Part shown: piece after piece, positions 1 through 64,000 of the stretch
Layout: each line of letters starts with the position of its first letter
Position numbering within the stretch: position 1 is the first letter of the stretch
Source of the DNA: an uncultured virus (IMG/VR IMGVR_UViG_3300037499_000085)
Lineage: Duplodnaviria; Heunggongvirae; Uroviricota; Caudoviricetes
Direction: 5' to 3' (one strand)
Virus record (IMG/VR): IMGVR_UViG_3300037499_000085
Length of the DNA stretch: 64,000 nucleotides
Notes under the pieces: model-generated
Databases searched by the model: none
Told to the model about the DNA's origin: nothing
What the model saw: the letters and a program-made list of their open reading frames with translations, nothing else
Translations under genes and position numbers: made by a program

Positions 1-236
1 CCCCCGGCGTCCTTGGTCTGCTTGGCGCCCTGGTCGCTCCGGTACGCCGACTCCCGGTTGTGGCCCAGCTCGATCTTCAGCCGGAGTGAGCGGATGCCGC
101 CCCGGAAAGAGACGCGGGCCCGGAGGTGGTCATCGCCCGTAGCTCCAGCCGCGCGGGCGTCACGGCAGAACTTCTCAAGATCTACCAGGGTCATGTCCTC
201 GTCGGACTCGAAGCTGAAGGGCCGGTGCACGGTCAC
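1..236 (-). CDS. hypothetical protein, runs off the window start
   Basis: GTG at 236 overlaps the upstream TGA (GTGA); reads VTVHRPFSFESDEDMTLVDLEKFCRDAR... open to position 1. Confidence 0.6.
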   Translation of the reverse strand, partial: MTVHRPFSFESDEDMTLVDLEKFCRDARAAGATGDDHLRARVSFRGGIRSLRLKIELGHNRESAYRSDQGAKQTKDAG

Positions 237-436
237 AGGTTCCCGCCCTCGGTGGAAGCGAAGTAGTCGGCGAGGGCCCACCGGATCACGGCCGACTGCG
301 GCACGCTGTCCTTCCGGGCCGCCGCTACGAGCTTGCCGAACAGCTCCGGGGGCACCTGCGCGCCCACGTGCTTCCAGTCGGCCTGGAGGCCGGTGCCCTC
401 ACGCTCATCTTTGATCTTGCTGTTGTTTGCTGTCAT
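233..436 (-). CDS. ribbon-helix-helix (CopG/Arc-like) DNA-binding protein
   Basis: KHVGAQVPPELFGKLVAAARKDSVPQSAVIRWALADY fits the RHH pattern; ATG 436 lies 7 nt after TGT-TAGGAT (probably leaderless). Confidence 0.7.
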   Translation of the reverse strand: MTANNSKIKDEREGTGLQADWKHVGAQVPPELFGKLVAAARKDSVPQSAVIRWALADYFASTEGGNL

Positions 437-560
437 GCCATGAATCCTAACATCCAAGGTGTGTGGCCAGCGTGAGTTCCACATCGCGAGCGATGCGAGT
501 GGATCAAGGGGCCGGGCCTGATGGGCCTGTACGGGGCACGGCCACTTGTAAAGATCCAAA

Positions 561-780
561 GGGAGGGGCCCACTTTACGGTGTACAGGGGCTCTGACCTG
601 CAAAAACAGTGGGCCCCTCGGTGTGTGTAAAAAACCGTGCCCCTTGCCAAGGGGCCCGCAGGGGCCCACTTTTTCTGATCATGCCCCTGACCTGCGAAAA
701 AGATGGGCCCCTCAGTAGGGGCCCACAGGGGCCCGGCCTAGTGGGCCCCTGGGCCCCTCTCTTAGGAGAGGGGCCCACCC
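561..780. other. putative replication origin with GGGCCC iteron-like repeats
   Basis: 10 GGGCCC cores (AGGGGCCCAC / GTGGGCCCCT) in 566-776, non-coding, directly downstream of the Prim-Pol/helicase gene. Confidence 0.55.
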
Positions 781-813
781 AGGGGCACGGCGGTAGGGAG
801 GGGTGCAGAGACA

Positions 814-2832
814 TTACACAGAAGAGCTTTCTGTAGAGGAGATTTGATCTTGCTCCATGGCCGCTCGTTCCTGTCGAGCGACCAACGCAGTACGCCAGTC
901 GTCGGTCTTCCCCCGGATCTCTATGGAGCGGGCTTCGAGCCATGCGCGGGCACGGCGGAAGCTCAGTCCCAACGGGAGGTCTGCTTCGTTCATCTCGCGC
1001 ATGATCCGCTGAACGTTGGCACTTGGCCCCTGTGCCGTGCTCCGCGTTCCGCCACGGGGCCCCTGTGCGTCCCCAAGGGTGATGTAGGCCGCCGCACCCC
1101 GCTTCGGCTCGAACGGGTCCGGCCCCGGGATGGTCCCGAGCCGGAGCGCGTACCTCTGCCCGGCTTCCCCCTCCTTGGTCTTCCGCCGGATGAGGACCCG
1201 TGGGGCGTCGGGACTGCGGTCTTCGTTGTCCGGCCCGTCCAGCTTGATCACGTATGCATCGTCGGCGTCGTCCTCCTGACTCGACGAACCGCGCGCGTGG
1301 ATACCCTCGTACCCGGTGTGCGCCAGCATGATCACCGTACAGCCGGTCTCGTCCTTGATCTTCTGGAGACCTTCCATCACGGTGCCCTGGTCCTTGGCCT
1401 GGTTCTCGTCGATACCCGGGGCGCACCGGTGCAGGGTGTCGAAAATGACGACCTTCGCCCCGGTCTTGCGCATCTGACGGATGATCTTCGCGACCTCTTC
1501 CGGCTTGGTCGGGTTGAGCCCCTTGGGCGTTACGGTCAGGTCCTTGACGAGATCACCATCGTTGAACGCCTGTTCCCACGCCGCGATCCGGCTGAGGATG
1601 CCCCGGTGACCCTCTGCCGCGATGTACAGCACCGGCCCCGACTCGCACACCCGGTGACCCTCCCAGTCCTTGCCGGTGGCGATACAGCCTGCCCACGCCA
1701 GTGCCAGGAAAGTTTTGTACGTGCCGAACTTGCCGGACAGCCACACCACGGACGCCTTATTGATCATGTCTTCGATCAACGGCTCTACCGCCGGTAGGTT
1801 AACCAGCGCCTCACGTGTCAGGAACAGTTCGTCGGTGTCGTCCTCCGGCGCGTCCGGTGCGTCCCGCACCGCCGTGGACAGCAGATCGTTGAACTCGTCC
1901 TCGCGCCCGTCCCCGGTGGCCGCGTACCAGTCCTCTTCCAGCCGGTTGAAAACCCCCTTGGCCGCCACCTTGCCCTCGACCGCCGCGCGTGCCGCCCACC
2001 CGAGCGCTTGCATCATGGTGTCGTGGCGTGATCCTTCTTTGCGGCTGAACTTGGTGCGGATCTTGTCCACGAGATCGGGATCGAACTCGTCGGTGAAGTC
2101 CTCCTCGAACTCCTCCACCGACCTGCCCGCGCCCGGGGTGTGGTCGCGCTGGTCCTTGCTCAGGTGTTCCAGCCACGACGCGGGCAGATACGGTATGTCG
2201 TCCAGGCCGGGCGGTCCGCAAGCTTTGCCGTCCGGGTCGTACCACTGGTACTTCGATCCGGTTTTGGGATGCACCGAGGGCGCGACCACGGCGTACCGCA
2301 AGTGATGCTGGACCGTGTCGATGTCCGGTCCGGCCGCGCCTTCCAGCTCACCCGCGTTCTTCGGGATCTTGAAAAAGTGGATCCGGCTCGGGGAGGTCTC
2401 GCCGCGCGCGGTGCTGGTCCAGGTGGGGGGGAGTGGCCCGAGCCGTGTTTCCAGACTGGCGAGGGTGTCCGCCCCGGCTTTCGTGTTGCCGTGCCCGTCG
2501 TCGTACCCGTGGTCCACGTCGATGCCCACGTAGCCGGTGGGCAAACGCCATGCAAGGTTGTATGCCGCGTACTTGGCGATGGTCTTGGGGTCCGCGTACT
2601 CGTCCGGCTGTGTTTGCCTGCCGTCCCGGCCGTGCGCTCCCTTGAACGCGGGCAGTTTGGTCGACCGCACAAGCGGGATGATGCCGGTGTAGTCCTTCTG
2701 GGCGTACCGGAGAGCCGCCGATCCGTACGGCTGCGATGTGGTTTTCGCGTGGCCGTTCAGTGTGGTGTGCGCTCCGGGTTCACCGGGTGCGGGGCCCATG
2801 AGGAAGTCGACCGCAGATGACGGAGTGGTCAT
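814..2832 (-). CDS. bifunctional primase-polymerase (Prim-Pol) fused to an AAA_25/RepA-like helicase
   Basis: N-terminal GIDVD and HFF Prim-Pol motifs; P-loop GKFGTYKT, VVIFDT and HTG...RGSS helicase motifs. Confidence 0.9.
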   Translation of the reverse strand: MTTPSSAVDFLMGPAPGEPGAHTTLNGHAKTTSQPYGSAALRYAQKDYTGIIPLVRSTKLPAFKGAHGRDGRQTQPDEYADPKTIAKYAAYNLAWRLPTGYVGIDVDHGYDDGHGNTKAGADTLASLETRLGPLPPTWTSTARGETSPSRIHFFKIPKNAGELEGAAGPDIDTVQHHLRYAVVAPSVHPKTGSKYQWYDPDGKACGPPGLDDIPYLPASWLEHLSKDQRDHTPGAGRSVEEFEEDFTDEFDPDLVDKIRTKFSRKEGSRHDTMMQALGWAARAAVEGKVAAKGVFNRLEEDWYAATGDGREDEFNDLLSTAVRDAPDAPEDDTDELFLTREALVNLPAVEPLIEDMINKASVVWLSGKFGTYKTFLALAWAGCIATGKDWEGHRVCESGPVLYIAAEGHRGILSRIAAWEQAFNDGDLVKDLTVTPKGLNPTKPEEVAKIIRQMRKTGAKVVIFDTLHRCAPGIDENQAKDQGTVMEGLQKIKDETGCTVIMLAHTGYEGIHARGSSSQEDDADDAYVIKLDGPDNEDRSPDAPRVLIRRKTKEGEAGQRYALRLGTIPGPDPFEPKRGAAAYITLGDAQGPRGGTRSTAQGPSANVQRIMREMNEADLPLGLSFRRARAWLEARSIEIRGKTDDWRTALVARQERAAMEQDQISSTESSSV

Positions 2833-2973
2833 ACCCGGTACCCCGCCGCCGCCGTTGTCACGCGGACAGGTCCGCTCTTGATACTGTGGTACATGGCAGC
2901 TCGCTCCTGCTCGTTGGCCCCCGGTGACCATGCGCCTGGTCCCGGGGGTCACTCATGTTCGGGGTGCCCCATC

Positions 2974-3603
2974 TTAGGGGCGGGGGGTCCCGCTCTCGCC
3001 ATGCTCGAACCGCGCGGACCGAGCGGCCATCAGGGCGTCGTTGATCCGCTGTGCTTCAGCATTCGCAGCATCCAGGGTCGGCCCTGTCAGGCTCGGGGGT
3101 TCCCCTCCCGGTAGCCACAGGGACTGGACGGCGTCCCAATGATCCACGGGTATCCCGTGACACCTTTCGATGTCCGCTACGAGATCTCTGGACGGACCAA
3201 GGGTGTGGGTCGGGTCGGTGCTCGGGGGGACGATCGCGTACTGCGGCATGGCTGTCAGCACGGGTATCCCGATCACCAGTTCTTGACGGATCTTCATGCC
3301 CGTAACTTTCCGGGGGACGTCGCCCGGGATCATCCGTACCTTGTTCCCGGTCTCCGACACGGCGTGTCCTAGTTCGATCAATAGCCGGAGTTCTCGTTTG
3401 GTCGGCTTCTGCCCTTTGATCTCTACCCACGCCCCCGCGTCCGGGAGGCGGAAATCAGGGAGGTACCGGCCGCTGGGAAGTTCGAATCCCTCCGGCTCGT
3501 ACTCCCAGCCGATCTTCAGAGCGTCGAAGAACACCGCCCATCGAGCTTCGAGGCGGCTGCGGAACCGGCACCCCGCGTAACGGGTCTCAATGGCTTTGAT
3601 CAT
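2974..3603 (-). CDS. PD-(D/E)xK-family nuclease-like phage protein
   Basis: FRSRLEARWA...YEPEGF...YLPDF...VEIKG; RBS AGGAGGAG. Confidence 0.7.
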   Translation of the reverse strand: MIKAIETRYAGCRFRSRLEARWAVFFDALKIGWEYEPEGFELPSGRYLPDFRLPDAGAWVEIKGQKPTKRELRLLIELGHAVSETGNKVRMIPGDVPRKVTGMKIRQELVIGIPVLTAMPQYAIVPPSTDPTHTLGPSRDLVADIERCHGIPVDHWDAVQSLWLPGGEPPSLTGPTLDAANAEAQRINDALMAARSARFEHGESGTPRP

Positions 3604-3617
3604 GTTCTCCTCCTGTT

Positions 3618-3744
3618 GTTACCGCCCGGTAAGAGATCCAAAGCTCTGTGCGTCCCGCTGACGAGATCGTTTGTCTCCCGGACCCCCTTTCACCAGGACT
3701 AAGATCAAAAGCATTTTGCCTGGTCAGGCGATGGTTGGAGCGAA
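3618..3744 (+). repeat. dispersed intergenic element, copy A
   Basis: shares GTAAGAGATCCAAAGCTCTGTGCGTCC with copy C (42347) and AAGATCAAAAG..TTTTGCCTGGTCAG with copy D (reverse complement). Confidence 0.85.
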
Positions 3745-3777
3745 CCTCTCGATTCGGACACTTGATCTTGCTCACGC

Positions 3778-3996
3778 TCAGTAGTCCGCACGCTCGGGTA
3801 CGAGCAGCGCGTCCAGCTCTTCGCGCTTGATCAGAGTCCGGCCGGTGCCGGTCCGGTACCGGGTGAGCCTGCCTTCCTTGAGCCACCGGTAGATCGTCGG
3901 GATGGTCCGGCCGGAGAGCGTGGCCGCCTCGCGCACGGTGACGTACCCGGAGTCGTTCGAGTTCACGATGATGATCCTTTTCTGGTTCGGGGACAT
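3778..3996 (-). CDS. excisionase-like / MerR-type HTH DNA-binding protein
   Basis: YVTVREAATLSGRTIPTIYRWLKEGRL...IKREELDALL; start at ATG 3996 (leaderless after TGG-TAAAGT) or GTG 3966. Confidence 0.85.
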   Translation of the reverse strand: MSPNQKRIIIVNSNDSGYVTVREAATLSGRTIPTIYRWLKEGRLTRYRTGTGRTLIKREELDALLVPERADY

Positions 3997-4019
3997 GTAG
4001 ATCACTTTACCATGACGTG

Positions 4020-4048
4020 TTGCAATCGCTATCGGCGGCATGTAGCTT
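4020..4048 (+). promoter_or_regulatory. housekeeping-sigma-type promoter for the rightward operon
   Basis: TTGCAA-N17-TAGCTT in the divergent intergenic region. Confidence 0.6.
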
Positions 4049-4089
4049 GGGAAGCGAACGACCACGACCACCTAGAGGAAGATCACCAC

Positions 4090-5322
4090 ATGCCCCAGTT
4101 TCACGAACTGGCAGATATCGTCCCCCTGATGGAGGGCGAGGCTTTCGAGCGGCTCGTCGAGGACGTCCGGGCGCACGGCGTTCTGGACGCCATCGTGCTG
4201 TACGAAGGCAAGATCCTTGACGGCCGCAACCGTTACCGCGCGCTGGACGAGGTCAACAAGGGCCGGACGCCCACCGAGCGCATGGCTCACCGGGAGATCA
4301 AGTTCGAGGAGCGCTACCCGGACACCGATCCGGCCGAATTCGTCTGGTCCAAGAACGTGGCCCGGCGTCAGCTCACCCCGGGTCAGGAAGCACTGGCCGC
4401 CTCCAAGATGGCCACCGTCAAAGTCGGCAGCAACCAATACGCCCGTAAGTACCTCCCGGAAGGCTCTGCCGATCGGCAGAACCAGGCCAGTGCCGTTCAC
4501 GAGGTGTCGAAGAGCACCGGCGTGCCGGTCCGGAACATCGGGAAGGCCCGTGCCGTACAGCAGAAGGCCATCCCCGAGGTCACGGAGAAGGTGGCGTCCG
4601 GCGCACTCGCGCTCGACGTCGCCGACCAGATCGCCAAGCTTCCCGAGGAGAAGCAGGCAGAGGTTGTCGAACTGGGGGACGTCCGCAAGATCCGCAACGC
4701 CATCCGTGAAGCCAAGGGAGAAGCGCCGGTGAACAACGGTGCCCCGGGCCGTGGCCGCGTCGGTCCCAAGATCCTCATGGCCCGTCACATGGATCTTCCC
4801 GACCTTTCCATGGTCCAGAAGATCGGCGAGGACTGGGAAGAGAACGCTGAGCTGATCAAGGAGCTGGACCCCGAGCGGGTGACGGAGTTCCTGGCCATGC
4901 TCAAGAAGTCCCGCACCGCCACCACCCGGCTCATCAACCTGATCGAGCACGGTGACGTCCGGGGCACGCTGGCCAAGTCCAGCTCACTCAAGACGTCGGG
5001 CGCCAAGGGCAACGCTGCCAGTACTACGGCCACGGCCGCCCGGAAGAAGGCCGCGCCGAAGGCGTCGGCAGCGAAGAAGGCGCCCGGCACGATCACCGCG
5101 TCCGGCGCTCCCACGGTGCCGTCCGTCCGTAAAGCCGTAGCCAACAGCAAGGCACCGACCACCGCCTCCAAGACCGCCAAGGCCACGGCCGCCGCCAAGG
5201 CCGTACGCGCCGACAAGGCCGATGCCCTCCGCAAGATCGCCACCCCGGCACCCGCCGAGGCGGTCACTTCAGATGCGCCTGTCGTGAGCGCAGCGAACGA
5301 GAAGAGCGAGACCACCAAGTGA
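4090..5322 (+). CDS. ParB N-terminal-like domain protein with HTH and a Lys/Ala-rich histone-like tail
   Basis: GKILDGRNRYRA ParB-like motif, NVARRQLT, C-terminal AARKKAAPKASAAKKAP tract. Confidence 0.75.
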   Translation: MPQFHELADIVPLMEGEAFERLVEDVRAHGVLDAIVLYEGKILDGRNRYRALDEVNKGRTPTERMAHREIKFEERYPDTDPAEFVWSKNVARRQLTPGQEALAASKMATVKVGSNQYARKYLPEGSADRQNQASAVHEVSKSTGVPVRNIGKARAVQQKAIPEVTEKVASGALALDVADQIAKLPEEKQAEVVELGDVRKIRNAIREAKGEAPVNNGAPGRGRVGPKILMARHMDLPDLSMVQKIGEDWEENAELIKELDPERVTEFLAMLKKSRTATTRLINLIEHGDVRGTLAKSSSLKTSGAKGNAASTTATAARKKAAPKASAAKKAPGTITASGAPTVPSVRKAVANSKAPTTASKTAKATAAAKAVRADKADALRKIATPAPAEAVTSDAPVVSAANEKSETTK

Positions 5323-6140
5323 TCAAAACTGAAACGCGGGAACTCCCCGCCAGCATCCTGACGATCGACCCCCGGGTGCAGCGGAAGCTGGACCAGCGCC
5401 GGGTGGACAAGCTGGCCGCCGAGTGGGATGACCTCATGGTCGGCATCCTCACTGTGTCGCGCCGCACGTCGGCCGTCCCCGGTGATCCGTTCCACGACAA
5501 CGACGCGCCGGACGAGTTCGTCGTCCTGGACGGGCAGACCCGTCTCGCCGCTTTCCGTCAGGTGTGCGGCCAGGACACCGACATGCTGATCCTGGCGCAG
5601 GTGCACATCGGCCTGACTCTCGAAGAGGAAGCGGAGATCTTCCTCAAGCACAACAACCGGAAGGCCGTCAGCTCCACGGACCGGTTCCGTATCGCCGTGG
5701 TGGCCGGTGAGCCGTGGGCCCTCGACATCACCGAGATCCTGGCCGAGCACAACTGGACGGCGCGCGGCGTCACGGTCGACGGCAAGCCCATGCGTCAGTT
5801 CAGCGGTGTGATGGCCGCAGAGAAGATCTACCGTCAGGGCGGCTACAAGGCGCTCAAGAACACGTTCGTCACCATCGAGAACGCGTGGGGGTCCCGGGGC
5901 GAGGCGGTGTGCACGCACACCCTGTACGGGCTCGGTCTGCTACACGCCCGTCACCCCGAGCTGACCTCCAAGCAGCTTCACGGGCTGGTCACCAAGCTGT
6001 CCAAGGTGTCGGTCGGCACGTTCATCGGTGAGATCACCTCGGACCGGCGCCGGTATAACCAGTCCCTCCAGTCGGCCGCGTACAGCTACGTGATCGAGCT
6101 GTACAACAAGGGCCGCAGCGGAAACAACCGGCTGAGCTGA
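5319..6140 (+). CDS. ParB-like (DUF6551-type) protein
   Basis: IDPRVQR...VVLDGQTRLAA...EEAEIFLKHN; start overlaps the upstream stop. Confidence 0.7.
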   Translation: MIKTETRELPASILTIDPRVQRKLDQRRVDKLAAEWDDLMVGILTVSRRTSAVPGDPFHDNDAPDEFVVLDGQTRLAAFRQVCGQDTDMLILAQVHIGLTLEEEAEIFLKHNNRKAVSSTDRFRIAVVAGEPWALDITEILAEHNWTARGVTVDGKPMRQFSGVMAAEKIYRQGGYKALKNTFVTIENAWGSRGEAVCTHTLYGLGLLHARHPELTSKQLHGLVTKLSKVSVGTFIGEITSDRRRYNQSLQSAAYSYVIELYNKGRSGNNRLS

Positions 6141-6197
6141 CCAGTGACCGCCACGGGGCGCCGGATGAACTCCGGCGCCCCCCGTGAAGGAGAACCG

Positions 6198-6560
6198 ATG
6201 AGCGAATTGATCATCACACTCTTGAGTGTGTCCGCCTACTTCACCGGCTGGGCCTTCGGAACCCGGTTGATCTACGGCCGGTTGCGGTCCAGGTCTATCG
6301 CCTACAACACGAAACGATGGCCCACCTTGTACGAATCCGATCCCATAGATCACTGGAATCACAGGGACCGGTCCCAAGTGATCATTTCTTCCATGCTGTT
6401 CGGGCTGGTATGGCCGCTGATACCGCTGATGCTCCCGGCCCGGAAGCTGGGACGGTGGATCTTCGGTCACCCCCCGCTGTCCGCCGTGGAACGGGAGATC
6501 GAGCACCGGCGCATGGCGGACCGGATCGCCGGACTGGAACGGGAGCTGAAGATCAAATGA
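6198..6560 (+). CDS. membrane protein, paralog of 7059-7466
   Basis: two hydrophobic segments, YGR, LVWPL and a C-terminal RIAGLERELK coil. Confidence 0.7.
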   Translation: MSELIITLLSVSAYFTGWAFGTRLIYGRLRSRSIAYNTKRWPTLYESDPIDHWNHRDRSQVIISSMLFGLVWPLIPLMLPARKLGRWIFGHPPLSAVEREIEHRRMADRIAGLERELKIK

Positions 6561-6841
6561 TCTGTCCTTCATGCGCCGAGGGCGACCACTGCAACGACTC
6601 GGGTTGTACCTGCGGGCATCGCCCCCGTGCTCCTCGCCGGGCCCTGACGGACCCTCTCGTGCCGCTCGGGCCCGAGCCGGTACGTCCGGACCTGTCGGTC
6701 CCCCCCGTGCCCTCAGCGGACAGCACACGGCCGTTCACGGCTGTACTGGCCGAATGGCTGCGCGAGCACCGTGCCGGTCATTTCGCCCGCGCGGCTGTAC
6801 TCCGGCGCCGGTTGACCGACTACATCGAGAGGACGGACTAA
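6557..6841 (+). CDS. hypothetical Cys-rich protein
   Basis: ATGA coupling; MICPSCAEGDHCNDSGCTCGH. Confidence 0.6.
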   Translation: MICPSCAEGDHCNDSGCTCGHRPRAPRRALTDPLVPLGPEPVRPDLSVPPVPSADSTRPFTAVLAEWLREHRAGHFARAAVLRRRLTDYIERTD

Positions 6842-7062
6842 TGGCCGACGAAGCGTTCCAGAAGATCGTCACGTACGGGTGCAACGTGCCCCCGGGGGGT
6901 GCTCCGGACTGGGTTCGCGCGGAGCTTCGTCCGCTGGTCCAGGGTCTGTTCGACGAGGTAGCCGGAGAGATCGCCGCTCACTGGGGACCGACCGACGTCA
7001 ACGCCGAGGGTCTGGCGTTCGCGCTCGGTTATCTGCACACCCGCTACGGAGGCACCGAATGA
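6841..7062 (+). CDS. hypothetical protein
   Basis: TAATG coupling, RBS GAGG. Confidence 0.6.
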   Translation: MADEAFQKIVTYGCNVPPGGAPDWVRAELRPLVQGLFDEVAGEIAAHWGPTDVNAEGLAFALGYLHTRYGGTE

Positions 7063-7466
7063 TCACTGCACTCATCGTGTCCGGCTCCGTCGGTTCATAC
7101 CTCGCCGTGGCTCTGCTGGTCGCACGCGTCACCTACGGCCGCATCTACCGCGAGGAGATCGGCAGACATTCGATTCTGCCCGGCACCCCGGAGTGGAACG
7201 TCACCGGAATCAAGAAAAAGGCCCGGTACGAGGCTCGCGTCGATGCCGGATGGATGTCCGTCATATGGCCGCTGAGCGTGCCGCTGTGGCTGGTCTTCGA
7301 GACCGGCTTCTGGGCCTGCCGCCGGTTCGTGACGGACGGGGTGCGGGAGCCGGACAGTGTCCGTGCCTGGGACCAGGCGCACCGCATCGGGGATCTTGAA
7401 CACGAGGTGGCCGAGCTGAAGCGTGCCGCCGGTGACGACTACGACGAGGAGGAAGATCGTGACTGA
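7059..7466 (+). CDS. membrane protein, paralog of 6198-6560
   Basis: TM segment, YGR, VIWPL, RIGDLEHEVAELK. Confidence 0.7.
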   Translation: MITALIVSGSVGSYLAVALLVARVTYGRIYREEIGRHSILPGTPEWNVTGIKKKARYEARVDAGWMSVIWPLSVPLWLVFETGFWACRRFVTDGVREPDSVRAWDQAHRIGDLEHEVAELKRAAGDDYDEEEDRD

Positions 7467-7839
7467 CGTATCAGAGATCGCACGCCGGTACCGCACCGCC
7501 AACGTACTCGGCGAAGTCATGGCCGAACGAGCGAAGCAGTACGAGAAGTGGGGAGACCAGGTTCTCCCGTTCCATCAGCCCGGAGATCACAACGGCGTGG
7601 TCATCGTCGGCCGCTCGTACACGGTCATGGCGGAGATGATGAAGACCCGCTGTGACATCTACCGGGACCACGCACTGGCCGGTCACCCCGACCTGCGGAA
7701 CAACGCGCTGGTCCTCCTGGAAGAGGTCTTCGAGGCACTGGCCGAGACGGACCCTGTGAAGATCCGCGCGGAGCTGGTACAGGTCGCAGCGGTAGCGGTC
7801 AAGGCAATCGAGACCCTGGACCGCCGGGAGGTCTCGTGA
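7459..7839 (+). CDS. MazG-like nucleotide pyrophosphohydrolase
   Basis: VLLEEVFEAL...AELVQVAAVAV motif. Confidence 0.65.
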   Translation: MTDVSEIARRYRTANVLGEVMAERAKQYEKWGDQVLPFHQPGDHNGVVIVGRSYTVMAEMMKTRCDIYRDHALAGHPDLRNNALVLLEEVFEALAETDPVKIRAELVQVAAVAVKAIETLDRREVS

Positions 7840-8264
7840 GCGACTGGCTTATCAGCTACGGATCCTGGTGCCTCGCGCCGTTCGGACTGCTGGGAATGTG
7901 GGCCGCCGGACGGAAAAAGGCGTGGGGCTGGGCCCTGTCGTTGTGCACTCAGGTCCTGTGGGGCTTCTACGCGGTAGGCACCGGGCAGTACGGGTTCCTG
8001 ATAGGGACGTGCTCTTACGCACTGGTCTACGCCCGGAATTGGCACATCTGGCGTCGCGACGCACGCGACAGCAACGAAGGAGCCAAGGAGGACGACCGGC
8101 CGTCCGAGCAGGAAGTGCGCGCGGCTGAGTGCGTGATCAATGACCAGAAGGCCACCCTCGACGAGGTGGCCGCCGCCGACACGGTACTGCGCCGGGCCGA
8201 GCAAGAGGGCGTCTGGCCGGACAACCGCCCCGGTGTCAAGCACAGCGACGAAGGAGCCAAGTGA
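7836..8264 (+). CDS. PnuC-like membrane protein
   Basis: three TM helices with GRKKAWGW...QYGF...YARNW. Confidence 0.55.
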   Translation: MSDWLISYGSWCLAPFGLLGMWAAGRKKAWGWALSLCTQVLWGFYAVGTGQYGFLIGTCSYALVYARNWHIWRRDARDSNEGAKEDDRPSEQEVRAAECVINDQKATLDEVAAADTVLRRAEQEGVWPDNRPGVKHSDEGAK

Positions 8265-8527
8265 TGGCCCGGCCGTACAGCGGTGCCAAACCGTGGAAGC
8301 CCTATCCCTCGCAACTGGAAGCCCTCCGGGCCGTGGCCGACGGCTGCTCGCTCAGCGAGGGGGGCCGGAAGATCGGTCTGGAACAGCAGGACATGGCCAG
8401 TCGAATATCCAGCCTGTACACGAGGCTCGGTATCACTGCGGACAACGCGCCGGGTCACCATCTGTCGCAGCACCGCCGATGGGTCGCCATCAAGATCTGC
8501 AAGGACCACGGATGGTGGGACGAATGA
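8261..8527 (+). CDS. LuxR-like HTH DNA-binding protein
   Basis: SQLEALRAVADGCSLSEGGRKIG...LYTRLG. Confidence 0.65.
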   Translation: MMARPYSGAKPWKPYPSQLEALRAVADGCSLSEGGRKIGLEQQDMASRISSLYTRLGITADNAPGHHLSQHRRWVAIKICKDHGWWDE

Positions 8528-8772
8528 GTGCGTACCTGATGACCGGTGAGTTCCGGGACTTCGTGATCGACATAGGCGAGGACGGCGGAAAACTGACGAT
8601 CACGCAGTCCGTGCCGCCGGTCTACCTGATCAATGGTGGAGTGGTCAACGAAGCCGCCGCGTACGCCTGGATCCGGCACTGGCACGCTCTTCGGGACGCA
8701 GCCACACCCGTCGATCCGCCGTTCTCATGCTTGTGCGAGCCGTGCCAGAAGACCCGGGAGCTGCACCGGTGA
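8524..8772 (+). CDS. hypothetical protein
   Basis: ATGA coupling; C-terminal CLCEPC. Confidence 0.55.
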   Translation: MSAYLMTGEFRDFVIDIGEDGGKLTITQSVPPVYLINGGVVNEAAAYAWIRHWHALRDAATPVDPPFSCLCEPCQKTRELHR

Positions 8773-8972
8773 CCCCCCGTCAGGCGAGGCCCCGGCCGAC
8801 CAAGCACACCGGTCTGCTCGGGGTACAGGCCGACTGTGACGACTGTCTCTGGCAGTCCTGTGAACGCAACGCTTCGGGTACGGCCGCGTGCCATGCCCGG
8901 GACTACGGCCACACCGTACGCGTAGAGCAGACCACCATCGTCATCTACAACAAGAAGGACCCGCAATCGTGA
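8769..8972 (+). CDS. small Cys/His protein
   Basis: GTGA coupling; CDDC...HARDYGH. Confidence 0.55.
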   Translation: MTPRQARPRPTKHTGLLGVQADCDDCLWQSCERNASGTAACHARDYGHTVRVEQTTIVIYNKKDPQS

Positions 8973-9160
8973 TCAGTGAGCTGACCCTGGCCGAGCTGCG
9001 CTGCAAGCACGCTCAGCTATCCCTCAGGGCCGAACAGGGGCGGGCCCGGTGGCGCGGCATGGTCAACGCGTCATCAGGCGCTGCCGCCGCCGGTCGGCGT
9101 GTCAAGGATCTTCAGGCCCGTGCCGGTGAGTACGAGATGATCATCAGGAGCCTCACATGA
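8969..9160 (+). CDS. hypothetical protein
   Basis: 4-nt overlaps at both ends. Confidence 0.55.
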   Translation: MISELTLAELRCKHAQLSLRAEQGRARWRGMVNASSGAAAAGRRVKDLQARAGEYEMIIRSLT

Positions 9161-10845
9161 CTGTGTCGATCTTGCCCCTCCGTGACTACCAGCGCGGTGC
9201 AGTGGATGCGGTGCAGGACGCGCATGCCGCCGGGATGAACTTCCCGGCGGTGGTCCTGCCGTGCGGATCCGGGAAGTCGGTCATCCTGGCCCATCTGGCC
9301 GCCGAGAATCTGGCCGCGCACCGTGGCCGGAACCTCGTGCTCGTCCACCGCGACGAGATCGTTGACCAGTTGATCAGCCAGATCAGGGCGGTCGCGCCGT
9401 GCCTCACGGTGGGCAAGGTGAAGGCCGCAGACGACGAGGTGATGGCGGACGTGGTGGTCGCCAGTGTGCAGACCGTGTCCCGGCCGGAAAGGCTCCGGCG
9501 TCTGGTCGCCTCGCAGTACCAAGTTGCTCCGAGATCCGCACACCCGAAGAACTTCGGGCTGGTGATCACCGATGAGTGCCACCGGTCGGCAGCTCCTAGC
9601 TACCTCAAGATCTACGACGCGTTCCCGGGAGCCAAGAAGGCGGGGTTCACCGCCACGCTGTCACGCGGCGACGGAGTCGGCCTCGGGTCCGTCATCGACG
9701 ATGTGGTGTTCACCCGGTCATGGCTATGGATGATCAAGAACGGGTACCTCGTGGACCCGGTGGGGCAGGTGGCCACCGTGGAAGACCTGGACCTGTCCGG
9801 CGTCCGCCGGAGCGGGGGTGACTACGCGGCTGGTGCCCTGGGTGAGGCACTGCTCGACACCGGGGCGCCCGAGGTCATCGCGGCGGCATACCGGCGCTAC
9901 GCGTGGGACCGCTCCGGCGTGGTGTTCACGCCGACCGTGGCCGCCGCCTACGGCGTGCGCGAGGCGCTGGCCACTGCGGGTACCACGGCCGCCGTGGTGG
10001 ACGCTGCTACACCCCGTGCGGACCGTCTGCGGATCTACGAAGACTCACGCAGCGGCAGGGTCCAGGTCATCGTCAACTGTGCGGTGCTGGTCGAGGGAGC
10101 TGACTTCCCGTGGGTGTCCGCCGTAGTGCCCCCTATCACCCGGTCTCAGGGCCGGTTCCAGCAGTCGGTGGGCCGGGCCATGCGCACGTTCCCCGGCAAG
10201 CAGGACGCGCTGGTGCTGTCCGTGGGCGGTATGTCCGGGAGGCTCTGCACACTGGTGGACCTTCAGCCCGGGACCGTGCGGGCCGTCAGGCCGGGGGAAT
10301 CTCTGGTTGAAGCGGAAGTCCGGGAGAAAGCCGAGGCGGACCGGACCGTACCCGCCAGCACGCGCGGGTTCGATCTGAAGGTCCGGCACGTCGACATGTT
10401 CGCAGCGAGCCGGAGTGTGTGGCTGCGCACCCACGGAGGGGTGTACTTCGTCCCCGTGGCGGACGGCGAGGTCTTCCTCTGGAAGGGCTCCGACGGTATG
10501 TGGGAAGTCCGCCACGCACCGCGTGACACGTCCCGTCTCAAGATCGTGTGGCCGGTCCTGTACGAAGGTCTTTCCCTGGAGATGGCCATGGCGTTCGGCG
10601 AGGCTGCTTCCGAGGATCTGGAGACCGGCTCCGCCCGTGTGTCGAGCAAGGCAGCGTCGTGGCGCAAGTCCAAAGCCGGTCCCACCGAGGGCCAGATGGC
10701 CGCCTGCCGCGTCCACGGGGTGGCCGTGCCCGAGGGTGCCACCCGCGCTCAGGTGTCCGATCTGCTGTCCGTACACGTGGCCAGTGCGAAGTTCGATCCG
10801 TTCGCTGTCCGGCTGGCCCGGCAGACCACTGTCAGTGCCCCGTAG
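9157..10845 (+). CDS. superfamily 2 (DEAD/DEAH-like) DNA helicase
   Basis: LRDYQ, PCGSGKS, DECH, TAT, QSVGRAMR motifs. Confidence 0.92.
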   Translation: MTVSILPLRDYQRGAVDAVQDAHAAGMNFPAVVLPCGSGKSVILAHLAAENLAAHRGRNLVLVHRDEIVDQLISQIRAVAPCLTVGKVKAADDEVMADVVVASVQTVSRPERLRRLVASQYQVAPRSAHPKNFGLVITDECHRSAAPSYLKIYDAFPGAKKAGFTATLSRGDGVGLGSVIDDVVFTRSWLWMIKNGYLVDPVGQVATVEDLDLSGVRRSGGDYAAGALGEALLDTGAPEVIAAAYRRYAWDRSGVVFTPTVAAAYGVREALATAGTTAAVVDAATPRADRLRIYEDSRSGRVQVIVNCAVLVEGADFPWVSAVVPPITRSQGRFQQSVGRAMRTFPGKQDALVLSVGGMSGRLCTLVDLQPGTVRAVRPGESLVEAEVREKAEADRTVPASTRGFDLKVRHVDMFAASRSVWLRTHGGVYFVPVADGEVFLWKGSDGMWEVRHAPRDTSRLKIVWPVLYEGLSLEMAMAFGEAASEDLETGSARVSSKAASWRKSKAGPTEGQMAACRVHGVAVPEGATRAQVSDLLSVHVASAKFDPFAVRLARQTTVSAP

Positions 10846-10857
10846 GAGGATGAACCC

Positions 10858-11061
10858 ATGACCGCCAATCCCAACGATTCAACCGGCTTCCTGATGGGCG
10901 ACACCCCAGAACCTGAGGAAGACGACCAGGGCCCCCCGTGGATCACCGCACGGTACGACGGGTTCTGTTCCGCGTGCGAGGAGTTCCACATCACGGCCGG
11001 TGAGACCCGCATCCGTGCCGACGGGTGCGGGGGCTGGGAAGCCGAGGAGTGTGCTTGGTGA
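10858..11061 (+). CDS. small Cys-containing protein
   Basis: RBS AGGAGG; ARYDGFCSAC. Confidence 0.65.
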   Translation: MTANPNDSTGFLMGDTPEPEEDDQGPPWITARYDGFCSACEEFHITAGETRIRADGCGGWEAEECAW

Positions 11062-11282
11062 AGATCAAAAGCATCGAGCTGGAGAACAGCCTGCCGGTCC
11101 GGATCGTGGTTGAGCTGACGGTCGAGGAGGCCGCACAGATCGCGAAGTGGACCGGGTCCCTGTCCCCGGTCACTGGCATGACCGGCGAGACGTCCGAGCT
11201 GTACGGGGCCTTGACCGGAAGTGTCTTCAATCGCTTCTGGGACGACGGAGTCGACGGGTACCTGAGAGGTGAGACCGAGTGA
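11058..11282 (+). CDS. hypothetical protein
   Basis: GTGA coupling at both ends. Confidence 0.6.
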   Translation: MKIKSIELENSLPVRIVVELTVEEAAQIAKWTGSLSPVTGMTGETSELYGALTGSVFNRFWDDGVDGYLRGETE

Positions 11283-11587
11283 AAGCGCGAACAATTCTCA
11301 TGTGCGGTGGACCGGCCGACGGGCGATGGGTGACTGTGCCGCCAGGAGCCACGTACCAGGACGTGATGGAGCCGGTCCGCCCGTCGGTGCGGATGCTGTC
11401 CCAGGAGGAAGCCCTGGCGCAAGTGCAGGGAGAACTGACCCGGGTCAGGTACCGGATCACATCGGTGCCGGTCGCGGGCCATGAACTGTGGATAGGGGTG
11501 TGTGAGGCCGAGGCGTACGACGACCGGGCCGTCTTGCGCGCGATCTTGCAGCGTGATGTTGCTCAGTACCTGGGGGCGTACCGATGA
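11279..11587 (+). CDS. hypothetical protein
   Basis: GGPADGR N-terminal motif common in small phage proteins. Confidence 0.65.
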   Translation: MKARTILMCGGPADGRWVTVPPGATYQDVMEPVRPSVRMLSQEEALAQVQGELTRVRYRITSVPVAGHELWIGVCEAEAYDDRAVLRAILQRDVAQYLGAYR

Positions 11588-11961
11588 ACGCTCCTGTAGA
11601 AATCAGCGGGTACTGCCCGGCGTGCGGACATGGGTCCCTCGTGATCTACCCGGCACCTCTCAACGCCGTGCCGATATGGGTCATGTGCTGCTGGCCCGAC
11701 TGCCCCCGTCCGACTGCCGCGCACGAAATCCTCGCCGACCGGGAGACGGAGCACATCGTCGACCTCGGAACGGAAGGGTTCACGCTCCGGCATCCCCTGC
11801 GCGAGCGCCTGGACGATGCGCTCATGGACTGCGACGTACATGCGCGACTGGCCGCCGGAGGCCCGCCCGCGAGCACCGGCCGGTTCCGGGTCAGGCTCCA
11901 CACAGTGGAAGAGCCGGACGGCGTAGAGCTGACCTTCGAGCCACTGGAAGACCAGGAGTGA
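11584..11961 (+). CDS. hypothetical Cys-motif protein
   Basis: CPACG...CPRP. Confidence 0.65.
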   Translation: MNAPVEISGYCPACGHGSLVIYPAPLNAVPIWVMCCWPDCPRPTAAHEILADRETEHIVDLGTEGFTLRHPLRERLDDALMDCDVHARLAAGGPPASTGRFRVRLHTVEEPDGVELTFEPLEDQE

Positions 11962-11966
11962 TCACC

Positions 11967-14198
11967 ATGTCGGACAGCAACGATTTCCTGATGAGCGACG
12001 GACCCCCGGCGCCCGACCCCATGGACGTGCTCATGGCCGAGGACCGGCCGAGCAACGGACTCGACAAGCTGTACAAGAACAAACGCTATTACCTGCCGGA
12101 CCCGGTCACCGGTCTGCTCCGCACCTGGACGCGCGTCACCACCATGGCCGAGACGACCAGTGATCTTTACGCACTGAACCTCTGGCGTATCCGCATGATG
12201 ATCATCGGTCTGACCCGGAACCCGGAGCTGCTCGACGAACTACGGGAGCTGGACGAGTTCGACCCCGAGACCGGCAAGGGAAAGCTCGACCCCAAGCTGC
12301 ACAAAGACAAGTTGAACAAGATCGGATTCCGGTCGCAGGATCTCGCCGGAGCCAAGGTGCCCGCCGGGTGGGGCACCCGCATGCACACCTGGATCGAGAA
12401 GCTGTCCCGCGACGAGATCACTCTGTCCGAGGTGGAGGACAAGTACCGCGACGAGGTGACCGCGTGGCATGCCGCGATGCAGGGTGCGGAGCTGTCCGCC
12501 GTGCCCCATCTCATCGAGCGCCGGGTGTCCATTCCTGTGTACGGCACGGCTGGGACCTTGGACCAGATCGACCGTGTGCACCGGTCCCGGTCCATCCGGC
12601 TCGGTAACCGGGTCGTCCGGCTCAACGCGGGTGACCACCTCGTGGGCGACGTCAAGGGGTTGGCCCTCACGGAGCGCATCCCTACTCCGGACGGCTGGGC
12701 GACCATGGGCGAACTCCGCACCGGTGACCAGGTGTTCGACGCGTACGGCACGCCGTGCAACGTGACCGAGAAGTCCCCGGTGAAGAGGATCGGAACGTAC
12801 ATCGTCCGGTTCGATGACGGGTCCTCCGTGGTGTGCGACCGTGAGCACATCTGGTGGACGGCTGCCGGATTCGGGACCAACGTGCGCCCTCCGTTCAAGC
12901 CGACTGCCAAGCCCGTATCAGAGATCATCAGTACGTTGCGGAACAGCAACGGGGCGCAGCACCGGGTTCCGGTGGCCGGTCCATTGGATCTTCCGGAATC
13001 CGATCTCCCCATTGATCCGTACCTCTTGGGGTGCTGGCTCGGGGACGGTGCGGTACGCGGTGGGACCATTCACAAGGGCCGCGATCTGTTCGAGATCCTG
13101 GAAGCTGATGGTCATTCGCTCGGGGTGGAACAGGACGACAAATCTGATCACTGTGTTGCACGCACAGTGATCGGCTTGACTACGCAGCTCCGGGCGGCTG
13201 GTTTGCTGCACAACAAGCACATCCCGGCCTACTACCTCCGGGCATCCGCCGGGCAGCGTGTGCGCCTGCTACAGGGCTTGATGGACACCGACGGGACATG
13301 GAACACCGCTCGGAATTCCGCCGCGTTCAGCACCACGGACAAGGCTCTCGCCGGACAGGTTGAAGAGCTGATGCTGTCCCTTGGGCAGCGTCCGCACGTG
13401 TCATACATGAAACGGCACGGGTACGGCTTGACCGTGGACTCATGGACGGTAGAGATCACCCCGGTTGATCTCAACCCGTTCCGGCTGCCCCGGAAGGCGG
13501 ACCAGGCCGCCGCGTCCGTCAAGTCGGTGACCCGATCACGTCGTCGGGTGATCACCCAAGTACTTCCGGGCCCGGATGTCGACACGGCGTGCATCGCGGT
13601 CGACTCCCCGACGCACACCTATCTGTGCGGGGACCGGATGATCCCCACGCACAACAGCGGCCGGGATCTTGACTACGGGTGGGGGGAGATCTCCATCCAG
13701 ATGGCTCTCTACGCGCACGGCGCGCGCGAAGGGCTGGTTGCCCGCTGGGATCCGGACGCCGAGACAGCCGACCCGGACGACCCCGGGGCGTGGGTGTGGG
13801 AGGACATCGGCATACCCCCCAAGTCGATCAGACAGGATGTCGGAGTGGTCATGCACGTGCCCATCGGTGAGAAGACGTGCACCCTGCACTGGATAGACCT
13901 CACCGAGGGCTGGAAGGCCGTACAGCTTTGCGACAACGTACGGGACTGGCGGAAGGCCAAGGGACTCCAGACTCCGTTCTCCATCGCCGAGGTGCCCACC
14001 GACGATCCGGGGTCCAGTCCCCGGGTGCGTGCGTCCAGTTGGCAGGAACGGTTCGCGTCGATCACGTCCAGGCCGCACGCCACGCTGCTGTACCGGGAGT
14101 ACCTCCGCGCCGGTGGGGTGCACGGCAGCCCTGAGGCGAACCGGCTCATCGCCATAGCGACCAAGCACCTGGAACAGCTCGAAGAGTCCAGCGCGTAG
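11967..14198 (+). CDS. RecB/Cas4-like PD-(D/E)xK exonuclease interrupted by an intein
   Basis: RVTT, GTRMH, AGTLD, GDVK|SG and QMALYA motifs; RBS AGGAG. Confidence 0.85.
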   Translation: MSDSNDFLMSDGPPAPDPMDVLMAEDRPSNGLDKLYKNKRYYLPDPVTGLLRTWTRVTTMAETTSDLYALNLWRIRMMIIGLTRNPELLDELRELDEFDPETGKGKLDPKLHKDKLNKIGFRSQDLAGAKVPAGWGTRMHTWIEKLSRDEITLSEVEDKYRDEVTAWHAAMQGAELSAVPHLIERRVSIPVYGTAGTLDQIDRVHRSRSIRLGNRVVRLNAGDHLVGDVKGLALTERIPTPDGWATMGELRTGDQVFDAYGTPCNVTEKSPVKRIGTYIVRFDDGSSVVCDREHIWWTAAGFGTNVRPPFKPTAKPVSEIISTLRNSNGAQHRVPVAGPLDLPESDLPIDPYLLGCWLGDGAVRGGTIHKGRDLFEILEADGHSLGVEQDDKSDHCVARTVIGLTTQLRAAGLLHNKHIPAYYLRASAGQRVRLLQGLMDTDGTWNTARNSAAFSTTDKALAGQVEELMLSLGQRPHVSYMKRHGYGLTVDSWTVEITPVDLNPFRLPRKADQAAASVKSVTRSRRRVITQVLPGPDVDTACIAVDSPTHTYLCGDRMIPTHNSGRDLDYGWGEISIQMALYAHGAREGLVARWDPDAETADPDDPGAWVWEDIGIPPKSIRQDVGVVMHVPIGEKTCTLHWIDLTEGWKAVQLCDNVRDWRKAKGLQTPFSIAEVPTDDPGSSPRVRASSWQERFASITSRPHATLLYREYLRAGGVHGSPEANRLIAIATKHLEQLEESSA
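12657..13655 (+). mobile_element. class 3 intein (333 aa) with LAGLIDADG homing endonuclease
   Basis: starts GLALTERIPTPDGW; WCT signature DREHIW, TACIAVD, IPTHN/S; LLGCWLGDG and LLQGLMDTDG. Confidence 0.9.
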
Positions 14199-14224
14199 GT
14201 TTACCGTGTGCTTATGCAATCTGT

Positions 14225-14233
14225 TGGTACTAT
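14225..14233 (+). promoter_or_regulatory. extended -10 promoter upstream of tRNA-Asn/SSB
   Basis: TGG-TACTAT in an AT-richer intergenic stretch. Confidence 0.45.
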
Positions 14234-14316
14234 GAACCTGCGGGCCGGTCCACGGGCCGTGACAACTGAATAGCCGGGCCCGTTGCGCTCCGCAAACACA
14301 CCGGGTCCGGCGTCAG

Positions 14317-14389
14317 TCCTCCGTAGCTCAGTTGGCAGAGCACCGTCCTGTTAAGTCGGTGGCCGCTGGTTCGAGTCCAGCCGGGGGAG
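14317..14389 (+). tRNA. tRNA-Asn(GTT), CCA not encoded
   Basis: acceptor TCCTCCG/CGGGGGA, D arm GCTC/GAGC, anticodon loop CTGTTAA (one T-T mismatch in the stem), T arm GCTGG TTCGAGT CCAGC. Confidence 0.9.
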
Positions 14390-14445
14390 CGCATCACACA
14401 ACCCAACAAGCCCGCAGCCCGCAGCACACAGCAAAGGATCACAGC

Positions 14446-14994
14446 ATGACGACAGAGCAGAGCCCGCTCGACTTCCTCATGCAGGGAAGCTCGGTCGGCG
14501 CGCAGTTCCCCAAGGTCGGACACAGCTACTCCGGCACCATCGTCCAGATCGGCAAGGCCCGGCAGCAGACGGACCTGTCCACCAAGCAGCCGAAGTTCTT
14601 CGACGACGGCGTGACTCCCCGCATGCAGGTGCCGGTCACCCTGGCCACCGACGCGCGCGGAAAGTTCGTCCGCGAGGACAACAGCTCACCGTGGGAACTC
14701 CAGGACATCCCGGACGACGACGGCGTCCGTACCCTCTGGGTCGCGGCCGACATGCAGCGTGCCATCCGCGACGCGGTGGTGCAGGCCCGCAAGGACCACG
14801 GACTCAGTCCCGAACAGCTCAAGGGACCGGAGGTGGGCGGTCATCTCACCGTGACGCGTACCAAGTCCAAGGCCGCGAAGAAGGCCGGATGGTCCGGCCA
14901 GCACACCTTCGAGGCCGTCTACGTGCCGAAGGCCGCGAACGCGGGCGCCGACTCGATCATGGATGACCGCGACCCGTTCAGCAAGTCCGAGTAG
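14446..14994 (+). CDS. putative single-stranded DNA-binding protein
   Basis: beta-rich actinophage SSB-like pattern (SGTIV..QQTD..DDGVRTLWV..GGHLTV) with acidic DDRDPF tail, next to the exonuclease. Confidence 0.6.
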   Translation: MTTEQSPLDFLMQGSSVGAQFPKVGHSYSGTIVQIGKARQQTDLSTKQPKFFDDGVTPRMQVPVTLATDARGKFVREDNSSPWELQDIPDDDGVRTLWVAADMQRAIRDAVVQARKDHGLSPEQLKGPEVGGHLTVTRTKSKAAKKAGWSGQHTFEAVYVPKAANAGADSIMDDRDPFSKSE

Positions 14995-15005
14995 CACACC
15001 CGGTC

Positions 15006-15044
15006 GTCAGCCCCCTACCGGAACCGAAGCCGGTGGGGGGCTGA
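15006..15044 (+). terminator. stem-loop after SSB
   Basis: GTCAGCCCCCTACCGG...CCGGTGGGGGGCTGAC. Confidence 0.5.
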
Positions 15045-15166
15045 CTTACAGACAGGGTCCGGCACGGGGCACAACCGGTCCGCAGGACGTACGGGGGACC
15101 GGGGCGGGCCGCCGCGTAGGGCCACCTCCCACAATCGCGCCAGAGTGGCGCACAGGGATCTGAATC

Positions 15167-15454
15167 ATGAAAGCAGCGGTCATGACAGGAAAGCGAGCAG
15201 CACGGAAGGGCGACCCGTCGGAGAACATCGCACAGGCGCAGTACTGGCAGTCGATCAAGAACAAGTACCTCGCCGCTGGTCTCTGCAACGGATGCTCCGG
15301 GCAGGCCGCGTACGGCCATCAGCTCGGGTTCAGCCGGGTGCACGATCCGTGTTCCGCGTGCCGTGGCATACAGGTGCCGGTCTCCCTGACCTACCGGCAC
15401 GGTGGCTGGGGGCAGCTCTGGCTCGACGACCACTTCGTCAAGGACGTGGGCTGA
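15167..15454 (+). CDS. hypothetical protein with two CxxC motifs
   Basis: CNGC, CSAC. Confidence 0.65.
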   Translation: MKAAVMTGKRAARKGDPSENIAQAQYWQSIKNKYLAAGLCNGCSGQAAYGHQLGFSRVHDPCSACRGIQVPVSLTYRHGGWGQLWLDDHFVKDVG

Positions 15455-15456
15455 CC

Positions 15457-15732
15457 ATGACCACCGACCGGCCGCGCGGCGGACGCCGCCCCGAGGAATT
15501 CCCGGAAGCGCGTGCGCGTGACGCGAAGATCATCGATCTGCTCCGCACGTACGGCGGGATGACCAGAAACGATCTCGCTACGAATCTGTACCTGGACGAC
15601 CGCCCGAAGCTGGTCACCTACGCGCTGCACCGGCTCCGGCTCCGGGGCCTGGTGCACCACATCCCCAAAGGAAACGAGGGTCACGGTGTATGGGCCGTGA
15701 CTGCCAAGGCACGACAGGAGCGAGGAGCATGA
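15457..15732 (+). CDS. winged-helix DNA-binding protein
   Basis: IIDLLRTYGGMTRNDLA...ALHRLRLRGLV. Confidence 0.7.
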   Translation: MTTDRPRGGRRPEEFPEARARDAKIIDLLRTYGGMTRNDLATNLYLDDRPKLVTYALHRLRLRGLVHHIPKGNEGHGVWAVTAKARQERGA

Positions 15733-16223
15733 ACATGGTCAACTTGGGCCCGCTCTCATGCGGGGCATGGCTGGAGGTGTCCACCGCCGAGGGCCGCCGC
15801 CGTATCTGTGTGCTGGCCGCCGGTCACTACCGGGAGACCGAGGGACCGGCCGTCGGCGAGAATCCGTCCTGGCACACCGACTGTCTGGGGGCGGAACGAG
15901 CGTCCGAGCCGCTGGAAGGTCGCCACGGACTCAACCGCGAGGTACGTTGCGACGGCCGCGCGTGCTCCGTGTGGGCCGACTGGGCTGACGGAGCACACCC
16001 GTCCGAGGCGCCGGTCATGTCGTTCATGGAGAGCGTGATCCGCGCCGCTTCGGACGGCCCGGTCATGCCGCCGGTGGAGCTTCCGGCCTACGTGGCCAAC
16101 GTGTCGTTCGACACGGCCGACGGGGAGCGCGTGGTGTCCGCCACGCTGTACGGTCCGGCGGAATTCCTGGCCACGGCCGTCGGTTCGATCACGGAAGCGT
16201 TCCGGGACGAGGTGGAGAAGTGA
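15729..16223 (+). CDS. hypothetical protein
   Basis: ATGA coupling, RBS GAGGAG. Confidence 0.6.
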   Translation: MNMVNLGPLSCGAWLEVSTAEGRRRICVLAAGHYRETEGPAVGENPSWHTDCLGAERASEPLEGRHGLNREVRCDGRACSVWADWADGAHPSEAPVMSFMESVIRAASDGPVMPPVELPAYVANVSFDTADGERVVSATLYGPAEFLATAVGSITEAFRDEVEK

Positions 16224-16549
16224 GGTGGCTACGGATCTTCCAGCGCAAGTCGCCGGTTCTGCCTGTCCAGTTGCTCACCGTGGAGGAGCCGTTCAGCCAC
16301 GAGGAGCTACAGCGGATCTTCGACAAGAACCGGAACGCGACCGGTACGTCGTACCGGGTCGGCACTCATCCGTCCGGCGGTCCGCTTCCGGTGGAGGCTC
16401 AGGTGTTCCTCCGCGTCATGGGCGAGGATCTGTCCGGCGCGCGGAACCTGCTCCGAGGCATGCCCCCCACGGAACGGGCGATCTTGCTGTTCTGGATAGA
16501 GCAGATGGCCGGACTCGTGTACGAAGTCGAAGAGCGGGAGGGTATCTGA
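16220..16549 (+). CDS. hypothetical protein
   Basis: GTGA coupling. Confidence 0.6.
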   Translation: MRWLRIFQRKSPVLPVQLLTVEEPFSHEELQRIFDKNRNATGTSYRVGTHPSGGPLPVEAQVFLRVMGEDLSGARNLLRGMPPTERAILLFWIEQMAGLVYEVEEREGI

Positions 16550-16551
16550 TC

Positions 16552-17247
16552 ATGGCTAGGTACCACACCACGGGCAGGGCCGTGTGCAATGTCCAGTGCG
16601 GGAAGTGGATCTACGGAACCCCGGACAGGGAGTTCGTACCCGACGGGTCGTACGACTTTCACCGGAAGTACAGTCCCGGCTCCCCGTTCATCGTTTTCAA
16701 ACCGATCGTTCATCGCTCGTGGCTATCGCGCGCCGTACTCCGCGTCCGGCGTTCCCGTTGGATCGAGGTGGACGTTCCGGCGAGTGGGGGTTCTGGAGAC
16801 GGCCATTGGAACCAGAAGTGGCGCGTGTCCGTGACGAAGTGCAGGGGTGAGACGGACACAGACATCCTCGACGGTGCGTACGAGCACGTGCGCAACGAAC
16901 TGAAGATCATTGAGACGCTGATCCAATGGCGCCGGGACATCCCCGTTGCAACGCGTCCCGTTGCATGGTCGTACCGTCTCCCGGACGGGACGCACCCCCC
17001 GGTCGTGTATTTCATGCGCAACGGAACGCGCGTCAAGATCGGTACGACGTCTCACATACGCAACAGGGTGCGGCGTCTTGCGTTGCGTCCCGAAAACGTT
17101 GCACTCATTACCCCGGGGGACCGGGACGCGGAGCACGCGTTTCACCAGCGTTTCGCAACGTACCGGGTCGGAGACACCGAGTGGTTCGACGAGACGGGGA
17201 CGCTCCGCGATTTCATCGAGACGGAGAGGCTGGGACAGCGGTCATGA
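16552..17247 (+). CDS. T5orf172/GIY-YIG-like domain protein
   Basis: VVYFMRNGTRVKIGTT...EHAFHQRF...TEWF. Confidence 0.75.
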   Translation: MARYHTTGRAVCNVQCGKWIYGTPDREFVPDGSYDFHRKYSPGSPFIVFKPIVHRSWLSRAVLRVRRSRWIEVDVPASGGSGDGHWNQKWRVSVTKCRGETDTDILDGAYEHVRNELKIIETLIQWRRDIPVATRPVAWSYRLPDGTHPPVVYFMRNGTRVKIGTTSHIRNRVRRLALRPENVALITPGDRDAEHAFHQRFATYRVGDTEWFDETGTLRDFIETERLGQRS

Positions 17248-18053
17248 GCACTGAGAAGAAGACCGACAAGGCTCTGAAGTGGATCGAGTGGCTGCCCCGT
17301 GCGGGATGGCCCGTCGTAGCGGTGATCGTCATGGTGATGTGTGCCCCCGGTGAACACGCTCTGGCCGTGCTGGCCGGTTGGGAGGAGCACCTTGCGTGGG
17401 GCATGCCTGCCTGCCTGGTCGCGTACGCGGGCATCGCGGCGTCCGTGGCTACCAGGCGCAGTAAGGGTGCCCAGGGACGGGCCACGGCCATCGTGGGCGC
17501 GTTCACGTCACTCGCCGCTGCCATGGCCGCGCAGCCAGTCAGTCACCTGTTCGTGACCGGCCACTGGGACGCGTCTCCGTCCCCGGTGTGGCTGGTTGTT
17601 GCAGTGAGCTGTGTCCCGCCTCTCGTGCTGGGACACCTCATGCACGTTGCGGCGTCTCACGGACGGTCTGCTGAGACTCCCGCCGAAACCGTTGCAGCCG
17701 TGGCTGAGACATCGTCTGACGCAAGTATCGAGTCGCTCCGGGCCCCTCTTGCGGTGCCGAAGAAGCGTCTCACCAAGACTCCGGCCCGTCCCGCACTGCC
17801 TACCCCCGAGACGCCGGATGAGACGAAGACTCTTCTCACCGTTGCAGAGGCCGCAGCCGTTGCGTCTCAGGTACGCGGTGAGACCGTCTCGTCGTCAACC
17901 GTCCGGACGTGGAAACACAGGGGGCGTCTCACTCCCGCGCTCGACGAGGACGGGACGCTGTTCGAGCGGGACGCCGTTGTAGCCGCTGCAACGCGCAACG
18001 GAAAGAACCCGGCACCTGCAACTGACGATCACCACACCACACAGGAGAAGTAG
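17244..18053 (+). CDS. SpdB/DUF2637-like plasmid spread protein with C-terminal HTH
   Basis: four TM helices (GEHALAVLAGW, VSCVPPLVLGHLMH), Pro-rich linker, LTVAEAA...SSTVRTWKHRG. Confidence 0.7.
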   Translation: MSTEKKTDKALKWIEWLPRAGWPVVAVIVMVMCAPGEHALAVLAGWEEHLAWGMPACLVAYAGIAASVATRRSKGAQGRATAIVGAFTSLAAAMAAQPVSHLFVTGHWDASPSPVWLVVAVSCVPPLVLGHLMHVAASHGRSAETPAETVAAVAETSSDASIESLRAPLAVPKKRLTKTPARPALPTPETPDETKTLLTVAEAAAVASQVRGETVSSSTVRTWKHRGRLTPALDEDGTLFERDAVVAAATRNGKNPAPATDDHHTTQEK

Positions 18054-18056
18054 ATC

Positions 18057-18590
18057 ATGACCACACCCGTCAAGAAGACCGCCGCACCGCGCAAGACCGC
18101 CGCCCGCAAGACCGCTGCACCGGCCGCACCGTCCTCCCCGCCGGGGACGCCGGTGAGCCAGGGCAACACACAAATGCACCGCCGGGGCCGGGGCCAGTTC
18201 GCCGCGTGGGCCGACTCGGTGCAGAACCTGGACATCACCACGGTCGACGAACTGTACGAGTTCTGCGAGGACACCCGTACTTTCTGCCAGGAGGCATCCT
18301 CCCTGCTTGAGGTGCTGGCCAAGCAGTTCGACCACAACCTCAAGCTGACCGAGAAGAAGAAAGACAGCAAGTGGTCGTGGCTGGGGGTCTCGTTCGGGGG
18401 CCGGTTCAAGAAGCCGGTCAAGGAGCTGCACAAGGTCAGCGACTCGTTCGAGGCCGCCGCGAAGCACGCGTACGCCTGCTGGATCGAGTACGAGAAGGCG
18501 TCCCTCGAAATGCAGGAAGAAGTCCGCGCGGCAGAGATCGCGTCCCGTCACGGCAACAAGGGCGCAGGGGGTTTCGATCATGACTTCTGA
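18057..18590 (+). CDS. TraA-like plasmid transfer accessory protein
   Basis: helical protein with low-complexity N-terminus, overlapping the traB start; called mainly on synteny. Confidence 0.5.
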   Translation: MTTPVKKTAAPRKTAARKTAAPAAPSSPPGTPVSQGNTQMHRRGRGQFAAWADSVQNLDITTVDELYEFCEDTRTFCQEASSLLEVLAKQFDHNLKLTEKKKDSKWSWLGVSFGGRFKKPVKELHKVSDSFEAAAKHAYACWIEYEKASLEMQEEVRAAEIASRHGNKGAGGFDHDF

Positions 18591-20667
18591 GGACATGCCC
18601 AGCGCCACCGGGGGACAGCGCAGGGGAGGGACACGCCGCGTCAACATCAACCGGAGGACAAGTGACACAGGTGACAGGCTCATGCCCTACCTTGTCCCGG
18701 TGGCGCTGTGTCTGTCCGCCATGCCGGTGTCCTTGATCGGACACTGGCAGTGGGGTGACGACCCGCTCATGGTCGCCCTCATGTCCCTCGCGTCCGCCGG
18801 TCTGTCTCTGTTCACCTACTCGACGTGGGGAACACGGCGCCGGACAACGAGGACAACGGCCGCCGTGTTCGTCCTCGCCGTGTCCCTGTGGATGACGTTC
18901 GCCGTGGCGACGGATCCGTTGTCCCCCGCGATGCTGAACGCGTGGATATACGGCACCGTTGTCCTGTCCGCCGCGTGGGGCATCCGTCACGCGTCCATGT
19001 CCCGTCACCACGAGGAGGACATCGCGGACGGACCGAAGGACACGTTCCTTGACCGGCTCGGGGGGCTGTTCGAGTCCCTGTCCGCCAAGGAGATCAAGAG
19101 CCACGGGAACCGGATCACCGCCGAGTACGCCATACCTCCGGGTTCCGCCACGGTGGGCGACGTCCAGGCGGAGCTGAAGCGCGTGGCCGGTGCTCTCGAA
19201 GTGCCGGTGTCCGCCGTGACGATCACGGAGTCCAAGCCCAACCACGTGATTTTCTCGGTCCAGCCGGGCGACCCGCTCGGTTCCGGCCCGGTCATGTGGC
19301 GCGGCCCGTCTCTGCCCGGCCGGTCCGTGGCCGATGGACCGCTCAGGTTCGGGTGGCGCATGAATGACACCCCGGTCGGCTTGTGGGTGTGCGGAGACGA
19401 ACGGCTCGACCGCCAGCTCTCTCACATGCTCGACGTCGGCATGACCGGTTCCGGGAAGTCCGAGACCCTGTCGACGATCATCATCGAGGGCCGGTCGCGT
19501 GTCGACTTCGTGCCCGTGGTGGCCGACCCCAGGAAGTTCGACCAGGCGTACGGTGACATCGCCGACACCCTCGCCCTGTCAGCGGCTGACGAGGAGCAGA
19601 CACTACGCCTGATCAGCAATTTCCCCGCTGTCGCCGCGTACCGGGCCAAGCTGCTCGGATCACTGACAAGGGCTGACGGGGGCCGTGGTTACAAGCAGTG
19701 GGTCCCCGAGTGCTGGACCCTGCACAAGATCCCGCTCGTTTTCATGGTGATCGACGAGGCCGCTTCGGTGATCTCCCGGAACGACGAGTTCAACGACGGC
19801 GTACGGCTCTTCAGGTCCCTGGGGATCTTCATGGTGGCCGGTCTTCAGACCGCCATCGGCTCGGACATCGACCGCAAGATCAGGGACCAGTTCGGCCAGG
19901 CACTCGCGCACGGTTGCAAGTCCCCGCTCGACGCCGGGTTCGTCCTCACGGACGGCACCCTCGCCGCCGGGGCCGACCCCACAAAGTGGCAGGCCAACAA
20001 AGCGGGCGCGTTGTTCGCCGAGCTGACCGGCACCCCCAAGGACCAGTGGCACCTGGAATGCCGGGCCTTCCTCACGGACCACCCGGACGACCGCACCGTG
20101 AAGCGCCGCGCGCTCGAAGCATCCCGCCCCACCTGGGCCGTGCTCGACGAGGGCACCGCCTTCCACCTCGGACGGGGCCTGACCATGCCGGACAGTGCGC
20201 TTCCGATCAAGGGCGCCTTCACCCCGGTCACCATGCCCGAGACAACCGCACCGGTCGAGCCCGAGACCCGCACCAGGAGCGAACACGCCCCGCCCATGGA
20301 CGAGGAGTATGAGCACGTGGACATCACACAGAAGATCCCCCGGAACCCCGCGCTGGTCAGCGAGGCGTTCGAATCCGACCGACCGGCCGAGCCGTGGCCC
20401 CAGGCTGAAGCGCAGGAAGCCTTTGATCTACGGCTGGAAACCCTCGTGGCCGACGATTACGACACGGTCCGGCTGGTCGACTTCAGCGACGTTATCGCCG
20501 AGGTGGGCCGTTCCCGTGCATGGGGATACGACCAGCTCACCCGGCTCGAACGACAGGGAGTGATCAAGTCGGACCCTACCGGAAGCCGCGCCTACCGGGT
20601 TGTCACCGATCGTCATCCCCGTGTCACCAGCCTGAGTCACGGGATAAACGGGGCGGAAGTGATCTAG
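18580..20667 (+). CDS. traB: TraB, FtsK/SpoIIIE-family conjugative DNA translocase
   Basis: four N-terminal TM helices, Walker A GMTGSGKS, Walker B MVIDEAA, IRDQF, C-terminal wHTH (GRSRAWGYDQLTRLERQG). Confidence 0.85.
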   Translation: MTSEDMPSATGGQRRGGTRRVNINRRTSDTGDRLMPYLVPVALCLSAMPVSLIGHWQWGDDPLMVALMSLASAGLSLFTYSTWGTRRRTTRTTAAVFVLAVSLWMTFAVATDPLSPAMLNAWIYGTVVLSAAWGIRHASMSRHHEEDIADGPKDTFLDRLGGLFESLSAKEIKSHGNRITAEYAIPPGSATVGDVQAELKRVAGALEVPVSAVTITESKPNHVIFSVQPGDPLGSGPVMWRGPSLPGRSVADGPLRFGWRMNDTPVGLWVCGDERLDRQLSHMLDVGMTGSGKSETLSTIIIEGRSRVDFVPVVADPRKFDQAYGDIADTLALSAADEEQTLRLISNFPAVAAYRAKLLGSLTRADGGRGYKQWVPECWTLHKIPLVFMVIDEAASVISRNDEFNDGVRLFRSLGIFMVAGLQTAIGSDIDRKIRDQFGQALAHGCKSPLDAGFVLTDGTLAAGADPTKWQANKAGALFAELTGTPKDQWHLECRAFLTDHPDDRTVKRRALEASRPTWAVLDEGTAFHLGRGLTMPDSALPIKGAFTPVTMPETTAPVEPETRTRSEHAPPMDEEYEHVDITQKIPRNPALVSEAFESDRPAEPWPQAEAQEAFDLRLETLVADDYDTVRLVDFSDVIAEVGRSRAWGYDQLTRLERQGVIKSDPTGSRAYRVVTDRHPRVTSLSHGINGAEVI

Positions 20668-20780
20668 GGGGGCGTGTCAGTGGGTGTTTGTCAGCCCTTG
20701 TCACACCCGCCGACACGGCCTCCCACCTGTATATCCGCGTTCTGATATCCACGGCTGACACCGTCCGGCCGTGTCACACC
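20600..20780. repeat. putative clt (cis-acting locus of transfer) repeats
   Basis: KTGTCAS at 20600, 20621, 20674, 20688, 20698, 20771 plus an inverted copy at 20755. Confidence 0.5.
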
Positions 20781-20799
20781 ACCAACGGAGGAGATCCAC

Positions 20800-21051
20800 A
20801 TGAAGACTGCACGGCTCGACAAGATCGTGAAAGAGGTCATCTGGTGGACCCATGCTCTCGTCGCCCTGCCCTTGATCTACTTGGGCGCTGGACTCGTCCC
20901 GGGTGACCGGGTCAACCTGAACGTGATCGGATCACTGATCATTATGGCGGTGTTCGTCGCCCTTGATCTGGCGATCACCGTTCCGTGCTCAGCATGGCGC
21001 CGGAAGATCACGCGTCCCGTTCTCGCGCCGGTCCACCGGAGCGAGTGGTGA
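20800..21051 (+). CDS. small membrane protein (spread-like)
   Basis: two TM segments, RBS GGAGGAG. Confidence 0.65.
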   Translation: MKTARLDKIVKEVIWWTHALVALPLIYLGAGLVPGDRVNLNVIGSLIIMAVFVALDLAITVPCSAWRRKITRPVLAPVHRSEW

Positions 21052-21152
21052 GGCGTCGGGCGTACAACCGGGTCAAGCTCATCGTGATCGTCCTCAGCTT
21101 CCTGGCCGCCGTTCTGATCGCGGACGCCATGGAACTGACCAACCACCCGTAG
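21048..21152 (+). CDS. small membrane peptide
   Basis: GTGA coupling; VKLIVIVLSFLAAVLIA. Confidence 0.5.
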   Translation: MRRRAYNRVKLIVIVLSFLAAVLIADAMELTNHP

Positions 21153-21160
21153 GGGACACC

Positions 21161-21568
21161 GTGAACGACCGTAAGAAGGAGCTGAACGTCCGTAAGGCGG
21201 ACGAGATCAGCTACCGGCCCAGCGGGCTTCCCGCAGTGCCGGAAGAGACGTACGTGGACCAGCAGGGCCGGGTGATCGAAGTCCGGCACGTGCAGAGCCC
21301 GCCGGAGTACCGGGGGGATGATCTTCTCCGGCGGTTCGTACCGTATTTCGTACTGGCGACCATGAGTATGATCCTTCTCGGCGCACTGCTCGCGCTGCTC
21401 GGTATGATCATTCCCCCGCTGCTCGCACTGGTGATCACTCTCGTAGGCTCGCTGGTGTCGATCATCCTCAGCCTGGTCGTAACGATCATTGCGGGGGTGG
21501 TCGCTGCCGTCGGCATCGGGTACCTCCAGACGATCAATGCGCGGGCCGATTGGGAAAATGATCACTGA
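21161..21568 (+). CDS. SpdC/SpdD-like membrane spread protein
   Basis: hydrophilic Pro-containing N-terminus followed by a long hydrophobic C-terminal tract. Confidence 0.6.
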   Translation: MNDRKKELNVRKADEISYRPSGLPAVPEETYVDQQGRVIEVRHVQSPPEYRGDDLLRRFVPYFVLATMSMILLGALLALLGMIIPPLLALVITLVGSLVSIILSLVVTIIAGVVAAVGIGYLQTINARADWENDH

Positions 21569-21587
21569 GTACAGGAGTTGATCAAGA

Positions 21588-21710
21588 ATGACCGGACGGC
21601 ACCGGCGCCGGTCCAGCAAGATCATAGCCACCGTGAAAGGGATGATCCTTTTCACGGTGGCTCTGTTTCTGATCTTGGGAGCGCTTTGGATCTTCCTGGC
21701 GAGCAAATGA
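21588..21710 (+). CDS. small membrane peptide
   Basis: RBS AGGAG; MTGRHRRR followed by one TM helix. Confidence 0.5.
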   Translation: MTGRHRRRSSKIIATVKGMILFTVALFLILGALWIFLASK

Positions 21711-21738
21711 TCTACATGGATATGCGGTGATCAAGGAA

Positions 21739-21870
21739 TGCCCATAATGCCCGATTCGCTCCAACCAATGTTCGTGATCACGCCCCTGACCTGCACAAAT
21801 CCCTAACCCAAAGGTCCTGGTACGCGGGCCCCAGGGAGGGGGTTGAGGCCGCCAGACGGACGCACAGGAC
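21739..21870 (-). repeat. dispersed intergenic element, copy B
   Basis: reverse complement matches copy C: TTGGGTTAGGGATTTGTGCAGG...CGTGATCACGAACATTGGTYGGAGCGAA. Confidence 0.85.
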
Positions 21871-21925
21871 GTTCATGTAGCACCGTTTGTATCATGATTT
21901 TATGCATCGTCATGCATGACCACCC

Positions 21926-21957
21926 GAGCCGCCGGTGATCTTCCCGGCGGCTTTTGA
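21926..21957 (+). terminator. intrinsic terminator
   Basis: GAGCCGCCGG-N8-CCGGCGGCTT followed by TTGATCTT. Confidence 0.6.
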
Positions 21958-22079
21958 TCTTCCCTTACGCGCGCGCGTAGACACGCGTGCCTGCCCGCTC
22001 CTCAAGATCCAGCAAACTTTTTAAAGAATCTTGCTCTACCCCATTGCGTACCCCCGAACGGGGGAGCTTAATGGAGTCA

Positions 22080-22625
22080 GTACAACAGCACGGCGCAGGG
22101 AGGGTCCAACCCCCTCCAACCGATCAAGAGTCACCCCGGGTACCTACGGAGACCGGCAAAGGCTCAAGATCACAAGGACCGCCCCGACGGGGGCGGGCGC
22201 CACTCCCCTCCAGGGCCGCGAGGTACAGGGGGGCGGGGACCGGATCTCCGCAAGCAGCATTGCAGCCGGGCCCGGAGTGATCACCGGGTACACAAACTGA
22301 CGATCAAGAGAAGCCTAGCCGCTGGACGAAGGGGCGGGGCCACAAGATCGCCGAGGACATACGGCACTGACGATCTTGAGGAACCAATCCGGACGTACTG
22401 GAATCCGCGAAGCAACTCGGGTTAATCACCCGGCCAGTAGGCCGCCGATGAAGATCCCCGCCAATCCTCGCGGGTCATACAGCACCGGGCAACCGGATGC
22501 ATACGAGGATCACACGCTTCGCAGGGTCTGCGGTCAAACACCCTGCTACGGCATTGAGGCGGTAGACGCGGCCGGTAGCCGCGACCGAGAGGCGCCCAGC
22601 GGGTTCAACCCCCGCCCCTGCCACT
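22080..22625 (+). ncRNA. candidate large structured ncRNA with a tRNA-like 3' end
   Basis: no convincing ORF; many short hairpins; ends in GCGGG TTCAACC CCCGC CCCTGCCA; boundaries approximate. Confidence 0.45.
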
Positions 22626-22727
22626 GATCACCGCACGCCAGAAACGATGGGTCAAGGGCCTGGGAAACAGCGGCGCACGGCGGTCCCCCTACACCACCCA
22701 CACCCACACCCACACGAGGAGCCGGTC

Positions 22728-22961
22728 ATGAGCGACACCCGAGAGATCACCGGCAAGGGCTTCACCTACGTAGTCACCCGCCGGTTCCTGAACAAGGAGA
22801 CCGGCCGGATGCGCGTCCGGGTCCGGATCTACCAGGGCATGATCGCTTTCGGCACCCCCAAGGTCAACGAATACCGCGACTACGACAACATGCACGACGG
22901 CGACGCGAAGTTCCTCGCACACATCAACAAGATCACCGCGCACGTCAACTCGAAGGGCTGA
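22728..22961 (+). CDS. hypothetical protein
   Basis: RBS GAGGAG. Confidence 0.7.
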   Translation: MSDTREITGKGFTYVVTRRFLNKETGRMRVRVRIYQGMIAFGTPKVNEYRDYDNMHDGDAKFLAHINKITAHVNSKG

Positions 22962-22966
22962 TCATC

Positions 22967-23164
22967 ATGGAGACCAACCAGTACGCGACTGAGTCCAACA
23001 CCTCCGTCTGGTACGAGGTGCAGCGCCAGTCCGGCAGCAACTACGGCTGGATCACTCTCTCCGACCACGACACCCGCGAGCAGGCAGAGAGCGCCATGGA
23101 TGCCCGGACGGGTTCGGTCGCCGACCCCAGCTACCGGATCCGCCGGGTGCGCGGACAGGCATAA
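22967..23164 (+). CDS. hypothetical protein
   Basis: stop codon abuts hammerhead 1. Confidence 0.65.
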   Translation: METNQYATESNTSVWYEVQRQSGSNYGWITLSDHDTREQAESAMDARTGSVADPSYRIRRVRGQA

Positions 23165-23225
23165 GGCGAAACGCCCCTCGGGGCGTCCGCCGGGGGTGCC
23201 TCCCCGGCGCTGATGAGCCAGGCAC
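23165..23225 (+). ncRNA. type II hammerhead ribozyme 1 (predicted cut after C23187)
   Basis: GGC-GAAA-stem III-GTC-stem I-CTGATGA-GCC; loop GTGCCT pairs with 3' AGGCAC. Confidence 0.92.
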
Positions 23226-23244
23226 ACGGACACAGGGAGCGATC

Positions 23245-23439
23245 ATGACCAGCATCAACCAGGGCCCGAACGACGACTACCGCCGCACCGGCCAACCGGT
23301 CACGTACCTCACCGCCGACGGCACCCGGCGGGTGTCCGGCACCGTCCGGTGGGAAGACGCGAACGGCGTCAAGGTGGATGTACCCGGACAGCAGTTCGGA
23401 GCGTACGTGTCCCACGCGTTCGTCACCTTCACACGCTGA
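23245..23439 (+). CDS. hypothetical protein (ribozyme cassette 1)
   Basis: RBS GGAG-CGATC-ATG. Confidence 0.7.
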   Translation: MTSINQGPNDDYRRTGQPVTYLTADGTRRVSGTVRWEDANGVKVDVPGQQFGAYVSHAFVTFTR

Positions 23440-23443
23440 TCAA

Positions 23444-23504
23444 GGCGAAACGCCCCTCGGGGCGTCCGCCGGGGGTGCCTCCCCGGCGCTGATGAGCCAG
23501 GCAA
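23444..23504 (+). ncRNA. type II hammerhead ribozyme 2 (predicted cut after C23466)
   Basis: identical to hammerhead 1 except for the last base. Confidence 0.92.
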
Positions 23505-23523
23505 ACGAACCGAGGAGCCGGTC

Positions 23524-23724
23524 ATGGCACTTACCCCCGGAACACAGATCACCGTCCTGCTGGGGACCGAGCCGGAGCAGTTCACGGTCGAGAGTGTCGA
23601 CAAGGACTGCACGGTGCATGTGCGGTCGAACGCTGCGCCGTACAGCCTGGTCATGTGGCCGACTGACTACCGCCTCGGTGCCACGCTGCACAAGATGGGC
23701 CAACCGGGTACCAAGGGTTGGTAA
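23524..23724 (+). CDS. hypothetical protein (ribozyme cassette 2)
   Basis: RBS GAGGAG. Confidence 0.7.
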   Translation: MALTPGTQITVLLGTEPEQFTVESVDKDCTVHVRSNAAPYSLVMWPTDYRLGATLHKMGQPGTKGW

Positions 23725-23743
23725 CTGATCTCCGTCTGATCAA

Positions 23744-23804
23744 GGCGAAACGCCCCTCGGGGCGTCCGCCGGGGGTGCCTCCCCGGCGCTGATGAGCCAG
23801 GCAC
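23744..23804 (+). ncRNA. type II hammerhead ribozyme 3 (predicted cut after C23766)
   Basis: identical to hammerhead 1. Confidence 0.92.
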
Positions 23805-23817
23805 GGAAGGAAAGATC

Positions 23818-23964
23818 ATGGATGCCGCAACCGAAGCGATCAGTTTCGCCGCCGCCGCGTGGTCGCTCGAACTGATCGACCACTACCCCGGCACCGACGC
23901 CGACCGTGACGACATGATCCGCAATCTGGCCGCGTACGGTCCGGCCATCACCGAGAGGGACTGA
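23818..23964 (+). CDS. 48-aa hypothetical protein (ribozyme cassette 3)
   Basis: RBS AAGGA; MDAATEAISF... Confidence 0.6.
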   Translation: MDAATEAISFAAAAWSLELIDHYPGTDADRDDMIRNLAAYGPAITERD

Positions 23965-23969
23965 TCCAA

Positions 23970-24200
23970 ATGACCATGGACACCACCATCCGTACCGGCG
24001 ACGTTGTCGTGATCTTCTACGACGCCGACTCGCTGCCCGGAACGGTCTGCAAGATCGTAAAGTCCCGCACCGGCAACGTCCGCCGGGTCGGGATCGCTCC
24101 CGACGGCGCGGACATCGTGGCCTGGTTCATCCCGGTGCCCGACATGTTCGACGGGGCCTGTCTGGTCTCGGTGGGGGGTTCCACCGTCGCGTACTGGTAA
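23970..24200 (+). CDS. hypothetical protein (ribozyme cassette 3)
   Basis: RBS GAGGGA; stop 2 nt before hammerhead 4. Confidence 0.65.
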   Translation: MTMDTTIRTGDVVVIFYDADSLPGTVCKIVKSRTGNVRRVGIAPDGADIVAWFIPVPDMFDGACLVSVGGSTVAYW

Positions 24201-24202
24201 GA

Positions 24203-24267
24203 GGCGAAACGCTCCCTCCGGGGAGCGTCCATCGGGCATGGTCCCCCGGTGCTGATGAGCCGGACCA
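24203..24267 (+). ncRNA. type II hammerhead ribozyme 4, divergent (predicted cut after C24229)
   Basis: core intact; stems CGCTCCC/GGGAGCG and CATCGGG/CCCGGTG; loop TGGTCC pairs with 3' GGACCA. Confidence 0.9.
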
Positions 24268-24282
24268 CGAGGAGGAGCGATC

Positions 24283-24480
24283 ATGAGCATTACACTCACC
24301 AAATTCAAGATCCAAGACGTTGTGATCGACAACGACTGGAACGACCCCCCGGATCTCGGAATGATCGTCGACATTCCGAACGACGGTAACGACCGCCGTT
24401 TCGAGATCTTCTGGCAGGACGGAACGCATACGTTCGAGCGCCTGTCTGGTATGGCCGACTTCGGCCACGTGAGTGTGTGA
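24283..24480 (+). CDS. hypothetical acidic protein
   Basis: RBS GGAGGAG. Confidence 0.7.
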   Translation: MSITLTKFKIQDVVIDNDWNDPPDLGMIVDIPNDGNDRRFEIFWQDGTHTFERLSGMADFGHVSV

Positions 24481-24562
24481 TCTCCGCTCGGGTGCGCGTC
24501 TCGTACGTGCACCCCCTGAGGCTGATCATCCATACCTCACTCCGACTACCACAGGAGCGACC

Positions 24563-24763
24563 ATGTTCACGATCGTTTACCGCACGCAGCTCGACAGCAC
24601 CCTGACGCGACTGGAGACCGACAACCTGTACGACGCGATGTTCGTGCTTCAGGACGTTGCGGTCCGCCGGGACGCCGAACTGATCGACTTCAGCCCTGAG
24701 CTGGACGGAGCGCTGGACGGCCTGCTCGACCACGTCCGGCTGTCCGTCGCTCGCGCGCTCTGA
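24563..24763 (+). CDS. hypothetical protein
   Basis: RBS AGGAG. Confidence 0.7.
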   Translation: MFTIVYRTQLDSTLTRLETDNLYDAMFVLQDVAVRRDAELIDFSPELDGALDGLLDHVRLSVARAL

Positions 24764-24804
24764 TCAAGGACAGTAAAGCTGATCTTCGACAAGAGGAGAC
24801 CATC

Positions 24805-25002
24805 ATGAACGTCCTCATCATGCACGTGTTCTACCCCGGCATGACGCAGTCCCGCCCGGTGTCCGTGGGCGACCCGGTGACGGATGCCGGTTACACCGGC
24901 TACGTCTGGACCGTGGACATCAACGACGTGAACGCGGACCCGGTCCGTACGCACTGCTCGCGTCTGTCGGAAGACCCGGTCGGCCAACTGTCCGTCCGTT
25001 GA
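24805..25002 (+). CDS. hypothetical protein
   Basis: RBS GAGGAG. Confidence 0.6.
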   Translation: MNVLIMHVFYPGMTQSRPVSVGDPVTDAGYTGYVWTVDINDVNADPVRTHCSRLSEDPVGQLSVR

Positions 25003-25144
25003 TCAGCAGCTCCGGCCGGTGTCAGAGCCGACCGGAGCACTAGGCGCGGGTCACGGGCCGGTCATCCCCCCGTCACTCCGTTGCCAGCACAACGACCGGC
25101 CGGATCCCCCGGCCGGTCCACCTCGTTCAACCGCAGGAGCGATC

Positions 25145-26338
25145 ATGCAACTCACTCTCCGTAAGGGCACTCTCCAGGATCTGGCCACCGAGCTGGCCGA
25201 GCAGCAAGAGCGCAAGAACGATCTCGTCGTCCCCGCGTCCAAGCTGTGGTCCCACAACGGCAACGTGATCGTTGCCGGTGGCCGCCCCGAGCGGATCGAC
25301 TCCGACGGAGTCACTCCCGCCGGGAACCTCGAACTGACCCCGTCCGGCGTGTTCGACACCGGCATGGTGGCCAAGCTGTCGCAGCCCGGCCGTCCGGTCG
25401 GCCGCGCGTTCATCCGTGGGCTGCGCGAGACCGGCCGTACGGACATCATCGACGGCGTGTACAACGGATTGCTGCACGGTAGTGCCGATCTCGCGGTGCA
25501 GGGCGACGCCCGGAAGTTCTTCGTCCGCACCTTCACGGGTCAGGGCGACGGACCGGGCTACGCCCGCGCACTGCTCAGTGACAGCTACCGGCCGATCGAC
25601 AACTGGGACGTGCTCGCGACCGTGATCGACGGTCTCACGTCCGCCGGATTCTCCGGCCACGTGGTCCGGCAGGCCGATCTGTCGGACGACAAGATGTACC
25701 TCCGCGTGTCGGTGCCGGAGATCACGGCGCTCGCGCCTGGTCTGTTGCACGGCTACACCTCGCCTTACGGCGGAGCGCGCGGTGCGGACAACCCGGTCGT
25801 CGAGGCCGGGATCGTCATCACCAACTCGGAGACCGGGGGCGGTGCCTTCACGATCACTCCCGAGCTGGTCGTCCAGATCTGCTCGAACGGGATGACGATC
25901 AAGCGGGACATGATCCGCAAGACGCATCTCGGGTCCAAGCTCGACGAGGGGCACATGAAGATCAGTCAGCGGACCCTGGCGGCTAACCGTGAGCTGGTCG
26001 CGTCTCAGACCCGCGACGCCATCGAGACGTTCCTGGACGAGGGGTACATGAACCGCGTGCTCCAGCAGATCGAAGCGGGCTCGGACGAGAAGATCGCCGA
26101 CGTCGAGAAGACGATCGAAGTGATCACTCAGCGTCCGGCGTTCGGCAAGGCGGACATGAAGGGCCTTCTCGCCACGTTCATGGACGGAGGCGACCGCACG
26201 CGCGGCGGTCTGGTGCAGGCGGTCACCGCGTACTCGCAACAGATCGACGACGCCGACCGGGCGTACGAGATGGACGCGGATGCGCTTCCGGCCGCCGGGT
26301 TCAGCAACGTGACCGGCCTGGTTCCCGCCGGACGCTGA
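25145..26338 (+). CDS. DUF932-family protein
   Basis: RALLSDSYRPIDN, ITNSETGGG, CSNGM, RKTHLG motifs. Confidence 0.75.
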   Translation: MQLTLRKGTLQDLATELAEQQERKNDLVVPASKLWSHNGNVIVAGGRPERIDSDGVTPAGNLELTPSGVFDTGMVAKLSQPGRPVGRAFIRGLRETGRTDIIDGVYNGLLHGSADLAVQGDARKFFVRTFTGQGDGPGYARALLSDSYRPIDNWDVLATVIDGLTSAGFSGHVVRQADLSDDKMYLRVSVPEITALAPGLLHGYTSPYGGARGADNPVVEAGIVITNSETGGGAFTITPELVVQICSNGMTIKRDMIRKTHLGSKLDEGHMKISQRTLAANRELVASQTRDAIETFLDEGYMNRVLQQIEAGSDEKIADVEKTIEVITQRPAFGKADMKGLLATFMDGGDRTRGGLVQAVTAYSQQIDDADRAYEMDADALPAAGFSNVTGLVPAGR

Positions 26339-26402
26339 ATGATCGGAGGCAGCATGGTGGCCGGTCCCTCCGGGGGCCGGTTGGCCACGGGTTACCGATC
26401 AC
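26337..26402 (+). repeat. 66-nt structured intergenic repeat, copy 1
   Basis: 61/66 identical to 26825-26890; closed by TGATCGG/CCGATCA. Confidence 0.85.
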
Positions 26403-26411
26403 TGAAAGGAA

Positions 26412-26639
26412 ATGACCATGGCAGGTAAGTACTTCGTCGACTGGACGGATCCGCCTTTCCCGGCCATCCGGCCTATCGGTGATGCGTCTTCGTACGCGGA
26501 GCCGATGACTCTGGCGGAAGCCAAGCAGGACATCATCAGCAGCTTCCAGGGGCAGCTCGAACACGCCCGGGACCAGATTCGCCGGACCCGGTCCCTGAAG
26601 GTCGCGGACATCAAGGCGGAAGCCGAAAGGGGCTGGTGA
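26412..26639 (+). CDS. hypothetical protein
   Basis: RBS AAAGGA. Confidence 0.65.
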   Translation: MTMAGKYFVDWTDPPFPAIRPIGDASSYAEPMTLAEAKQDIISSFQGQLEHARDQIRRTRSLKVADIKAEAERGW

Positions 26640-26830
26640 TCATGCGCGTAGGCGACCTGATCCAGATGACGGTTACCCGATGCGATTCGATCATTGAAGT
26701 CACCGCTCGGTTCGGGGGGCAGGAAGGACGCGGCCAGGCCCCGAACACCGGGACCCTCGCGCAGGACGTGGCCGCACTCCGGGCGGTCCGCAATCTGAAG
26801 CGCAAGCTGGACGGCCGACCGGCCGAATGA
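26636..26830 (+). CDS. hypothetical protein
   Basis: GTGA coupling. Confidence 0.55.
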   Translation: MIMRVGDLIQMTVTRCDSIIEVTARFGGQEGRGQAPNTGTLAQDVAALRAVRNLKRKLDGRPAE

Positions 26831-26890
26831 TCGGAGGCAGCATGGTGGCCGGTCCCCTGGGGGGCCGGTCGGCCATGGGTTACCGATCAC
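26825..26890 (+). repeat. 66-nt structured intergenic repeat, copy 2
   Basis: matches 26337-26402. Confidence 0.85.
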
Positions 26891-26907
26891 AGGAGGAGCG
26901 AGAGTAC

Positions 26908-27387
26908 ATGGACGTAGCAGACATCTTCAAGGATCTCGGAAGCGTGGTGTCCGGCGTCTCCGAGAAAATGGACTGGGCCGAGGACGAGATCGAAAAGGCT
27001 CAGGCCCGGCACGGCGAAACCGGCCGTGGCCCGCTGTGGGGCAGCTTCCGGGCGGTCCGGCAGAACGAGAATCACATGGCCGAAGAGATCATCTACCGGG
27101 CGCACGCCAGGGAGATTCTCGACCGGGTGGCCGCCGGTCGCGACGTCCGTCCCGGCACCGACGCCGAGATGATCGCTGCGCTCCGCGCGTCGTCGCTGGT
27201 GTCGCCACTGCCATCGGCCGCCGCGACCCTGTATTTCCGGATCGCGGCCCGGTCGTTCCCGGAACTGTTCGCCACGGTCATGGCCGTGATCGACTTGAAG
27301 GCATACGAGGCGGTGCACGGCACGGCCGCCGACGACCAAGAATCCTGGCTCCGGGCCAAGCTGGCCACGGACCGGGGGAAGGACTGA
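26908..27387 (+). CDS. hypothetical protein
   Basis: RBS AGGAGGAG. Confidence 0.7.
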   Translation: MDVADIFKDLGSVVSGVSEKMDWAEDEIEKAQARHGETGRGPLWGSFRAVRQNENHMAEEIIYRAHAREILDRVAAGRDVRPGTDAEMIAALRASSLVSPLPSAAATLYFRIAARSFPELFATVMAVIDLKAYEAVHGTAADDQESWLRAKLATDRGKD

Positions 27388-27389
27388 TC

Positions 27390-27689
27390 ATGGCGCACGA
27401 GATGTCCGAGGAGATGTGGCGCGCCTGTCACCCGCCCATCGACACCATCGCGATTCCGCCGGAGCTGTGCCCCGAGCACCGGAGCATCGCGCACGACTGG
27501 CGGAACAATCTCTACAGCTCGTACAACCCGTCCGAGTGGCCGGGCGGCTCACACATCATGGACAGCCGGACCAGCCACCGCGACCGCCGGTACGACTGGG
27601 AGACCAAGAACGAGGACCAGGTGCGGCTGACGGTCAAGTCGTGCTTGTCCGGCCGGTCTCCGCAGTGCAACCACCCCGAGGAGGGTTGA
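27390..27689 (+). CDS. hypothetical protein
   Basis: RBS AAGGA, tight packing. Confidence 0.65.
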   Translation: MAHEMSEEMWRACHPPIDTIAIPPELCPEHRSIAHDWRNNLYSSYNPSEWPGGSHIMDSRTSHRDRRYDWETKNEDQVRLTVKSCLSGRSPQCNHPEEG

Positions 27690-27691
27690 CC

Positions 27692-27925
27692 GTGGCAGCA
27701 AAGATCACAGATCCGGCCGACTTCGAAGAGCCGGTGTTCAGCCCGTCGGAGATTCTGGCGTGGACCACCTCGGACGCCGGGGGCAGTCTGCCAAACGTGT
27801 CCGCGCGGCCGTTCACCGAGTGGCTGAACGGTACGTGGAACCAGTTCGACGACGGCTCCGGCACCCAGACCAACGAGAACATCCTGAAGGGTGCCCTGGA
27901 GCACTGGACGGGGGGCCGGTCATGA
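27692..27925 (+). CDS. hypothetical protein
   Basis: RBS GGAGG. Confidence 0.6.
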   Translation: MAAKITDPADFEEPVFSPSEILAWTTSDAGGSLPNVSARPFTEWLNGTWNQFDDGSGTQTNENILKGALEHWTGGRS

Positions 27926-28212
27926 CTCAGGTGCGCACCCTCGCTCAGGCCGAGGAAGCGATCAGGGAGCTGCGCCCGTTCCGGCTGCGCGACACCCTGC
28001 GGGCACTGCCCGTTTGGAACGGAACGACCGGATCCCTGCCGTGGCCCGACTACCACGAGTCCATCAAGGACGCGGTGTACGTGGTGATCAGCTACGGCAC
28101 GCCGATCGCCTGGGTCCGGCCGGACGGCACGAAGGTGCTGCCGGACATCGGGTACAGCGCCACGACCGGGCAGCACCAGTACATCGTCAAGGACGCGGGG
28201 ATCGACTCATGA
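27922..28212 (+). CDS. conserved actinophage hypothetical protein
   Basis: YVVISYGTPIAW...YSATTGQHQ motif. Confidence 0.7.
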   Translation: MTQVRTLAQAEEAIRELRPFRLRDTLRALPVWNGTTGSLPWPDYHESIKDAVYVVISYGTPIAWVRPDGTKVLPDIGYSATTGQHQYIVKDAGIDS

Positions 28213-28514
28213 CCTGCATCCTGCGACTGTGCGGCGGCTGCAACGGATCGTTCTGCGGGGACAACCGCAACGAAACGTATTTCTGCCCGAAGTGCACGGC
28301 TGCACTGCCGGAGTTCGATCCCCAGCCGTACGCGAAGTGCGAGGGACGGCCGGACCGGCAGCAAGTCAAGTACGGCCCGTACCTGCGTGACCATGTCGTC
28401 CTCGCCCGTGAGGGCGACATGGTGACGATCAGGCTCCTGGGCAGCCCGGACGCACCGTCGTTCGAGGTGCACGTCAACAACCTGCGACCGCCGTGGGTTT
28501 CCTACGGCCGGTAG
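28209..28514 (+). CDS. hypothetical Cys-rich protein
   Basis: ATGA coupling; CGGC, CPKC. Confidence 0.6.
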   Translation: MTCILRLCGGCNGSFCGDNRNETYFCPKCTAALPEFDPQPYAKCEGRPDRQQVKYGPYLRDHVVLAREGDMVTIRLLGSPDAPSFEVHVNNLRPPWVSYGR

Positions 28515-28519
28515 CACAT

Positions 28520-28701
28520 ACGGGGAGGTACGCGACTCCCATGTCATATCCGCCGAGGGGCCTGAGCGTCGCTGTGACGTCCGGGCCCCGATACCTGGGG
28601 AGGTTGCACCACCCCGGCTCTGTGCGCCCCGCTGTGGGGCGCACAGAGCTTTGCCCCCGTGGAGTAACGGGATCTCGCCGGTTCGAATCCGGTCGGGGGC
28701 A
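28520..28701 (+). ncRNA. multi-hairpin RNA ending in an anticodon-less tRNA-like element (28653-28701)
   Basis: GCCCCCG-TG-GAG..CTC-GCCGG TTCGAAT CCGGT-CGGGGGC-A, preceded by a perfect 14-bp hairpin (28617-28649). Confidence 0.7.
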
Positions 28702-28745
28702 CGCACGAGAGACACGATTCTGTCCGGCCACCAAAGGAACCGATC

Positions 28746-28877
28746 ATGACAGACAGGCATGACCAGAACACCGAGGACGAGTATCCGCGCACGGTCGACT
28801 TCGAGCCCGAGCCGGAGCTGTTCGACGTGAACGAGGTGGCCGCTGAGATATGGGCCGCCACCCACCCGAAGGCGTGA
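28746..28877 (+). CDS. small acidic protein
   Basis: RBS AAAGGA. Confidence 0.55.
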   Translation: MTDRHDQNTEDEYPRTVDFEPEPELFDVNEVAAEIWAATHPKA

Positions 28878-28882
28878 TCAGA

Positions 28883-29026
28883 ATGCTGATTGCGCTCATC
28901 TCCGATCACCGGGCCCGCACGGTCCTCATGATCCTCGCTCTGATGGGTGCCGTCCTCCTCGCCTCGTGCGGGAGCGAAGGCGGCATGTACCAGGGCGGGA
29001 ACGACGACTCACCGCACTGGCGGTGA
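28883..29026 (+). CDS. small putative lipoprotein
   Basis: hydrophobic signal with an LLASC lipobox. Confidence 0.5.
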   Translation: MLIALISDHRARTVLMILALMGAVLLASCGSEGGMYQGGNDDSPHWR

Positions 29027-29121
29027 CTACCGGAAGAGACAACTGAATAGGAACAACGCGGGGGCCGGACATCGAGTCCGGCCCCTGCGATCGTCCGTCG
29101 ACCCGACAGGAAAGGACCACC

Positions 29122-29820
29122 ATGACCATCTACTACAAAACCGTCCGGATGGACGGCACGGACTTCTGGACAGGCACTGTCGACTATGCGTCGCTGTCCG
29201 GTACCGGGCGTTCGCTGCCCCGGTTGCCGGGAGGTCAGTGCTGCGGGCCCGGCGTGTACCACGCATCCACAGTCGCCGCTGAGACGCTGATCGGTGGCTA
29301 CTGGCCGTGCAGACTCTTCGAGGTGGAAGGCGAAGCGGTCTCGGAATCCGGGCACAAGCGTGGTTTCCGCACGTTGACTGTCGGCCAGGAGCTGCCTGCC
29401 TGGCGGGCTCTCGGGCCGAACGGCGAAGCAGTCGTCGCACTGATCGAAAAGGCCGAGCGCCTCACAGACGGAGAAATTTCTGGCCTCGGTGCAGCGTGGA
29501 ACGAGGCGAGGGACGCGGTGAGTAACGAGGCGAGGAGCACGACGTGGAACGAGGCGAGGGACGCGGCGAGGGGCGCGGCGAGGGACGCGGCGAGGGGCGC
29601 GGCGAGGGAGGCGGCGAGGGAGGCGGCGATGGGCCTGGCAAGGAACACGGTGGGGAACGCGGTGAATCACGCGGCGAAGTACCTCGCCGCGAGGAACGCG
29701 GCGGTGAGTTCGGCGCGGAGTGCGGCAATGGCGATGGTGACCCAGGACTTGATCACCGAAGAACAGTTCCGGATCCTGGCGGACCCGTGGCTGTCCGTTA
29801 TGGGCGGGACACCGGCGTGA
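29122..29820 (+). CDS. hypothetical protein with Ala/Arg tetrapeptide repeats
   Basis: GPGVYHAS...WPCRLFEVEG; 12-nt tandem repeats encoding AARD/AARG/AARE. Confidence 0.75.
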   Translation: MTIYYKTVRMDGTDFWTGTVDYASLSGTGRSLPRLPGGQCCGPGVYHASTVAAETLIGGYWPCRLFEVEGEAVSESGHKRGFRTLTVGQELPAWRALGPNGEAVVALIEKAERLTDGEISGLGAAWNEARDAVSNEARSTTWNEARDAARGAARDAARGAAREAAREAAMGLARNTVGNAVNHAAKYLAARNAAVSSARSAAMAMVTQDLITEEQFRILADPWLSVMGGTPA

Positions 29821-30047
29821 ACAGGCGACGGAGCACCGGGCGCCGGGACGGCTACGACCGCCATGGCTACGACCGTGGCCACCGGAGCCACGGCGGTGGC
29901 GGTAGCTGGTGGGTATGGATCGTCGTCATCGCGGCCGTCGTGATGTGGGGGTCCAGCAAGCAGGGGGACGGTACCCCCCGCCAGGACACGCCGCGCGACG
30001 GCAACTCGTCCACCGTGTGCACGCAGTACTTCCGGGGGGGTTGCTGA
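29817..30047 (+). CDS. small membrane protein
   Basis: GTGA coupling; WWVWIVVIAAVVMW. Confidence 0.55.
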   Translation: MNRRRSTGRRDGYDRHGYDRGHRSHGGGGSWWVWIVVIAAVVMWGSSKQGDGTPRQDTPRDGNSSTVCTQYFRGGC

Positions 30048-30049
30048 CC

Positions 30050-30319
30050 ATGCACGCGGACATCCTCAAGATCCTCTACCGCTTCGAAGAAACCGGCCCC
30101 GGGAGCGAGGTTCCAGCCGACGACATGGACGTCATCCGGGGGTACGTGACCGGTCTCATAACCGGCACAGCGTCCGTTCCGATGCGCGAAGCAGAAGCCT
30201 TGATCCGCTTCCTTCAGTGGGCGGACTGGGCCGGAGGGTGGGAGCGCGGTTACGACTCCGGTATCCGGAACACGCGCCCTGTATTCAGCTTGAACCTCGA
30301 TACTCCGAAAGGGAGTTGA
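30050..30319 (+). CDS. hypothetical protein
   Basis: tight packing. Confidence 0.55.
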   Translation: MHADILKILYRFEETGPGSEVPADDMDVIRGYVTGLITGTASVPMREAEALIRFLQWADWAGGWERGYDSGIRNTRPVFSLNLDTPKGS

Positions 30320-30326
30320 CCTGATC

Positions 30327-30605
30327 GTGGCAGACAAGATCACTTGGTACTTCGTTTCGACTGTGTCCGGAAAGATCGACACAGACGACGAAGGCACCCC
30401 GTTGCACTACCCGACGCAGACCGGCGCCGTGGATTCGATCAAGATCGGCGAACACGGGGACATCGGCACCCGGTACGTGGTCAAGGCCGAACTTAAGACG
30501 GTGGCTGTGGCCACTCGTTCATGGACCCTGGTATCCGCCAAGCCCCCGGCCGACCCGTTCGCCGGAGACCGTCCGTACGTGCCTGGCGACTTCCAGACCG
30601 ACTAG
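30327..30605 (+). CDS. hypothetical protein
   Basis: RBS GGGAG. Confidence 0.6.
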   Translation: MADKITWYFVSTVSGKIDTDDEGTPLHYPTQTGAVDSIKIGEHGDIGTRYVVKAELKTVAVATRSWTLVSAKPPADPFAGDRPYVPGDFQTD

Positions 30606-30618
30606 AGAGGAGCTGACC

Positions 30619-30867
30619 TTGAACTTCGAAGAGGACGACTACGCATCGATCAGAGATGAGCACACGGTGACCCGGTTCGCGGTCTTCGGGTGGCGCTGGT
30701 GCACCACACAGAACCGGTGGGAGCCGGTCACCCGGACCATGGCCACCCGGAAGCGCGCGTTCGAGCGGCTCGCGGAGGTGCGCGCCGATCACCCGTCTCA
30801 CCGGCCGGAAGATTTCCGCGTAGTGCAGATCGACCGGATCCACCGGACCACCGAGCTGAAGGAGTAG
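30619..30867 (+). CDS. hypothetical protein
   Basis: RBS GAGGAG, TTG start. Confidence 0.6.
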   Translation: MNFEEDDYASIRDEHTVTRFAVFGWRWCTTQNRWEPVTRTMATRKRAFERLAEVRADHPSHRPEDFRVVQIDRIHRTTELKE

Positions 30868-30872
30868 CGATC

Positions 30873-31016
30873 ATGGCAAAGCATGCCGGGCGACCGGCAC
30901 CCGAGCCGCGACCGCTGACCACCGGCCGCCTGGCCGTGTGGCTCACCTTCTGGCTCTTCATAGCGATCATGGTTCTCAGTACCGTGGTCGGCATCGCATC
31001 GGAGGGGGTGCAGTGA
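30873..31016 (+). CDS. small membrane protein
   Basis: RBS AAGGAG; one TM helix. Confidence 0.6.
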   Translation: MAKHAGRPAPEPRPLTTGRLAVWLTFWLFIAIMVLSTVVGIASEGVQ

Positions 31017-31330
31017 GCGAGCAGCCCACCATCCGGGAGCTGTGGCCGGAACCGCCGAAGAACCAGTCCGAGCGGTTCGAACACTTCCTGGACCAGTGGC
31101 GCGACGTGGCTGACGACCATGTGATCCTCTTCGCCACGATCGGTGTCTACGACCAGCCCACCGGCATTCTGATGGGTGATCTCCGTGCGCTGTACCAGCG
31201 TGCGCGTCTGGACGTGGACGCGGTGGTCTATGGCAGTGCGGCCGAGCGGCTCCGTCAGCGGCTCCGGAAGGACGTAGAACGCAACGGCCGACCACCCGGT
31301 CAGCCCGGCACCCCGAGCGAAGGACAGTAG
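31013..31330 (+). CDS. hypothetical protein
   Basis: GTGA coupling. Confidence 0.6.
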   Translation: MSEQPTIRELWPEPPKNQSERFEHFLDQWRDVADDHVILFATIGVYDQPTGILMGDLRALYQRARLDVDAVVYGSAAERLRQRLRKDVERNGRPPGQPGTPSEGQ

Positions 31331-31332
31331 CC

Positions 31333-31473
31333 ATGAGCCGACAGCGCGTACAGGTGCAGCGCAAGCCACAGTCAACCCGCTCGACCACCACCCGCGACCG
31401 GGACCGCACACCGGCCACCGACCGGCGAGAGATCCGTAAGGACATCGCGAAGGTGTGGTGGCCGGAGTCGTAA
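31333..31473 (+). CDS. small basic protein
   Basis: RBS AAGGA. Confidence 0.45.
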   Translation: MSRQRVQVQRKPQSTRSTTTRDRDRTPATDRREIRKDIAKVWWPES

Positions 31474-31574
31474 CGCAGCATCACAGTCCAGCACCCCCCG
31501 GGACACAACACCCGGGAGGTGCCGTTCTGTGTAGCTACGGCTACGCCCCAACCCCCGAGCGAGGAGCAGCACGA

Positions 31575-31847
31575 GTGAAGCGCCGTGACTATCTCAGGAA
31601 CATGAAGAGCAAGCACCCCCAGGGCTGCGCGTGGTGCGGGACAGACGTCCCGTCGCCCGTCACGAACATGACCACCTGTTCGGACGTCTGCACACAGATG
31701 CTCTTCGAAGGCATCGACGACGGGCCGCCCGCTTTCATGCTGGCCTACAACCAGGCGCAGGGAGGCGAAGCGCACGTGGCCCGGAAGATCGCGGAGTACA
31801 ACCAGGCGTACGGAGGCAAGCGTCCGGACAGCGGGAGCGATGGCTAG
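31575..31847 (+). CDS. hypothetical Cys-motif protein
   Basis: RBS GAGGAG; CAWC...CSDVC. Confidence 0.6.
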   Translation: MKRRDYLRNMKSKHPQGCAWCGTDVPSPVTNMTTCSDVCTQMLFEGIDDGPPAFMLAYNQAQGGEAHVARKIAEYNQAYGGKRPDSGSDG

Positions 31848-32367
31848 TCCGCTGTGGACCAAGGTAGGCGCGTTCGGCGAGTGGATCATTATCGAGACAC
31901 CGGCCGATCTACCGGGTGCCCAGGAGATCCACAACCAGAAGTTCGCGGACGCCATGACCGAACTCCGGCGCCGTGAGGCGGACCGGGCGGAGCCGTACAA
32001 CGAGGAGGTTGCCGCCATGCTCCGCGAACCGTGGCAGTGGACCGCGCACCGCAGACCACTGCCTTACTCGGCCGGACGTGGTTACTACGCGTCCGAGGTA
32101 TGGGAACCCGCGCTGCCGCTCAAGCGGTGGAAGCCGTCCAGGGCGCCGAGCGACAGGCAGGCACGAGTCAACGCAGAAAAGATCACCAAGCGTGACTACG
32201 TGCCCCGGTGCGCCCGACGCTGGGACAAGAGCGGGGTGACCCCGAGCATGTTCGAGGTCATCTACGAAGAAATCGGATCCACCCCAGAAGGAGAAGTAAA
32301 TGGCGACACAGGTACAGCCGACCGGCGACCTGAATCACATGTCCCTCGTGGACGCCGTGGCCGCTGA
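31840..32367 (+). CDS. hypothetical protein
   Basis: ORF whose 3' end overlaps the HU gene. Confidence 0.55.
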   Translation: MASPLWTKVGAFGEWIIIETPADLPGAQEIHNQKFADAMTELRRREADRAEPYNEEVAAMLREPWQWTAHRRPLPYSAGRGYYASEVWEPALPLKRWKPSRAPSDRQARVNAEKITKRDYVPRCARRWDKSGVTPSMFEVIYEEIGSTPEGEVNGDTGTADRRPESHVPRGRRGR

Positions 32368-32644
32368 GTCCGGCGTCCACCCGGACACGGTCAAGGCCGT
32401 GCTCCGGGCCGCGTTCGATGTGATCGGCCGGACCACGGCCGGTGGCTTCAAGGTCACGGTGACCAATTTCGGCGCATGGCGCCGGAAGACGGTCCCGTAC
32501 ACGCGCAACCCGCAGACCGGCGAACCCGCCGGGCCGTCGGCGTACGTGGCTTTCCGGTCCACAGGCCGTCTGTCCGCGTGGGCCCGGTCCGGCACCGCCG
32601 GGGCCACCCTGGCCAAGTCCCCCAAGACAGGAAGTGAATCATGA
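32300..32644 (+). CDS. HU/IHF-family histone-like DNA-binding protein
   Basis: LVDAVAAESG...VTVTNFGAW...RNPQTGE...VAFRS. Confidence 0.85.
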   Translation: MATQVQPTGDLNHMSLVDAVAAESGVHPDTVKAVLRAAFDVIGRTTAGGFKVTVTNFGAWRRKTVPYTRNPQTGEPAGPSAYVAFRSTGRLSAWARSGTAGATLAKSPKTGSES

Positions 32645-33138
32645 CCACGTACCCCGCAGGGGAGATCACCTGTAACGGCGTGACCGTGTCCGTGTTCACG
32701 GAGAACGGCAAGTGGGCGGCCGATCACGCCGGAGCCACGTGGCGCACCGACACGTGGGACCAGCTCGTCCATAAGATCGGCAGTGCCACCCGGAAGACCA
32801 CCAAGAAGGTGGCGGTTCCGGTCACTCAGGTAACTCCAGAAGGTGTTCTCGGAATCAAGTTCCGGCGCGGCACGGCGACCGGCATCCACGGGTCGAACGG
32901 CAACGTTCTCGTCACGTGGCACATGCTCCACGGCGACGTGAAGGACCAGATCAGTAGGTGGGGCAGCTCCGAAGTGTTCTTCGGCGAGGTGACGGACGAT
33001 GTGCTGGAGAAGTTCCACACCCTGGTCAAGGCCGCTGCTGAGGCTGAAGAGGCCAGGCACGCGTTCCAGAGCCAGCACAAGATCAACTTGCTGGAAACGG
33101 TCGAGCGCGCGATCGACCAGGACCGCACCGAAGCCTGA
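32641..33138 (+). CDS. hypothetical protein
   Basis: ATGA coupling. Confidence 0.7.
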   Translation: MTTYPAGEITCNGVTVSVFTENGKWAADHAGATWRTDTWDQLVHKIGSATRKTTKKVAVPVTQVTPEGVLGIKFRRGTATGIHGSNGNVLVTWHMLHGDVKDQISRWGSSEVFFGEVTDDVLEKFHTLVKAAAEAEEARHAFQSQHKINLLETVERAIDQDRTEA

Positions 33139-33488
33139 TCGTTCCAGGACCGTGACCCACCATCTCCGCCGGTGCTCTCCTCCGGCGCACCATGAAGAGA
33201 GCACCGGCCCATCCCACAACTCAAGAGCCGAGATGACCGCCATGACCGGCGAGATCAACACGTGCATACCGGCAGTCGAGATGCGTCACTACCTCGACCC
33301 GCTCGACACGGACGACGGGCCGCTCCAGCGCCTCGCCCTCCGGTCACCCGCCCTCGCAGGGGAACCCGCCTCCGAGGCGGTCCTGTTGCCTACCTCAGAG
33401 GCTGCGAGCGACACCCCCTGCGCGGGGTACCCGCTCGCGGTGTGAGGTCCGCACACGGACGTACAGAGCTCCGGCCCTGCCGGAGTGC

Positions 33489-33561
33489 ACACCTGTAGCT
33501 CAGGGGACAGAGCACCGCGCTACGGACGCGGAGGACGGGGGTTCGAATCCCCCCGGGTGTA
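33489..33561 (+). tRNA. tRNA-Arg(ACG), CCA not encoded
   Basis: acceptor ACACCTG/CGGGTGT, D arm GCTC/GAGC, CCGCG CTACGGA CGCGG, GGGGG TTCGAAT CCCCC. Confidence 0.92.
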
Positions 33562-33593
33562 CGCAGACCACCACCACTACGTAAGGATCACCC

Positions 33594-33941
33594 ATGCTCA
33601 CACTCGACAGCTACATCGGCTCCAGGACGGTCCTGCCGAGCAGGCTCGGACCGGGCGACGTCGTCGCTGACCTTCAGGGCGAGTTTGCCCTGATGGTCGA
33701 CGAGATCGAGCCCATCATGATCAGCTACAAGTCCGGTCCCGTGCCGGTGTGGTGGGTCAGGGGACACAAGGTCAACCCGGCCGGTCACTACGCCACCGTG
33801 ATCACGGTGTGCATTCCGCGTCAGCACTGGTACCTGCTCAAGCAGTCACAGCCGGTGGCCGCCGCGCCCCTTGAAGAGAGGAGCGAGCCTCGTGGAGAAG
33901 CTGTCTCAGCGGCAGGCGCAAGCAGTCCGTCTCGCCGCTGA
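33594..33941 (+). CDS. hypothetical protein
   Basis: RBS AAGGA. Confidence 0.55.
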   Translation: MLTLDSYIGSRTVLPSRLGPGDVVADLQGEFALMVDEIEPIMISYKSGPVPVWWVRGHKVNPAGHYATVITVCIPRQHWYLLKQSQPVAAAPLEERSEPRGEAVSAAGASSPSRR

Positions 33942-34074
33942 CGGACTGACGAACGGCGAGATCGCCGCCGAGCTGGGCATCGGGCCCGAGTCGGTAAAAA
34001 CGCATCTCGCCGCCGCGTACCGGAAGTTGGGTGTACGCAACCGGATGGAAGCAGCCAACAAGCTCAGGGGGTAG
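33892..34074 (+). CDS. stand-alone LuxR/GerE-type HTH regulator
   Basis: LSQRQAQAVRLAADGLTNGEIAAELGIGPESVKTHL...KLGVRNR. Confidence 0.9.
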   Translation: MEKLSQRQAQAVRLAADGLTNGEIAAELGIGPESVKTHLAAAYRKLGVRNRMEAANKLRG

Positions 34075-34077
34075 GGG

Positions 34078-34467
34078 ATGTGCGCACATGATTCACCCCA
34101 GGAAGCCGCGCGGTGTGAATGCACCGGGTACGGATTCGGCGACCCGTCGTGCCGCTGCGGTCATCCTCGCTCGGAACACGTAGACGGTACCGGCGCGTGC
34201 GTCGTACCGGTCGCCCGGTGTCATGAGTTCGTGCTGCACCTCCACGACCCGTTCCCGGTGACCGTGGCGCTCGTCAAGGCTGCCGCCGCCGAGGTGGCCG
34301 CCGAGCTGGACGTAGGCCCGCTGACCGCACTGCGGGCGGCCACGGCCGCACTGCTGGCCGGACACCAACACGCCGCGCACCGGGACTACGAACTCACGTC
34401 GGTCCGTGCGCAGAATGACCGTCTTCGCAAGCAACTCAGAGAACTGCAAAGGCAGTTGGACGTATGA
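34078..34467 (+). CDS. hypothetical protein, Cys-rich N-terminus and coiled C-terminus
   Basis: CRCGHPRSEH. Confidence 0.55.
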   Translation: MCAHDSPQEAARCECTGYGFGDPSCRCGHPRSEHVDGTGACVVPVARCHEFVLHLHDPFPVTVALVKAAAAEVAAELDVGPLTALRAATAALLAGHQHAAHRDYELTSVRAQNDRLRKQLRELQRQLDV

Positions 34468-34958
34468 AGATCATCCCCCTGTCTAGGGGGTACATCACCG
34501 TGGTCGACGAGGACGATTACGATGATCTTTCGCAGTACAACTGGTACGCACTGGTCATGGGCCCACACACCGTTTACGCGTGTCGAGACATACGACGAGA
34601 CGGCAAGCGAGTCTGTGAGTACATGCACAGCCGTTTGACTGGCTACCCCATGACAGACCACGCCAATGGGTTGAGTCTGGACAACCGTCGAGAAAATCTC
34701 CGGCGGACCACCTACGTCCAGAACAATCGCAACGCCCGTAGCCGTGTAGGCAGTTCGTCCAAGTACCTCGGAGTGACCTGGTACAAGCGGGGTGGCAAAT
34801 GGATGGCCCGGATACAAGACGGCGACAAGCGGACTCATCTCGGATACCACATTGCCGAGGAGGACGCTGCTCGCGCCTATGACCGAGCCGCGTTCGCACG
34901 CGACCCGCAGTTTTGTCGACTCAACTTCCCCGAGGAACACAAGGTGATCATCACGTGA
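34464..34958 (+). CDS. HNH endonuclease with AP2 domain
   Basis: TDHANGLSLDNRRENLR...NNRN; YLGV...EEDAARAYDRAA...LNFP. Confidence 0.88.
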   Translation: MKIIPLSRGYITVVDEDDYDDLSQYNWYALVMGPHTVYACRDIRRDGKRVCEYMHSRLTGYPMTDHANGLSLDNRRENLRRTTYVQNNRNARSRVGSSSKYLGVTWYKRGGKWMARIQDGDKRTHLGYHIAEEDAARAYDRAAFARDPQFCRLNFPEEHKVIIT

Positions 34959-35551
34959 GTACAGACAGCAAAGGGCTAAGCCGGGGGGACGGCATGGTTG
35001 ACGCCCGAGGGGTGTTGATCGAACCCGGCGATATCGCAATTTATGGCTTCGGCGTAGGCCGCAGTGTGGCCATGGCTGAGGGCCGCATACGGGACGACGG
35101 GTACGGTCACGTGTCGACCACCCCGAGTGGCCGCGTATGGGTGAGCATCGTGCGCCGGTCGTACGGGAGTGGCACGGAAGACCGCGTGCACGTGGCGCCG
35201 GACCGCCTCGTCGTCCTCAAGCAGGGGCTCAACAACCAGGGTGACTTGGACCCAGGAATCCCCACGCTGTATCCGTCGCCGTTGCCGACCCAGGACGAGA
35301 CCAACCTGAAGGAACTGCAAGAGCTGGTCGCACGTACCCGGGCCACCCTCGAAGCCCTGGAAGCCGGGGGTCTTGTGCCGGATTACTGGCGTCACGACTA
35401 CATGCGCCGGAGCCTGGCCGCGCAGGGGGTCGACGCGGACGACGAGGCCGCGTTGCACGCCCACGTACTTCGCAAGGAACGCACATGGCTACAGGAGCGC
35501 GAGGCTCGGTTGACGGAGCTGCGGGCCCGGATGGAGGCGGATCCGTCGTGA
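34955..35551 (+). CDS. hypothetical protein
   Basis: GTGA coupling. Confidence 0.65.
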   Translation: MSTDSKGLSRGDGMVDARGVLIEPGDIAIYGFGVGRSVAMAEGRIRDDGYGHVSTTPSGRVWVSIVRRSYGSGTEDRVHVAPDRLVVLKQGLNNQGDLDPGIPTLYPSPLPTQDETNLKELQELVARTRATLEALEAGGLVPDYWRHDYMRRSLAAQGVDADDEAALHAHVLRKERTWLQEREARLTELRARMEADPS

Positions 35552-35670
35552 CGTGGCTTCACTGGTTCTACCGGATCCTCATGTGCCCGTTCACGGGCCA
35601 TGAGTACTCCCTGCCTCTCAACCGCTGCATCCACTGCCGGAAAGAACCCCGCCCATGGCCGAAGAGGTGA
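35548..35670 (+). CDS. small Cys/His protein
   Basis: CPFTGH...CIHC. Confidence 0.45.
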   Translation: MTWLHWFYRILMCPFTGHEYSLPLNRCIHCRKEPRPWPKR

Positions 35671-35918
35671 GATGGCCGCCGAAGCACGAGACGTACTGTC
35701 GCGAGTGCCGGAAGATAGTGGCCGCTCGGATCGATCTCGGGTCGCTGGACACGCCGGACACGCACTTCGTGTTCTGCACGGTGGACGACTACGGCCGCCG
35801 GGGGGGTCCGTTCAAAGTGTGCCAGGGGCGGCGCGGCACGTCGGCCCTGACCCACGGCATGGAAGACCCGAGGGCCGCGTCCTACGTGGGACCGGAACCG
35901 GTGGACCTATGCTTGTGA
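35655..35918 (+). CDS. hypothetical protein
   Basis: CREC motif. Confidence 0.5.
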   Translation: MAEEVRWPPKHETYCRECRKIVAARIDLGSLDTPDTHFVFCTVDDYGRRGGPFKVCQGRRGTSALTHGMEDPRAASYVGPEPVDLCL

Positions 35919-35979
35919 CCGGACTGGCCAACGGCCGGTCCTGAAGGTCCGATCCACCGCACCGACGTACGGAGACACC

Positions 35980-36315
35980 ATGCGCGAGTATCACCTGCCG
36001 AGCGGCGAACTGGTTCCGGCGGAACTGCAAGAACAGATCGCCGACGACGTACGGGATTTCGACCAGGCCCAGACGCCGGAAGCACGGTCGGCCGCCGCGT
36101 TGAAGAAGATCGGAAACGAGCTGCCGCGCATCCGCGCGGCGGTTGCCGGTGAGGACATGCTCGTCAAATGCGTGGAACGCATGGCCGTGGCGCTGGAGAT
36201 CGTGGCTCTCAGCGAGCTGGGGTTCACCTCGGACACCGTCGCGAACACCACGCCCGCCCACCGGCTCATGGCCCGCTACGGTCTGCTCGACCCGGACGAC
36301 GAAAGGCCGCTGTGA
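35980..36315 (+). CDS. hypothetical protein
   Basis: RBS GGAG. Confidence 0.65.
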   Translation: MREYHLPSGELVPAELQEQIADDVRDFDQAQTPEARSAAALKKIGNELPRIRAAVAGEDMLVKCVERMAVALEIVALSELGFTSDTVANTTPAHRLMARYGLLDPDDERPL

Positions 36316-36500
36316 AGATCACATCGGAGCAGAAACGAAAGATCCCCTGGTTCATGCACCGGAATCGGTGCGCGCGGTGTTCCGGCTACCACGCTCCGTG
36401 GTGGGGCACGGTCCGGGCACCCTCGTGCGAGGAGGGATCCGCCCGCGTCAACGACATGACCATGGCGCTGGAATCTCTGAAGGTCAAGGAGAACCGATGA
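36312..36500 (+). CDS. hypothetical protein
   Basis: coupled at both ends. Confidence 0.5.
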   Translation: MKITSEQKRKIPWFMHRNRCARCSGYHAPWWGTVRAPSCEEGSARVNDMTMALESLKVKENR

Positions 36501-37042
36501 TGGTGGACGTTCCGGACTACCAACCGATCCCGGGGGACATCGGCCTGACTTCCATCTCGGGCAAGGTCGGGAGATCGATCAAGCTGGGCCAGTGGCTAGC
36601 TGGTGACGGATTCCATGATCTTTCCCACGCGTTCACCTACGTGGGCGACGGCAAGATCATGGAAGCCATGCCGGGTGGCGCCCGCATGGCCGAGCTGATC
36701 CAGTACGAGTCAAAGAAGATCATGTGGCTCCGGTGCCCCGAGCAGTACGGGGAGGCCGTGGCGCGAGCCGCCATCAGCTTCCACGGTGTGAAGTACGCGT
36801 TTTCCGACTACGGCGCCTTGGCGCTGCACCGGTTCCACATCCCGACGCCGCGCCTGAAGTGGTTCATCGCGCGTCGGAAGTCGATGATCTGTTCGCAGTT
36901 GTGCGACCGGGCCGCCCTGACGGGCGGGTGGCACATCTTCGATGACGGCCGCTGGTCCGGCTACGTCACGCCCGGTGACCTCTACAAGTGTGCGATCAAG
37001 TCCGGGGGTCAGCCGGGAGAACGGTACAAGGTGAGTCGGTGA
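36497..37042 (+). CDS. permuted papain-like (NlpC/P60, YiiX-type) amidase/peptidase
   Basis: PGDI...SHAFTYVG..IMEA...ICSQL...VTPGDL (His before Cys). Confidence 0.75.
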   Translation: MMVDVPDYQPIPGDIGLTSISGKVGRSIKLGQWLAGDGFHDLSHAFTYVGDGKIMEAMPGGARMAELIQYESKKIMWLRCPEQYGEAVARAAISFHGVKYAFSDYGALALHRFHIPTPRLKWFIARRKSMICSQLCDRAALTGGWHIFDDGRWSGYVTPGDLYKCAIKSGGQPGERYKVSR

Positions 37043-37515
37043 CACGACGCATCTACCTGACCCAGGGGAAGTTCACCCTGGTAGACGATGATAACTACGA
37101 CCTGTTGTCGCAGTGGAAGTGGTGCGCTCACGTCAAGGTGAACACCACTTACGCCGTCCGGAGTATCTACGACCGGGGTACGTGGCAGACCGTTCCCATG
37201 CACGGCGTGATCATGGACCAGAAATACATAGGTCACATCAACGGTCTCGGACTGGACAACCGGAAGATCAACCTGAGGTTGTCCAGTCCGTTGTTCAACA
37301 ACAGGAACCGCCGACCTGATCGCGGTCATGTCTTCAAAGGTGTTCGTCCGTCTTCCGGCACTCGATGGAGAGCTAGGATCTACGCGGATGGCAAGCGGTT
37401 CTGCCTCGGTACGTTCGACGATGCAGAGACGGCCGCCCGAGCGTACGACCGGGCCGCGTTCGAGAAAGATCCGGTGCACTGCTACTTGAATTTCTTCGAC
37501 GAATACAGGGGGTGA
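37039..37515 (+). CDS. second HNH-AP2 endonuclease
   Basis: IGHINGLGLDNRKINLR; FKGV...AETAARAYDRAA...LNF. Confidence 0.85.
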   Translation: MTRRIYLTQGKFTLVDDDNYDLLSQWKWCAHVKVNTTYAVRSIYDRGTWQTVPMHGVIMDQKYIGHINGLGLDNRKINLRLSSPLFNNRNRRPDRGHVFKGVRPSSGTRWRARIYADGKRFCLGTFDDAETAARAYDRAAFEKDPVHCYLNFFDEYRG

Positions 37516-37519
37516 TGCC

Positions 37520-37779
37520 ATGACAGAGCTGATCACACCCCGCGCGTCCAATCTCCAGTACGGCCAGGGGTCCTCACTCTGGAAGTTATGTACTGGACGA
37601 AGGGCAAGGGTGCCGCGAAGTGGACCGGTGCCAAGCACAAGTGGTCGACCCTCAACAAGTTGCTGAAGGCCGCCGGTGTGCCGTCAGGCGAAGTCGACGG
37701 TCTGACCACCAACATCATCCAGGCCGTTCTGCCTGGCTACATGGGCTCGAAACAGAAGAAGGGCACGTACGCAAAATGA
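37520..37779 (+). CDS. split gene joined across AAG-TTA-TG-TAC (candidate TTA-dependent bypass, or pseudogene)
   Basis: MTELITPRASNLQYGQGSSLWK in one frame continues as YWTKGKGAAKW in another after a 5-nt gap. Confidence 0.55.
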
Positions 37780-37970
37780 TCATTGACCCCGACAAGAAGG
37801 CCACGAAGCGTGGTCTGTTCCGCACGATCTTCAGCCCGTTCATGGGCGCCAACGCGCGGCGGGCCCGCCTCGCGCACCGCGATCTCAAGGACGCGCGGGC
37901 CAAGCTCGCCGAGCAGCGCTCGGTGAACCGCAGCGTGAAGCAGCTCCGGAAGGACGGGGTTCTCAAGTGA
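37776..37970 (+). CDS. small basic protein
   Basis: ATGA coupling. Confidence 0.55.
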   Translation: MIIDPDKKATKRGLFRTIFSPFMGANARRARLAHRDLKDARAKLAEQRSVNRSVKQLRKDGVLK

Positions 37971-38077
37971 CCAACGACCGCCGGAAAGCCGTGTACCTCC
38001 GCCAGAACGGGTCGGACACCCGGCTCACCGGCGCTCAGCGCCGGAGGCTGCGGAGCAAGCGTCACAAGATCAAGTAA
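37967..38077 (+). CDS. small basic protein
   Basis: GTGA coupling; LTGAQRRRL. Confidence 0.45.
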   Translation: MTNDRRKAVYLRQNGSDTRLTGAQRRRLRSKRHKIK

Positions 38078-38079
38078 TC

Positions 38080-38826
38080 TCAACCGGTACGGGCGTGACG
38101 GCCCCGGCTCACCGCCGGACGTCGCGCCCGTTTCCGCATCGCGGCCCGGCACATCACGCCGAGCGTCAGCCCGTACGTCGCGTGACCAAGACTGCTGTTG
38201 ACCATGGTCTGCCACGACACCGGGAACAACTGGGTCTGCGCCACCGGGAAGAGGCTGAGGAAGCCGAGCATTCCGAGGCCGATCATGCTCGCGTAGACCA
38301 GGCCCAGCTTCGGCCCCCACCACTTGCGCGGGCAGAGCGTCGCGAAGATGACCCCCATCCCGGCCCCGTTGCCGAGGGTCCGCCACGCGTACCCGACCCA
38401 CCACGGAGTACCGTCCCCGAAGATCATGGTGCCGATGTGCGGGATCGGATCGCCGCCTCCCTGGCTGAAGCTCAGAGCGAGGCGCATCAGGTCGTAGGCC
38501 AGCACAGCCACGATGCCGCCGAGGAACCCCGTGGCGGCGTCACGGCCCACGGCAGGGAGCAGCATCCCGAGTGTCAGGATGGCCGCGTACGCCGGGATGA
38601 CCACGAACGTGAGCAGTGTGCCGAGCGGAGCGAAGCCCGCGTAGGCGACGCTCAGCATCAGGATCGGTGCGGAACCGCACATGGCGCACGCGAGTCGCGC
38701 TCCCACTTCGGTCACCTGATCGAAGCTGATGTCCGGCATCCTGTCCGGTCTGGGCACGCCTGCCAGAAAGACCATGGACCCCAGCCCGAGGAGGGTGAAG
38801 CCCATGACCGGGATGACGAAACTCAC
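38080..38826 (-). CDS. polytopic membrane protein (moron)
   Basis: about seven hydrophobic helices; opposite strand to its neighbours. Confidence 0.75.
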   Translation of the reverse strand: MSFVIPVMGFTLLGLGSMVFLAGVPRPDRMPDISFDQVTEVGARLACAMCGSAPILMLSVAYAGFAPLGTLLTFVVIPAYAAILTLGMLLPAVGRDAATGFLGGIVAVLAYDLMRLALSFSQGGGDPIPHIGTMIFGDGTPWWVGYAWRTLGNGAGMGVIFATLCPRKWWGPKLGLVYASMIGLGMLGFLSLFPVAQTQLFPVSWQTMVNSSLGHATYGLTLGVMCRAAMRKRARRPAVSRGRHARTG

Positions 38827-38829
38827 GGC

Positions 38830-39711
38830 CTACCGGCCTATGACCTTGAACTCGAAGACGTCGAACGCCTGCACCCGCGTGGCCACGTTGGTCACCAACG
38901 CGGGGTGACCGGGGCCCGAGCAGTACACGTCGCCCCGGTAGCTGCCCTTCGGCAGACCTGTGATCTCTGCGGTGAGGTCGCCCTTGAAGCCCTGGATGCC
39001 GGAGAACGCCGCGTCGTAGTCCTCGCCCGGCAGCGCTCCGAACCGGTCCAGCGTGGTCACCCCGAGATGGCAGTGCGCGAGGGGCCTGCCGGATTCGTCC
39101 AACTCCCCCGGGTGCTCATGCAGGGTGGTTCCCGCACCGCCGGTCTCATCGAACGTGAAGGCGTTGAGGTCGAGCACGCCCTGATCGTCGGCGACGAGAA
39201 TCTTGACCTTCACCGGCTTGTGCACCCAGTTGAAGAACTTCGCGTTGGCGCTCACCCGCACCGGGTGTTCGGCCACTTCCCCTACGGGGGTGGACACGCA
39301 GGTGTTCGCCTTGTTCGCTACACCCTCGCCCGGTTCCAGGTCGGACGCGTCGCAGAATTCGGACGTCTCCGGCGGTGCGGCATCCTGCCGGACGTTCTCG
39401 ACCGGCGTCCCGCGCACGACCTTGATGGTGCCGGGCCGACCGGCCGGAGCGGGCGCCGTGGCGGACGCACTGCCGGACTCCGTGGACGCTGCTCCGGGGT
39501 CTTCCTCCGGCGTGGCGGTCCCGGTGCTGCGGTCGTCGTGCTCACCGGCCGCAGTTCCGGTGTTCGGCCCGGATGCGCTCGACTGCGACGCCGTCTCGGA
39601 TGCACTCGACTGCGCCGGAGCCGGAGTGTGGCCCGACGCCACACCACACGCGCTGAGCAGAACCAGTGCAGACGCGGTGCACGCGCCACGCTTGAAGTTC
39701 TTGCGGGTCAT
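38830..39711 (-). CDS. lipoprotein resembling actinobacterial secreted Pecanex-like proteins
   Basis: LLSAC lipobox, S/T/A/P linker, CVSTPVGEV...AHCH...GH; RBS AAGGAG; family assignment from memory. Confidence 0.7.
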   Translation of the reverse strand: MTRKNFKRGACTASALVLLSACGVASGHTPAPAQSSASETASQSSASGPNTGTAAGEHDDRSTGTATPEEDPGAASTESGSASATAPAPAGRPGTIKVVRGTPVENVRQDAAPPETSEFCDASDLEPGEGVANKANTCVSTPVGEVAEHPVRVSANAKFFNWVHKPVKVKILVADDQGVLDLNAFTFDETGGAGTTLHEHPGELDESGRPLAHCHLGVTTLDRFGALPGEDYDAAFSGIQGFKGDLTAEITGLPKGSYRGDVYCSGPGHPALVTNVATRVQAFDVFEFKVIGR

Positions 39712-39771
39712 GAGTCACTCCTTCGTAGACGCATGGATCATACCGACATTCAACCAACGGAGTTGATCAGG

Positions 39772-39897
39772 ATGACCGAACGCTTCGGCATACAGCGCTG
39801 TTCCGTGTGCGGTCACTACGCCTTCGGGCGAGTGATCCACGTGACGGACGGCTTGCACGTACCCATGGACGACGAGGAGGAAGACCACGATGACTGA
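39772..39897 (+). CDS. small CxxC protein
   Basis: CSVCGH; overlaps the next start. Confidence 0.45.
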   Translation: MTERFGIQRCSVCGHYAFGRVIHVTDGLHVPMDDEEEDHDD

Positions 39898-40174
39898 TCG
39901 CAAGACCAACGCACTGGTGCGCCGGGCCGGAGATGCCAAGGCGTCGCGCCGGAAACCGGTGCTTCTCGACGCGCAGGAAACGGCTTGGGCCCATGCCCGA
40001 CGGGAGCGCTACTACTGCCCCGGTTGCGGGCAGGTGCGGGCCCGGCGAGACAACTGGGGGATACGTCAGCTCTCGGGTGACCGGGTACTGCCGCACGAGT
40101 TCAACACCGGGGTACGGGAGGTCGAACTCTGCCCCGGTGGGCCGATCGATCCGAAGGGGGACCGGGCACCGTGA
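39890..40174 (+). CDS. hypothetical protein
   Basis: RBS GAGGAGG; CPGC...CPGG. Confidence 0.6.
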   Translation: MTDRKTNALVRRAGDAKASRRKPVLLDAQETAWAHARRERYYCPGCGQVRARRDNWGIRQLSGDRVLPHEFNTGVREVELCPGGPIDPKGDRAP

Positions 40175-40512
40175 CCGACTACTACGCACGGATCAACGAA
40201 GCCACCAAGGACGCGGAGTCGCGTGGCTGGGTACGGGTTCCGGGCAGCTACAACCCGACATGGCGCAAGTCGGTGGAGCACCCCACACCGGCCAGTGTGA
40301 TCAAGTGCGGGTGGTGGACCAACCCTTTGTACCCCAGCCACCAGTTCGTCTCGTTCATCCTCCGGGGCCGTGACCGCGCGCCGGGTGCGGTGTACCGGAC
40401 CAGCCGCACCTACTGGACACCATGCTTCGATCGGAGCATCAGTTTCAAACGGGCACTGGAGATCCTCGCCGCCGAGACGGACGAGGTCCACGAGAACCAC
40501 TGGGCCGGGTGA
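40171..40512 (+). CDS. hypothetical protein
   Basis: GTGA coupling. Confidence 0.6.
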   Translation: MTDYYARINEATKDAESRGWVRVPGSYNPTWRKSVEHPTPASVIKCGWWTNPLYPSHQFVSFILRGRDRAPGAVYRTSRTYWTPCFDRSISFKRALEILAAETDEVHENHWAG

Positions 40513-40838
40513 TGGCCGACCACTACGACGACGAGGGCCGCCGGATCGACGTCGCGGAGCTGGGTGAGATCCGGCTGTGCGCGCGCATGTGCGACACGTG
40601 CGTGTTCCGTCCGGGGAACCTCATGCACCTGGAACCCGGACGGGTGACCGACATGGTCAAGGCCGCACACAAGGACGAGGGGCACATCACGTGTCACAAG
40701 ACGCTCGACACCGAGGCGCCTGCCATCTGCCGTGGCTACGCCGACAAGGCCGACCGTGGCCGGTCCCTCGCGCTGAGGATCGGCCGCGCGCTGGGATGGC
40801 TCCGCGAAGTAGAACCGCCGAGGAAGGATCACGAATGA
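40512..40838 (+). CDS. conserved Cys-motif phage protein
   Basis: CDTCVFRP...CHKT...AICRG. Confidence 0.7.
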   Translation: MADHYDDEGRRIDVAELGEIRLCARMCDTCVFRPGNLMHLEPGRVTDMVKAAHKDEGHITCHKTLDTEAPAICRGYADKADRGRSLALRIGRALGWLREVEPPRKDHE

Positions 40839-41122
40839 GTCTGGTCAACTGCCCCGTAGACCCTGACTGTGCCTTGGTCGAACTGACCAGGCTGCCACAG
40901 CACGTCTACGAGGTGCACACCGAAGATCACCCCAACTACAACCGGTGGGACATCGTGGAACGCTGTTTGACTCAAGCCGTCCGCAACACGGCCGGGACGC
41001 ACCCTTCGGTGCCGATTCCGGCCGTTCGCAACGACTGCGCGTTCTGCCACCGGGAACGCAGCCCCAAGGACGACAACCACGCACCGGAATGCCCGTACTG
41101 GGTGTTCTTCGGAGAGGGATGA
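40835..41122 (+). CDS. zinc-finger-like protein
   Basis: CPVDPDC..HVYEVH and CAFC..HAPEC. Confidence 0.6.
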   Translation: MSLVNCPVDPDCALVELTRLPQHVYEVHTEDHPNYNRWDIVERCLTQAVRNTAGTHPSVPIPAVRNDCAFCHRERSPKDDNHAPECPYWVFFGEG

Positions 41123-41355
41123 TCATGTACGAGTGCCCCATCGAGGGCTGCGCTTCCAACCACATCGATGTGACGAGTCTCAAGACTCATGTGATCCGCA
41201 CCCACACGGACATAGCCGACAGCCCGACGCGAAGGGAGCGGACAGCGGAACACATCATCGAGCATCAGCGTGTATCGTCAGCTTTGGACTTGGTAGAGAT
41301 CATCGGCGGCATGCGCCGCATGGCCTACGACTACGAGCAGGGAGACATCTGGTGA
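41119..41355 (+). CDS. C2H2 zinc-finger-like protein
   Basis: YECPIEGC-x12-HVIRTH. Confidence 0.65.
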   Translation: MIMYECPIEGCASNHIDVTSLKTHVIRTHTDIADSPTRRERTAEHIIEHQRVSSALDLVEIIGGMRRMAYDYEQGDIW

Positions 41356-41558
41356 GCGGACCCCGACCCGCACCCGAGCCGGACCGGTGGCCCACTCCCG
41401 AAGAAGCCGCCGACACGGACTGTGTCTTCCACGGCGAGATCTACCCCGAGCACGATTTCTACTACGGCTCCGAGTGCCGCCGGTGCGGAGCCGAGGCAGA
41501 CGAGGACGACATAGCCGACGATGTGCCGAACAGGATGCAGCGGAATCTCGGGATCTGA
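41352..41558 (+). CDS. small acidic protein
   Basis: GTGA coupling; EHDF..ECRRCG. Confidence 0.55.
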   Translation: MSGPRPAPEPDRWPTPEEAADTDCVFHGEIYPEHDFYYGSECRRCGAEADEDDIADDVPNRMQRNLGI

Positions 41559-41563
41559 GCAGC

Positions 41564-41594
41564 AAAATGCCCCCTCCTCGGAGGGGGCATTTTT
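41564..41594. terminator. bidirectional intrinsic terminator
   Basis: AAAATGCCCCCTC-CTCG-GAGGGGGCATTTTT between convergent operons. Confidence 0.85.
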
Positions 41595-41604
41595 GCGTTG
41601 TGGA

Positions 41605-41973
41605 CTAGCTGGTCAGCTTGCCCGGAGGCGACACCGACGCGGGCACCGGCGCCGTCACACGGCCGCGCAGCCAGAAAGCACCGAACACGGTGATCAGCCC
41701 GAGGACGTTCGCCTGGTGCTCAGCGGCCCAGTCCAGACCGAACGCGGCGAACAATGCACCGGCCGCGACGACGACACCGGATGCCAGGGCAATCAGGCCG
41801 TCGCCCGAGGACACGGCCAGTGCGACCGCGAACACGAACACGACCACCGCAGTAGCGATGCCCTGGAACTTACCGCTGGAATCGAACCCGTACGCCGACA
41901 CCACCTGGAAAACACCGGCGACGAGAGCGAGGTACACCGCCTGTTCGCGACCGAAGATCTTGATGGGGTTCAT
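41605..41973 (-). CDS. holin-like membrane protein
   Basis: KIFGRE N-terminus, four TM segments, RGRVTAP end; in the lysis cluster. Confidence 0.7.
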   Translation of the reverse strand: MNPIKIFGREQAVYLALVAGVFQVVSAYGFDSSGKFQGIATAVVVFVFAVALAVSSGDGLIALASGVVVAAGALFAAFGLDWAAEHQANVLGLITVFGAFWLRGRVTAPVPASVSPPGKLTS

Positions 41974-41989
41974 GATGGTCTTCCTTCTC

Positions 41990-42169
41990 TCAGCCGATGA
42001 GCCGGGCGAGATCGTTCAGCCCGGTCACTACTTGTCTTCCCACGGTGGTCTGGCCCATGTAGAACCCGATGATCAGGAAGACGCACGCGATGAGCGTCTG
42101 CGGAGATCTCCGTCCGGCGATCAGCGCGATTCCCAGCAGGGCCAGCAGTATAGGGATAGCCAGAGTCAC
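41990..42169 (-). CDS. 59-aa two-TM membrane protein
   Basis: VTLAIPILLALLGIALIAG...VFLIIGFYMG; GTG 6 nt after TACACT (probably leaderless). Confidence 0.55.
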   Translation of the reverse strand: MTLAIPILLALLGIALIAGRRSPQTLIACVFLIIGFYMGQTTVGRQVVTGLNDLARLIG

Positions 42170-42335
42170 GGCCGCAGTGTACCGCCCCTGCGCGGTTCGT
42201 CCGAGACGGAACAGAACCGGTGCACTACGCCCCGTCCAGAGAGGGGTGGACCTGGTTGCCCGGCCTGGCGCTCCCGTCGCCCTCAGCGGGGCGTACAGCC
42301 CTTCCGGCCCGGGTCGGGCCGCGCGGCCCTACCGG

Positions 42336-42492
42336 GTTACCGGCGAGTAAGAGATCCAAAGCTCTGTGCGTCCGCCTAACGAGATCCTTTGCCGCCCGGA
42401 CCCCCGTGGTACCCCGGACTTGGGTTAGGGATTTGTGCAGGCGGGGGACGTGATCACGAACATTGGTCGGAGCGAAACGGTCATTGCGGGCA
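42336..42492 (+). repeat. dispersed intergenic element, copy C (longest)
   Basis: left half matches copies A and D, right half matches copy B. Confidence 0.85.
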
Positions 42493-42499
42493 CAAGACC

Positions 42500-43012
42500 T
42501 CAAGCACCCGTACAGATCTTCTGAACGACCGTAGCGATCTTCTCGCCGTAGTCCTGCGCCGGTGCCCACCGGCCGCCGAGGTCTTCTACGTAGTTCACCG
42601 ACCCGAACGCCCCGGTTCCGGGGCCGACCCACACCGCACGTGGGTCAGGAGTGTCGTCCGGTACCGGGAGACCGCAGTACAGCCGGAGGTGGTGTGCGTG
42701 CGCCAAGGCCCCGACGCGCGGGTAGCCGTCACGGTCGATGGAGAACCGCGCGTGGTCCTCGGGCCGGTCGCCGGAGGAATCGCGGATCTTCAGACCGCAC
42801 GTGTTGCCGAACGTCGGCTGCACCGCACCGCCGAACCGGCCGTAGCCGGTCTCGTGGCCGCACTGTGCGGCGAGCACCACGGGATCTACCCCGGTCGCCA
42901 GTCCGGCGTCCCACAGCGCCGTCACGGCCTTGGCGTACCAAGCCGAGTGCAGCGAGGCGAACATCCGCACCGCCACGTAGGGCAGGCTCGGAACCGCGAT
43001 GACCGGGATCAC
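42500..43012 (-). CDS. glucosaminidase (GH73-like) peptidoglycan hydrolase
   Basis: LAAQCGHETGYG...NTCGLK...LGGRWAP..DYG. Confidence 0.8.
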   Translation of the reverse strand: MIPVIAVPSLPYVAVRMFASLHSAWYAKAVTALWDAGLATGVDPVVLAAQCGHETGYGRFGGAVQPTFGNTCGLKIRDSSGDRPEDHARFSIDRDGYPRVGALAHAHHLRLYCGLPVPDDTPDPRAVWVGPGTGAFGSVNYVEDLGGRWAPAQDYGEKIATVVQKICTGA

Positions 43013-43200
43013 CGGTACCTCACTTCGTCGCGTAGCAACGGATTCCAGTCCTTCACCTGGTTGTGCGCCCAGTCGAACGCATCACGCCAGTTCGTGAATG
43101 GCTGTAGACCGTACTCGTAGTTACCTGAGAAACCGCGAGTCACGCGAGCCATCCAGCAGGACCCCAACTTGCATACCGTCGGCTTGGGGTAGCGGCTCAC
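43009..43200 (-). CDS. hypothetical protein
   Basis: GTGA overlaps at both ends. Confidence 0.55.
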   Translation of the reverse strand: MSRYPKPTVCKLGSCWMARVTRGFSGNYEYGLQPFTNWRDAFDWAHNQVKDWNPLLRDEVRYR

Positions 43201-44273
43201 TGGTACCTCACCTTGTCACCAGGGCTGATCTCGTCACCCTTGACCGACGGGTTCAACTGCCGGAGCCGGTCAACGGTGACCTTGTACCGTTGGCCGATCG
43301 ACCACAGGGTGTCGCCCCTGGCCACGGTGTGAGTCCTGACGACCGTGGCGACACTGCCCGATACGGTGATCTTGTCACCGATGCCGATGTTGGAATCCTT
43401 GATCGCGGGGTTCAGCTTGCGGATCTTGTCCACGGTCGTGCTGTACTTCCGGGCGATGGCCCACAGTGTGTCACCCTTGACCACGGTGTGGATCCTGACT
43501 CCCGGAGCCGGGGTCCCCGATACGGTGATCTTGTCACCGGGAGTGATCAGATCACCTTCGGCCCACGGATTGAGGCGCCGGAGCGTATCCACGGTGACGC
43601 CGTACCTGCGGCCGATCGACCACAGAGTATCGCCCCTGGCCACGGTGTGAGTCCTGGCCCCCGGAGCCGGAGTGATCGCGGTCATCCGCTTCGCCACCTT
43701 GGCCCGCATGCCGCTCATGGTGAACCCGCGCGGATCGATCTTCCCGGGCTGCCATTCGAGGTGGCCGATCACGTGGTGCTCGTTCCATCCGTGGTGCTTG
43801 CAGATGGCCGCACTCACGCGCTCGATGGCCAGCAACTGAGCGGCAGGCCACGGGTCTGTTCCGTTGCCCATGTTCTCGCACTCGAACCCGTAGAACGCGC
43901 GGTTGCCATCGGTGTTCGCCTGGTTGTCCTGCGGTGCCGGACGCCCTGCCCTGACGGCCGCGAGAACGTCGGCGTCGCCGCTTCCGGCGTGGTTGGCGCG
44001 GCCGTAGCCGACGAGGTGTACCTTGCCGTCCTTGGTGATGACGCCGTGACAGAGCGGGCCTGGCAGGCCGCTGTACCCGTCCCGGCAGATCTGCACCGTG
44101 CGAGCGCTGCCACTGGTGACCGTGTGATGGATCATCACTCCGTACACCGGCCCCCACGCACCTATGTGGTTGCGGTTGTGGGTTTCCCAGTTGCCGATCT
44201 CGACCACGGTCACACCGGCCGCGCGGAGGACGGACGCGAACTTAGCTGCTGTCATCGGTGTCGTGCTCACCAT
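43197..44273 (-). CDS. endolysin: N-acetylmuramoyl-L-alanine amidase plus three LysM domains
   Basis: GVMIHHT, RANHAG, YGFECE, IGHLEW..KIDP; three HTVxxGDTLWxI repeats. Confidence 0.93.
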   Translation of the reverse strand: MVSTTPMTAAKFASVLRAAGVTVVEIGNWETHNRNHIGAWGPVYGVMIHHTVTSGSARTVQICRDGYSGLPGPLCHGVITKDGKVHLVGYGRANHAGSGDADVLAAVRAGRPAPQDNQANTDGNRAFYGFECENMGNGTDPWPAAQLLAIERVSAAICKHHGWNEHHVIGHLEWQPGKIDPRGFTMSGMRAKVAKRMTAITPAPGARTHTVARGDTLWSIGRRYGVTVDTLRRLNPWAEGDLITPGDKITVSGTPAPGVRIHTVVKGDTLWAIARKYSTTVDKIRKLNPAIKDSNIGIGDKITVSGSVATVVRTHTVARGDTLWSIGQRYKVTVDRLRQLNPSVKGDEISPGDKVRYQ

Positions 44274-44752
44274 GATCCCCTGCCGCTGTCTTCCAGGAAC
44301 TCGTCACATTTCAGAGTGAGGTAACCCTCATTGATCACTTCGAATGCATGATCGTACTCATCGGGGGGCAGCGCCGAACGCGCCTTCCCCTCGGGGGACT
44401 CCGCGCCCTTCAGGACTCCGTACAGGGGACACAGTGCGCGCGTCCGCTGCTCGGTCTGCGTGGCACTAAGATCACTGGTGACCTGATTCAGCCGGTCCGT
44501 GTTCTTCACCGTGGCAGCTCCGACGAAGACAAGCACAACGGTGATTATCACATCCAGGAACATGGAACCTGCGAGAGCCCATATCATCAGCCGGTTACGC
44601 CGCGTGGAACTGGCCAGAGAAACGAACTGTGTGCCACTGTCATGGGCCAGTGTTTCCACCTCGCCCGTCAGCTCGACCGCCATCCGGATCAGCCGGTCCA
44701 CCCGGCTCTGATCCGTCGGTTCCTGTTCCGGCGGCGTCGTCCCGCTGCTCAT
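44267..44752 (-). CDS. membrane protein of the lysis cassette
   Basis: one TM helix, coiled segment and a Cys pair. Confidence 0.65.
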   Translation of the reverse strand: MSSGTTPPEQEPTDQSRVDRLIRMAVELTGEVETLAHDSGTQFVSLASSTRRNRLMIWALAGSMFLDVIITVVLVFVGAATVKNTDRLNQVTSDLSATQTEQRTRALCPLYGVLKGAESPEGKARSALPPDEYDHAFEVINEGYLTLKCDEFLEDSGRGSW

Positions 44753-44924
44753 GATCGTTACCTCCCGGTCGGCGTGGCTCACCAGCCTCTTCCCTGAGGC
44801 ACTGTGCTTCTCCTGTCAGACCTTCAGCGAAGACTTCCAGCCTGGCCGCCATGCGCAACAGTTCTTCGCGCAGTCGTTCCGACTCGGCTACCAGCCTGTC
44901 AGTTCCACCGTTCCCCGAGATCAT
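44640..44924 (-). CDS. hypothetical coiled-coil protein
   Basis: RBS GGAGGAG; 3' end overlaps the next gene. Confidence 0.45.
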   Translation of the reverse strand: MISGNGGTDRLVAESERLREELLRMAARLEVFAEGLTGEAQCLREEAGEPRRPGGNDHEQRDDAAGTGTDGSEPGGPADPDGGRADGRGGNTGP

Positions 44925-44929
44925 GATGG

Positions 44930-45199
44930 TCAGCTCCTCCGGACCGCTGCAAGTGCGTCGGCCACGGCGCGGCTCGCGTCCTGCATCGAATGCTGTGTAG
45001 CGGCCAGAGTGGTCACGTATTCGGTGCGCACGGTTTCGTTCAGCCTACGCAGCTCGTCCTCCAGCCGGTCCGCACGCGCCGTCTCCCGGTCGAGTGCCTG
45101 GTTCAGCCGGTTGAAGAGCACACGCGACACCATGATGCCGAGTACCGCGATGACTCCGACGGCTCCGTACTGAATGAGTACTTCCACCGCAGGGTTCAT
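44930..45199 (-). CDS. membrane protein (holin-like / lysis accessory)
   Basis: QYGAVGVIAVLGI TM segment plus coiled coil; RBS GAGGAG. Confidence 0.7.
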   Translation of the reverse strand: MNPAVEVLIQYGAVGVIAVLGIMVSRVLFNRLNQALDRETARADRLEDELRRLNETVRTEYVTTLAATQHSMQDASRAVADALAAVRRS

Positions 45200-45225
45200 G
45201 TCTCCTCTTGTCCGGCCGAGCGCGC

Positions 45226-46314
45226 CTAGATGAACCATTCGAGTTGGTTAAAGCTGATCCACGACGGTTCGTCCACCGTATGTGAGTGGTTTCCCACGGA
45301 TCCCGAAGTCCCGTTGATCGTGACGGCCGTGCCGCTGGTGTCGCCTCCGTGGGCGTGCGAGCTGGAATCGGGAGTCCGGTTACCCGTGGTTCCGTCGATC
45401 GTCACGGCGGTGCCCAAAGCTCCCTGTGTTCCGTGAGTGTGCGGTGAAGTGGCCGACACCTGACCGGAGTGGTTGTGCACGGTTTCCCGGATTTGGTGAG
45501 TGTGTGCGTTGTCGTCAATGTTCACGCCGTGGTTGTGCTGCCCATGAGTGTGGGCGTAGCTGGATATTCCATGGGTGTGCGCGTTGTCGGTGATCCCGAT
45601 GCTGTGGTTGTGAGAGCCGTCCGAGCCCGGAGCTGCGGTCATCCCTATGAGGATCATCTGGCCGTTTGTCTCTATGTCGATCTTGACCACGTTGGAACCG
45701 CCGATGGCCGTACGCGTGCAGAGCAGCGAACGCCGGGCGGCGGGACGGTACTTGGCGTCCAGCGTCGCGACGAGTGAACCGCTCGACCGGTCCACCGCTC
45801 CCTGCATCTGCACTTTCCAGGTGCCGTGATCCCAGATACGGCGGATCTGCGCGTTGCCGTTCAGGTTCCCGTTGTGCGTGAAGCCCGAGGCGAGGGACAC
45901 GGTCTCCCACGCGCTCTCACTGAACTGCGCGGCGATCTCCCCGAGCGCGACCAGGTCCGTGCCCTGCTTGATGATCAGGACCGTGTCACCGGCCACGGGT
46001 GCGTAACTGTCCAGGTAGCGGATTCCGTCGATGGTGGTGGTGGTGTCTCCGGAGATCTGCACACTCAGCGTGGGGGGCGTCGCTCCGGTGGCAATCGCCG
46101 TGACCGCGCCCTTACGGATGGTCGCAGGATCGAAGTCGAGAACCGCCTGCTCCGCGATCTTCGCAGCGAGCGCGCGGATCTGTTCAGTCAGCGCAGCTTC
46201 CGCTGCGGCAGCTTCCGCCGCTGCCTGTTGCGCCGCTGCCTCCTCCGGCGTCGACTCGGGGACCGGCGGTACGGGAACGGCCGGATCACTGCCTTCGGCG
46301 GGAGGGGTGGTCAT
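45226..46314 (-). CDS. minor tail protein with C-terminal HxH repeats
   Basis: YLDSYAPVAGDTV OB-like region; repeated HTH/HNH/HSH tripeptides typical of metal-binding tail tips. Confidence 0.75.
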   Translation of the reverse strand: MTTPPAEGSDPAVPVPPVPESTPEEAAAQQAAAEAAAAEAALTEQIRALAAKIAEQAVLDFDPATIRKGAVTAIATGATPPTLSVQISGDTTTTIDGIRYLDSYAPVAGDTVLIIKQGTDLVALGEIAAQFSESAWETVSLASGFTHNGNLNGNAQIRRIWDHGTWKVQMQGAVDRSSGSLVATLDAKYRPAARRSLLCTRTAIGGSNVVKIDIETNGQMILIGMTAAPGSDGSHNHSIGITDNAHTHGISSYAHTHGQHNHGVNIDDNAHTHQIRETVHNHSGQVSATSPHTHGTQGALGTAVTIDGTTGNRTPDSSSHAHGGDTSGTAVTINGTSGSVGNHSHTVDEPSWISFNQLEWFI

Positions 46315-47447
46315 GCCAAGATCCTTTTCGCCCGGAGAACCAGGCTCTGTAGGTCGGTCGCACGCAACGGCACGTTGAAGCTGTCCACGGCGTACAGTCC
46401 GGTGACGCGCGAGCGGGCCCGCTCGACCTGCACCACGTGACCGGCTTCGTACGACGGGTTGACGATACCGCTGATGGTCAGTCCGGAGCTGAACCCAAGC
46501 AGGTTGCGGAGCAACTGGTCTGCTGTCTCCTGCGCGTCCTCAGTCGTTTTGATCGTCTGATCTGTGACGAACCTCGGAACCTCGCCGTACGGGCCGAGAT
46601 GGTACGTCGCCGAAGTCGGCTCCGCGTCCCACGCCACGGCCCGGACAGCGGGCAGTTCGTCGCCGGGCGACTCACCAGTGATCACTACGCCGTTGAACCC
46701 CGGTTCGTCGGTGAACACCCTGGACAGGCTGGTCATGATGCAGCCCTGACCTTCGATGTACGTGAAGTCCGGCGAGGGCAGTGCGTCGATGTCCACCGGC
46801 GGGGCGATGACCACCCACCCGTCCACATCGAAGTAGATCTCGCACCCGAGCGAGGTGGACAGGTCGGTGCACGCCTTCCAGGGGTCGTCTCCCACGTCGT
46901 ACAGCTTGGGTGCCGTGGTGACCCTGGTAGTGCTGATGGCGTCGTATTCGAGATCCGGGAACGTCCTTTCGAGGATGGTCTTGATCGCGTCTATGAGGTT
47001 GGTGCCCACCTCGATCACGTACGGGCTGACGAACTTGTCCCGCTGCACCGTGCGGCTGAGATCGTAGGCTTCGAGCTTGATGTCCGCCGACCCGCCCGAC
47101 GAGTCGTCCACAGATGATTTCGCCAGGCGGAACACACCGAGCGGCAGAACTTCGGTCGTACCGTCGGTGTACCGGACCCCCCTGTACGGACGCAGGATCG
47201 TCCCGTACGGCGTCAGGAGACTGCTTGTGTCGCCCGGTACCAGAATGCCCGTTGGATCTATGCACGTCGCACTACAGGCCCGCCGGATTTCGGCCGTGCG
47301 GTCCACCGTGACTTCCCCGCCGGTGGCAGGCAGGCGAAGTGTTTCCTGGGTCGGGCTGATCACGTCGATGTAGCTGTAGACCTCATGGCTCCGGCGGATC
47401 TCCGCGAGCAGCCGGTCCGTCGCGCGGCTGACGGCCACGGTCACCAC
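46311..47447 (-). CDS. minor tail / baseplate hub protein
   Basis: VDRTAEIRR, LPLGVFRL, GPYGEVP; position in the tail module. Confidence 0.8.
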   Translation of the reverse strand: MVTVAVSRATDRLLAEIRRSHEVYSYIDVISPTQETLRLPATGGEVTVDRTAEIRRACSATCIDPTGILVPGDTSSLLTPYGTILRPYRGVRYTDGTTEVLPLGVFRLAKSSVDDSSGGSADIKLEAYDLSRTVQRDKFVSPYVIEVGTNLIDAIKTILERTFPDLEYDAISTTRVTTAPKLYDVGDDPWKACTDLSTSLGCEIYFDVDGWVVIAPPVDIDALPSPDFTYIEGQGCIMTSLSRVFTDEPGFNGVVITGESPGDELPAVRAVAWDAEPTSATYHLGPYGEVPRFVTDQTIKTTEDAQETADQLLRNLLGFSSGLTISGIVNPSYEAGHVVQVERARSRVTGLYAVDSFNVPLRATDLQSLVLRAKRILA

Positions 47448-47908
47448 CTCCGCGATACATGCGCCATCGGGGGCGTCTCGTCGCGGTGCTCGACCTCGTC
47501 ACCGGCCGCCGGTGGCTCGAACTCCCTGAACCACCTGTTCACGTACTGATACCAGTCACCGGGCCGCTCGCCCCTGGCGCGCCGGAGACAGGTGCTCTCG
47601 TCGGTGTCCATGAGCACGATGCGGAAGCCGCGCCGCGTATACCACTCGCGATCCCGCCGCTTCGGAGCGCCGAAGATCACCCATAGATCCACATCCTTGC
47701 GGGACTCCCACTTGGCCAGCACCCGGTCCCGCGCCTCGTACACGTACGGCCGGATCTCACGCACATGGTCGTGAATCTCCTGGCCGGACAGCGCCGCCAT
47801 GAGGGCGTCGTAGTCCACCACGAGATCACCGGGCTGCATGTGCTGCTCGACGTACCGGTTCTTCCCCGAGCAGGGGGGCCCGGCAACAAGTGTCGCGAGA
47901 GCTGTCAC
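47441..47908 (-). CDS. AAA_33-like P-loop kinase/ATPase
   Basis: GPPCSGKN, VVDYDAL, CLRRARGERP; GTGA coupling. Confidence 0.75.
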   Translation of the reverse strand: MTALATLVAGPPCSGKNRYVEQHMQPGDLVVDYDALMAALSGQEIHDHVREIRPYVYEARDRVLAKWESRKDVDLWVIFGAPKRRDREWYTRRGFRIVLMDTDESTCLRRARGERPGDWYQYVNRWFREFEPPAAGDEVEHRDETPPMAHVSRRW

Positions 47909-48084
47909 CATCCCTCCTCGAAGTGCGGAGCGTTGGCTGACAGATAGTAGTTGCTGCCGAGTGGCCGCGCGCGGACCCACCCCTCGCGTGGATGCAGGGG
48001 CCGGGGTGCGTAACAATGCGTGCATATCCAGAACCGCCACCCGCGTCGCTGGAACGCGTGAGACTGCACAGTGACCCAAGTCAT
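47905..48084 (-). CDS. small hypothetical protein
   Basis: ATGA coupling; CTHCYAP..HP. Confidence 0.5.
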   Translation of the reverse strand: MTWVTVQSHAFQRRGWRFWICTHCYAPRPLHPREGWVRARPLGSNYYLSANAPHFEEGW

Positions 48085-48188
48085 GCCCATGCACCCCGTC
48101 CGTCGCACAGTCCGGACAGCCGTAGAAGCCAGTGCACCGGAGAGATCTTCAGCCGGATACAGCCGGGGCACACCCATGAGTCCCGCAT
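48081..48188 (-). CDS. 35-aa CxxC peptide
   Basis: fills the gap; its TGA overlaps the next ATG. Confidence 0.35.
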   Translation of the reverse strand: MRDSWVCPGCIRLKISPVHWLLRLSGLCDGRGAWA

Positions 48189-48191
48189 GGC

Positions 48192-51100
48192 TCACCCTTC
48201 CGGGGCGATCTGGACGAATGTGATCTTGAAGAAGCGGATGGGGTTGGTGAACCGCTGGCCGGTGTACTGGAGCGCCGACGACGGATCGCCTACTGCCCGC
48301 ACCCACCACGCGGCATCCACCGGGGACTGGAGGAACAGTGTCCGGCCGGTCCGGAGCTGCGCTCGCAGTTGTGCATGTTCGGCCCGGTTGAGCACCAGGG
48401 TCAGCTCGAACGATTCGCCCTTGTACCCCTCCGTGAGCACCACGGGGAAGTCTTCCCCGAGCGGCTGGAACACGACCGCTGTGTTGGTTGTGCCCACGGT
48501 CACCGGGCCCGCCGGTACATGCACCCGCAGGATCATGGCGAAGTCCGTGGTGAGATCCTTCAGCCACCACTCGCGAGCGGTGAGACTCACCTCGTCCGAG
48601 TCGGGGCCGTATCCCGAAACGAACCTGTCACCGGCCAGTCCGTAGCTCACGGTCTGCGCCCGGTACTTGCGGCGTTGCAGGGGCACGACCGTGTTGTCCA
48701 CGTACTCAGTGATGCCCGTGAGCGAGTCGAACTGCGGAGGCCGGATCGTCTGCCCCGGAAGGTCGTACCAGTCGCCGTAGCCGGTGCCGTCGTCGTCCGC
48801 GTACTGGATCGAGGGGGCCGACCACACAGGGTGTGTACTCCGGCCGGTGCCGTTCCTCCACACTTCGGTGTCGCCCAGCATGACGCCGATACGGTCGAAG
48901 TACACGAAGTCACCCACGGTCCGGTCCGTGACGGACACTTCGGGCTGGATACCGGTCGTGCCCTCGGGGAGATCCACCGTGCCACTTGAGGACGACCATA
49001 TCGCCGTGCTGAACGACGACCCCTGCCGTGTCTCCGAACTGATCAGTTGATTGGCCCGGTAGAACTTCAGGGTGAGGAACGGGGTACCGGCCGTCGAGCC
49101 GATGAAGTCGGAGATGAGCGTCACCCGGTTTCCTGCGCGAGCGAGGATGTCCGGATCGATCAGGCTGATATCCGTGACCGCCGGTGCCGTGGCCACGGCC
49201 AGACCGGAGGTGAGTGGCACGGCAGGTTTGACCAGGCCCACCCAGGACGCTGCCGACTGGAGCGACGATCCGGACCCCGGGGTGTACGCGCCAGTGACCG
49301 ACTGCGCGCCCGTAGGGACCACGCCGTTGCTGTCGTAGATACCGGTCATCATGAACGGGTTGCTCGCGCCCGTGGTGTCGTCCACCCGTTCGGTTTCGTT
49401 TGCGCCCGGAGCAGGCGCCGACGGCAGGGCCTTGATGATCCCTATCCACGATGCCGCCGCGAAATACGACCGGTTCAGGTTGGCTTTTCGTGAGGTGTTG
49501 CCGGTGCCGATCGTGCCGTTACTGTCGGCCACGCTCACGGTGATCGTCCGGTAGCTCGACCAGCTCGCCCAGTATTCCCGGGAGTCGTCGGCCCGTTCGG
49601 TGACCTCAGAAGTCCAGTTCCAGTAGGTGTAGTAGTCCCCTGACGCGGAGAAGATGCAGTGCCGCCACGACCGGCTGTCCGTGTTGTTCACTGTGGCCGT
49701 GGTGACCGAGTTACCGGACCCGGACTGTGATGTGTTCTCCGTGAGGAACTGGTTCGCCGCGTCGTCCGCACCCCGGTACGCGGTCACCTGCGTCATGACC
49801 GGTTTGACCGTGGCGGACAGGGTGCCGGACCAGGACGAAGGCTCCGAGCCTCCGGCCGTGCGCTTGAGTACGGCGAACCGGAGCGGTGCGTAACTGTCCG
49901 ACTGGGTGATGTTTCGGACTACTGTCCAGCCTGCCGGGGCCGTGACGGTCGGTACGACGGGGTCCGAGACGGACACCGAAGCAATCATCAGGTCTCCGGA
50001 CTGGACGCCCGACGGCCGGTTGATGGTGTAGCCGGTTGTATTGGACGAGGTGGACCACACAGTCCCCTTGCCCACGTACGAAATGTTGGGACTGGCCGCC
50101 GGAGGCTGAGTGTTGGCGACCATGGTTCCGGCCACGTCGTCGTTGAAAGCGAACGCCGACACCCGCCATGCGTTCGGGTCCGTGTTATTGACCACGGCGG
50201 AAGTCAGGTACAGCGGAGTGTCGCTCGCCCGTGTGGTCACGTTCTCCGCGACGAACTGCTGTGCCGCGTCGGCCGCGCCGGAGTAGGCGACCACCCGCGC
50301 GTGCCTCCGGCCGGAGGCCACGCTGACCGTGCCGTCGGTCCAGGATGCGGGCTCGGAGCCGGTGGCCGTGCGCTTCAGCACGAAGAGCGCTGTATCGGTC
50401 GAACTGTCGTCCACCGACGCTGTGTTGACCAGGGCCCAGCCTGCCGGTGGCGTGCATGTGCTGTGATTGGACGTGGTCACGAAAGCCAGCATCAGGTCCC
50501 CGACCACCAACCCGGCGGGGGCTTCCAGAGTGAAGTTCGTGGCTGTCGATGTGCTGTTCCAGTTGACGCCCGTCGCCCTGAAAGCCAGGGAAGGGGTGAT
50601 CCCGTCGTAAGTGATCCTCTTTGTCTGGAGTCCATGACCGCCGATGCCGGGCGGGGTGACGCGGGAAACCGTGCTGCCCACGCCAGCAACCCAGTTGGTC
50701 TGTGTGGGATCTTCAGCGGTCGCACTGAAGGCGTCCAGGATATTGCGGGACGCGTGGCCACCGTCGTTCCACGGCGTGTTCGTACCGGGCATCAGGCCGA
50801 CGTGGTCGACATGGTGTACCTCGCCACTGGCCGCGCCGGTCACTTCGAGCTGCACCCGGGCCCACTTGGTCACTGACGGAGACGTACCGGTGCCGACCGT
50901 CTCAGTCCATGTCGACGCGCTGTCCGTGGCCGTCGCGGTAAGGGTGTCCGAGAGCTGCTCGGTGAACTGATCATCGTAGAAGAGGATCCGGGTGTTGACC
51001 GTGCGCGCGGTGGCCGCTGCGCGGAACTGTGCACGAACTGTCACCGGGATGTCCGGGGCACATCTGACGAACGTGGACAGTACGGAATACGTGCCGGACG

Positions 51101-52157
51101 CACCGCCTGTCATCTTGCCCGACGCGACCCCGGCGTAATACACCGAGGTGTCCCGCACGATGCCGCAATTGATCGTCGTGTATTCCAGACCGTCAGTGGA
51201 CGTCTCGAAGTCGGCCTGTTGCACCGACAGGATGTTCGAGGTGTTCCGCAGGGTCAGCGCTACGGAAGAGCGGAAGCTGTCCGGGACCACGGCCACGGTC
51301 CCGGTACCCGGACCGCCGAACACGGTGTTGTCCTCAACGGGAACACCAGGGGTGGGACCGACTACCGAGAACTCACGGCCGACCCACTCGGACCGCGCGC
51401 CGAAGGCAGAAACCACCCGCACGTACGCATGGTACGTATCAGCGTTCAGCGAGGTAGGCAGGGTGACCGAAGTGGTGTCACCCGTAACGGTGGCCTGATA
51501 CACCGGGTCCGTGGTGGACGGATTGAAGGTGGAGTCCGCGACCTGGATCCCGGTGAACACCTTGTACTGGGCCGACGCCTGTAGATCGCCGTCCGCCTGT
51601 GCGTACGTCCACGAGATGACCGGCGACGGGGTGAGCTGTGTACCCGAGGGAGCGTCCACGGTCACCGTGGGGCGTGCCCGGTAGTTGACCACGGCCCACA
51701 GCTTGTACACCCGGACGCATTGCAGCACCGCGTGGTAGGTGAACACTTGGCACATGAACTTGTTCAGCCGGTGGATATCCCAGGGATGGCCGAGCGGATC
51801 ACGCTGATATGTGGCCACCTCGTAGTCAGTGATCGTTTCCGACAGGGATATCGTCCGTGAAGTGAACCGGGACGTGTCGTCGAACGGCAGCACGTTGACC
51901 GTGATCGTGCGCGGAGTAGACCCGATACGCGCAGCCCGGATCATGATGGTAATGGACGTGATCACCGCGCCTTCCGGCACGGCGGTGATGTCCACCGGGA
52001 AACGGACACAGGCGCGGCCCTTGTACGGGGGGTTGTAGCAGTACTTGCTGTTGTCGTCGTTGTTCCATGCGAGGAACAGGCGGTTGACCCCGGAACCGAC
52101 CAGGAACCACCCTTCGTTCCGGAAATCGTTGTTACAGAGATGATCGTAATTGGTCAC
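48192..52157 (-). CDS. large minor tail protein (probable distal tail / receptor-binding, with internal repeated domains)
   Basis: follows tape measure; Thr/Ser/Gly-rich, duplicated GDLMxA..PAGW domains, C-terminal WWLKD...GRTLFLQSP. Confidence 0.8.
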   Translation of the reverse strand: MTNYDHLCNNDFRNEGWFLVGSGVNRLFLAWNNDDNSKYCYNPPYKGRACVRFPVDITAVPEGAVITSITIMIRAARIGSTPRTITVNVLPFDDTSRFTSRTISLSETITDYEVATYQRDPLGHPWDIHRLNKFMCQVFTYHAVLQCVRVYKLWAVVNYRARPTVTVDAPSGTQLTPSPVISWTYAQADGDLQASAQYKVFTGIQVADSTFNPSTTDPVYQATVTGDTTSVTLPTSLNADTYHAYVRVVSAFGARSEWVGREFSVVGPTPGVPVEDNTVFGGPGTGTVAVVPDSFRSSVALTLRNTSNILSVQQADFETSTDGLEYTTINCGIVRDTSVYYAGVASGKMTGGASGTYSVLSTFVRCAPDIPVTVRAQFRAAATARTVNTRILFYDDQFTEQLSDTLTATATDSASTWTETVGTGTSPSVTKWARVQLEVTGAASGEVHHVDHVGLMPGTNTPWNDGGHASRNILDAFSATAEDPTQTNWVAGVGSTVSRVTPPGIGGHGLQTKRITYDGITPSLAFRATGVNWNSTSTATNFTLEAPAGLVVGDLMLAFVTTSNHSTCTPPAGWALVNTASVDDSSTDTALFVLKRTATGSEPASWTDGTVSVASGRRHARVVAYSGAADAAQQFVAENVTTRASDTPLYLTSAVVNNTDPNAWRVSAFAFNDDVAGTMVANTQPPAASPNISYVGKGTVWSTSSNTTGYTINRPSGVQSGDLMIASVSVSDPVVPTVTAPAGWTVVRNITQSDSYAPLRFAVLKRTAGGSEPSSWSGTLSATVKPVMTQVTAYRGADDAANQFLTENTSQSGSGNSVTTATVNNTDSRSWRHCIFSASGDYYTYWNWTSEVTERADDSREYWASWSSYRTITVSVADSNGTIGTGNTSRKANLNRSYFAAASWIGIIKALPSAPAPGANETERVDDTTGASNPFMMTGIYDSNGVVPTGAQSVTGAYTPGSGSSLQSAASWVGLVKPAVPLTSGLAVATAPAVTDISLIDPDILARAGNRVTLISDFIGSTAGTPFLTLKFYRANQLISSETRQGSSFSTAIWSSSSGTVDLPEGTTGIQPEVSVTDRTVGDFVYFDRIGVMLGDTEVWRNGTGRSTHPVWSAPSIQYADDDGTGYGDWYDLPGQTIRPPQFDSLTGITEYVDNTVVPLQRRKYRAQTVSYGLAGDRFVSGYGPDSDEVSLTAREWWLKDLTTDFAMILRVHVPAGPVTVGTTNTAVVFQPLGEDFPVVLTEGYKGESFELTLVLNRAEHAQLRAQLRTGRTLFLQSPVDAAWWVRAVGDPSSALQYTGQRFTNPIRFFKITFVQIAPEG

Positions 52158-55100
52158 GGCTTGCTCCCTACGTGCTGCTCCAGAGCCATGCGCAACCGGT
52201 TAGGCAATTCGTTGTTCAGCTTGTCCACGGCGGACGCCGTGGCGCCTCGTGCGTCGATGTGCAGGGTCAGATTCACGTCACCGCCGGAACCGCCGCCGAC
52301 GAGGTCACCGAGTGGCGTGATGTCCTCGCCGCCGCGCATGCGCATCAGCTCCAGGCCACGGTCACCGACAATGCCCACGCCGGGATGCGCGTCTCTCGTG
52401 CCGCGCCCGTACCAGTTGTTTGCCCGCTGGAAGTTGTTCGCCTTGGTCGGAGTGCCGTACCTGGACCGGATGTACCCGAGACCCCACCTGATCTGAGTGG
52501 CCGGATTCGTCTTCCAGTCGGCACCGGCCGACTTCATCTTGCTGCCGGGCAGTGCCTGAGGAATGCCGTACGCGTCCGAGGTGGGGTTGTCCGCGTTCCA
52601 GCGCCAGCCCGACTCGCGGTTCCAGAGGGCTTCGAGCGCGGACCAGTGGGACGACCATCCGTAACTGCCGAGCATGTTCTTGCCGGTGGCCTTGGCTGCA
52701 CTCACCGACTTGCCGGACGTGCCGCCGCCCGGCGCCTTGTAGGTGTCCTTGCCTCCACCGGCCAGACCGTTCAGGCCCCGGTGGAAGTCGCGCACCTGAG
52801 ACTTCGCGGCAGAGGATGCCGTGGGGTCGCCCACGGCGATGCCGTGGATGTGCGGAGCCCACGGGCCCTCTGCCCTGGTGCGCAGCCATGCCGCGAAGCC
52901 ACTGGCGCGCAAAGCGCCGACGATCCCGTTCTTGGCGGGACCAAGGTCGACCGCACCTCCACCGGCGTGGGTGCCGCCGGACGCCCCCACGCTGGTGCTG
53001 TAGCTGCCCTGAGTCATCGAGAGCGCGGTCTTGGCAATCTTGGTCGCGTTGCTCAGCATGGCCGCCGTGCGCCGGTTGACCGTGACGCCTCCGTAGTTCT
53101 GCCGGGTACCGTCTCCGGCCTTCCACGCTCGCCACGGGATGAAGCCATTACCGCCGACACCGATCTCAGGGGCGATGTCGTTCTGCTTGACCCATTCCTT
53201 GATCGTCTTGGCGATCTTGTCGATGATGCCGGTACCGAGCTGTTCCATGCCGGAATTGCTGCCGGGAATGGCCGCACGGACCGCCGTCTTGCCCAGCTTG
53301 GCCACACCGTCCACGGCCTTGCCGAACGGACCGGAGATGGCGCCGAGTGCCAGATCCTTCAGCTTGCCGAACGCGTTCTTTATGATCCCGTCCGGGACCA
53401 GGTCCGGGCCCACCTTCGGCCCTATGCCGGTCCCGAGGAAGCCGCCTCCGTCGTCGAACCGATGATCCCCGTACGTCCTGACCTTGGCCCCGCCCATGGC
53501 GTTCCGGCGCATCCTGGCTACGGCCTCATGCCCACCGGCGCCCGCCACCTCTGCGGCTGTCCACACGTGTTCGTTCGGGTGCAGGATCGCCGGGAACCCA
53601 CGGCTGGAGCCTTCGCCGGTCGGACCGCCTGAGGCGAAAGCCGGAAGAGTGAACCTTTTCAGCTCCTTGGCTCCGAAGGTTCCGGCAACCATATTCCACA
53701 GCTTCACGATGCCGTCGTTGTAGACGACGTTCACGACCGCCTGAATCGGCTTACGGGCCAGTTCCCGGATCTTGTCCCATGCCTTGCCCATCGCCGCGAC
53801 GCCCTTGTCGAAAGCATCCGGGATGGTCTTGGTGAAGAAGTTGCTGACAGGGTTCCAGAACGTAGTCCGCAACCAGGTGGAACCAGCGGAGAAGAGCCCC
53901 CGGATGTCCTTCCACAGTTCAGCGGCCCTGTCCTCCACCGTCTTGGCTACGCCACCGAAGAAAACCCGGATGGTCGTCCACACCAGGTTCCACATGTTCT
54001 TCACGAAGTCGAGCCCGGTCTGGAAGGCCGCGCGCATGGTCGCCCACCAGTCCCGGGCGATCTTCAGGATCGCGTCAACGACGGTCTTGAAAAGATTCTG
54101 GATGAAAGTCCAGACCGTGTTCCACAGATTCCGGATGGCTGTCAGGAATGTGCTGAAGGTGTTCTGAACGGCAGTCCAGAAAGTCTTAGCCGTGTTCGCT
54201 ATCCCGTTCCAGAACGCATTCCACATGTTCTTCACGGTGTCGATGAATCCGCCCAGGAGCGCCCGGAGTACGTTGAGGAATCCCTGCCACGCGGTTCTGA
54301 TCACGTTCCAGATGGCCTCGCCTGCGGCCCTGATCGCGTTCCAGGCTTTGCCCCAGTTCCCAGTGAAGATCGCCGTGAACGTCAGGAAGATCGCGGTGAC
54401 CACTTTCCACAGCGCAGTCCACGCCGCGCTGATCACCTTCCAGATACCTGTGACGAAGGCGACGATGACGTTCCAGGCCGTCTTGAAGATCCCGGAGAAC
54501 GCCGCGTAGAAGACGTTCCAGATTCCGGTCACCACGGACCAGACGACTTTCCAGGCACCGGTCAAGATCGACCATGCTATCTGCGCCGCGCCGGTGAGGA
54601 ATGACCAGCCGATTTTCCAGGCGCCGGACAGGATGGCCCATGCCACATTGAAGATGCCTTGGATCACGGTCCACGTGAGATCCCAAGCGGCCACCAGGGT
54701 CTTCCAGACTCCCATGGCTACCCCGGCGACGACCTGCCAGGCCGCTGTGAAGATCGGCCCGAACTTCCCCCAGAATTCGTTCCACCTGTCTGTGGCTCCG
54801 CCCCACAGAAAATCCCACGCGATGCTGAGCGCGTTCCAGATGTTCTCAGCGGCCTTACGCAGCTCGGGCCACACCTGGTTCCAGGAATCCCGGATCGGTC
54901 CCACCACGGCGTTCCAGGCAACGAGCAGCCCGCCGACCGTGGTATCCCAGACGTCCGTGATCCAGCTCCAGACGTCCGAGGCTACAGATTTGACCCCGCC
55001 CCAGATGGTTTCCCAGTGCTTGGCCACCGCGATGATCAGACCTATGGGACCCATGAACAGGAGCAGCGTCTGCCCCCATCCGTTGGTGAGGAAGTTCCAC

Positions 55101-56461
55101 ACCTTCACTGCTATGTCCCTGATGAAATTCCAGGTCTTTTCCCACGCCATTTTCAGCCAGTCCCACACCACCTGTGCAGTCTTCTTGATCGCGGCCCACA
55201 CCGTATCCCAGTGCTTCACCAGGAAGTAGATACCGACACCTACCGCGATCACGGCTGCGACAAGCAGGGCGATCCACCCCACCGTGATGAGGATGATCAC
55301 GCCCATACTGGTCGCTGCCATGGTCATGATCGTGGTTGCGGCAGCGGCGATGAGCGTTATCGCCGCGTAGACCTTAAGAGCAACGCTGATTCCGATGAAC
55401 GCGTACATCATGGCCTGGAGCAATCCAGGCGGGAAGCTGGCCAGCACTTTGAAGAAAGTCCCGAGCACTTCGAGCGCCGCGCCGGACATACCGTTCAGTG
55501 CCGAGCCCATGTTCTTCAGGAACGTGGCCAGATCCCGCAGCACTGCGGTCACCTGAGGGCCGTTGTCCCGTAGGTAGGCGATGAACCTTCCGAACCCCCC
55601 GCCATTGCCCCACTGCTCGAACGACTGGAATGTTTCCATCAGCCATTTGGAAAATTCCACCCCCATCGGAGCGAAGGACCGCATTCCGCTGCCAAGTCCC
55701 CCGAACAGGGACACGAACGCCATGTGGAAGTTCTTCAGTGCCGGGACGCCGTAATCGACCACGAAGCGCAGGAACCGGTCCAGGCCGCCGTCCTGCACCC
55801 ATCCCTTTGTTGCATCGGCCATGAGCTGGAACACCGGGGACACGGCCGCGACCACGGATGTCAGCTTGGGAATCGCCAGGGTCGCCGCCTGCACCATTGT
55901 GGTAGCAGGCTTCAGGGTGAACTTCATGGTGGACTGGATGAATGCGCTCCACGCATCCCCCATGTCACCTATCGACAGGGCGAAGTTCCTCTGAACCGGC
56001 GACATGGCATTGAGCGCCTGCTGATGCGCCTTCTCCGCCTGAGTGACCTTCTTCAGCGCCTTGTCGTACTCCTCGGTCCCAACCACTGTCTTGGCCAGCG
56101 CGTTCTCCGCGTTCCCCAGCGCGGTTTTGGTCTGGCCGAAGGCAGAGTTCGCCCCCACAGTTGACTGGACGGCCCCCATCAGGGCAGCGCCGAATATCCC
56201 AGCGGCGGCTCCGGCACCGACCAGTGCGGAAGTGGCCGCTCCTCCGATTGCCAGCAGCCCAGCCGTGATCGGTATCAGGGCCGGTCCAAGCGTGAGCGCA
56301 GTCGCCACTAGGTCCCGCATGCCCGGTACCAGCGCGCGAGACGACTTGGTGAGTGCGTTCATGGACGAGTCCAGGCGCGCAATATCCCTGCGCGCCTGGC
56401 GGATTCCCTCACCGTTGTAGAAGGAGTTCAGCCGGAACGCCAGGCTAGTGATCGTTGCCAT
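52154..56461 (-). CDS. tape measure protein with C-terminal peptidase-like and lytic transglycosylase domains
   Basis: Trp-periodic helical repeats; QGSY..THAGGGAVD..HIH; RESGW..AYGIPQALP. Confidence 0.92.
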   Translation of the reverse strand: MATITSLAFRLNSFYNGEGIRQARRDIARLDSSMNALTKSSRALVPGMRDLVATALTLGPALIPITAGLLAIGGAATSALVGAGAAAGIFGAALMGAVQSTVGANSAFGQTKTALGNAENALAKTVVGTEEYDKALKKVTQAEKAHQQALNAMSPVQRNFALSIGDMGDAWSAFIQSTMKFTLKPATTMVQAATLAIPKLTSVVAAVSPVFQLMADATKGWVQDGGLDRFLRFVVDYGVPALKNFHMAFVSLFGGLGSGMRSFAPMGVEFSKWLMETFQSFEQWGNGGGFGRFIAYLRDNGPQVTAVLRDLATFLKNMGSALNGMSGAALEVLGTFFKVLASFPPGLLQAMMYAFIGISVALKVYAAITLIAAAATTIMTMAATSMGVIILITVGWIALLVAAVIAVGVGIYFLVKHWDTVWAAIKKTAQVVWDWLKMAWEKTWNFIRDIAVKVWNFLTNGWGQTLLLFMGPIGLIIAVAKHWETIWGGVKSVASDVWSWITDVWDTTVGGLLVAWNAVVGPIRDSWNQVWPELRKAAENIWNALSIAWDFLWGGATDRWNEFWGKFGPIFTAAWQVVAGVAMGVWKTLVAAWDLTWTVIQGIFNVAWAILSGAWKIGWSFLTGAAQIAWSILTGAWKVVWSVVTGIWNVFYAAFSGIFKTAWNVIVAFVTGIWKVISAAWTALWKVVTAIFLTFTAIFTGNWGKAWNAIRAAGEAIWNVIRTAWQGFLNVLRALLGGFIDTVKNMWNAFWNGIANTAKTFWTAVQNTFSTFLTAIRNLWNTVWTFIQNLFKTVVDAILKIARDWWATMRAAFQTGLDFVKNMWNLVWTTIRVFFGGVAKTVEDRAAELWKDIRGLFSAGSTWLRTTFWNPVSNFFTKTIPDAFDKGVAAMGKAWDKIRELARKPIQAVVNVVYNDGIVKLWNMVAGTFGAKELKRFTLPAFASGGPTGEGSSRGFPAILHPNEHVWTAAEVAGAGGHEAVARMRRNAMGGAKVRTYGDHRFDDGGGFLGTGIGPKVGPDLVPDGIIKNAFGKLKDLALGAISGPFGKAVDGVAKLGKTAVRAAIPGSNSGMEQLGTGIIDKIAKTIKEWVKQNDIAPEIGVGGNGFIPWRAWKAGDGTRQNYGGVTVNRRTAAMLSNATKIAKTALSMTQGSYSTSVGASGGTHAGGGAVDLGPAKNGIVGALRASGFAAWLRTRAEGPWAPHIHGIAVGDPTASSAAKSQVRDFHRGLNGLAGGGKDTYKAPGGGTSGKSVSAAKATGKNMLGSYGWSSHWSALEALWNRESGWRWNADNPTSDAYGIPQALPGSKMKSAGADWKTNPATQIRWGLGYIRSRYGTPTKANNFQRANNWYGRGTRDAHPGVGIVGDRGLELMRMRGGEDITPLGDLVGGGSGGDVNLTLHIDARGATASAVDKLNNELPNRLRMALEQHVGSKP

Positions 56462-56852
56462 CGTCGCCGTCCTCCTCGTGCAGAAGATCAGGACCAATCT
56501 CGTCTAGCGGATCTTCACCCGGATCGTACCGTTCCTCGTCCTCGTCGTCCTTCCGGTACAGCTCCCACGGCCGCGCGTAGTGCTTCGGCTTCGGGACCGG
56601 ATTCTTCCGGTGCTTCTTGTCCGTGAAGTGAGCCGCGCCCTGGATGTGATTGAGGCGTTGCAGTTGTTCGTGCACCGCTGCTTCAGTCTCGTCCTGCCAC
56701 TCACTGTCGAGCGGGCCGACGACCCGCTCGAAGGCCATCCACTCTGTCAGCTCTCTAGAACTGATTCCCGCAAGTCCGGATTCGACGGAGGACCATCCGA
56801 GGGCGAGGGCGAGCCGGAAGTAGAAGACCCGCTCGGGCCGTCGGTGAAATCC
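56445..56852 (-). CDS. tail assembly chaperone, -1 frameshift extension
   Basis: RRPERVFYFRLALALG...SSRELTEWMAF in the -1 frame after GGATTTC. Confidence 0.75.
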   Translation of the reverse strand, partial: GFHRRPERVFYFRLALALGWSSVESGLAGISSRELTEWMAFERVVGPLDSEWQDETEAAVHEQLQRLNHIQGAAHFTDKKHRKNPVPKPKHYARPWELYRKDDEDEERYDPGEDPLDEIGPDLLHEEDGDDGNDH

Positions 56853-57229
56853 TCGGTCAGCTCGTCGATGTCGGAGTCGCTGAGACCGTTCATCTCCTGG
56901 CACTTGTCGAACACCCGGCCGAGCGCCTTCGCGGACCGTTCGCCGAGCATCTTGACGTCGCCGGAGTTGAACAGCCGGTTGCCGTCCTCGTCCACCGCGC
57001 ACCACGTGACCATGCGCGCGCGGAAGTTCTCCATGTTCGGCCGCTTGCTGTTCCCCTTGGGAGCCATGGACGCCTCGAACCGGTCGCGCTCGGTGCCGCT
57101 CAGACCCTTCAGCCGGAGGACCCAGGAGTCCGGCTCGGGGTCACCTTCCGGCGCCCACTCGGGGACCGGTACCTCGTCGTAGTGCTGATCCTTGGCCTTG
57201 TGGATTTCTTCGCGTCCCAGGTACGGCAT
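56747..57229 (-). CDS. tail assembly chaperone
   Basis: EVPVPEW...LSGTERDRFE...VDEDGNRLF; upstream of tape measure. Confidence 0.85.
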   Translation of the reverse strand: MPYLGREEIHKAKDQHYDEVPVPEWAPEGDPEPDSWVLRLKGLSGTERDRFEASMAPKGNSKRPNMENFRARMVTWCAVDEDGNRLFNSGDVKMLGERSAKALGRVFDKCQEMNGLSDSDIDELTEDFTDGPSGSSTSGSPSPSDGPPSNPDLRESVLES

Positions 57230-57299
57230 GACGATCTCTCCTCGTTCCAGTCCTGCGATTACTCGCCTGTTCGGTGCGGATCGTGCGGGTCTGTAAGGC

Positions 57300-57339
57300 G
57301 GGAAGAACCGGGTGACCCGCACAGGACCCGGTTCTCCCC
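57300..57339 (-). terminator. stem-loop
   Basis: GGGAAGAACCGGGT...ACCCGGTTCTCCC. Confidence 0.4.
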
Positions 57340-57357
57340 TCGGTGTTGCAGTCTCGG

Positions 57358-57846
57358 TCACAGTCCGGCGCGGCCAATGTCCCGTGCCGCGTCTTCGAAG
57401 ATCTCTTCCATCCTTCGCTGGATTCTGGGCTGTCCGCTGGCTATGGTCTCGCGGAACCAACTGCCGCCGGTCTCTTGCTCGACCCATACATGCCGGTTAC
57501 CGAACACCGGGTGTCGCCACCCCCGGTTGATGTCCAGATAAGCCGGGATGTTGATCTCGTCCTTGTCGTTCATGGACGTCGTGATCTGGACGCCGGTACT
57601 GGTCAGCTTCGTGCCGACACCCTTGGCCACCCGCGTACGCAGACCGGAGTGCTTCGAGGTGTGAGTCGGAATGCGCATGACCTCTTCGGCCGCCTGGCGA
57701 GAGAGAATCTCACCTGCCTCGCGTGTCTCGTTCCTGAATTTGTCGGCCAACGTGCTGTTCTGCCGTCGCAGCTCAGCTTCGACACGTTTCCACTCAGGGC
57801 CCGTGGTGACGCTCAGCCTGATGGTTCCCGGGCTCCTTCTCGCCAT
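57358..57846 (-). CDS. HK97 gp10-like tail completion protein
   Basis: GWRHPVFGNR..WVEQ...WF motif. Confidence 0.65.
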   Translation of the reverse strand: MARRSPGTIRLSVTTGPEWKRVEAELRRQNSTLADKFRNETREAGEILSRQAAEEVMRIPTHTSKHSGLRTRVAKGVGTKLTSTGVQITTSMNDKDEINIPAYLDINRGWRHPVFGNRHVWVEQETGGSWFRETIASGQPRIQRRMEEIFEDAARDIGRAGL

Positions 57847-57848
57847 GG

Positions 57849-58094
57849 TCAGTCACCGCCCGTGTGAGGCATCGGCCGGAGAAGCTTCCGGGTGATGGCC
57901 CCGGCCGCCGCCACCCACGCCATCCGGGTACGGTCCGAGAGACCACCCCAGTTCGGCATGTCGCGGCCGTCGTGGGTTTTCCACTCGGTCCACTCGCCGT
58001 ACGCCTCGTAACCGACGCGCGCAACGTCTGTAACACGCGGACCGGTGTTCGGCTCTTTGCTCTTTCGAGCGTTGTCGCCCGGATGGGACGGCAT
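57849..58094 (-). CDS. hypothetical protein
   Basis: YEAY...DGRDMPNW..L...AWVAAA; RBS GGAG. Confidence 0.6.
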   Translation of the reverse strand: MPSHPGDNARKSKEPNTGPRVTDVARVGYEAYGEWTEWKTHDGRDMPNWGGLSDRTRMAWVAAAGAITRKLLRPMPHTGGD

Positions 58095-58120
58095 CTGCTC
58101 TCCCCGTTCGCGCTCGCCCG

Positions 58121-58537
58121 TCAGGCCGTGGCCCGCGTGATCCCGGTCCGCTGGCTCGGGAACGTGACTTCGGTCTCGGAGAGATCGCCCACGGAACCGG
58201 CGAGCGGCTGGTACTCCAGCACGATGCACGTACCGGTGAACTTCGGGTTGGTGGGGGAGGCCGCCGCCGCCGTCGGCCGCACTTCCACGGTGAATTCGGT
58301 GTCGCCGTCGTACAGCGCGAACAGCGTTTCGTCCACCTCGCCGGACGCGTAGTCCTGCTGGAAGGTGACCACGAACGAGTCGTCCTTGAGACCCGCGACG
58401 CGCTCGCGGCCCTGACCACTGAAGTTGGTCGTCTCAACCTCGTCCTTGACGAAGTTGATCTCGACGCTACTTGCGTGGTCCGACAGGTTCACACCATTGA
58501 TGATCACCTGGCAGTCGCGCAGTACTTGCTTCGCCAT
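58121..58537 (-). CDS. major tail (tube) protein
   Basis: INGVNLSDH..ETTNF...AGLKD...TNPKFTG; RBS GAAAGG. Confidence 0.85.
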   Translation of the reverse strand: MAKQVLRDCQVIINGVNLSDHASSVEINFVKDEVETTNFSGQGRERVAGLKDDSFVVTFQQDYASGEVDETLFALYDGDTEFTVEVRPTAAAASPTNPKFTGTCIVLEYQPLAGSVGDLSETEVTFPSQRTGITRATA

Positions 58538-58539
58538 GA

Positions 58540-58878
58540 TCAATTACCTTTCTCAAGGCCCGACACGGGCTGATCGTCCTGCTCGGTCCACGGCTCGACA
58601 TGGTGACTGCGCCGTAGTGCCTCGTACTGCCCGTCCGTCAGAGTCATGACCACACGTCCGCCGGGGGCGACGCCGCCGACTTCCCTGGGCCCGGTCACGC
58701 GGAGCGTGCGTTCAGTGGGTTGCTCGGGCCCCGCCTTGACCGGCACAACCGGGTTGGGCGGGAAGTCACCGGACGCCGGGGGCTCCGGCGCCTTCTTCTT
58801 CGCCGGAGCAGCGGGCCGGTCCTGGATCTTAGGGGCTTCCGCCGGGCCGGACGACCGGCGCTGACGCGCTGGTGTCAT
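58540..58878 (-). CDS. hypothetical Pro-rich protein
   Basis: ATGA coupling; VTGPREVGGVAPG. Confidence 0.6.
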   Translation of the reverse strand: MTPARQRRSSGPAEAPKIQDRPAAPAKKKAPEPPASGDFPPNPVVPVKAGPEQPTERTLRVTGPREVGGVAPGGRVVMTLTDGQYEALRRSHHVEPWTEQDDQPVSGLEKGN

Positions 58879-59213
58879 CGCTCGACCACCGCCATGGTCA
58901 CGTCGGTCTGCTCGTCCGTGGTGATCGTCACCACACGGGTCGTCGGGTCCTGCATTTCCTTGATGAGCGGAATCCACCGCTCGGTGACCGTGGTCGACCC
59001 GTCGGCCAGGGTGTAAGCCTTGTCCTCGTGCGCCACGCCGAACGCGTCGGTTCCGGGCGTGATCACGGTCACGGTGCAGACGGCCGCGTTGGCATTGCGG
59101 TAGACCGCGAACACGTTCGGCGCCGGAGCCATGGTGTCCGACGCGGTAACAGCAGTGAAGGTCGGAGCCGCGCCGGTCGCTACTGACAGGGTCTGCTTCG
59201 TACGGAGAGACAT
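58875..59213 (-). CDS. putative virion structural protein
   Basis: Thr/Ala/Val-rich, in the head-tail cluster. Confidence 0.65.
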   Translation of the reverse strand: MSLRTKQTLSVATGAAPTFTAVTASDTMAPAPNVFAVYRNANAAVCTVTVITPGTDAFGVAHEDKAYTLADGSTTVTERWIPLIKEMQDPTTRVVTITTDEQTDVTMAVVER

Positions 59214-59223
59214 ATTGGATCAC

Positions 59224-59649
59224 TCACTTCCCGGATGTGCGGACCATCAGCCGCACGATCGCGCCGACATGATCGATACGGGCTGTCTGGAACTTCCCGC
59301 CGTACTCCCGGACGCCCGAGCAGTGGGCATCGTCCACACCGTCGAGGCCGAGATTCGGGTTCTCGCGGAACACCCGTCGGAGCGACCGGTCCCCCGCCGG
59401 ACTGAGGTACTGGTCGAGTGCACCCTGCGCGACAGACGACTCAGTCCGGGCCACCAGCACATAGAGATCAAAGTTCCAGGTGGCGTCATTGCCGAACGAG
59501 ATGTTGAAATCGGCCGTGTCGCGGGCAGGCATTACGACCATGGCCGGTACCTGGATGACGTCGGCCACGTCGTTGAAGCCGCGCAGTCCCGGAATGCTGG
59601 TCTGCACCGTGTCGTCTATCGCCTGCCTGATCTCTCCGAGTGTCGGCAT
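59224..59649 (-). CDS. tail terminator protein
   Basis: position and size; AQGALDQYL...NPNLG. Confidence 0.7.
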   Translation of the reverse strand: MPTLGEIRQAIDDTVQTSIPGLRGFNDVADVIQVPAMVVMPARDTADFNISFGNDATWNFDLYVLVARTESSVAQGALDQYLSPAGDRSLRRVFRENPNLGLDGVDDAHCSGVREYGGKFQTARIDHVGAIVRLMVRTSGK

Positions 59650-59653
59650 GGGA

Positions 59654-60265
59654 TCACCCGACCAAGATGCGGTCGACGACGTACCGGCTGAGCTTGTTCT
59701 GTGCCATGAGGTTGTCCTTGACCCGGATGGTGCCCCACTGGTCCGATCCGGCGACGCCGAACGGGGAGTCCTTGAGCTGGAAGGTGGCTCCGGCCATGAT
59801 CAGGCAGGACTGCTTGACCGGCGCCGGTACGGCGTTCCAGCCCCATGGCGCCGTGGCTCGCATACGACCGCCGCGCCGGAGCCGTGCCGAACCGCCAGCT
59901 CGCATTTTGATCTTGTTGTACGGCCATCCGGACTGGCCGGACACGACGCCGTTGAGCGGGTGCAGTTCGTAGTCGGCCGCAGTCCACACGGTGTCGTACG
60001 CGCCGGTGTCCCCGGTAGATTCGATCACCAGTCCGGCGGTCGTGTAGAAGTCATCGACGATCACGTAGGTCGAGTTCAAGATCGGAAACTCTCGCGCCGT
60101 GGCCGCCGTCGCCTTGTTGAACTGGCGGTTGCAGAACTGTTCGATCTCTTCCGACACGGACTCCAGGGCCTGAGTCAGAGACGAGTTGAAACGATCATCT
60201 TCCTGCATAGAGAGGTAGACACGAAGATCGTCAAGGTCCGCGTACGGGTCTCCGATGGCTCCCAC
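59654..60265 (-). CDS. head-to-tail adaptor
   Basis: YADLDDL...IEQFCNRQF...WGWNAVPAPVKQ. Confidence 0.8.
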   Translation of the reverse strand: MGAIGDPYADLDDLRVYLSMQEDDRFNSSLTQALESVSEEIEQFCNRQFNKATAATAREFPILNSTYVIVDDFYTTAGLVIESTGDTGAYDTVWTAADYELHPLNGVVSGQSGWPYNKIKMRAGGSARLRRGGRMRATAPWGWNAVPAPVKQSCLIMAGATFQLKDSPFGVAGSDQWGTIRVKDNLMAQNKLSRYVVDRILVG

Positions 60266-60297
60266 TGTCTACCTCCTATCAGTCCGGTACAGGGCCT

Positions 60298-60385
60298 CTG
60301 ACCAGGCAAAACTCTTTTGATCTTACCCTTGGTGCGCGGGGGTCCGGAACCCAAACGATCTCGTTAGGCGGACACCTGGAGCTTT
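60298..60385 (-). repeat. dispersed intergenic element, copy D
   Basis: reverse complement GTCCGCCTAACGAGATCGTTTG..CCGGACCCCC..AAGATCAAAAG..TTTTGCCTGGTCAG matches copies A and C. Confidence 0.85.
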
Positions 60386-60467
60386 TTTGTAGCAAATCAG
60401 GGTGGTACAAAGACAGGCCCTGAACGCCTGCATATCAATGCGCCGGAGCGCGCTGATATGCATGTGA

Positions 60468-60809
60468 TCACGTCTTGCGGGGGCCGCGCCGGGGTGTTGA
60501 AGCGGTCTTCCGGGGAGCTGACTCGGACGTCAAGCCGGAAGGCTTCGGCTCCGCCTTGACCTCAGGCGTCGGTTCTACCCCGGGTTCCGAGGCTGCCTTG
60601 ACAGGCTCGGGCTTGGTTTCAGGCTCAGGTGCCTGCCGGGTCGTCTCGACGTCGTAGTGAACGCCGATCTCCTCGAACATGGACTCGTGGCCGTTGAGCA
60701 GCGGATGCCCTTCGCGAACCCGGGTGATGCCCTGCTTAAGAACGACGCTGTTTCCGTCACCCAGTTTGATCAAGGCGTTGGACTTCGCTACGTAGATCTT
60801 TCCGGCCAT
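60468..60809 (-). CDS. hypothetical head-associated protein
   Basis: RBS GAGGAGGAG; VREGHPLL. Confidence 0.7.
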   Translation of the reverse strand: MAGKIYVAKSNALIKLGDGNSVVLKQGITRVREGHPLLNGHESMFEEIGVHYDVETTRQAPEPETKPEPVKAASEPGVEPTPEVKAEPKPSGLTSESAPRKTASTPRRGPRKT

Positions 60810-60836
60810 ATCTCCTCCTCTTGTCGGCCGGTGAAA

Positions 60837-60862
60837 CCGGGGCCCGGAAATCCGGGCCCCGG
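60837..60862 (-). terminator. stem-loop after the capsid gene
   Basis: CCGGGGCCCGGA-AA-TCCGGGCCCCGG, followed by TTT on the minus strand. Confidence 0.55.
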
Positions 60863-60867
60863 GATCA

Positions 60868-63681
60868 TCACGGAGAGTCGAGAAGCCGGAAGGCGTTCGG
60901 GTCGAGAACCTTCGACCCGTTCCGCCAAACGGCGTAGAGACCGCGCTGACCAGAAGGGCGGTTGTTCGAGGTGTGGAACAGGTGCGGGATCAGCTCAACG
61001 CTCATGCCGATCCGGTCCACGATGAGGAACTTCTTGAAGTCCCCGAGCAGGAGGACATTCTCGGTCGTGGCGAGTGCACCATCCATGGTGGATGCCTCGT
61101 ACACCGGATAGTCCACCAGACGCGAGGGACGGCCTTCCGCGAGACGGGCCCACAGTTCACCGCCGCCGGAGGTGTCGATCTGCCGGATGGCGTTGTACAC
61201 GGCCTTGTTGCCGAGCCACGACGCATTGGGCACGTGACGCGGGGGGAGTGCGTCCACGGGCTTGAAGACGTCGGCCACAGTGATGGCGTCAGCAGCGGTC
61301 AGGCTGACCACACTGCCACCGACGGCCGCGACACCCGTGACGACGCCCTCGGGGTTCGGCGGAGTGCCGTTGCCGATGATGAACGCCGTGGCCTCTTCGG
61401 TGTCCTTGGCTTCGGCGAACATGGTCGCCAGCTCGCCGCGCATCTGCGACCAGTCCTGGTCGATCTCGAAGCTGAACGGGACGAAGCCCTGCACGCGAGA
61501 CGGCGTGACGGTCGGCTGTGCAATCGTCGGCGCGTTGTCTCCGGCTTCAGCCGCTTCCGCCGCACGGGACACGGTGATCCCGGCCGACGTGACGCCCTGC
61601 CACTGCTTGCCCACGATCTGGACCACGCGGGCGATCTGCCGGATCGGGTTGACCACTCCGGCGTCCGTGAGGATCACGGAGGGGTCCAGGTTGAACGGGA
61701 CCGCGAAACCGCCGGTCGTGGTCGCGCCGACGGCCAGCGCCGCACGCTCTTCGTTCGAGAGACCGTTCAGGGATCCCGCGAGGGCCGCCTTGCCGAACGC
61801 CCGGTCGTACACCGCAGAGCCGGTCTGGAGGATGCCGCGCGCGAGGGTGCCGTCCTTGTCGTCCACCCGGCGAAGCAGCCGTTCGATGTGGCCGCGCGTG
61901 GCGTCCTCGTCGTTGACCGAGTCGTAGTGGTTCATCTCGACGGCGCGGAGAGCGTTGTCCCGCATGGCGCGGGTCAGGTCGTCCACGTTGCGCGCATCGC
62001 GGCGCAGGGCCGTGATGTCGTAGATGTTCTCTGCGGTGCGCTTCTTGATCACGTTGGGCGGGGAGAACGGCGTGCCGTCCTCGGTTGAGCTGGAACCCGC
62101 CAGGGCCGCGAGACGCTGGGCACGCGCGTTGGCCGCCGCGATGCTCGCGGTGTGCTCCTCGTACTCCGCGCTGATCGAGTCCCACTCGGTCTGCCGCTCC
62201 TCAGGGAGGACCGCGCCGTTGTACTCCGCGTCGAGTTCCTGGAGCCGGGTCCGGATCTCTGCCTGGCGCTGCTCGCGCTCAGACACCGTCATGGTCAGCT
62301 CGTCCATACGAGCACTCCTTTGAACTGCCTCTGCCTTCGGGGGAGTTGGAGTGCTTACGCGGCTCCGAGGTACTGCGGGAGCGGCGGCTGCGGCCTTGGC
62401 CGGAGTGCCCTGCGCCGGAACGACCGGCGGGGTGGTCGTGCTCTTCTTCTCGTCGTCCGGGATAGAGATCCCGAACTTCTTCGCAGCGGCCTTGATCTTG
62501 TCCTTGATGGGACCAAGGTGCTCCGGGGAGTACTTGCCCGCGTTGTCCGGCTGGTTGATGTAGGACCATGCTGCCTGAACATGATCCTTCGAGTCCAGCG
62601 GGTAGCGCTTCTTCTTGTCTTTCTGGTATCCGGGGTCAGCATACGGCACGTCACCGTAGGGCTTCGCCGGATCGGCCGCGCGAACCCATTCCACAGCCTC
62701 ATCCGGGGTGTACCCGGACCCGAGCAGGGCGGTCAGGTAATCGGTGTGGGACCGGACGTCGTCCAGGGGGGTCTCCACCGGGGGCATGACCTCTGTTACC
62801 TGGTCCTCGGTGTACCCGGCGTCCACCAGGGCTATGACCACCTGGGACCGGGCGGTAAGAAGCGCGCACGCTCCGACACATCCGCAACCTTCACAGTGGC
62901 AGTACACCCCACGGGCGCACTCACAGTTTTCGGACCGGCCGGGCTCGTTGTCCACCTTGGCCAGCGCCCGCGCTGCTGCCACCGTTTCGCGCGTCTCTCG
63001 TGCCGACCTGAGCGCCGTCTCGAACTCTTCCGGCCGCCGCCGCTTGAGCGCCTCGTAGTACTCATCGGTGGTCGACCGCAGACCGGCCGACGACTCCGCG
63101 TTAGCGGGGAACATCGTCGGTCCGAACTCCATGACCTTGACTTCCTTCACGGTCCGCTCGGGGATCCCGTTCGGGTTGGAGCTGGAGCGCTCGGGCTCTT
63201 CGATCCACTCGTCCTGTAGGACCCGGAAGCGGAACGACGATCCGTACGCACCAGCTTCCAGCGCGGGCCGGAGGTCGCGCACGTAGGACGTGTCAAGCAG
63301 CGGCACCTCGTACCGAGCGCCGTGGCCGTCCTCTTCCAGGACCCGGGGCACACCGAGGGGCTTGTCAGCCACTTGCGGGTCATGGCCGTGTTCGAGGAGA
63401 ACCTTGATCTTCTCGCCCGCGTTCTTCCGGGCCGCGTCGTCGTTGAAGGTCTTCTTGAACGCGCCGGACGCGATGCGCTCAAGGAACCGGCCCTCGAACT
63501 GCGAGTTGATCTCGTACCAATTGCCGAACGCCGAGAAGTGGCCTTCCATCACGTGGACGTCCGGGCCACCGTCCTTCTCCGCGCGTTCCAGGCGTACCTC
63601 GCCGAGATCCGACTGTGTACGGCATACCGGAACCGGAAGCCTGACAGGAGGACCCTCGATCGTCTCGATTTGATCGGTCAT
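60868..63681 (-). CDS. HK97-type prohead protease + DUF6582-like domain + major capsid protein fusion
   Basis: FLERIASGAF, EHGH, GSSFRF, EFGPTMFPA (protease); YADPGY..RYPLD; GGFAVP...LLGDFK..IVDRIG (capsid); no stop between the parts. Confidence 0.9.
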   Translation of the reverse strand: MTDQIETIEGPPVRLPVPVCRTQSDLGEVRLERAEKDGGPDVHVMEGHFSAFGNWYEINSQFEGRFLERIASGAFKKTFNDDAARKNAGEKIKVLLEHGHDPQVADKPLGVPRVLEEDGHGARYEVPLLDTSYVRDLRPALEAGAYGSSFRFRVLQDEWIEEPERSSSNPNGIPERTVKEVKVMEFGPTMFPANAESSAGLRSTTDEYYEALKRRRPEEFETALRSARETRETVAAARALAKVDNEPGRSENCECARGVYCHCEGCGCVGACALLTARSQVVIALVDAGYTEDQVTEVMPPVETPLDDVRSHTDYLTALLGSGYTPDEAVEWVRAADPAKPYGDVPYADPGYQKDKKKRYPLDSKDHVQAAWSYINQPDNAGKYSPEHLGPIKDKIKAAAKKFGISIPDDEKKSTTTPPVVPAQGTPAKAAAAAPAVPRSRVSTPTPPKAEAVQRSARMDELTMTVSEREQRQAEIRTRLQELDAEYNGAVLPEERQTEWDSISAEYEEHTASIAAANARAQRLAALAGSSSTEDGTPFSPPNVIKKRTAENIYDITALRRDARNVDDLTRAMRDNALRAVEMNHYDSVNDEDATRGHIERLLRRVDDKDGTLARGILQTGSAVYDRAFGKAALAGSLNGLSNEERAALAVGATTTGGFAVPFNLDPSVILTDAGVVNPIRQIARVVQIVGKQWQGVTSAGITVSRAAEAAEAGDNAPTIAQPTVTPSRVQGFVPFSFEIDQDWSQMRGELATMFAEAKDTEEATAFIIGNGTPPNPEGVVTGVAAVGGSVVSLTAADAITVADVFKPVDALPPRHVPNASWLGNKAVYNAIRQIDTSGGGELWARLAEGRPSRLVDYPVYEASTMDGALATTENVLLLGDFKKFLIVDRIGMSVELIPHLFHTSNNRPSGQRGLYAVWRNGSKVLDPNAFRLLDSP

Positions 63682-63848
63682 GCTGCGCCCCCCTTCGGGG
63701 CCTGCTCGGACTGCGGGTCCTTGGATGACGGTAGCTGATCGGCTTTCTTCTCCGATCCCGGGGGTTTGATGTTCTTTCTATGGATCTTGATGTTGTCGGC
63801 CGCCCAGACGAATCGGTCCATGTCTCCGTGATCTTTCTTACTGGTCAC
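63678..63848 (-). CDS. small hypothetical protein
   Basis: 56 aa, 4-nt overlaps at both ends; MDRFVW motif. Confidence 0.55.
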   Translation of the reverse strand: MTSKKDHGDMDRFVWAADNIKIHRKNIKPPGSEKKADQLPSSKDPQSEQAPKGGAA

Positions 63849-64000
63849 AGGACCACCTCTACGTCGTATCCGTCATCGGTGACGGCCGTCACCCGGTACG
63901 TCGTTCCGGGTGGCAGGATCCATTCGTCTTCGTTCCCGTGAGAATAGACCGAATAGACTTCCAGCACTTGAGTGCCCTTCGGCATCGTGATGTTCAGGGT
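63845..64000 (-). CDS. C-terminus of a VIP2-like (R-S-E) ADP-ribosyltransferase, 5' part outside the window
   Basis: LNITMPKGT...GNEDEWILPPGTTYRV with the ExE catalytic motif. Confidence 0.75.
   Translation of the reverse strand, partial: TLNITMPKGTQVLEVYSVYSHGNEDEWILPPGTTYRVTAVTDDGYDVEVVL

Follow-up and report, generated by a model that had tools for sequence, protein, structure and literature searches.

Four type II hammerhead ribozymes between the small genes of a putative operon in an uncultured actinophage

Introduction

What are four hammerhead-like units doing between the small genes of a phage operon? The question is raised by a 64,000-nt stretch of viral DNA (IMG/VR record IMGVR_UViG_3300037499_000085), which was analysed at its full length and is called the window below. 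The window has a phage context (capsid-protease fusion, tape measure, endolysin, holin and helicase); its lineage is that of a siphovirus-like actinophage with 65% GC and a capsid similar to those of Rhodococcus and Gordonia phages.

Clustered hammerheads flanking single genes in prophages were described in 2011 (Perreault et al., PLoS Comput Biol, PMC3088659; cited here and below from parts of the article). Three comparable prophage arrays were cleaved at every ribozyme in vitro, one of them also in E. coli; the authors proposed that such transcripts are processed into single-gene mRNAs (Perreault 2011, PMC3088659). A 2019 review repeats this proposal as untested and treats the function of the arrays as undefined. 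The arrangement of a hammerhead array in a phage operon has been known since 2011, and the window holds no new principle.

Four full-length matches to the Hammerhead_II family

Both strands of the window were searched by cmscan with 4227 Rfam families. The family Hammerhead_II (RF02276, gathering score 37) produced four matches, all of them full-length (model positions 1-66 of 66), with E-values from 1e-8 to 2.5e-9.

Hammerhead 1 (type II), 23164..23227, + strand: RF02276, 55.3 bits, E 1.1e-8; predicted cleavage after C23187
Hammerhead 2 (type II), 23443..23506, + strand: RF02276, 57.8 bits, E 2.5e-9; predicted cleavage after C23466
Hammerhead 3 (type II), 23743..23806, + strand: RF02276, 54.6 bits; predicted cleavage after C23766
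Hammerhead 4 (type II, diverged), 24202..24268, + strand: RF02276, 55.5 bits; predicted cleavage after C24229

An earlier note on this DNA had described four complete type II cores and had suggested an Infernal search with the Rfam hammerhead models as a check. The search returned RF02276 for all four units with 54.6-57.8 bits against the cut-off of 37, and the cores do lie where the note had located them, each in the order GGC-GAAA-stem III-GUC followed by stem I-CUGAUGA-GCC. The core criterion was C3-U4-G5-A6-N7-G8-A9, G12-A13-A14, the A15.1-U16.1 pair and H17 at the cleavage site. The catalytic core positions (CUGAUGA, GAAA...U and C17 of the GUC) are intact in all four copies, and the core-flanking pairs are G-C (10.1-11.1), C-G (1.1-2.1) and A-U (15.1-16.1). 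All helices are present in the cmscan alignments; stems I and III are closed by loops while stem II is open, the connectivity of type II.

For copies 1 and 2 the minimum free energy (MFE) fold gives the three-way junction. Thermodynamic folding of the ribozymes is not significant (z from -1.0 to -1.7), and the reverse strand of this GC-rich sequence folds equally well; the hammerhead identity is deduced from the covariance-model score and from covariation, not from fold stability.

A permissive family scan (E<=1) detected no further ribozymes in the 64 kb. The core word CTGAYGAG occurs three times elsewhere in the window, in no case with a hammerhead context, and neither the family scan nor the core-word search found extra half-sites or decayed ribozymes at the gene junctions downstream (g7-g10, listed below). 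The same family search gave no match in any of the 14 control genomes. Judged by their sequence, the four units are genuine type II hammerheads in a phage operon, and RNA transcribed from the array is expected to cleave itself.

Compensatory changes among the copies

Copies 1-3, which the earlier note had called near-identical, are 100% identical over 62 nt (23163-23224, 23442-23503 and 23742-23803), and for copies 2 and 3 the identity extends over 68 nt (23736-23803 in copy 3). Copy 4 has 75-78% identity with copies 1-3. Its stems I and III had been claimed to differ and yet to pair, and its pseudoknot to covary; compensatory changes were confirmed in all three elements. Stem III is GCUCCC/GGGAGC in copy 4 versus GCCCC/GGGGC in copies 1-3. 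In stem I the second pair is A-U versus G-C and the third pair U-G versus C-G. The pseudoknot between loop I and the tail is UGGUCC/GGACCA versus GUGCCU/AGGCAC, with four of the six pairs changed on both sides. All four window copies can form this pseudoknot with 5-6 bp; the pairing GTGCCT/AGGCAC that had been reported as common to copies 1-3 is complete (6 bp) in copy 1, but is shortened to 5 bp in copy 2, where the tail is AGGCAA.

Covariation was assessed in a set of 11 copies from the window phage and three relatives. In stem I, 95% of the cells are paired (slid controls pair at 39-58%), two pairs are changed on both sides, and the covariation score was reached by none of 500 shuffles. Stem III varies in sequence and length, yet is paired in every copy, and a pseudoknot of 4-6 bp with differing sequences is present in 11 of 11 copies. 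In a separate set of 117 viral type II hammerheads, 58 have a pseudoknot of at least 4 bp (28.6 with swapped tails) and 34 have one of at least 5 bp (10.5 with swapped tails), a family-wide enrichment.

Position of the ribozymes in the putative operon

The genes around the ribozymes, and a hairpin that precedes them, are as follows.

Terminator-like hairpin, 21926..21953, + strand: 10-bp GC-rich stem, then a T run
g1, 22728..22961, + strand: first small gene of the operon, 77 aa; GC3 0.87; ORF open from 22647
g2, 22967..23164, + strand: 65 aa; GC3 0.88; its stop codon abuts hammerhead 1
g3, 23245..23439, + strand: 64 aa, sole gene of the 279-nt unit; GC3 0.88
g4, 23524..23724, + strand: 66 aa, sole gene of the 300-nt unit; GC3 0.81
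g5, 23818..23964, + strand: 48 aa, in the 463-nt unit with g6; GC3 0.82
g6, 23970..24200, + strand: 76 aa, in the 463-nt unit with g5; GC3 0.90
g7, 24283..24480, + strand: gene called from ORF and GC3, downstream of the ribozymes
g8, 24562..24763, + strand: gene called from ORF and GC3, downstream of the ribozymes
g9, 24805..25002, + strand: gene called from ORF and GC3, downstream of the ribozymes
g10, 25019..26338, + strand: 439-aa protein used as anchor; phrog_1362, 2.9e-61

The hairpin probably ends the preceding transcription unit; the ~770 nt between it and the ATG at 22728 contain no convincing ORF. No terminator-like site was found on the + strand from 21953 to 27500, hence none inside the array, and a promoter scan gave no sigma-70-like + strand site upstream of the array. 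The RBS word of g1, CGAGGAGCCGGTCATG, is identical to that of g4.

All four ribozymes are on the gene strand (+), with one, one and two genes between successive ribozymes. The ribozyme GGC begins 0, 4, 19 and 2 nt past the stop codons at 23162-64, 23437-39, 23722-24 and 24198-200, and the tails of copies 1-4 end 19, 19, 13 and 15 nt ahead of the next ATG. The placement described in the earlier note, 0-19 nt past a stop codon and ahead of the next RBS, is thus confirmed for four of four units, and the lengths that it had given for the intervening units (279, 300 and 463 nt) agree with the predicted cleavage sites.

Searches of Pfam and PHROG assigned no family to g1-g9 and gave only a sub-threshold Tudor_5 match for g7 (E 0.0034); g2 and g6 hit only unnamed viral clusters in the ESM Atlas. 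There is no paralogy among the small proteins (no pair with E<0.1; the best E is 0.12), and a search of 7676 ORF segments, taken from 124 further loci with hammerheads, gave no homologue of the cassette genes.

The array in relatives of the phage

A megablast search of 22000-25500 against 50,697 phage records produced no match. The nearest record (G001) shows 100% identity to the window over 21664-25768; it represents this same phage and is not an independent case. With the 439-aa anchor protein (g10) as a query, we found no relatives in IMG/VR and 10 in a metagenome collection. An array is located upstream of the anchor gene, on the same strand, in four of the five related loci whose upstream sequence reaches 3.4 kb or more; L143 and L144 are probably one sequence. 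At the same operon position the relatives have four, two, one or no hammerhead copies, and the intervening genes differ. Within this lineage of uncultured actinophages the array is stably kept at one place in the operon, with turnover of copy number and of genes.

One relative identified by the anchor gene (L147) has no hammerhead, nor has any of the five cultured phages with the closest capsids (REQ1, Jflix2, Shagrat, Madraxi and Mcklovin, phages of Rhodococcus and Gordonia). Since it is absent from all five and from L147, the array is dispensable. Such absences, together with the copy numbers of 4, 2, 1 and 0 and the 100% identity of copies 1-3, would suit a short repeat that spread through the intergenic gaps not long ago and brings the phage no benefit, and the three identical copies taken by themselves could equally reflect recent spread of a benefit-free repeat. 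As an account of the array, however, this is very unlikely: diverged copies, here and in six Streptomyces phages (59 matches, see below), have cores that are still intact and stems that are compensated, the placement with respect to stop codon and RBS does not vary, and all copies are on the gene strand.

The most informative relative is L141, whose anchor protein is 85% identical. With H for a hammerhead, its gene order is g2-H-x1-H-g5-g6-H-x2-H-..., versus g2-H-g3-H-g4-H-g5-g6-H-g7 in the window. L141 has homologues of g1 (75% aa), of g2 (83% aa, followed by a hammerhead there too) and of g5 and g6 (47% and 71% aa, likewise between two hammerheads). For g3 no homologue was found in nine related metagenome loci, and for g4 none in the related metagenome loci. 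The L141 ribozymes are situated 1-4 nt past the stop codon and 12-19 nt ahead of the next ATG. A comparison of cassette content in related phages had been proposed in the earlier note; it shows that the window and L141 differ by whole ribozyme-bounded units.

In a relative that is ~95% identical (from the X10 run), positions 22970-23736 of the window are replaced by 288 other letters. The replacement rejoins exactly at the start of the 68-nt repeat, where the 42-nt side fits copy 2 and copy 3 equally. In hammerhead 3 of this relative, C23779>U changes one pseudoknot pair from C-G to U-G, and hammerhead 4 is changed only in loop III (24217) and in stem I, where U-G becomes C-G (24232); all three substitutions within ribozymes are structure-neutral.

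The ribozyme halves are mosaic as well. The 5' half of window copies 1-3 equals that of L141 copy b at 23 of 23 positions. In the 3' half, the four L141 copies agree with each other at 37-38 of 38 positions and window copy 4 agrees with them at 35-36 of 38, whereas copies 1-3 do so at only 26-27 of 38. Ribozyme halves have been reassorted or homogenised within genomes, and only a DNA-level process can do so.

Whole-unit differences, the exact rejoining at the repeat and the mosaic halves lend partial support to a role in recombination, and the ribozyme sequences might serve, mainly or additionally, as patches of DNA homology for the gain, loss and swap of gene-plus-ribozyme cassettes between co-infecting phages, somewhat like the linkers known from mosaic junctions. 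At its left end (22969), however, the X10 replacement begins at a start codon and not at a ribozyme, and phage genomes in general show mosaic breaks at gene boundaries. Intact cores in diverged copies also argue for selection on the RNA function and not for mere DNA homology. The Streptomyces phages described next allow this idea to be weighed with counts.

Hammerhead arrays in Streptomyces phages

The closest sequence relatives of the window ribozymes in cultured phages are in Streptomyces phages (56 of 58 matched records, 77-86% identity). Six Arquatrovirinae phages of Streptomyces (R4, Paedore, Celia, Urza, VieEnRose and Janus) have 9-11 hammerheads each in the arm of small genes, 59 matches in all, and none is annotated; some of the Streptomyces phage hammerheads were called as tiny ORFs, three of them in R4. 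A full-text literature search found no paper naming hammerheads in Arquatrovirinae phages. Like the window array, these arrays consist of the same ribozyme family in the intergenic gaps of a small-gene operon, on the gene strand. Unlike it, they have 9-11 copies, a spacing of 208-2512 nt and copies that are mostly diverged from each other, and the Urza array includes a gene of known function, an OCR-like antirestriction gene between two ribozymes. The Arquatrovirinae phages are not related to the window phage by capsid or anchor gene. Among 50 records hand-picked from the 80 loci listed, with preference for longer records and multi-match loci, 46 have a match and 13 have four or more; the tallies are not unbiased frequencies.

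Between Paedore and R4, four breaks of collinearity are within about 3 nt of a ribozyme edge, as expected if cassettes were exchanged at ribozymes. Counted over four Streptomyces phage arrays, with a gene list that omits the three tiny R4 ORFs at ribozyme positions, ends of long HSPs fall at 25 of 36 ribozyme junctions and at 34 of 61 other gene junctions; this preference is not significant (odds ratio 1.8, p=0.20), and the phages are not independent. An all-or-none test of the cassettes gave intermediate coverage in 52 of 128 cases (41%) versus 52% for shifted boundaries, a small shift with little all-or-none excess. The suggestion of the earlier note that the repeats could shuffle cassettes is partly supported, by whole-unit differences and mosaic halves, but the breakpoint excess that it would lead one to look for in the Streptomyces phages did not reach significance. 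As the main or an additional role of the ribozyme sequences, we consider homology for cassette exchange unlikely.

Probable processing of the transcript into short mRNAs

The most likely function of the ribozymes, and in our judgement a probable one, is to cut the polycistronic mRNA into short mRNAs with structured ends, which would insulate each cistron from the others. Each ribozyme would fold while the operon is transcribed and would cleave itself after its GUC. The expected products are a g1-g2 mRNA, a g3 mRNA of 279 nt (23188-23466), a g4 mRNA of 300 nt (23467-23766), a g5-g6 mRNA of 463 nt (23767-24229) and an mRNA from g7 onward. At its 3' end each upstream product would carry the stem III hairpin and a terminal 2',3'-cyclic phosphate; the 5' end of each downstream product would be a 5'-OH on the stem I hairpin, pseudoknotted to its own tail and 13-19 nt before the start codon. 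In the MFE fold of excised units 1 and 3, both the 5' stem I hairpin and the 3' stem III hairpin are retained.

That the array is cleaved in vivo we infer from the tested homologous arrays. The DNA of this phage occurs at sediment sites, and the 18 runs listed for it include no RNA data set. The likely benefit of cutting would be nuclease-resistant structured ends and a standard leader for each cistron, which would make stability and translation independent of the neighbours. Decay of bacterial messages proceeds through the 5'-end-dependent RNases E and J and through 3' exonucleases, and the suggested gain in stability and insulation draws on this general knowledge and on analogy.

Cutting at these sites might also be regulated. 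Ribozymes 1, 2 and 4 start only 0-4 nt past the stop codons. Given the size of the ribosome footprint, part of stem II and the 5' strand of stem III would be covered during termination; cleavage may thus compete with translation and not be constitutive. Terminating ribosomes, or conditions such as Mg2+, could then slow or block cleavage, and the ribozymes would not simply separate the small-gene messages but adjust their decay or their timing; regulated cleavage of phage hammerheads was raised by Perreault et al. (2011, PMC3088659). The ribozymes have no aptamer-like extra domain, however, their consensus cores and GC-rich stems favour fast co-transcriptional folding, and the tested prophage arrays were cleaved efficiently without any factor (Perreault 2011, PMC3088659). 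Regulation of this kind seems to us quite unlikely.

A bolder proposal concerns the fate of the units after cleavage. Units of 279, 300 and 463 nt could be joined head to tail, by self-ligation or by host RtcB, into stable circular mRNAs. By established chemistry, hammerhead ends (5'-OH and 2',3'-cyclic phosphate) are exactly the substrates of RtcB, and with the GGC/GCC stem II common to all four copies a core can in formal terms be restored from any pair of halves. Of the retrozyme monomers excised by hammerheads, 30-80% were circularised by RtcB in vitro (Cervera and de la Pena 2020, PMC7229834; cited from parts of the article). Self-ligation, though, came to no more than 1-3%, although a retrozyme keeps its ends together (same article). 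The products of a type II ribozyme are held only by a 3-bp stem II. The earlier note had suggested that the ends of a unit rebuild a hammerhead and circularise; we found this unsupported, since a secondary-structure model gives a re-pairing probability of <=0.001 in all three units and since, in the part of the 2011 paper cited here, circular or spliced products were sought for prophage arrays and neither was detected (Perreault et al. 2011, PMC3088659). The MFE folds of the excised units have 0-4 pairs between the first 60 and the last 45 nt, in a secondary-structure model that has no tertiary contacts. The units are, moreover, unrelated genes (no small-protein pair with E<0.1) and not tandem copies of one replicon. 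We give circular messages only a very small chance, and the same holds for the combined version, in which RtcB-closed, translatable mini-mRNAs of 279, 300 and 463 nt are made from repeats that double as DNA homology patches for cassette exchange. If this were true, a DNA phage would be using hammerheads to obtain long-lived circular messages of small early proteins.

Comparison with known systems

The processing of a polycistronic message into short mRNAs, the reading that we favour, has a synthetic parallel in RiboJ-type insulators. These are single-copy devices made from a satellite RNA hammerhead: a self-cleaving ribozyme just upstream of the RBS cuts off the RNA before it, and the message then starts with a hairpin, so that expression becomes independent of context. 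Unlike RiboJ, the window array would also make the 3' end of the upstream message.

Retrozymes and viroid-like RNAs (de la Pena et al. 2020, PMC7761336, and Cervera and de la Pena 2020, PMC7229834, both cited from parts of the articles) resemble the window in that a unit is cut out by a pair of hammerheads and bears a 5'-OH and a 2',3'-cyclic phosphate, ends that tRNA ligase or RtcB can close. The retrozymes described there are tandem copies of one non-coding unit with type I or type III ribozymes, and the unit folds in a way that keeps its ends together. The window, in contrast, has unrelated protein-coding units and type II ribozymes, and the ends of its units are not predicted to meet.

The nearest parallels are the prophage arrays of Clostridium scindens, Azorhizobium caulinodans and Agrobacterium tumefaciens (Perreault et al. 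2011, PMC3088659). As far as they are described in the parts cited, these arrays share with the window several type II hammerheads of one orientation that flank single genes or short blocks, and a pseudoknot between loop I and the 3' tail, which the 2011 article gives as typical of type II; as in the window lineage, the gene content between the ribozymes is not constant. Unlike them, the window belongs to a high-GC actinophage and has three identical copies out of four. The new elements are an array kept at the same position while copy number (4, 2, 1 and 0 in the window lineage) and genes vary, the mosaic ribozyme halves and the 9-11 unannotated hammerheads in each of the Streptomyces phages. 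Streptomyces phages such as R4 are well studied and culturable and have hosts that are genetically tractable and non-pathogenic, which makes processing, stability, circles and recombination directly testable in arrays of the same ribozyme family.

Four hammerhead ribozymes in the window

A hammerhead array in the window, claimed by the earlier note, was confirmed. The region 22900-24500 reads four times in the order GGC-GAAA-hairpin-GUC-hairpin-CUGAUGA-GCC-tail, and when the whole window was compared with 4227 Rfam families, all four sites matched RF02276, the covariance model of type II hammerheads, with E-values of 1e-8 to 2.5e-9 and scores (54.6-57.8 bits) above its gathering score of 37:

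23164-23227, + strand, hammerhead 1 (full model length, 55.3 bits)
23443-23506, + strand, hammerhead 2 (full model length, 57.8 bits)
23743-23806, + strand, hammerhead 3 (full model length, 54.6 bits)
24202-24268, + strand, hammerhead 4 (full model length, 55.5 bits)

A permissive Rfam scan (E<=1) found no further ribozymes in the window, and none of the three extra occurrences of the core word CTGAYGAG in the 64 kb has hammerhead context. Cleavage is predicted 3′ of C23187, C23466, C23766 and C24229; from these positions follow units of 279, 300 and 463 nt, the lengths proposed before.

Copies 1-3, previously described as near-identical, show 100% identity across 62 nt; between copies 2 and 3 this identity extends over 68 nt. 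Copy 4, with 75-78% identity to copies 1-3, retains all helices: in stem I its pair 2 is A-U (G-C in copies 1-3) and its pair 3 is U-G (C-G in copies 1-3), stem III is longer by two pairs and carries a C-G to U-A swap, and the pseudoknot between loop I and tail is UGGUCC/GGACCA versus GUGCCU/AGGCAC, with four of the six pairs altered on both sides, which bears out the covariation claimed for it. With z of −1.0 to −1.7, folding energy by itself lends no significance to the ribozymes, the RNA being rich in GC; the case for them rests on covariance-model score and covariation.

Across 11 ribozymes of the lineage 95% of stem I cells are paired (39-58% in slid controls), two pairs are altered on both sides, and the covariation score was equalled by 0 of 500 shuffles. 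All 11 have a pseudoknot of 4-6 bp, and one of at least 4 bp is present in 58 of 117 distinct viral copies, an enrichment over the 28.6 ± 3.1 obtained with swapped tails. Three hammerheads from related metagenome loci (405-468 and 720-783 in locus L141; 2443-2516 in L142) have CUGACGA for CUGAUGA, the C lying at core position 7, the variable core position; in those of L142 and a further locus, L143, A9 and stem II are separated by an additional U. The core-variant hammerheads of the three loci nonetheless score 48-59 bits.

Genome and operon context

The window is a tailed-phage genome of 65% GC, whose DNA was found in sediment and soil metagenomes. It is organized as follows:

4-37.5 kb, + strand, helicase, exonuclease-like protein with LAGLIDADG insert, FtsK-like protein, HNH endonuclease and many small ORFs
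38-64 kb, − strand, holin, endolysins, tail proteins, tape measure and protease-capsid fusion
21926-21953, terminator-like hairpin upstream of the operon

Since the capsid fusion is nearest to those of Rhodococcus phages (41-48% aa), with Gordonia phages next, the host is probably a member of the Mycobacteriales. The 898-aa exonuclease-like ORF (11502-14198; phrog_466) also has terminase/helicase-loader-like matches, and residues 587-636 form a LAGLIDADG_3 domain, possibly an intein or a homing-endonuclease insertion. Two + strand tRNA genes are present, at 14317-14389 (64.7 bits) and 33489-33561 (65.5 bits); 1-4 tRNAs likewise occur in related loci, downstream of the gene corresponding to g10.

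Between the hairpin and g1 (ATG at 22728) lie ~770 nt (21954-22727) that lack a convincing ORF and in which neither an Rfam match nor a sigma-70-like promoter on the + strand was found; this stretch is probably the operon regulatory region. The predicted operon then runs from small genes g1 to g9 to the 439-aa phrog_1362 protein (g10), and no + strand terminator-like site was found past the hairpin up to 27500. GC3 of the small ORFs (0.76-0.90) is as expected for real genes of this genome; searches assigned them to no family, found no paralogues among them and yielded no homologue from 124 other loci with hammerheads. The ribozymes start 0, 4, 19 and 2 nt after a stop codon (copies 1-4), within the 0-19 nt claimed, and their tails end 19, 19, 13 and 15 nt before the next ATG.

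A conserved translation-start word stands in front of several genes; as CGAGGAGCCGGTCATG it occurs twice in the window (22715-22730 and 23511-23526). In L143 and L142, translating upstream of many ORF starts gives ‘..RTQEPIM’, a sign of a common leader/RBS sequence. Separately, words containing GATC, in which 21954-22727 is rich, are strongly over-represented on both strands of the window (1-64000), with a peak at 20000-26000: GATC itself occurs 636 times versus 339 expected from dinucleotides, TCAAGATC 20 versus 1.1 and GATCAAGR 27 versus 2.8, while CTAG is avoided (19 versus 82). TGATCA(AGG) is found at many gene ends. A methylation word, a regulator word and a junction motif are all possible readings.

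Probable transcript processing

We consider it probable, with considerable room for doubt, that co-transcriptional self-cleavage splits one message into separate mRNAs, namely g1-g2, g3, g4, g5-g6 and g7 onward. Each upstream product would have the stem III hairpin at its 3′ end, bearing a cyclic phosphate, and each downstream product would begin with a 5′-OH on the stem I hairpin, pseudoknotted to its own tail directly before the RBS; for excised units 1 and 3, the MFE structure has both terminal hairpins. End-dependent RNases are the basis for supposing a stability or insulation benefit, which cleavage might bring by analogy. The motifs, placement and conservation of the array are observed directly. 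Perreault 2011 (PMC3088659) reports three hammerhead arrays cleaved at every site in vitro, one of these in E. coli as well; judged by these prophage arrays the transcript cutting proposed in the earlier note is likely as processing, and from them we infer cleavage of the window RNA in vivo.

Circular RNAs made from excised units, also proposed, are chemically possible via RtcB (in vitro it closed 30-80% of retrozyme monomers into circles; PMC7229834), but they are unlikely. Type II products are held by a stem II of only 3 bp, with a modelled pairing probability of <=0.001 in the excised units; self-ligation was just 1-3% even in favourable systems, according to the same paper; and in Perreault 2011 spliced or circular products were considered and none detected in prophage arrays. 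The claim of circularisation is left without support.

Turnover of ribozyme-bounded units in relatives

With the 439-aa protein as anchor, 10 related loci (62-85% aa identity) were found in a metagenome collection, and nine were Rfam-scanned. The nearest record, G001, does not count as a separate relative: it is the window phage itself. Hammerheads were counted in the five loci with at least 3.4 kb 5′ of the anchor.

Hammerheads upstream of the anchor, all on its strand
L141, 4 hammerheads
L143, 2 hammerheads
L144, 2 hammerheads (probably one sequence with L143, whose match coordinates are identical)
L142, 1 hammerhead
L147, 0 hammerheads

Gene order, with H for a hammerhead and x1-x4 for genes in L141, is as follows:

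Window: g1 g2 H g3 H g4 H g5 g6 H g7 g8 g9 g10
L141: g1 g2 H x1 H g5 g6 H x2 H x3 x4 g8 ... g10

Conserved genes retain their ribozyme neighbours, and entire gene-plus-ribozyme units vary. A relative ~95% identical to the window (sequencing run X10) has a contig that carries 288 other letters in place of 22970-23736 and rejoins the window sequence where the 68-nt repeat begins; the 42 nt on the rejoin side fit copies 2 and 3 equally, so the copy at the rejoin point is ambiguous. Its ribozymes 3 and 4 carry three substitutions (pseudoknot C-G to U-G; loop III; stem I U-G to C-G).

The ribozyme halves are mosaic between the window and L141. In the 5′ half, copies 1-3 of the window and copy b of L141 are identical (23/23). 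All four L141 3′ halves are mutually alike (37-38/38); window copy 4 matches them at 35-36/38 and copies 1-3 at only 26-27/38.

A possible role of the ribozyme repeats in cassette exchange, as the earlier note suggested, is supported in part: relatives differ unit by unit, the mosaic halves are homogenised within genomes, and four collinearity breaks between the cultured Streptomyces phages Paedore and R4 fall at ribozyme edges. However, in four Streptomyces phage arrays long-HSP ends lie at 25/36 ribozyme versus 34/61 other gene junctions, an excess that is not significant (p=0.20), and cassettes are only a little more all-or-none in coverage than with shifted boundaries (41% versus 52% intermediate). 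Most of the breakpoint pattern is accounted for by breaks at gene boundaries of any kind.

Hammerhead arrays in other viruses and in Streptomyces phages

The pattern of the window ribozyme's core plus stem II is matched by at least 123 IMG/VR loci. From these, 50 records were picked, favouring long and multi-hit ones: 46 have an RF02276 match (E<=0.001), 27 at least two and 13 at least four, with a maximum of 11. Among cultured phages, blastn with copy 1 matched 58 records, 56 of them Streptomyces phages. Rfam scans of six, limited to small-gene arms (E<=0.05), gave 59 matches.

Hammerhead matches in small-gene arms of Streptomyces phages
Celia, 9 matches
Urza, 10 matches
VieEnRose, 9 matches
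R4, 9 matches
Paedore, 11 matches
Janus, 11 matches

All 59 are on the gene strand, nearly all in annotated intergenic gaps, and the records hold no RNA annotation at any of them. In R4 (NC_019414.1) three tiny annotated ORFs, gp60.1, gp67.1 and gp75.1, coincide with RF02276 matches of 46-54 bits (1763-1846, 4126-4218 and 7074-7175), and are probably hammerhead ribozymes, not genes. Full-text searches of limited scope found no literature on hammerheads in actinobacteriophages and nothing relevant for Streptomyces phages.

The purpose of phage hammerhead arrays is still undefined according to the review by Weinberg et al. 2019. The array type is already known from prophages, and the window is a further member; its value lies in turnover of ribozyme-bounded units documented within one phage lineage, in the mosaic ribozyme halves, and in culturable Streptomyces phages as a place to test the long-standing question of function. 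In Urza an OCR-like antirestriction gene (7229-7819) has a hammerhead on either side, much as an ardA antirestriction gene lies in the A. tumefaciens array described in Perreault 2011 (PMC3088659), a likeness that hints at hammerhead arrays being located among early anti-defence genes.
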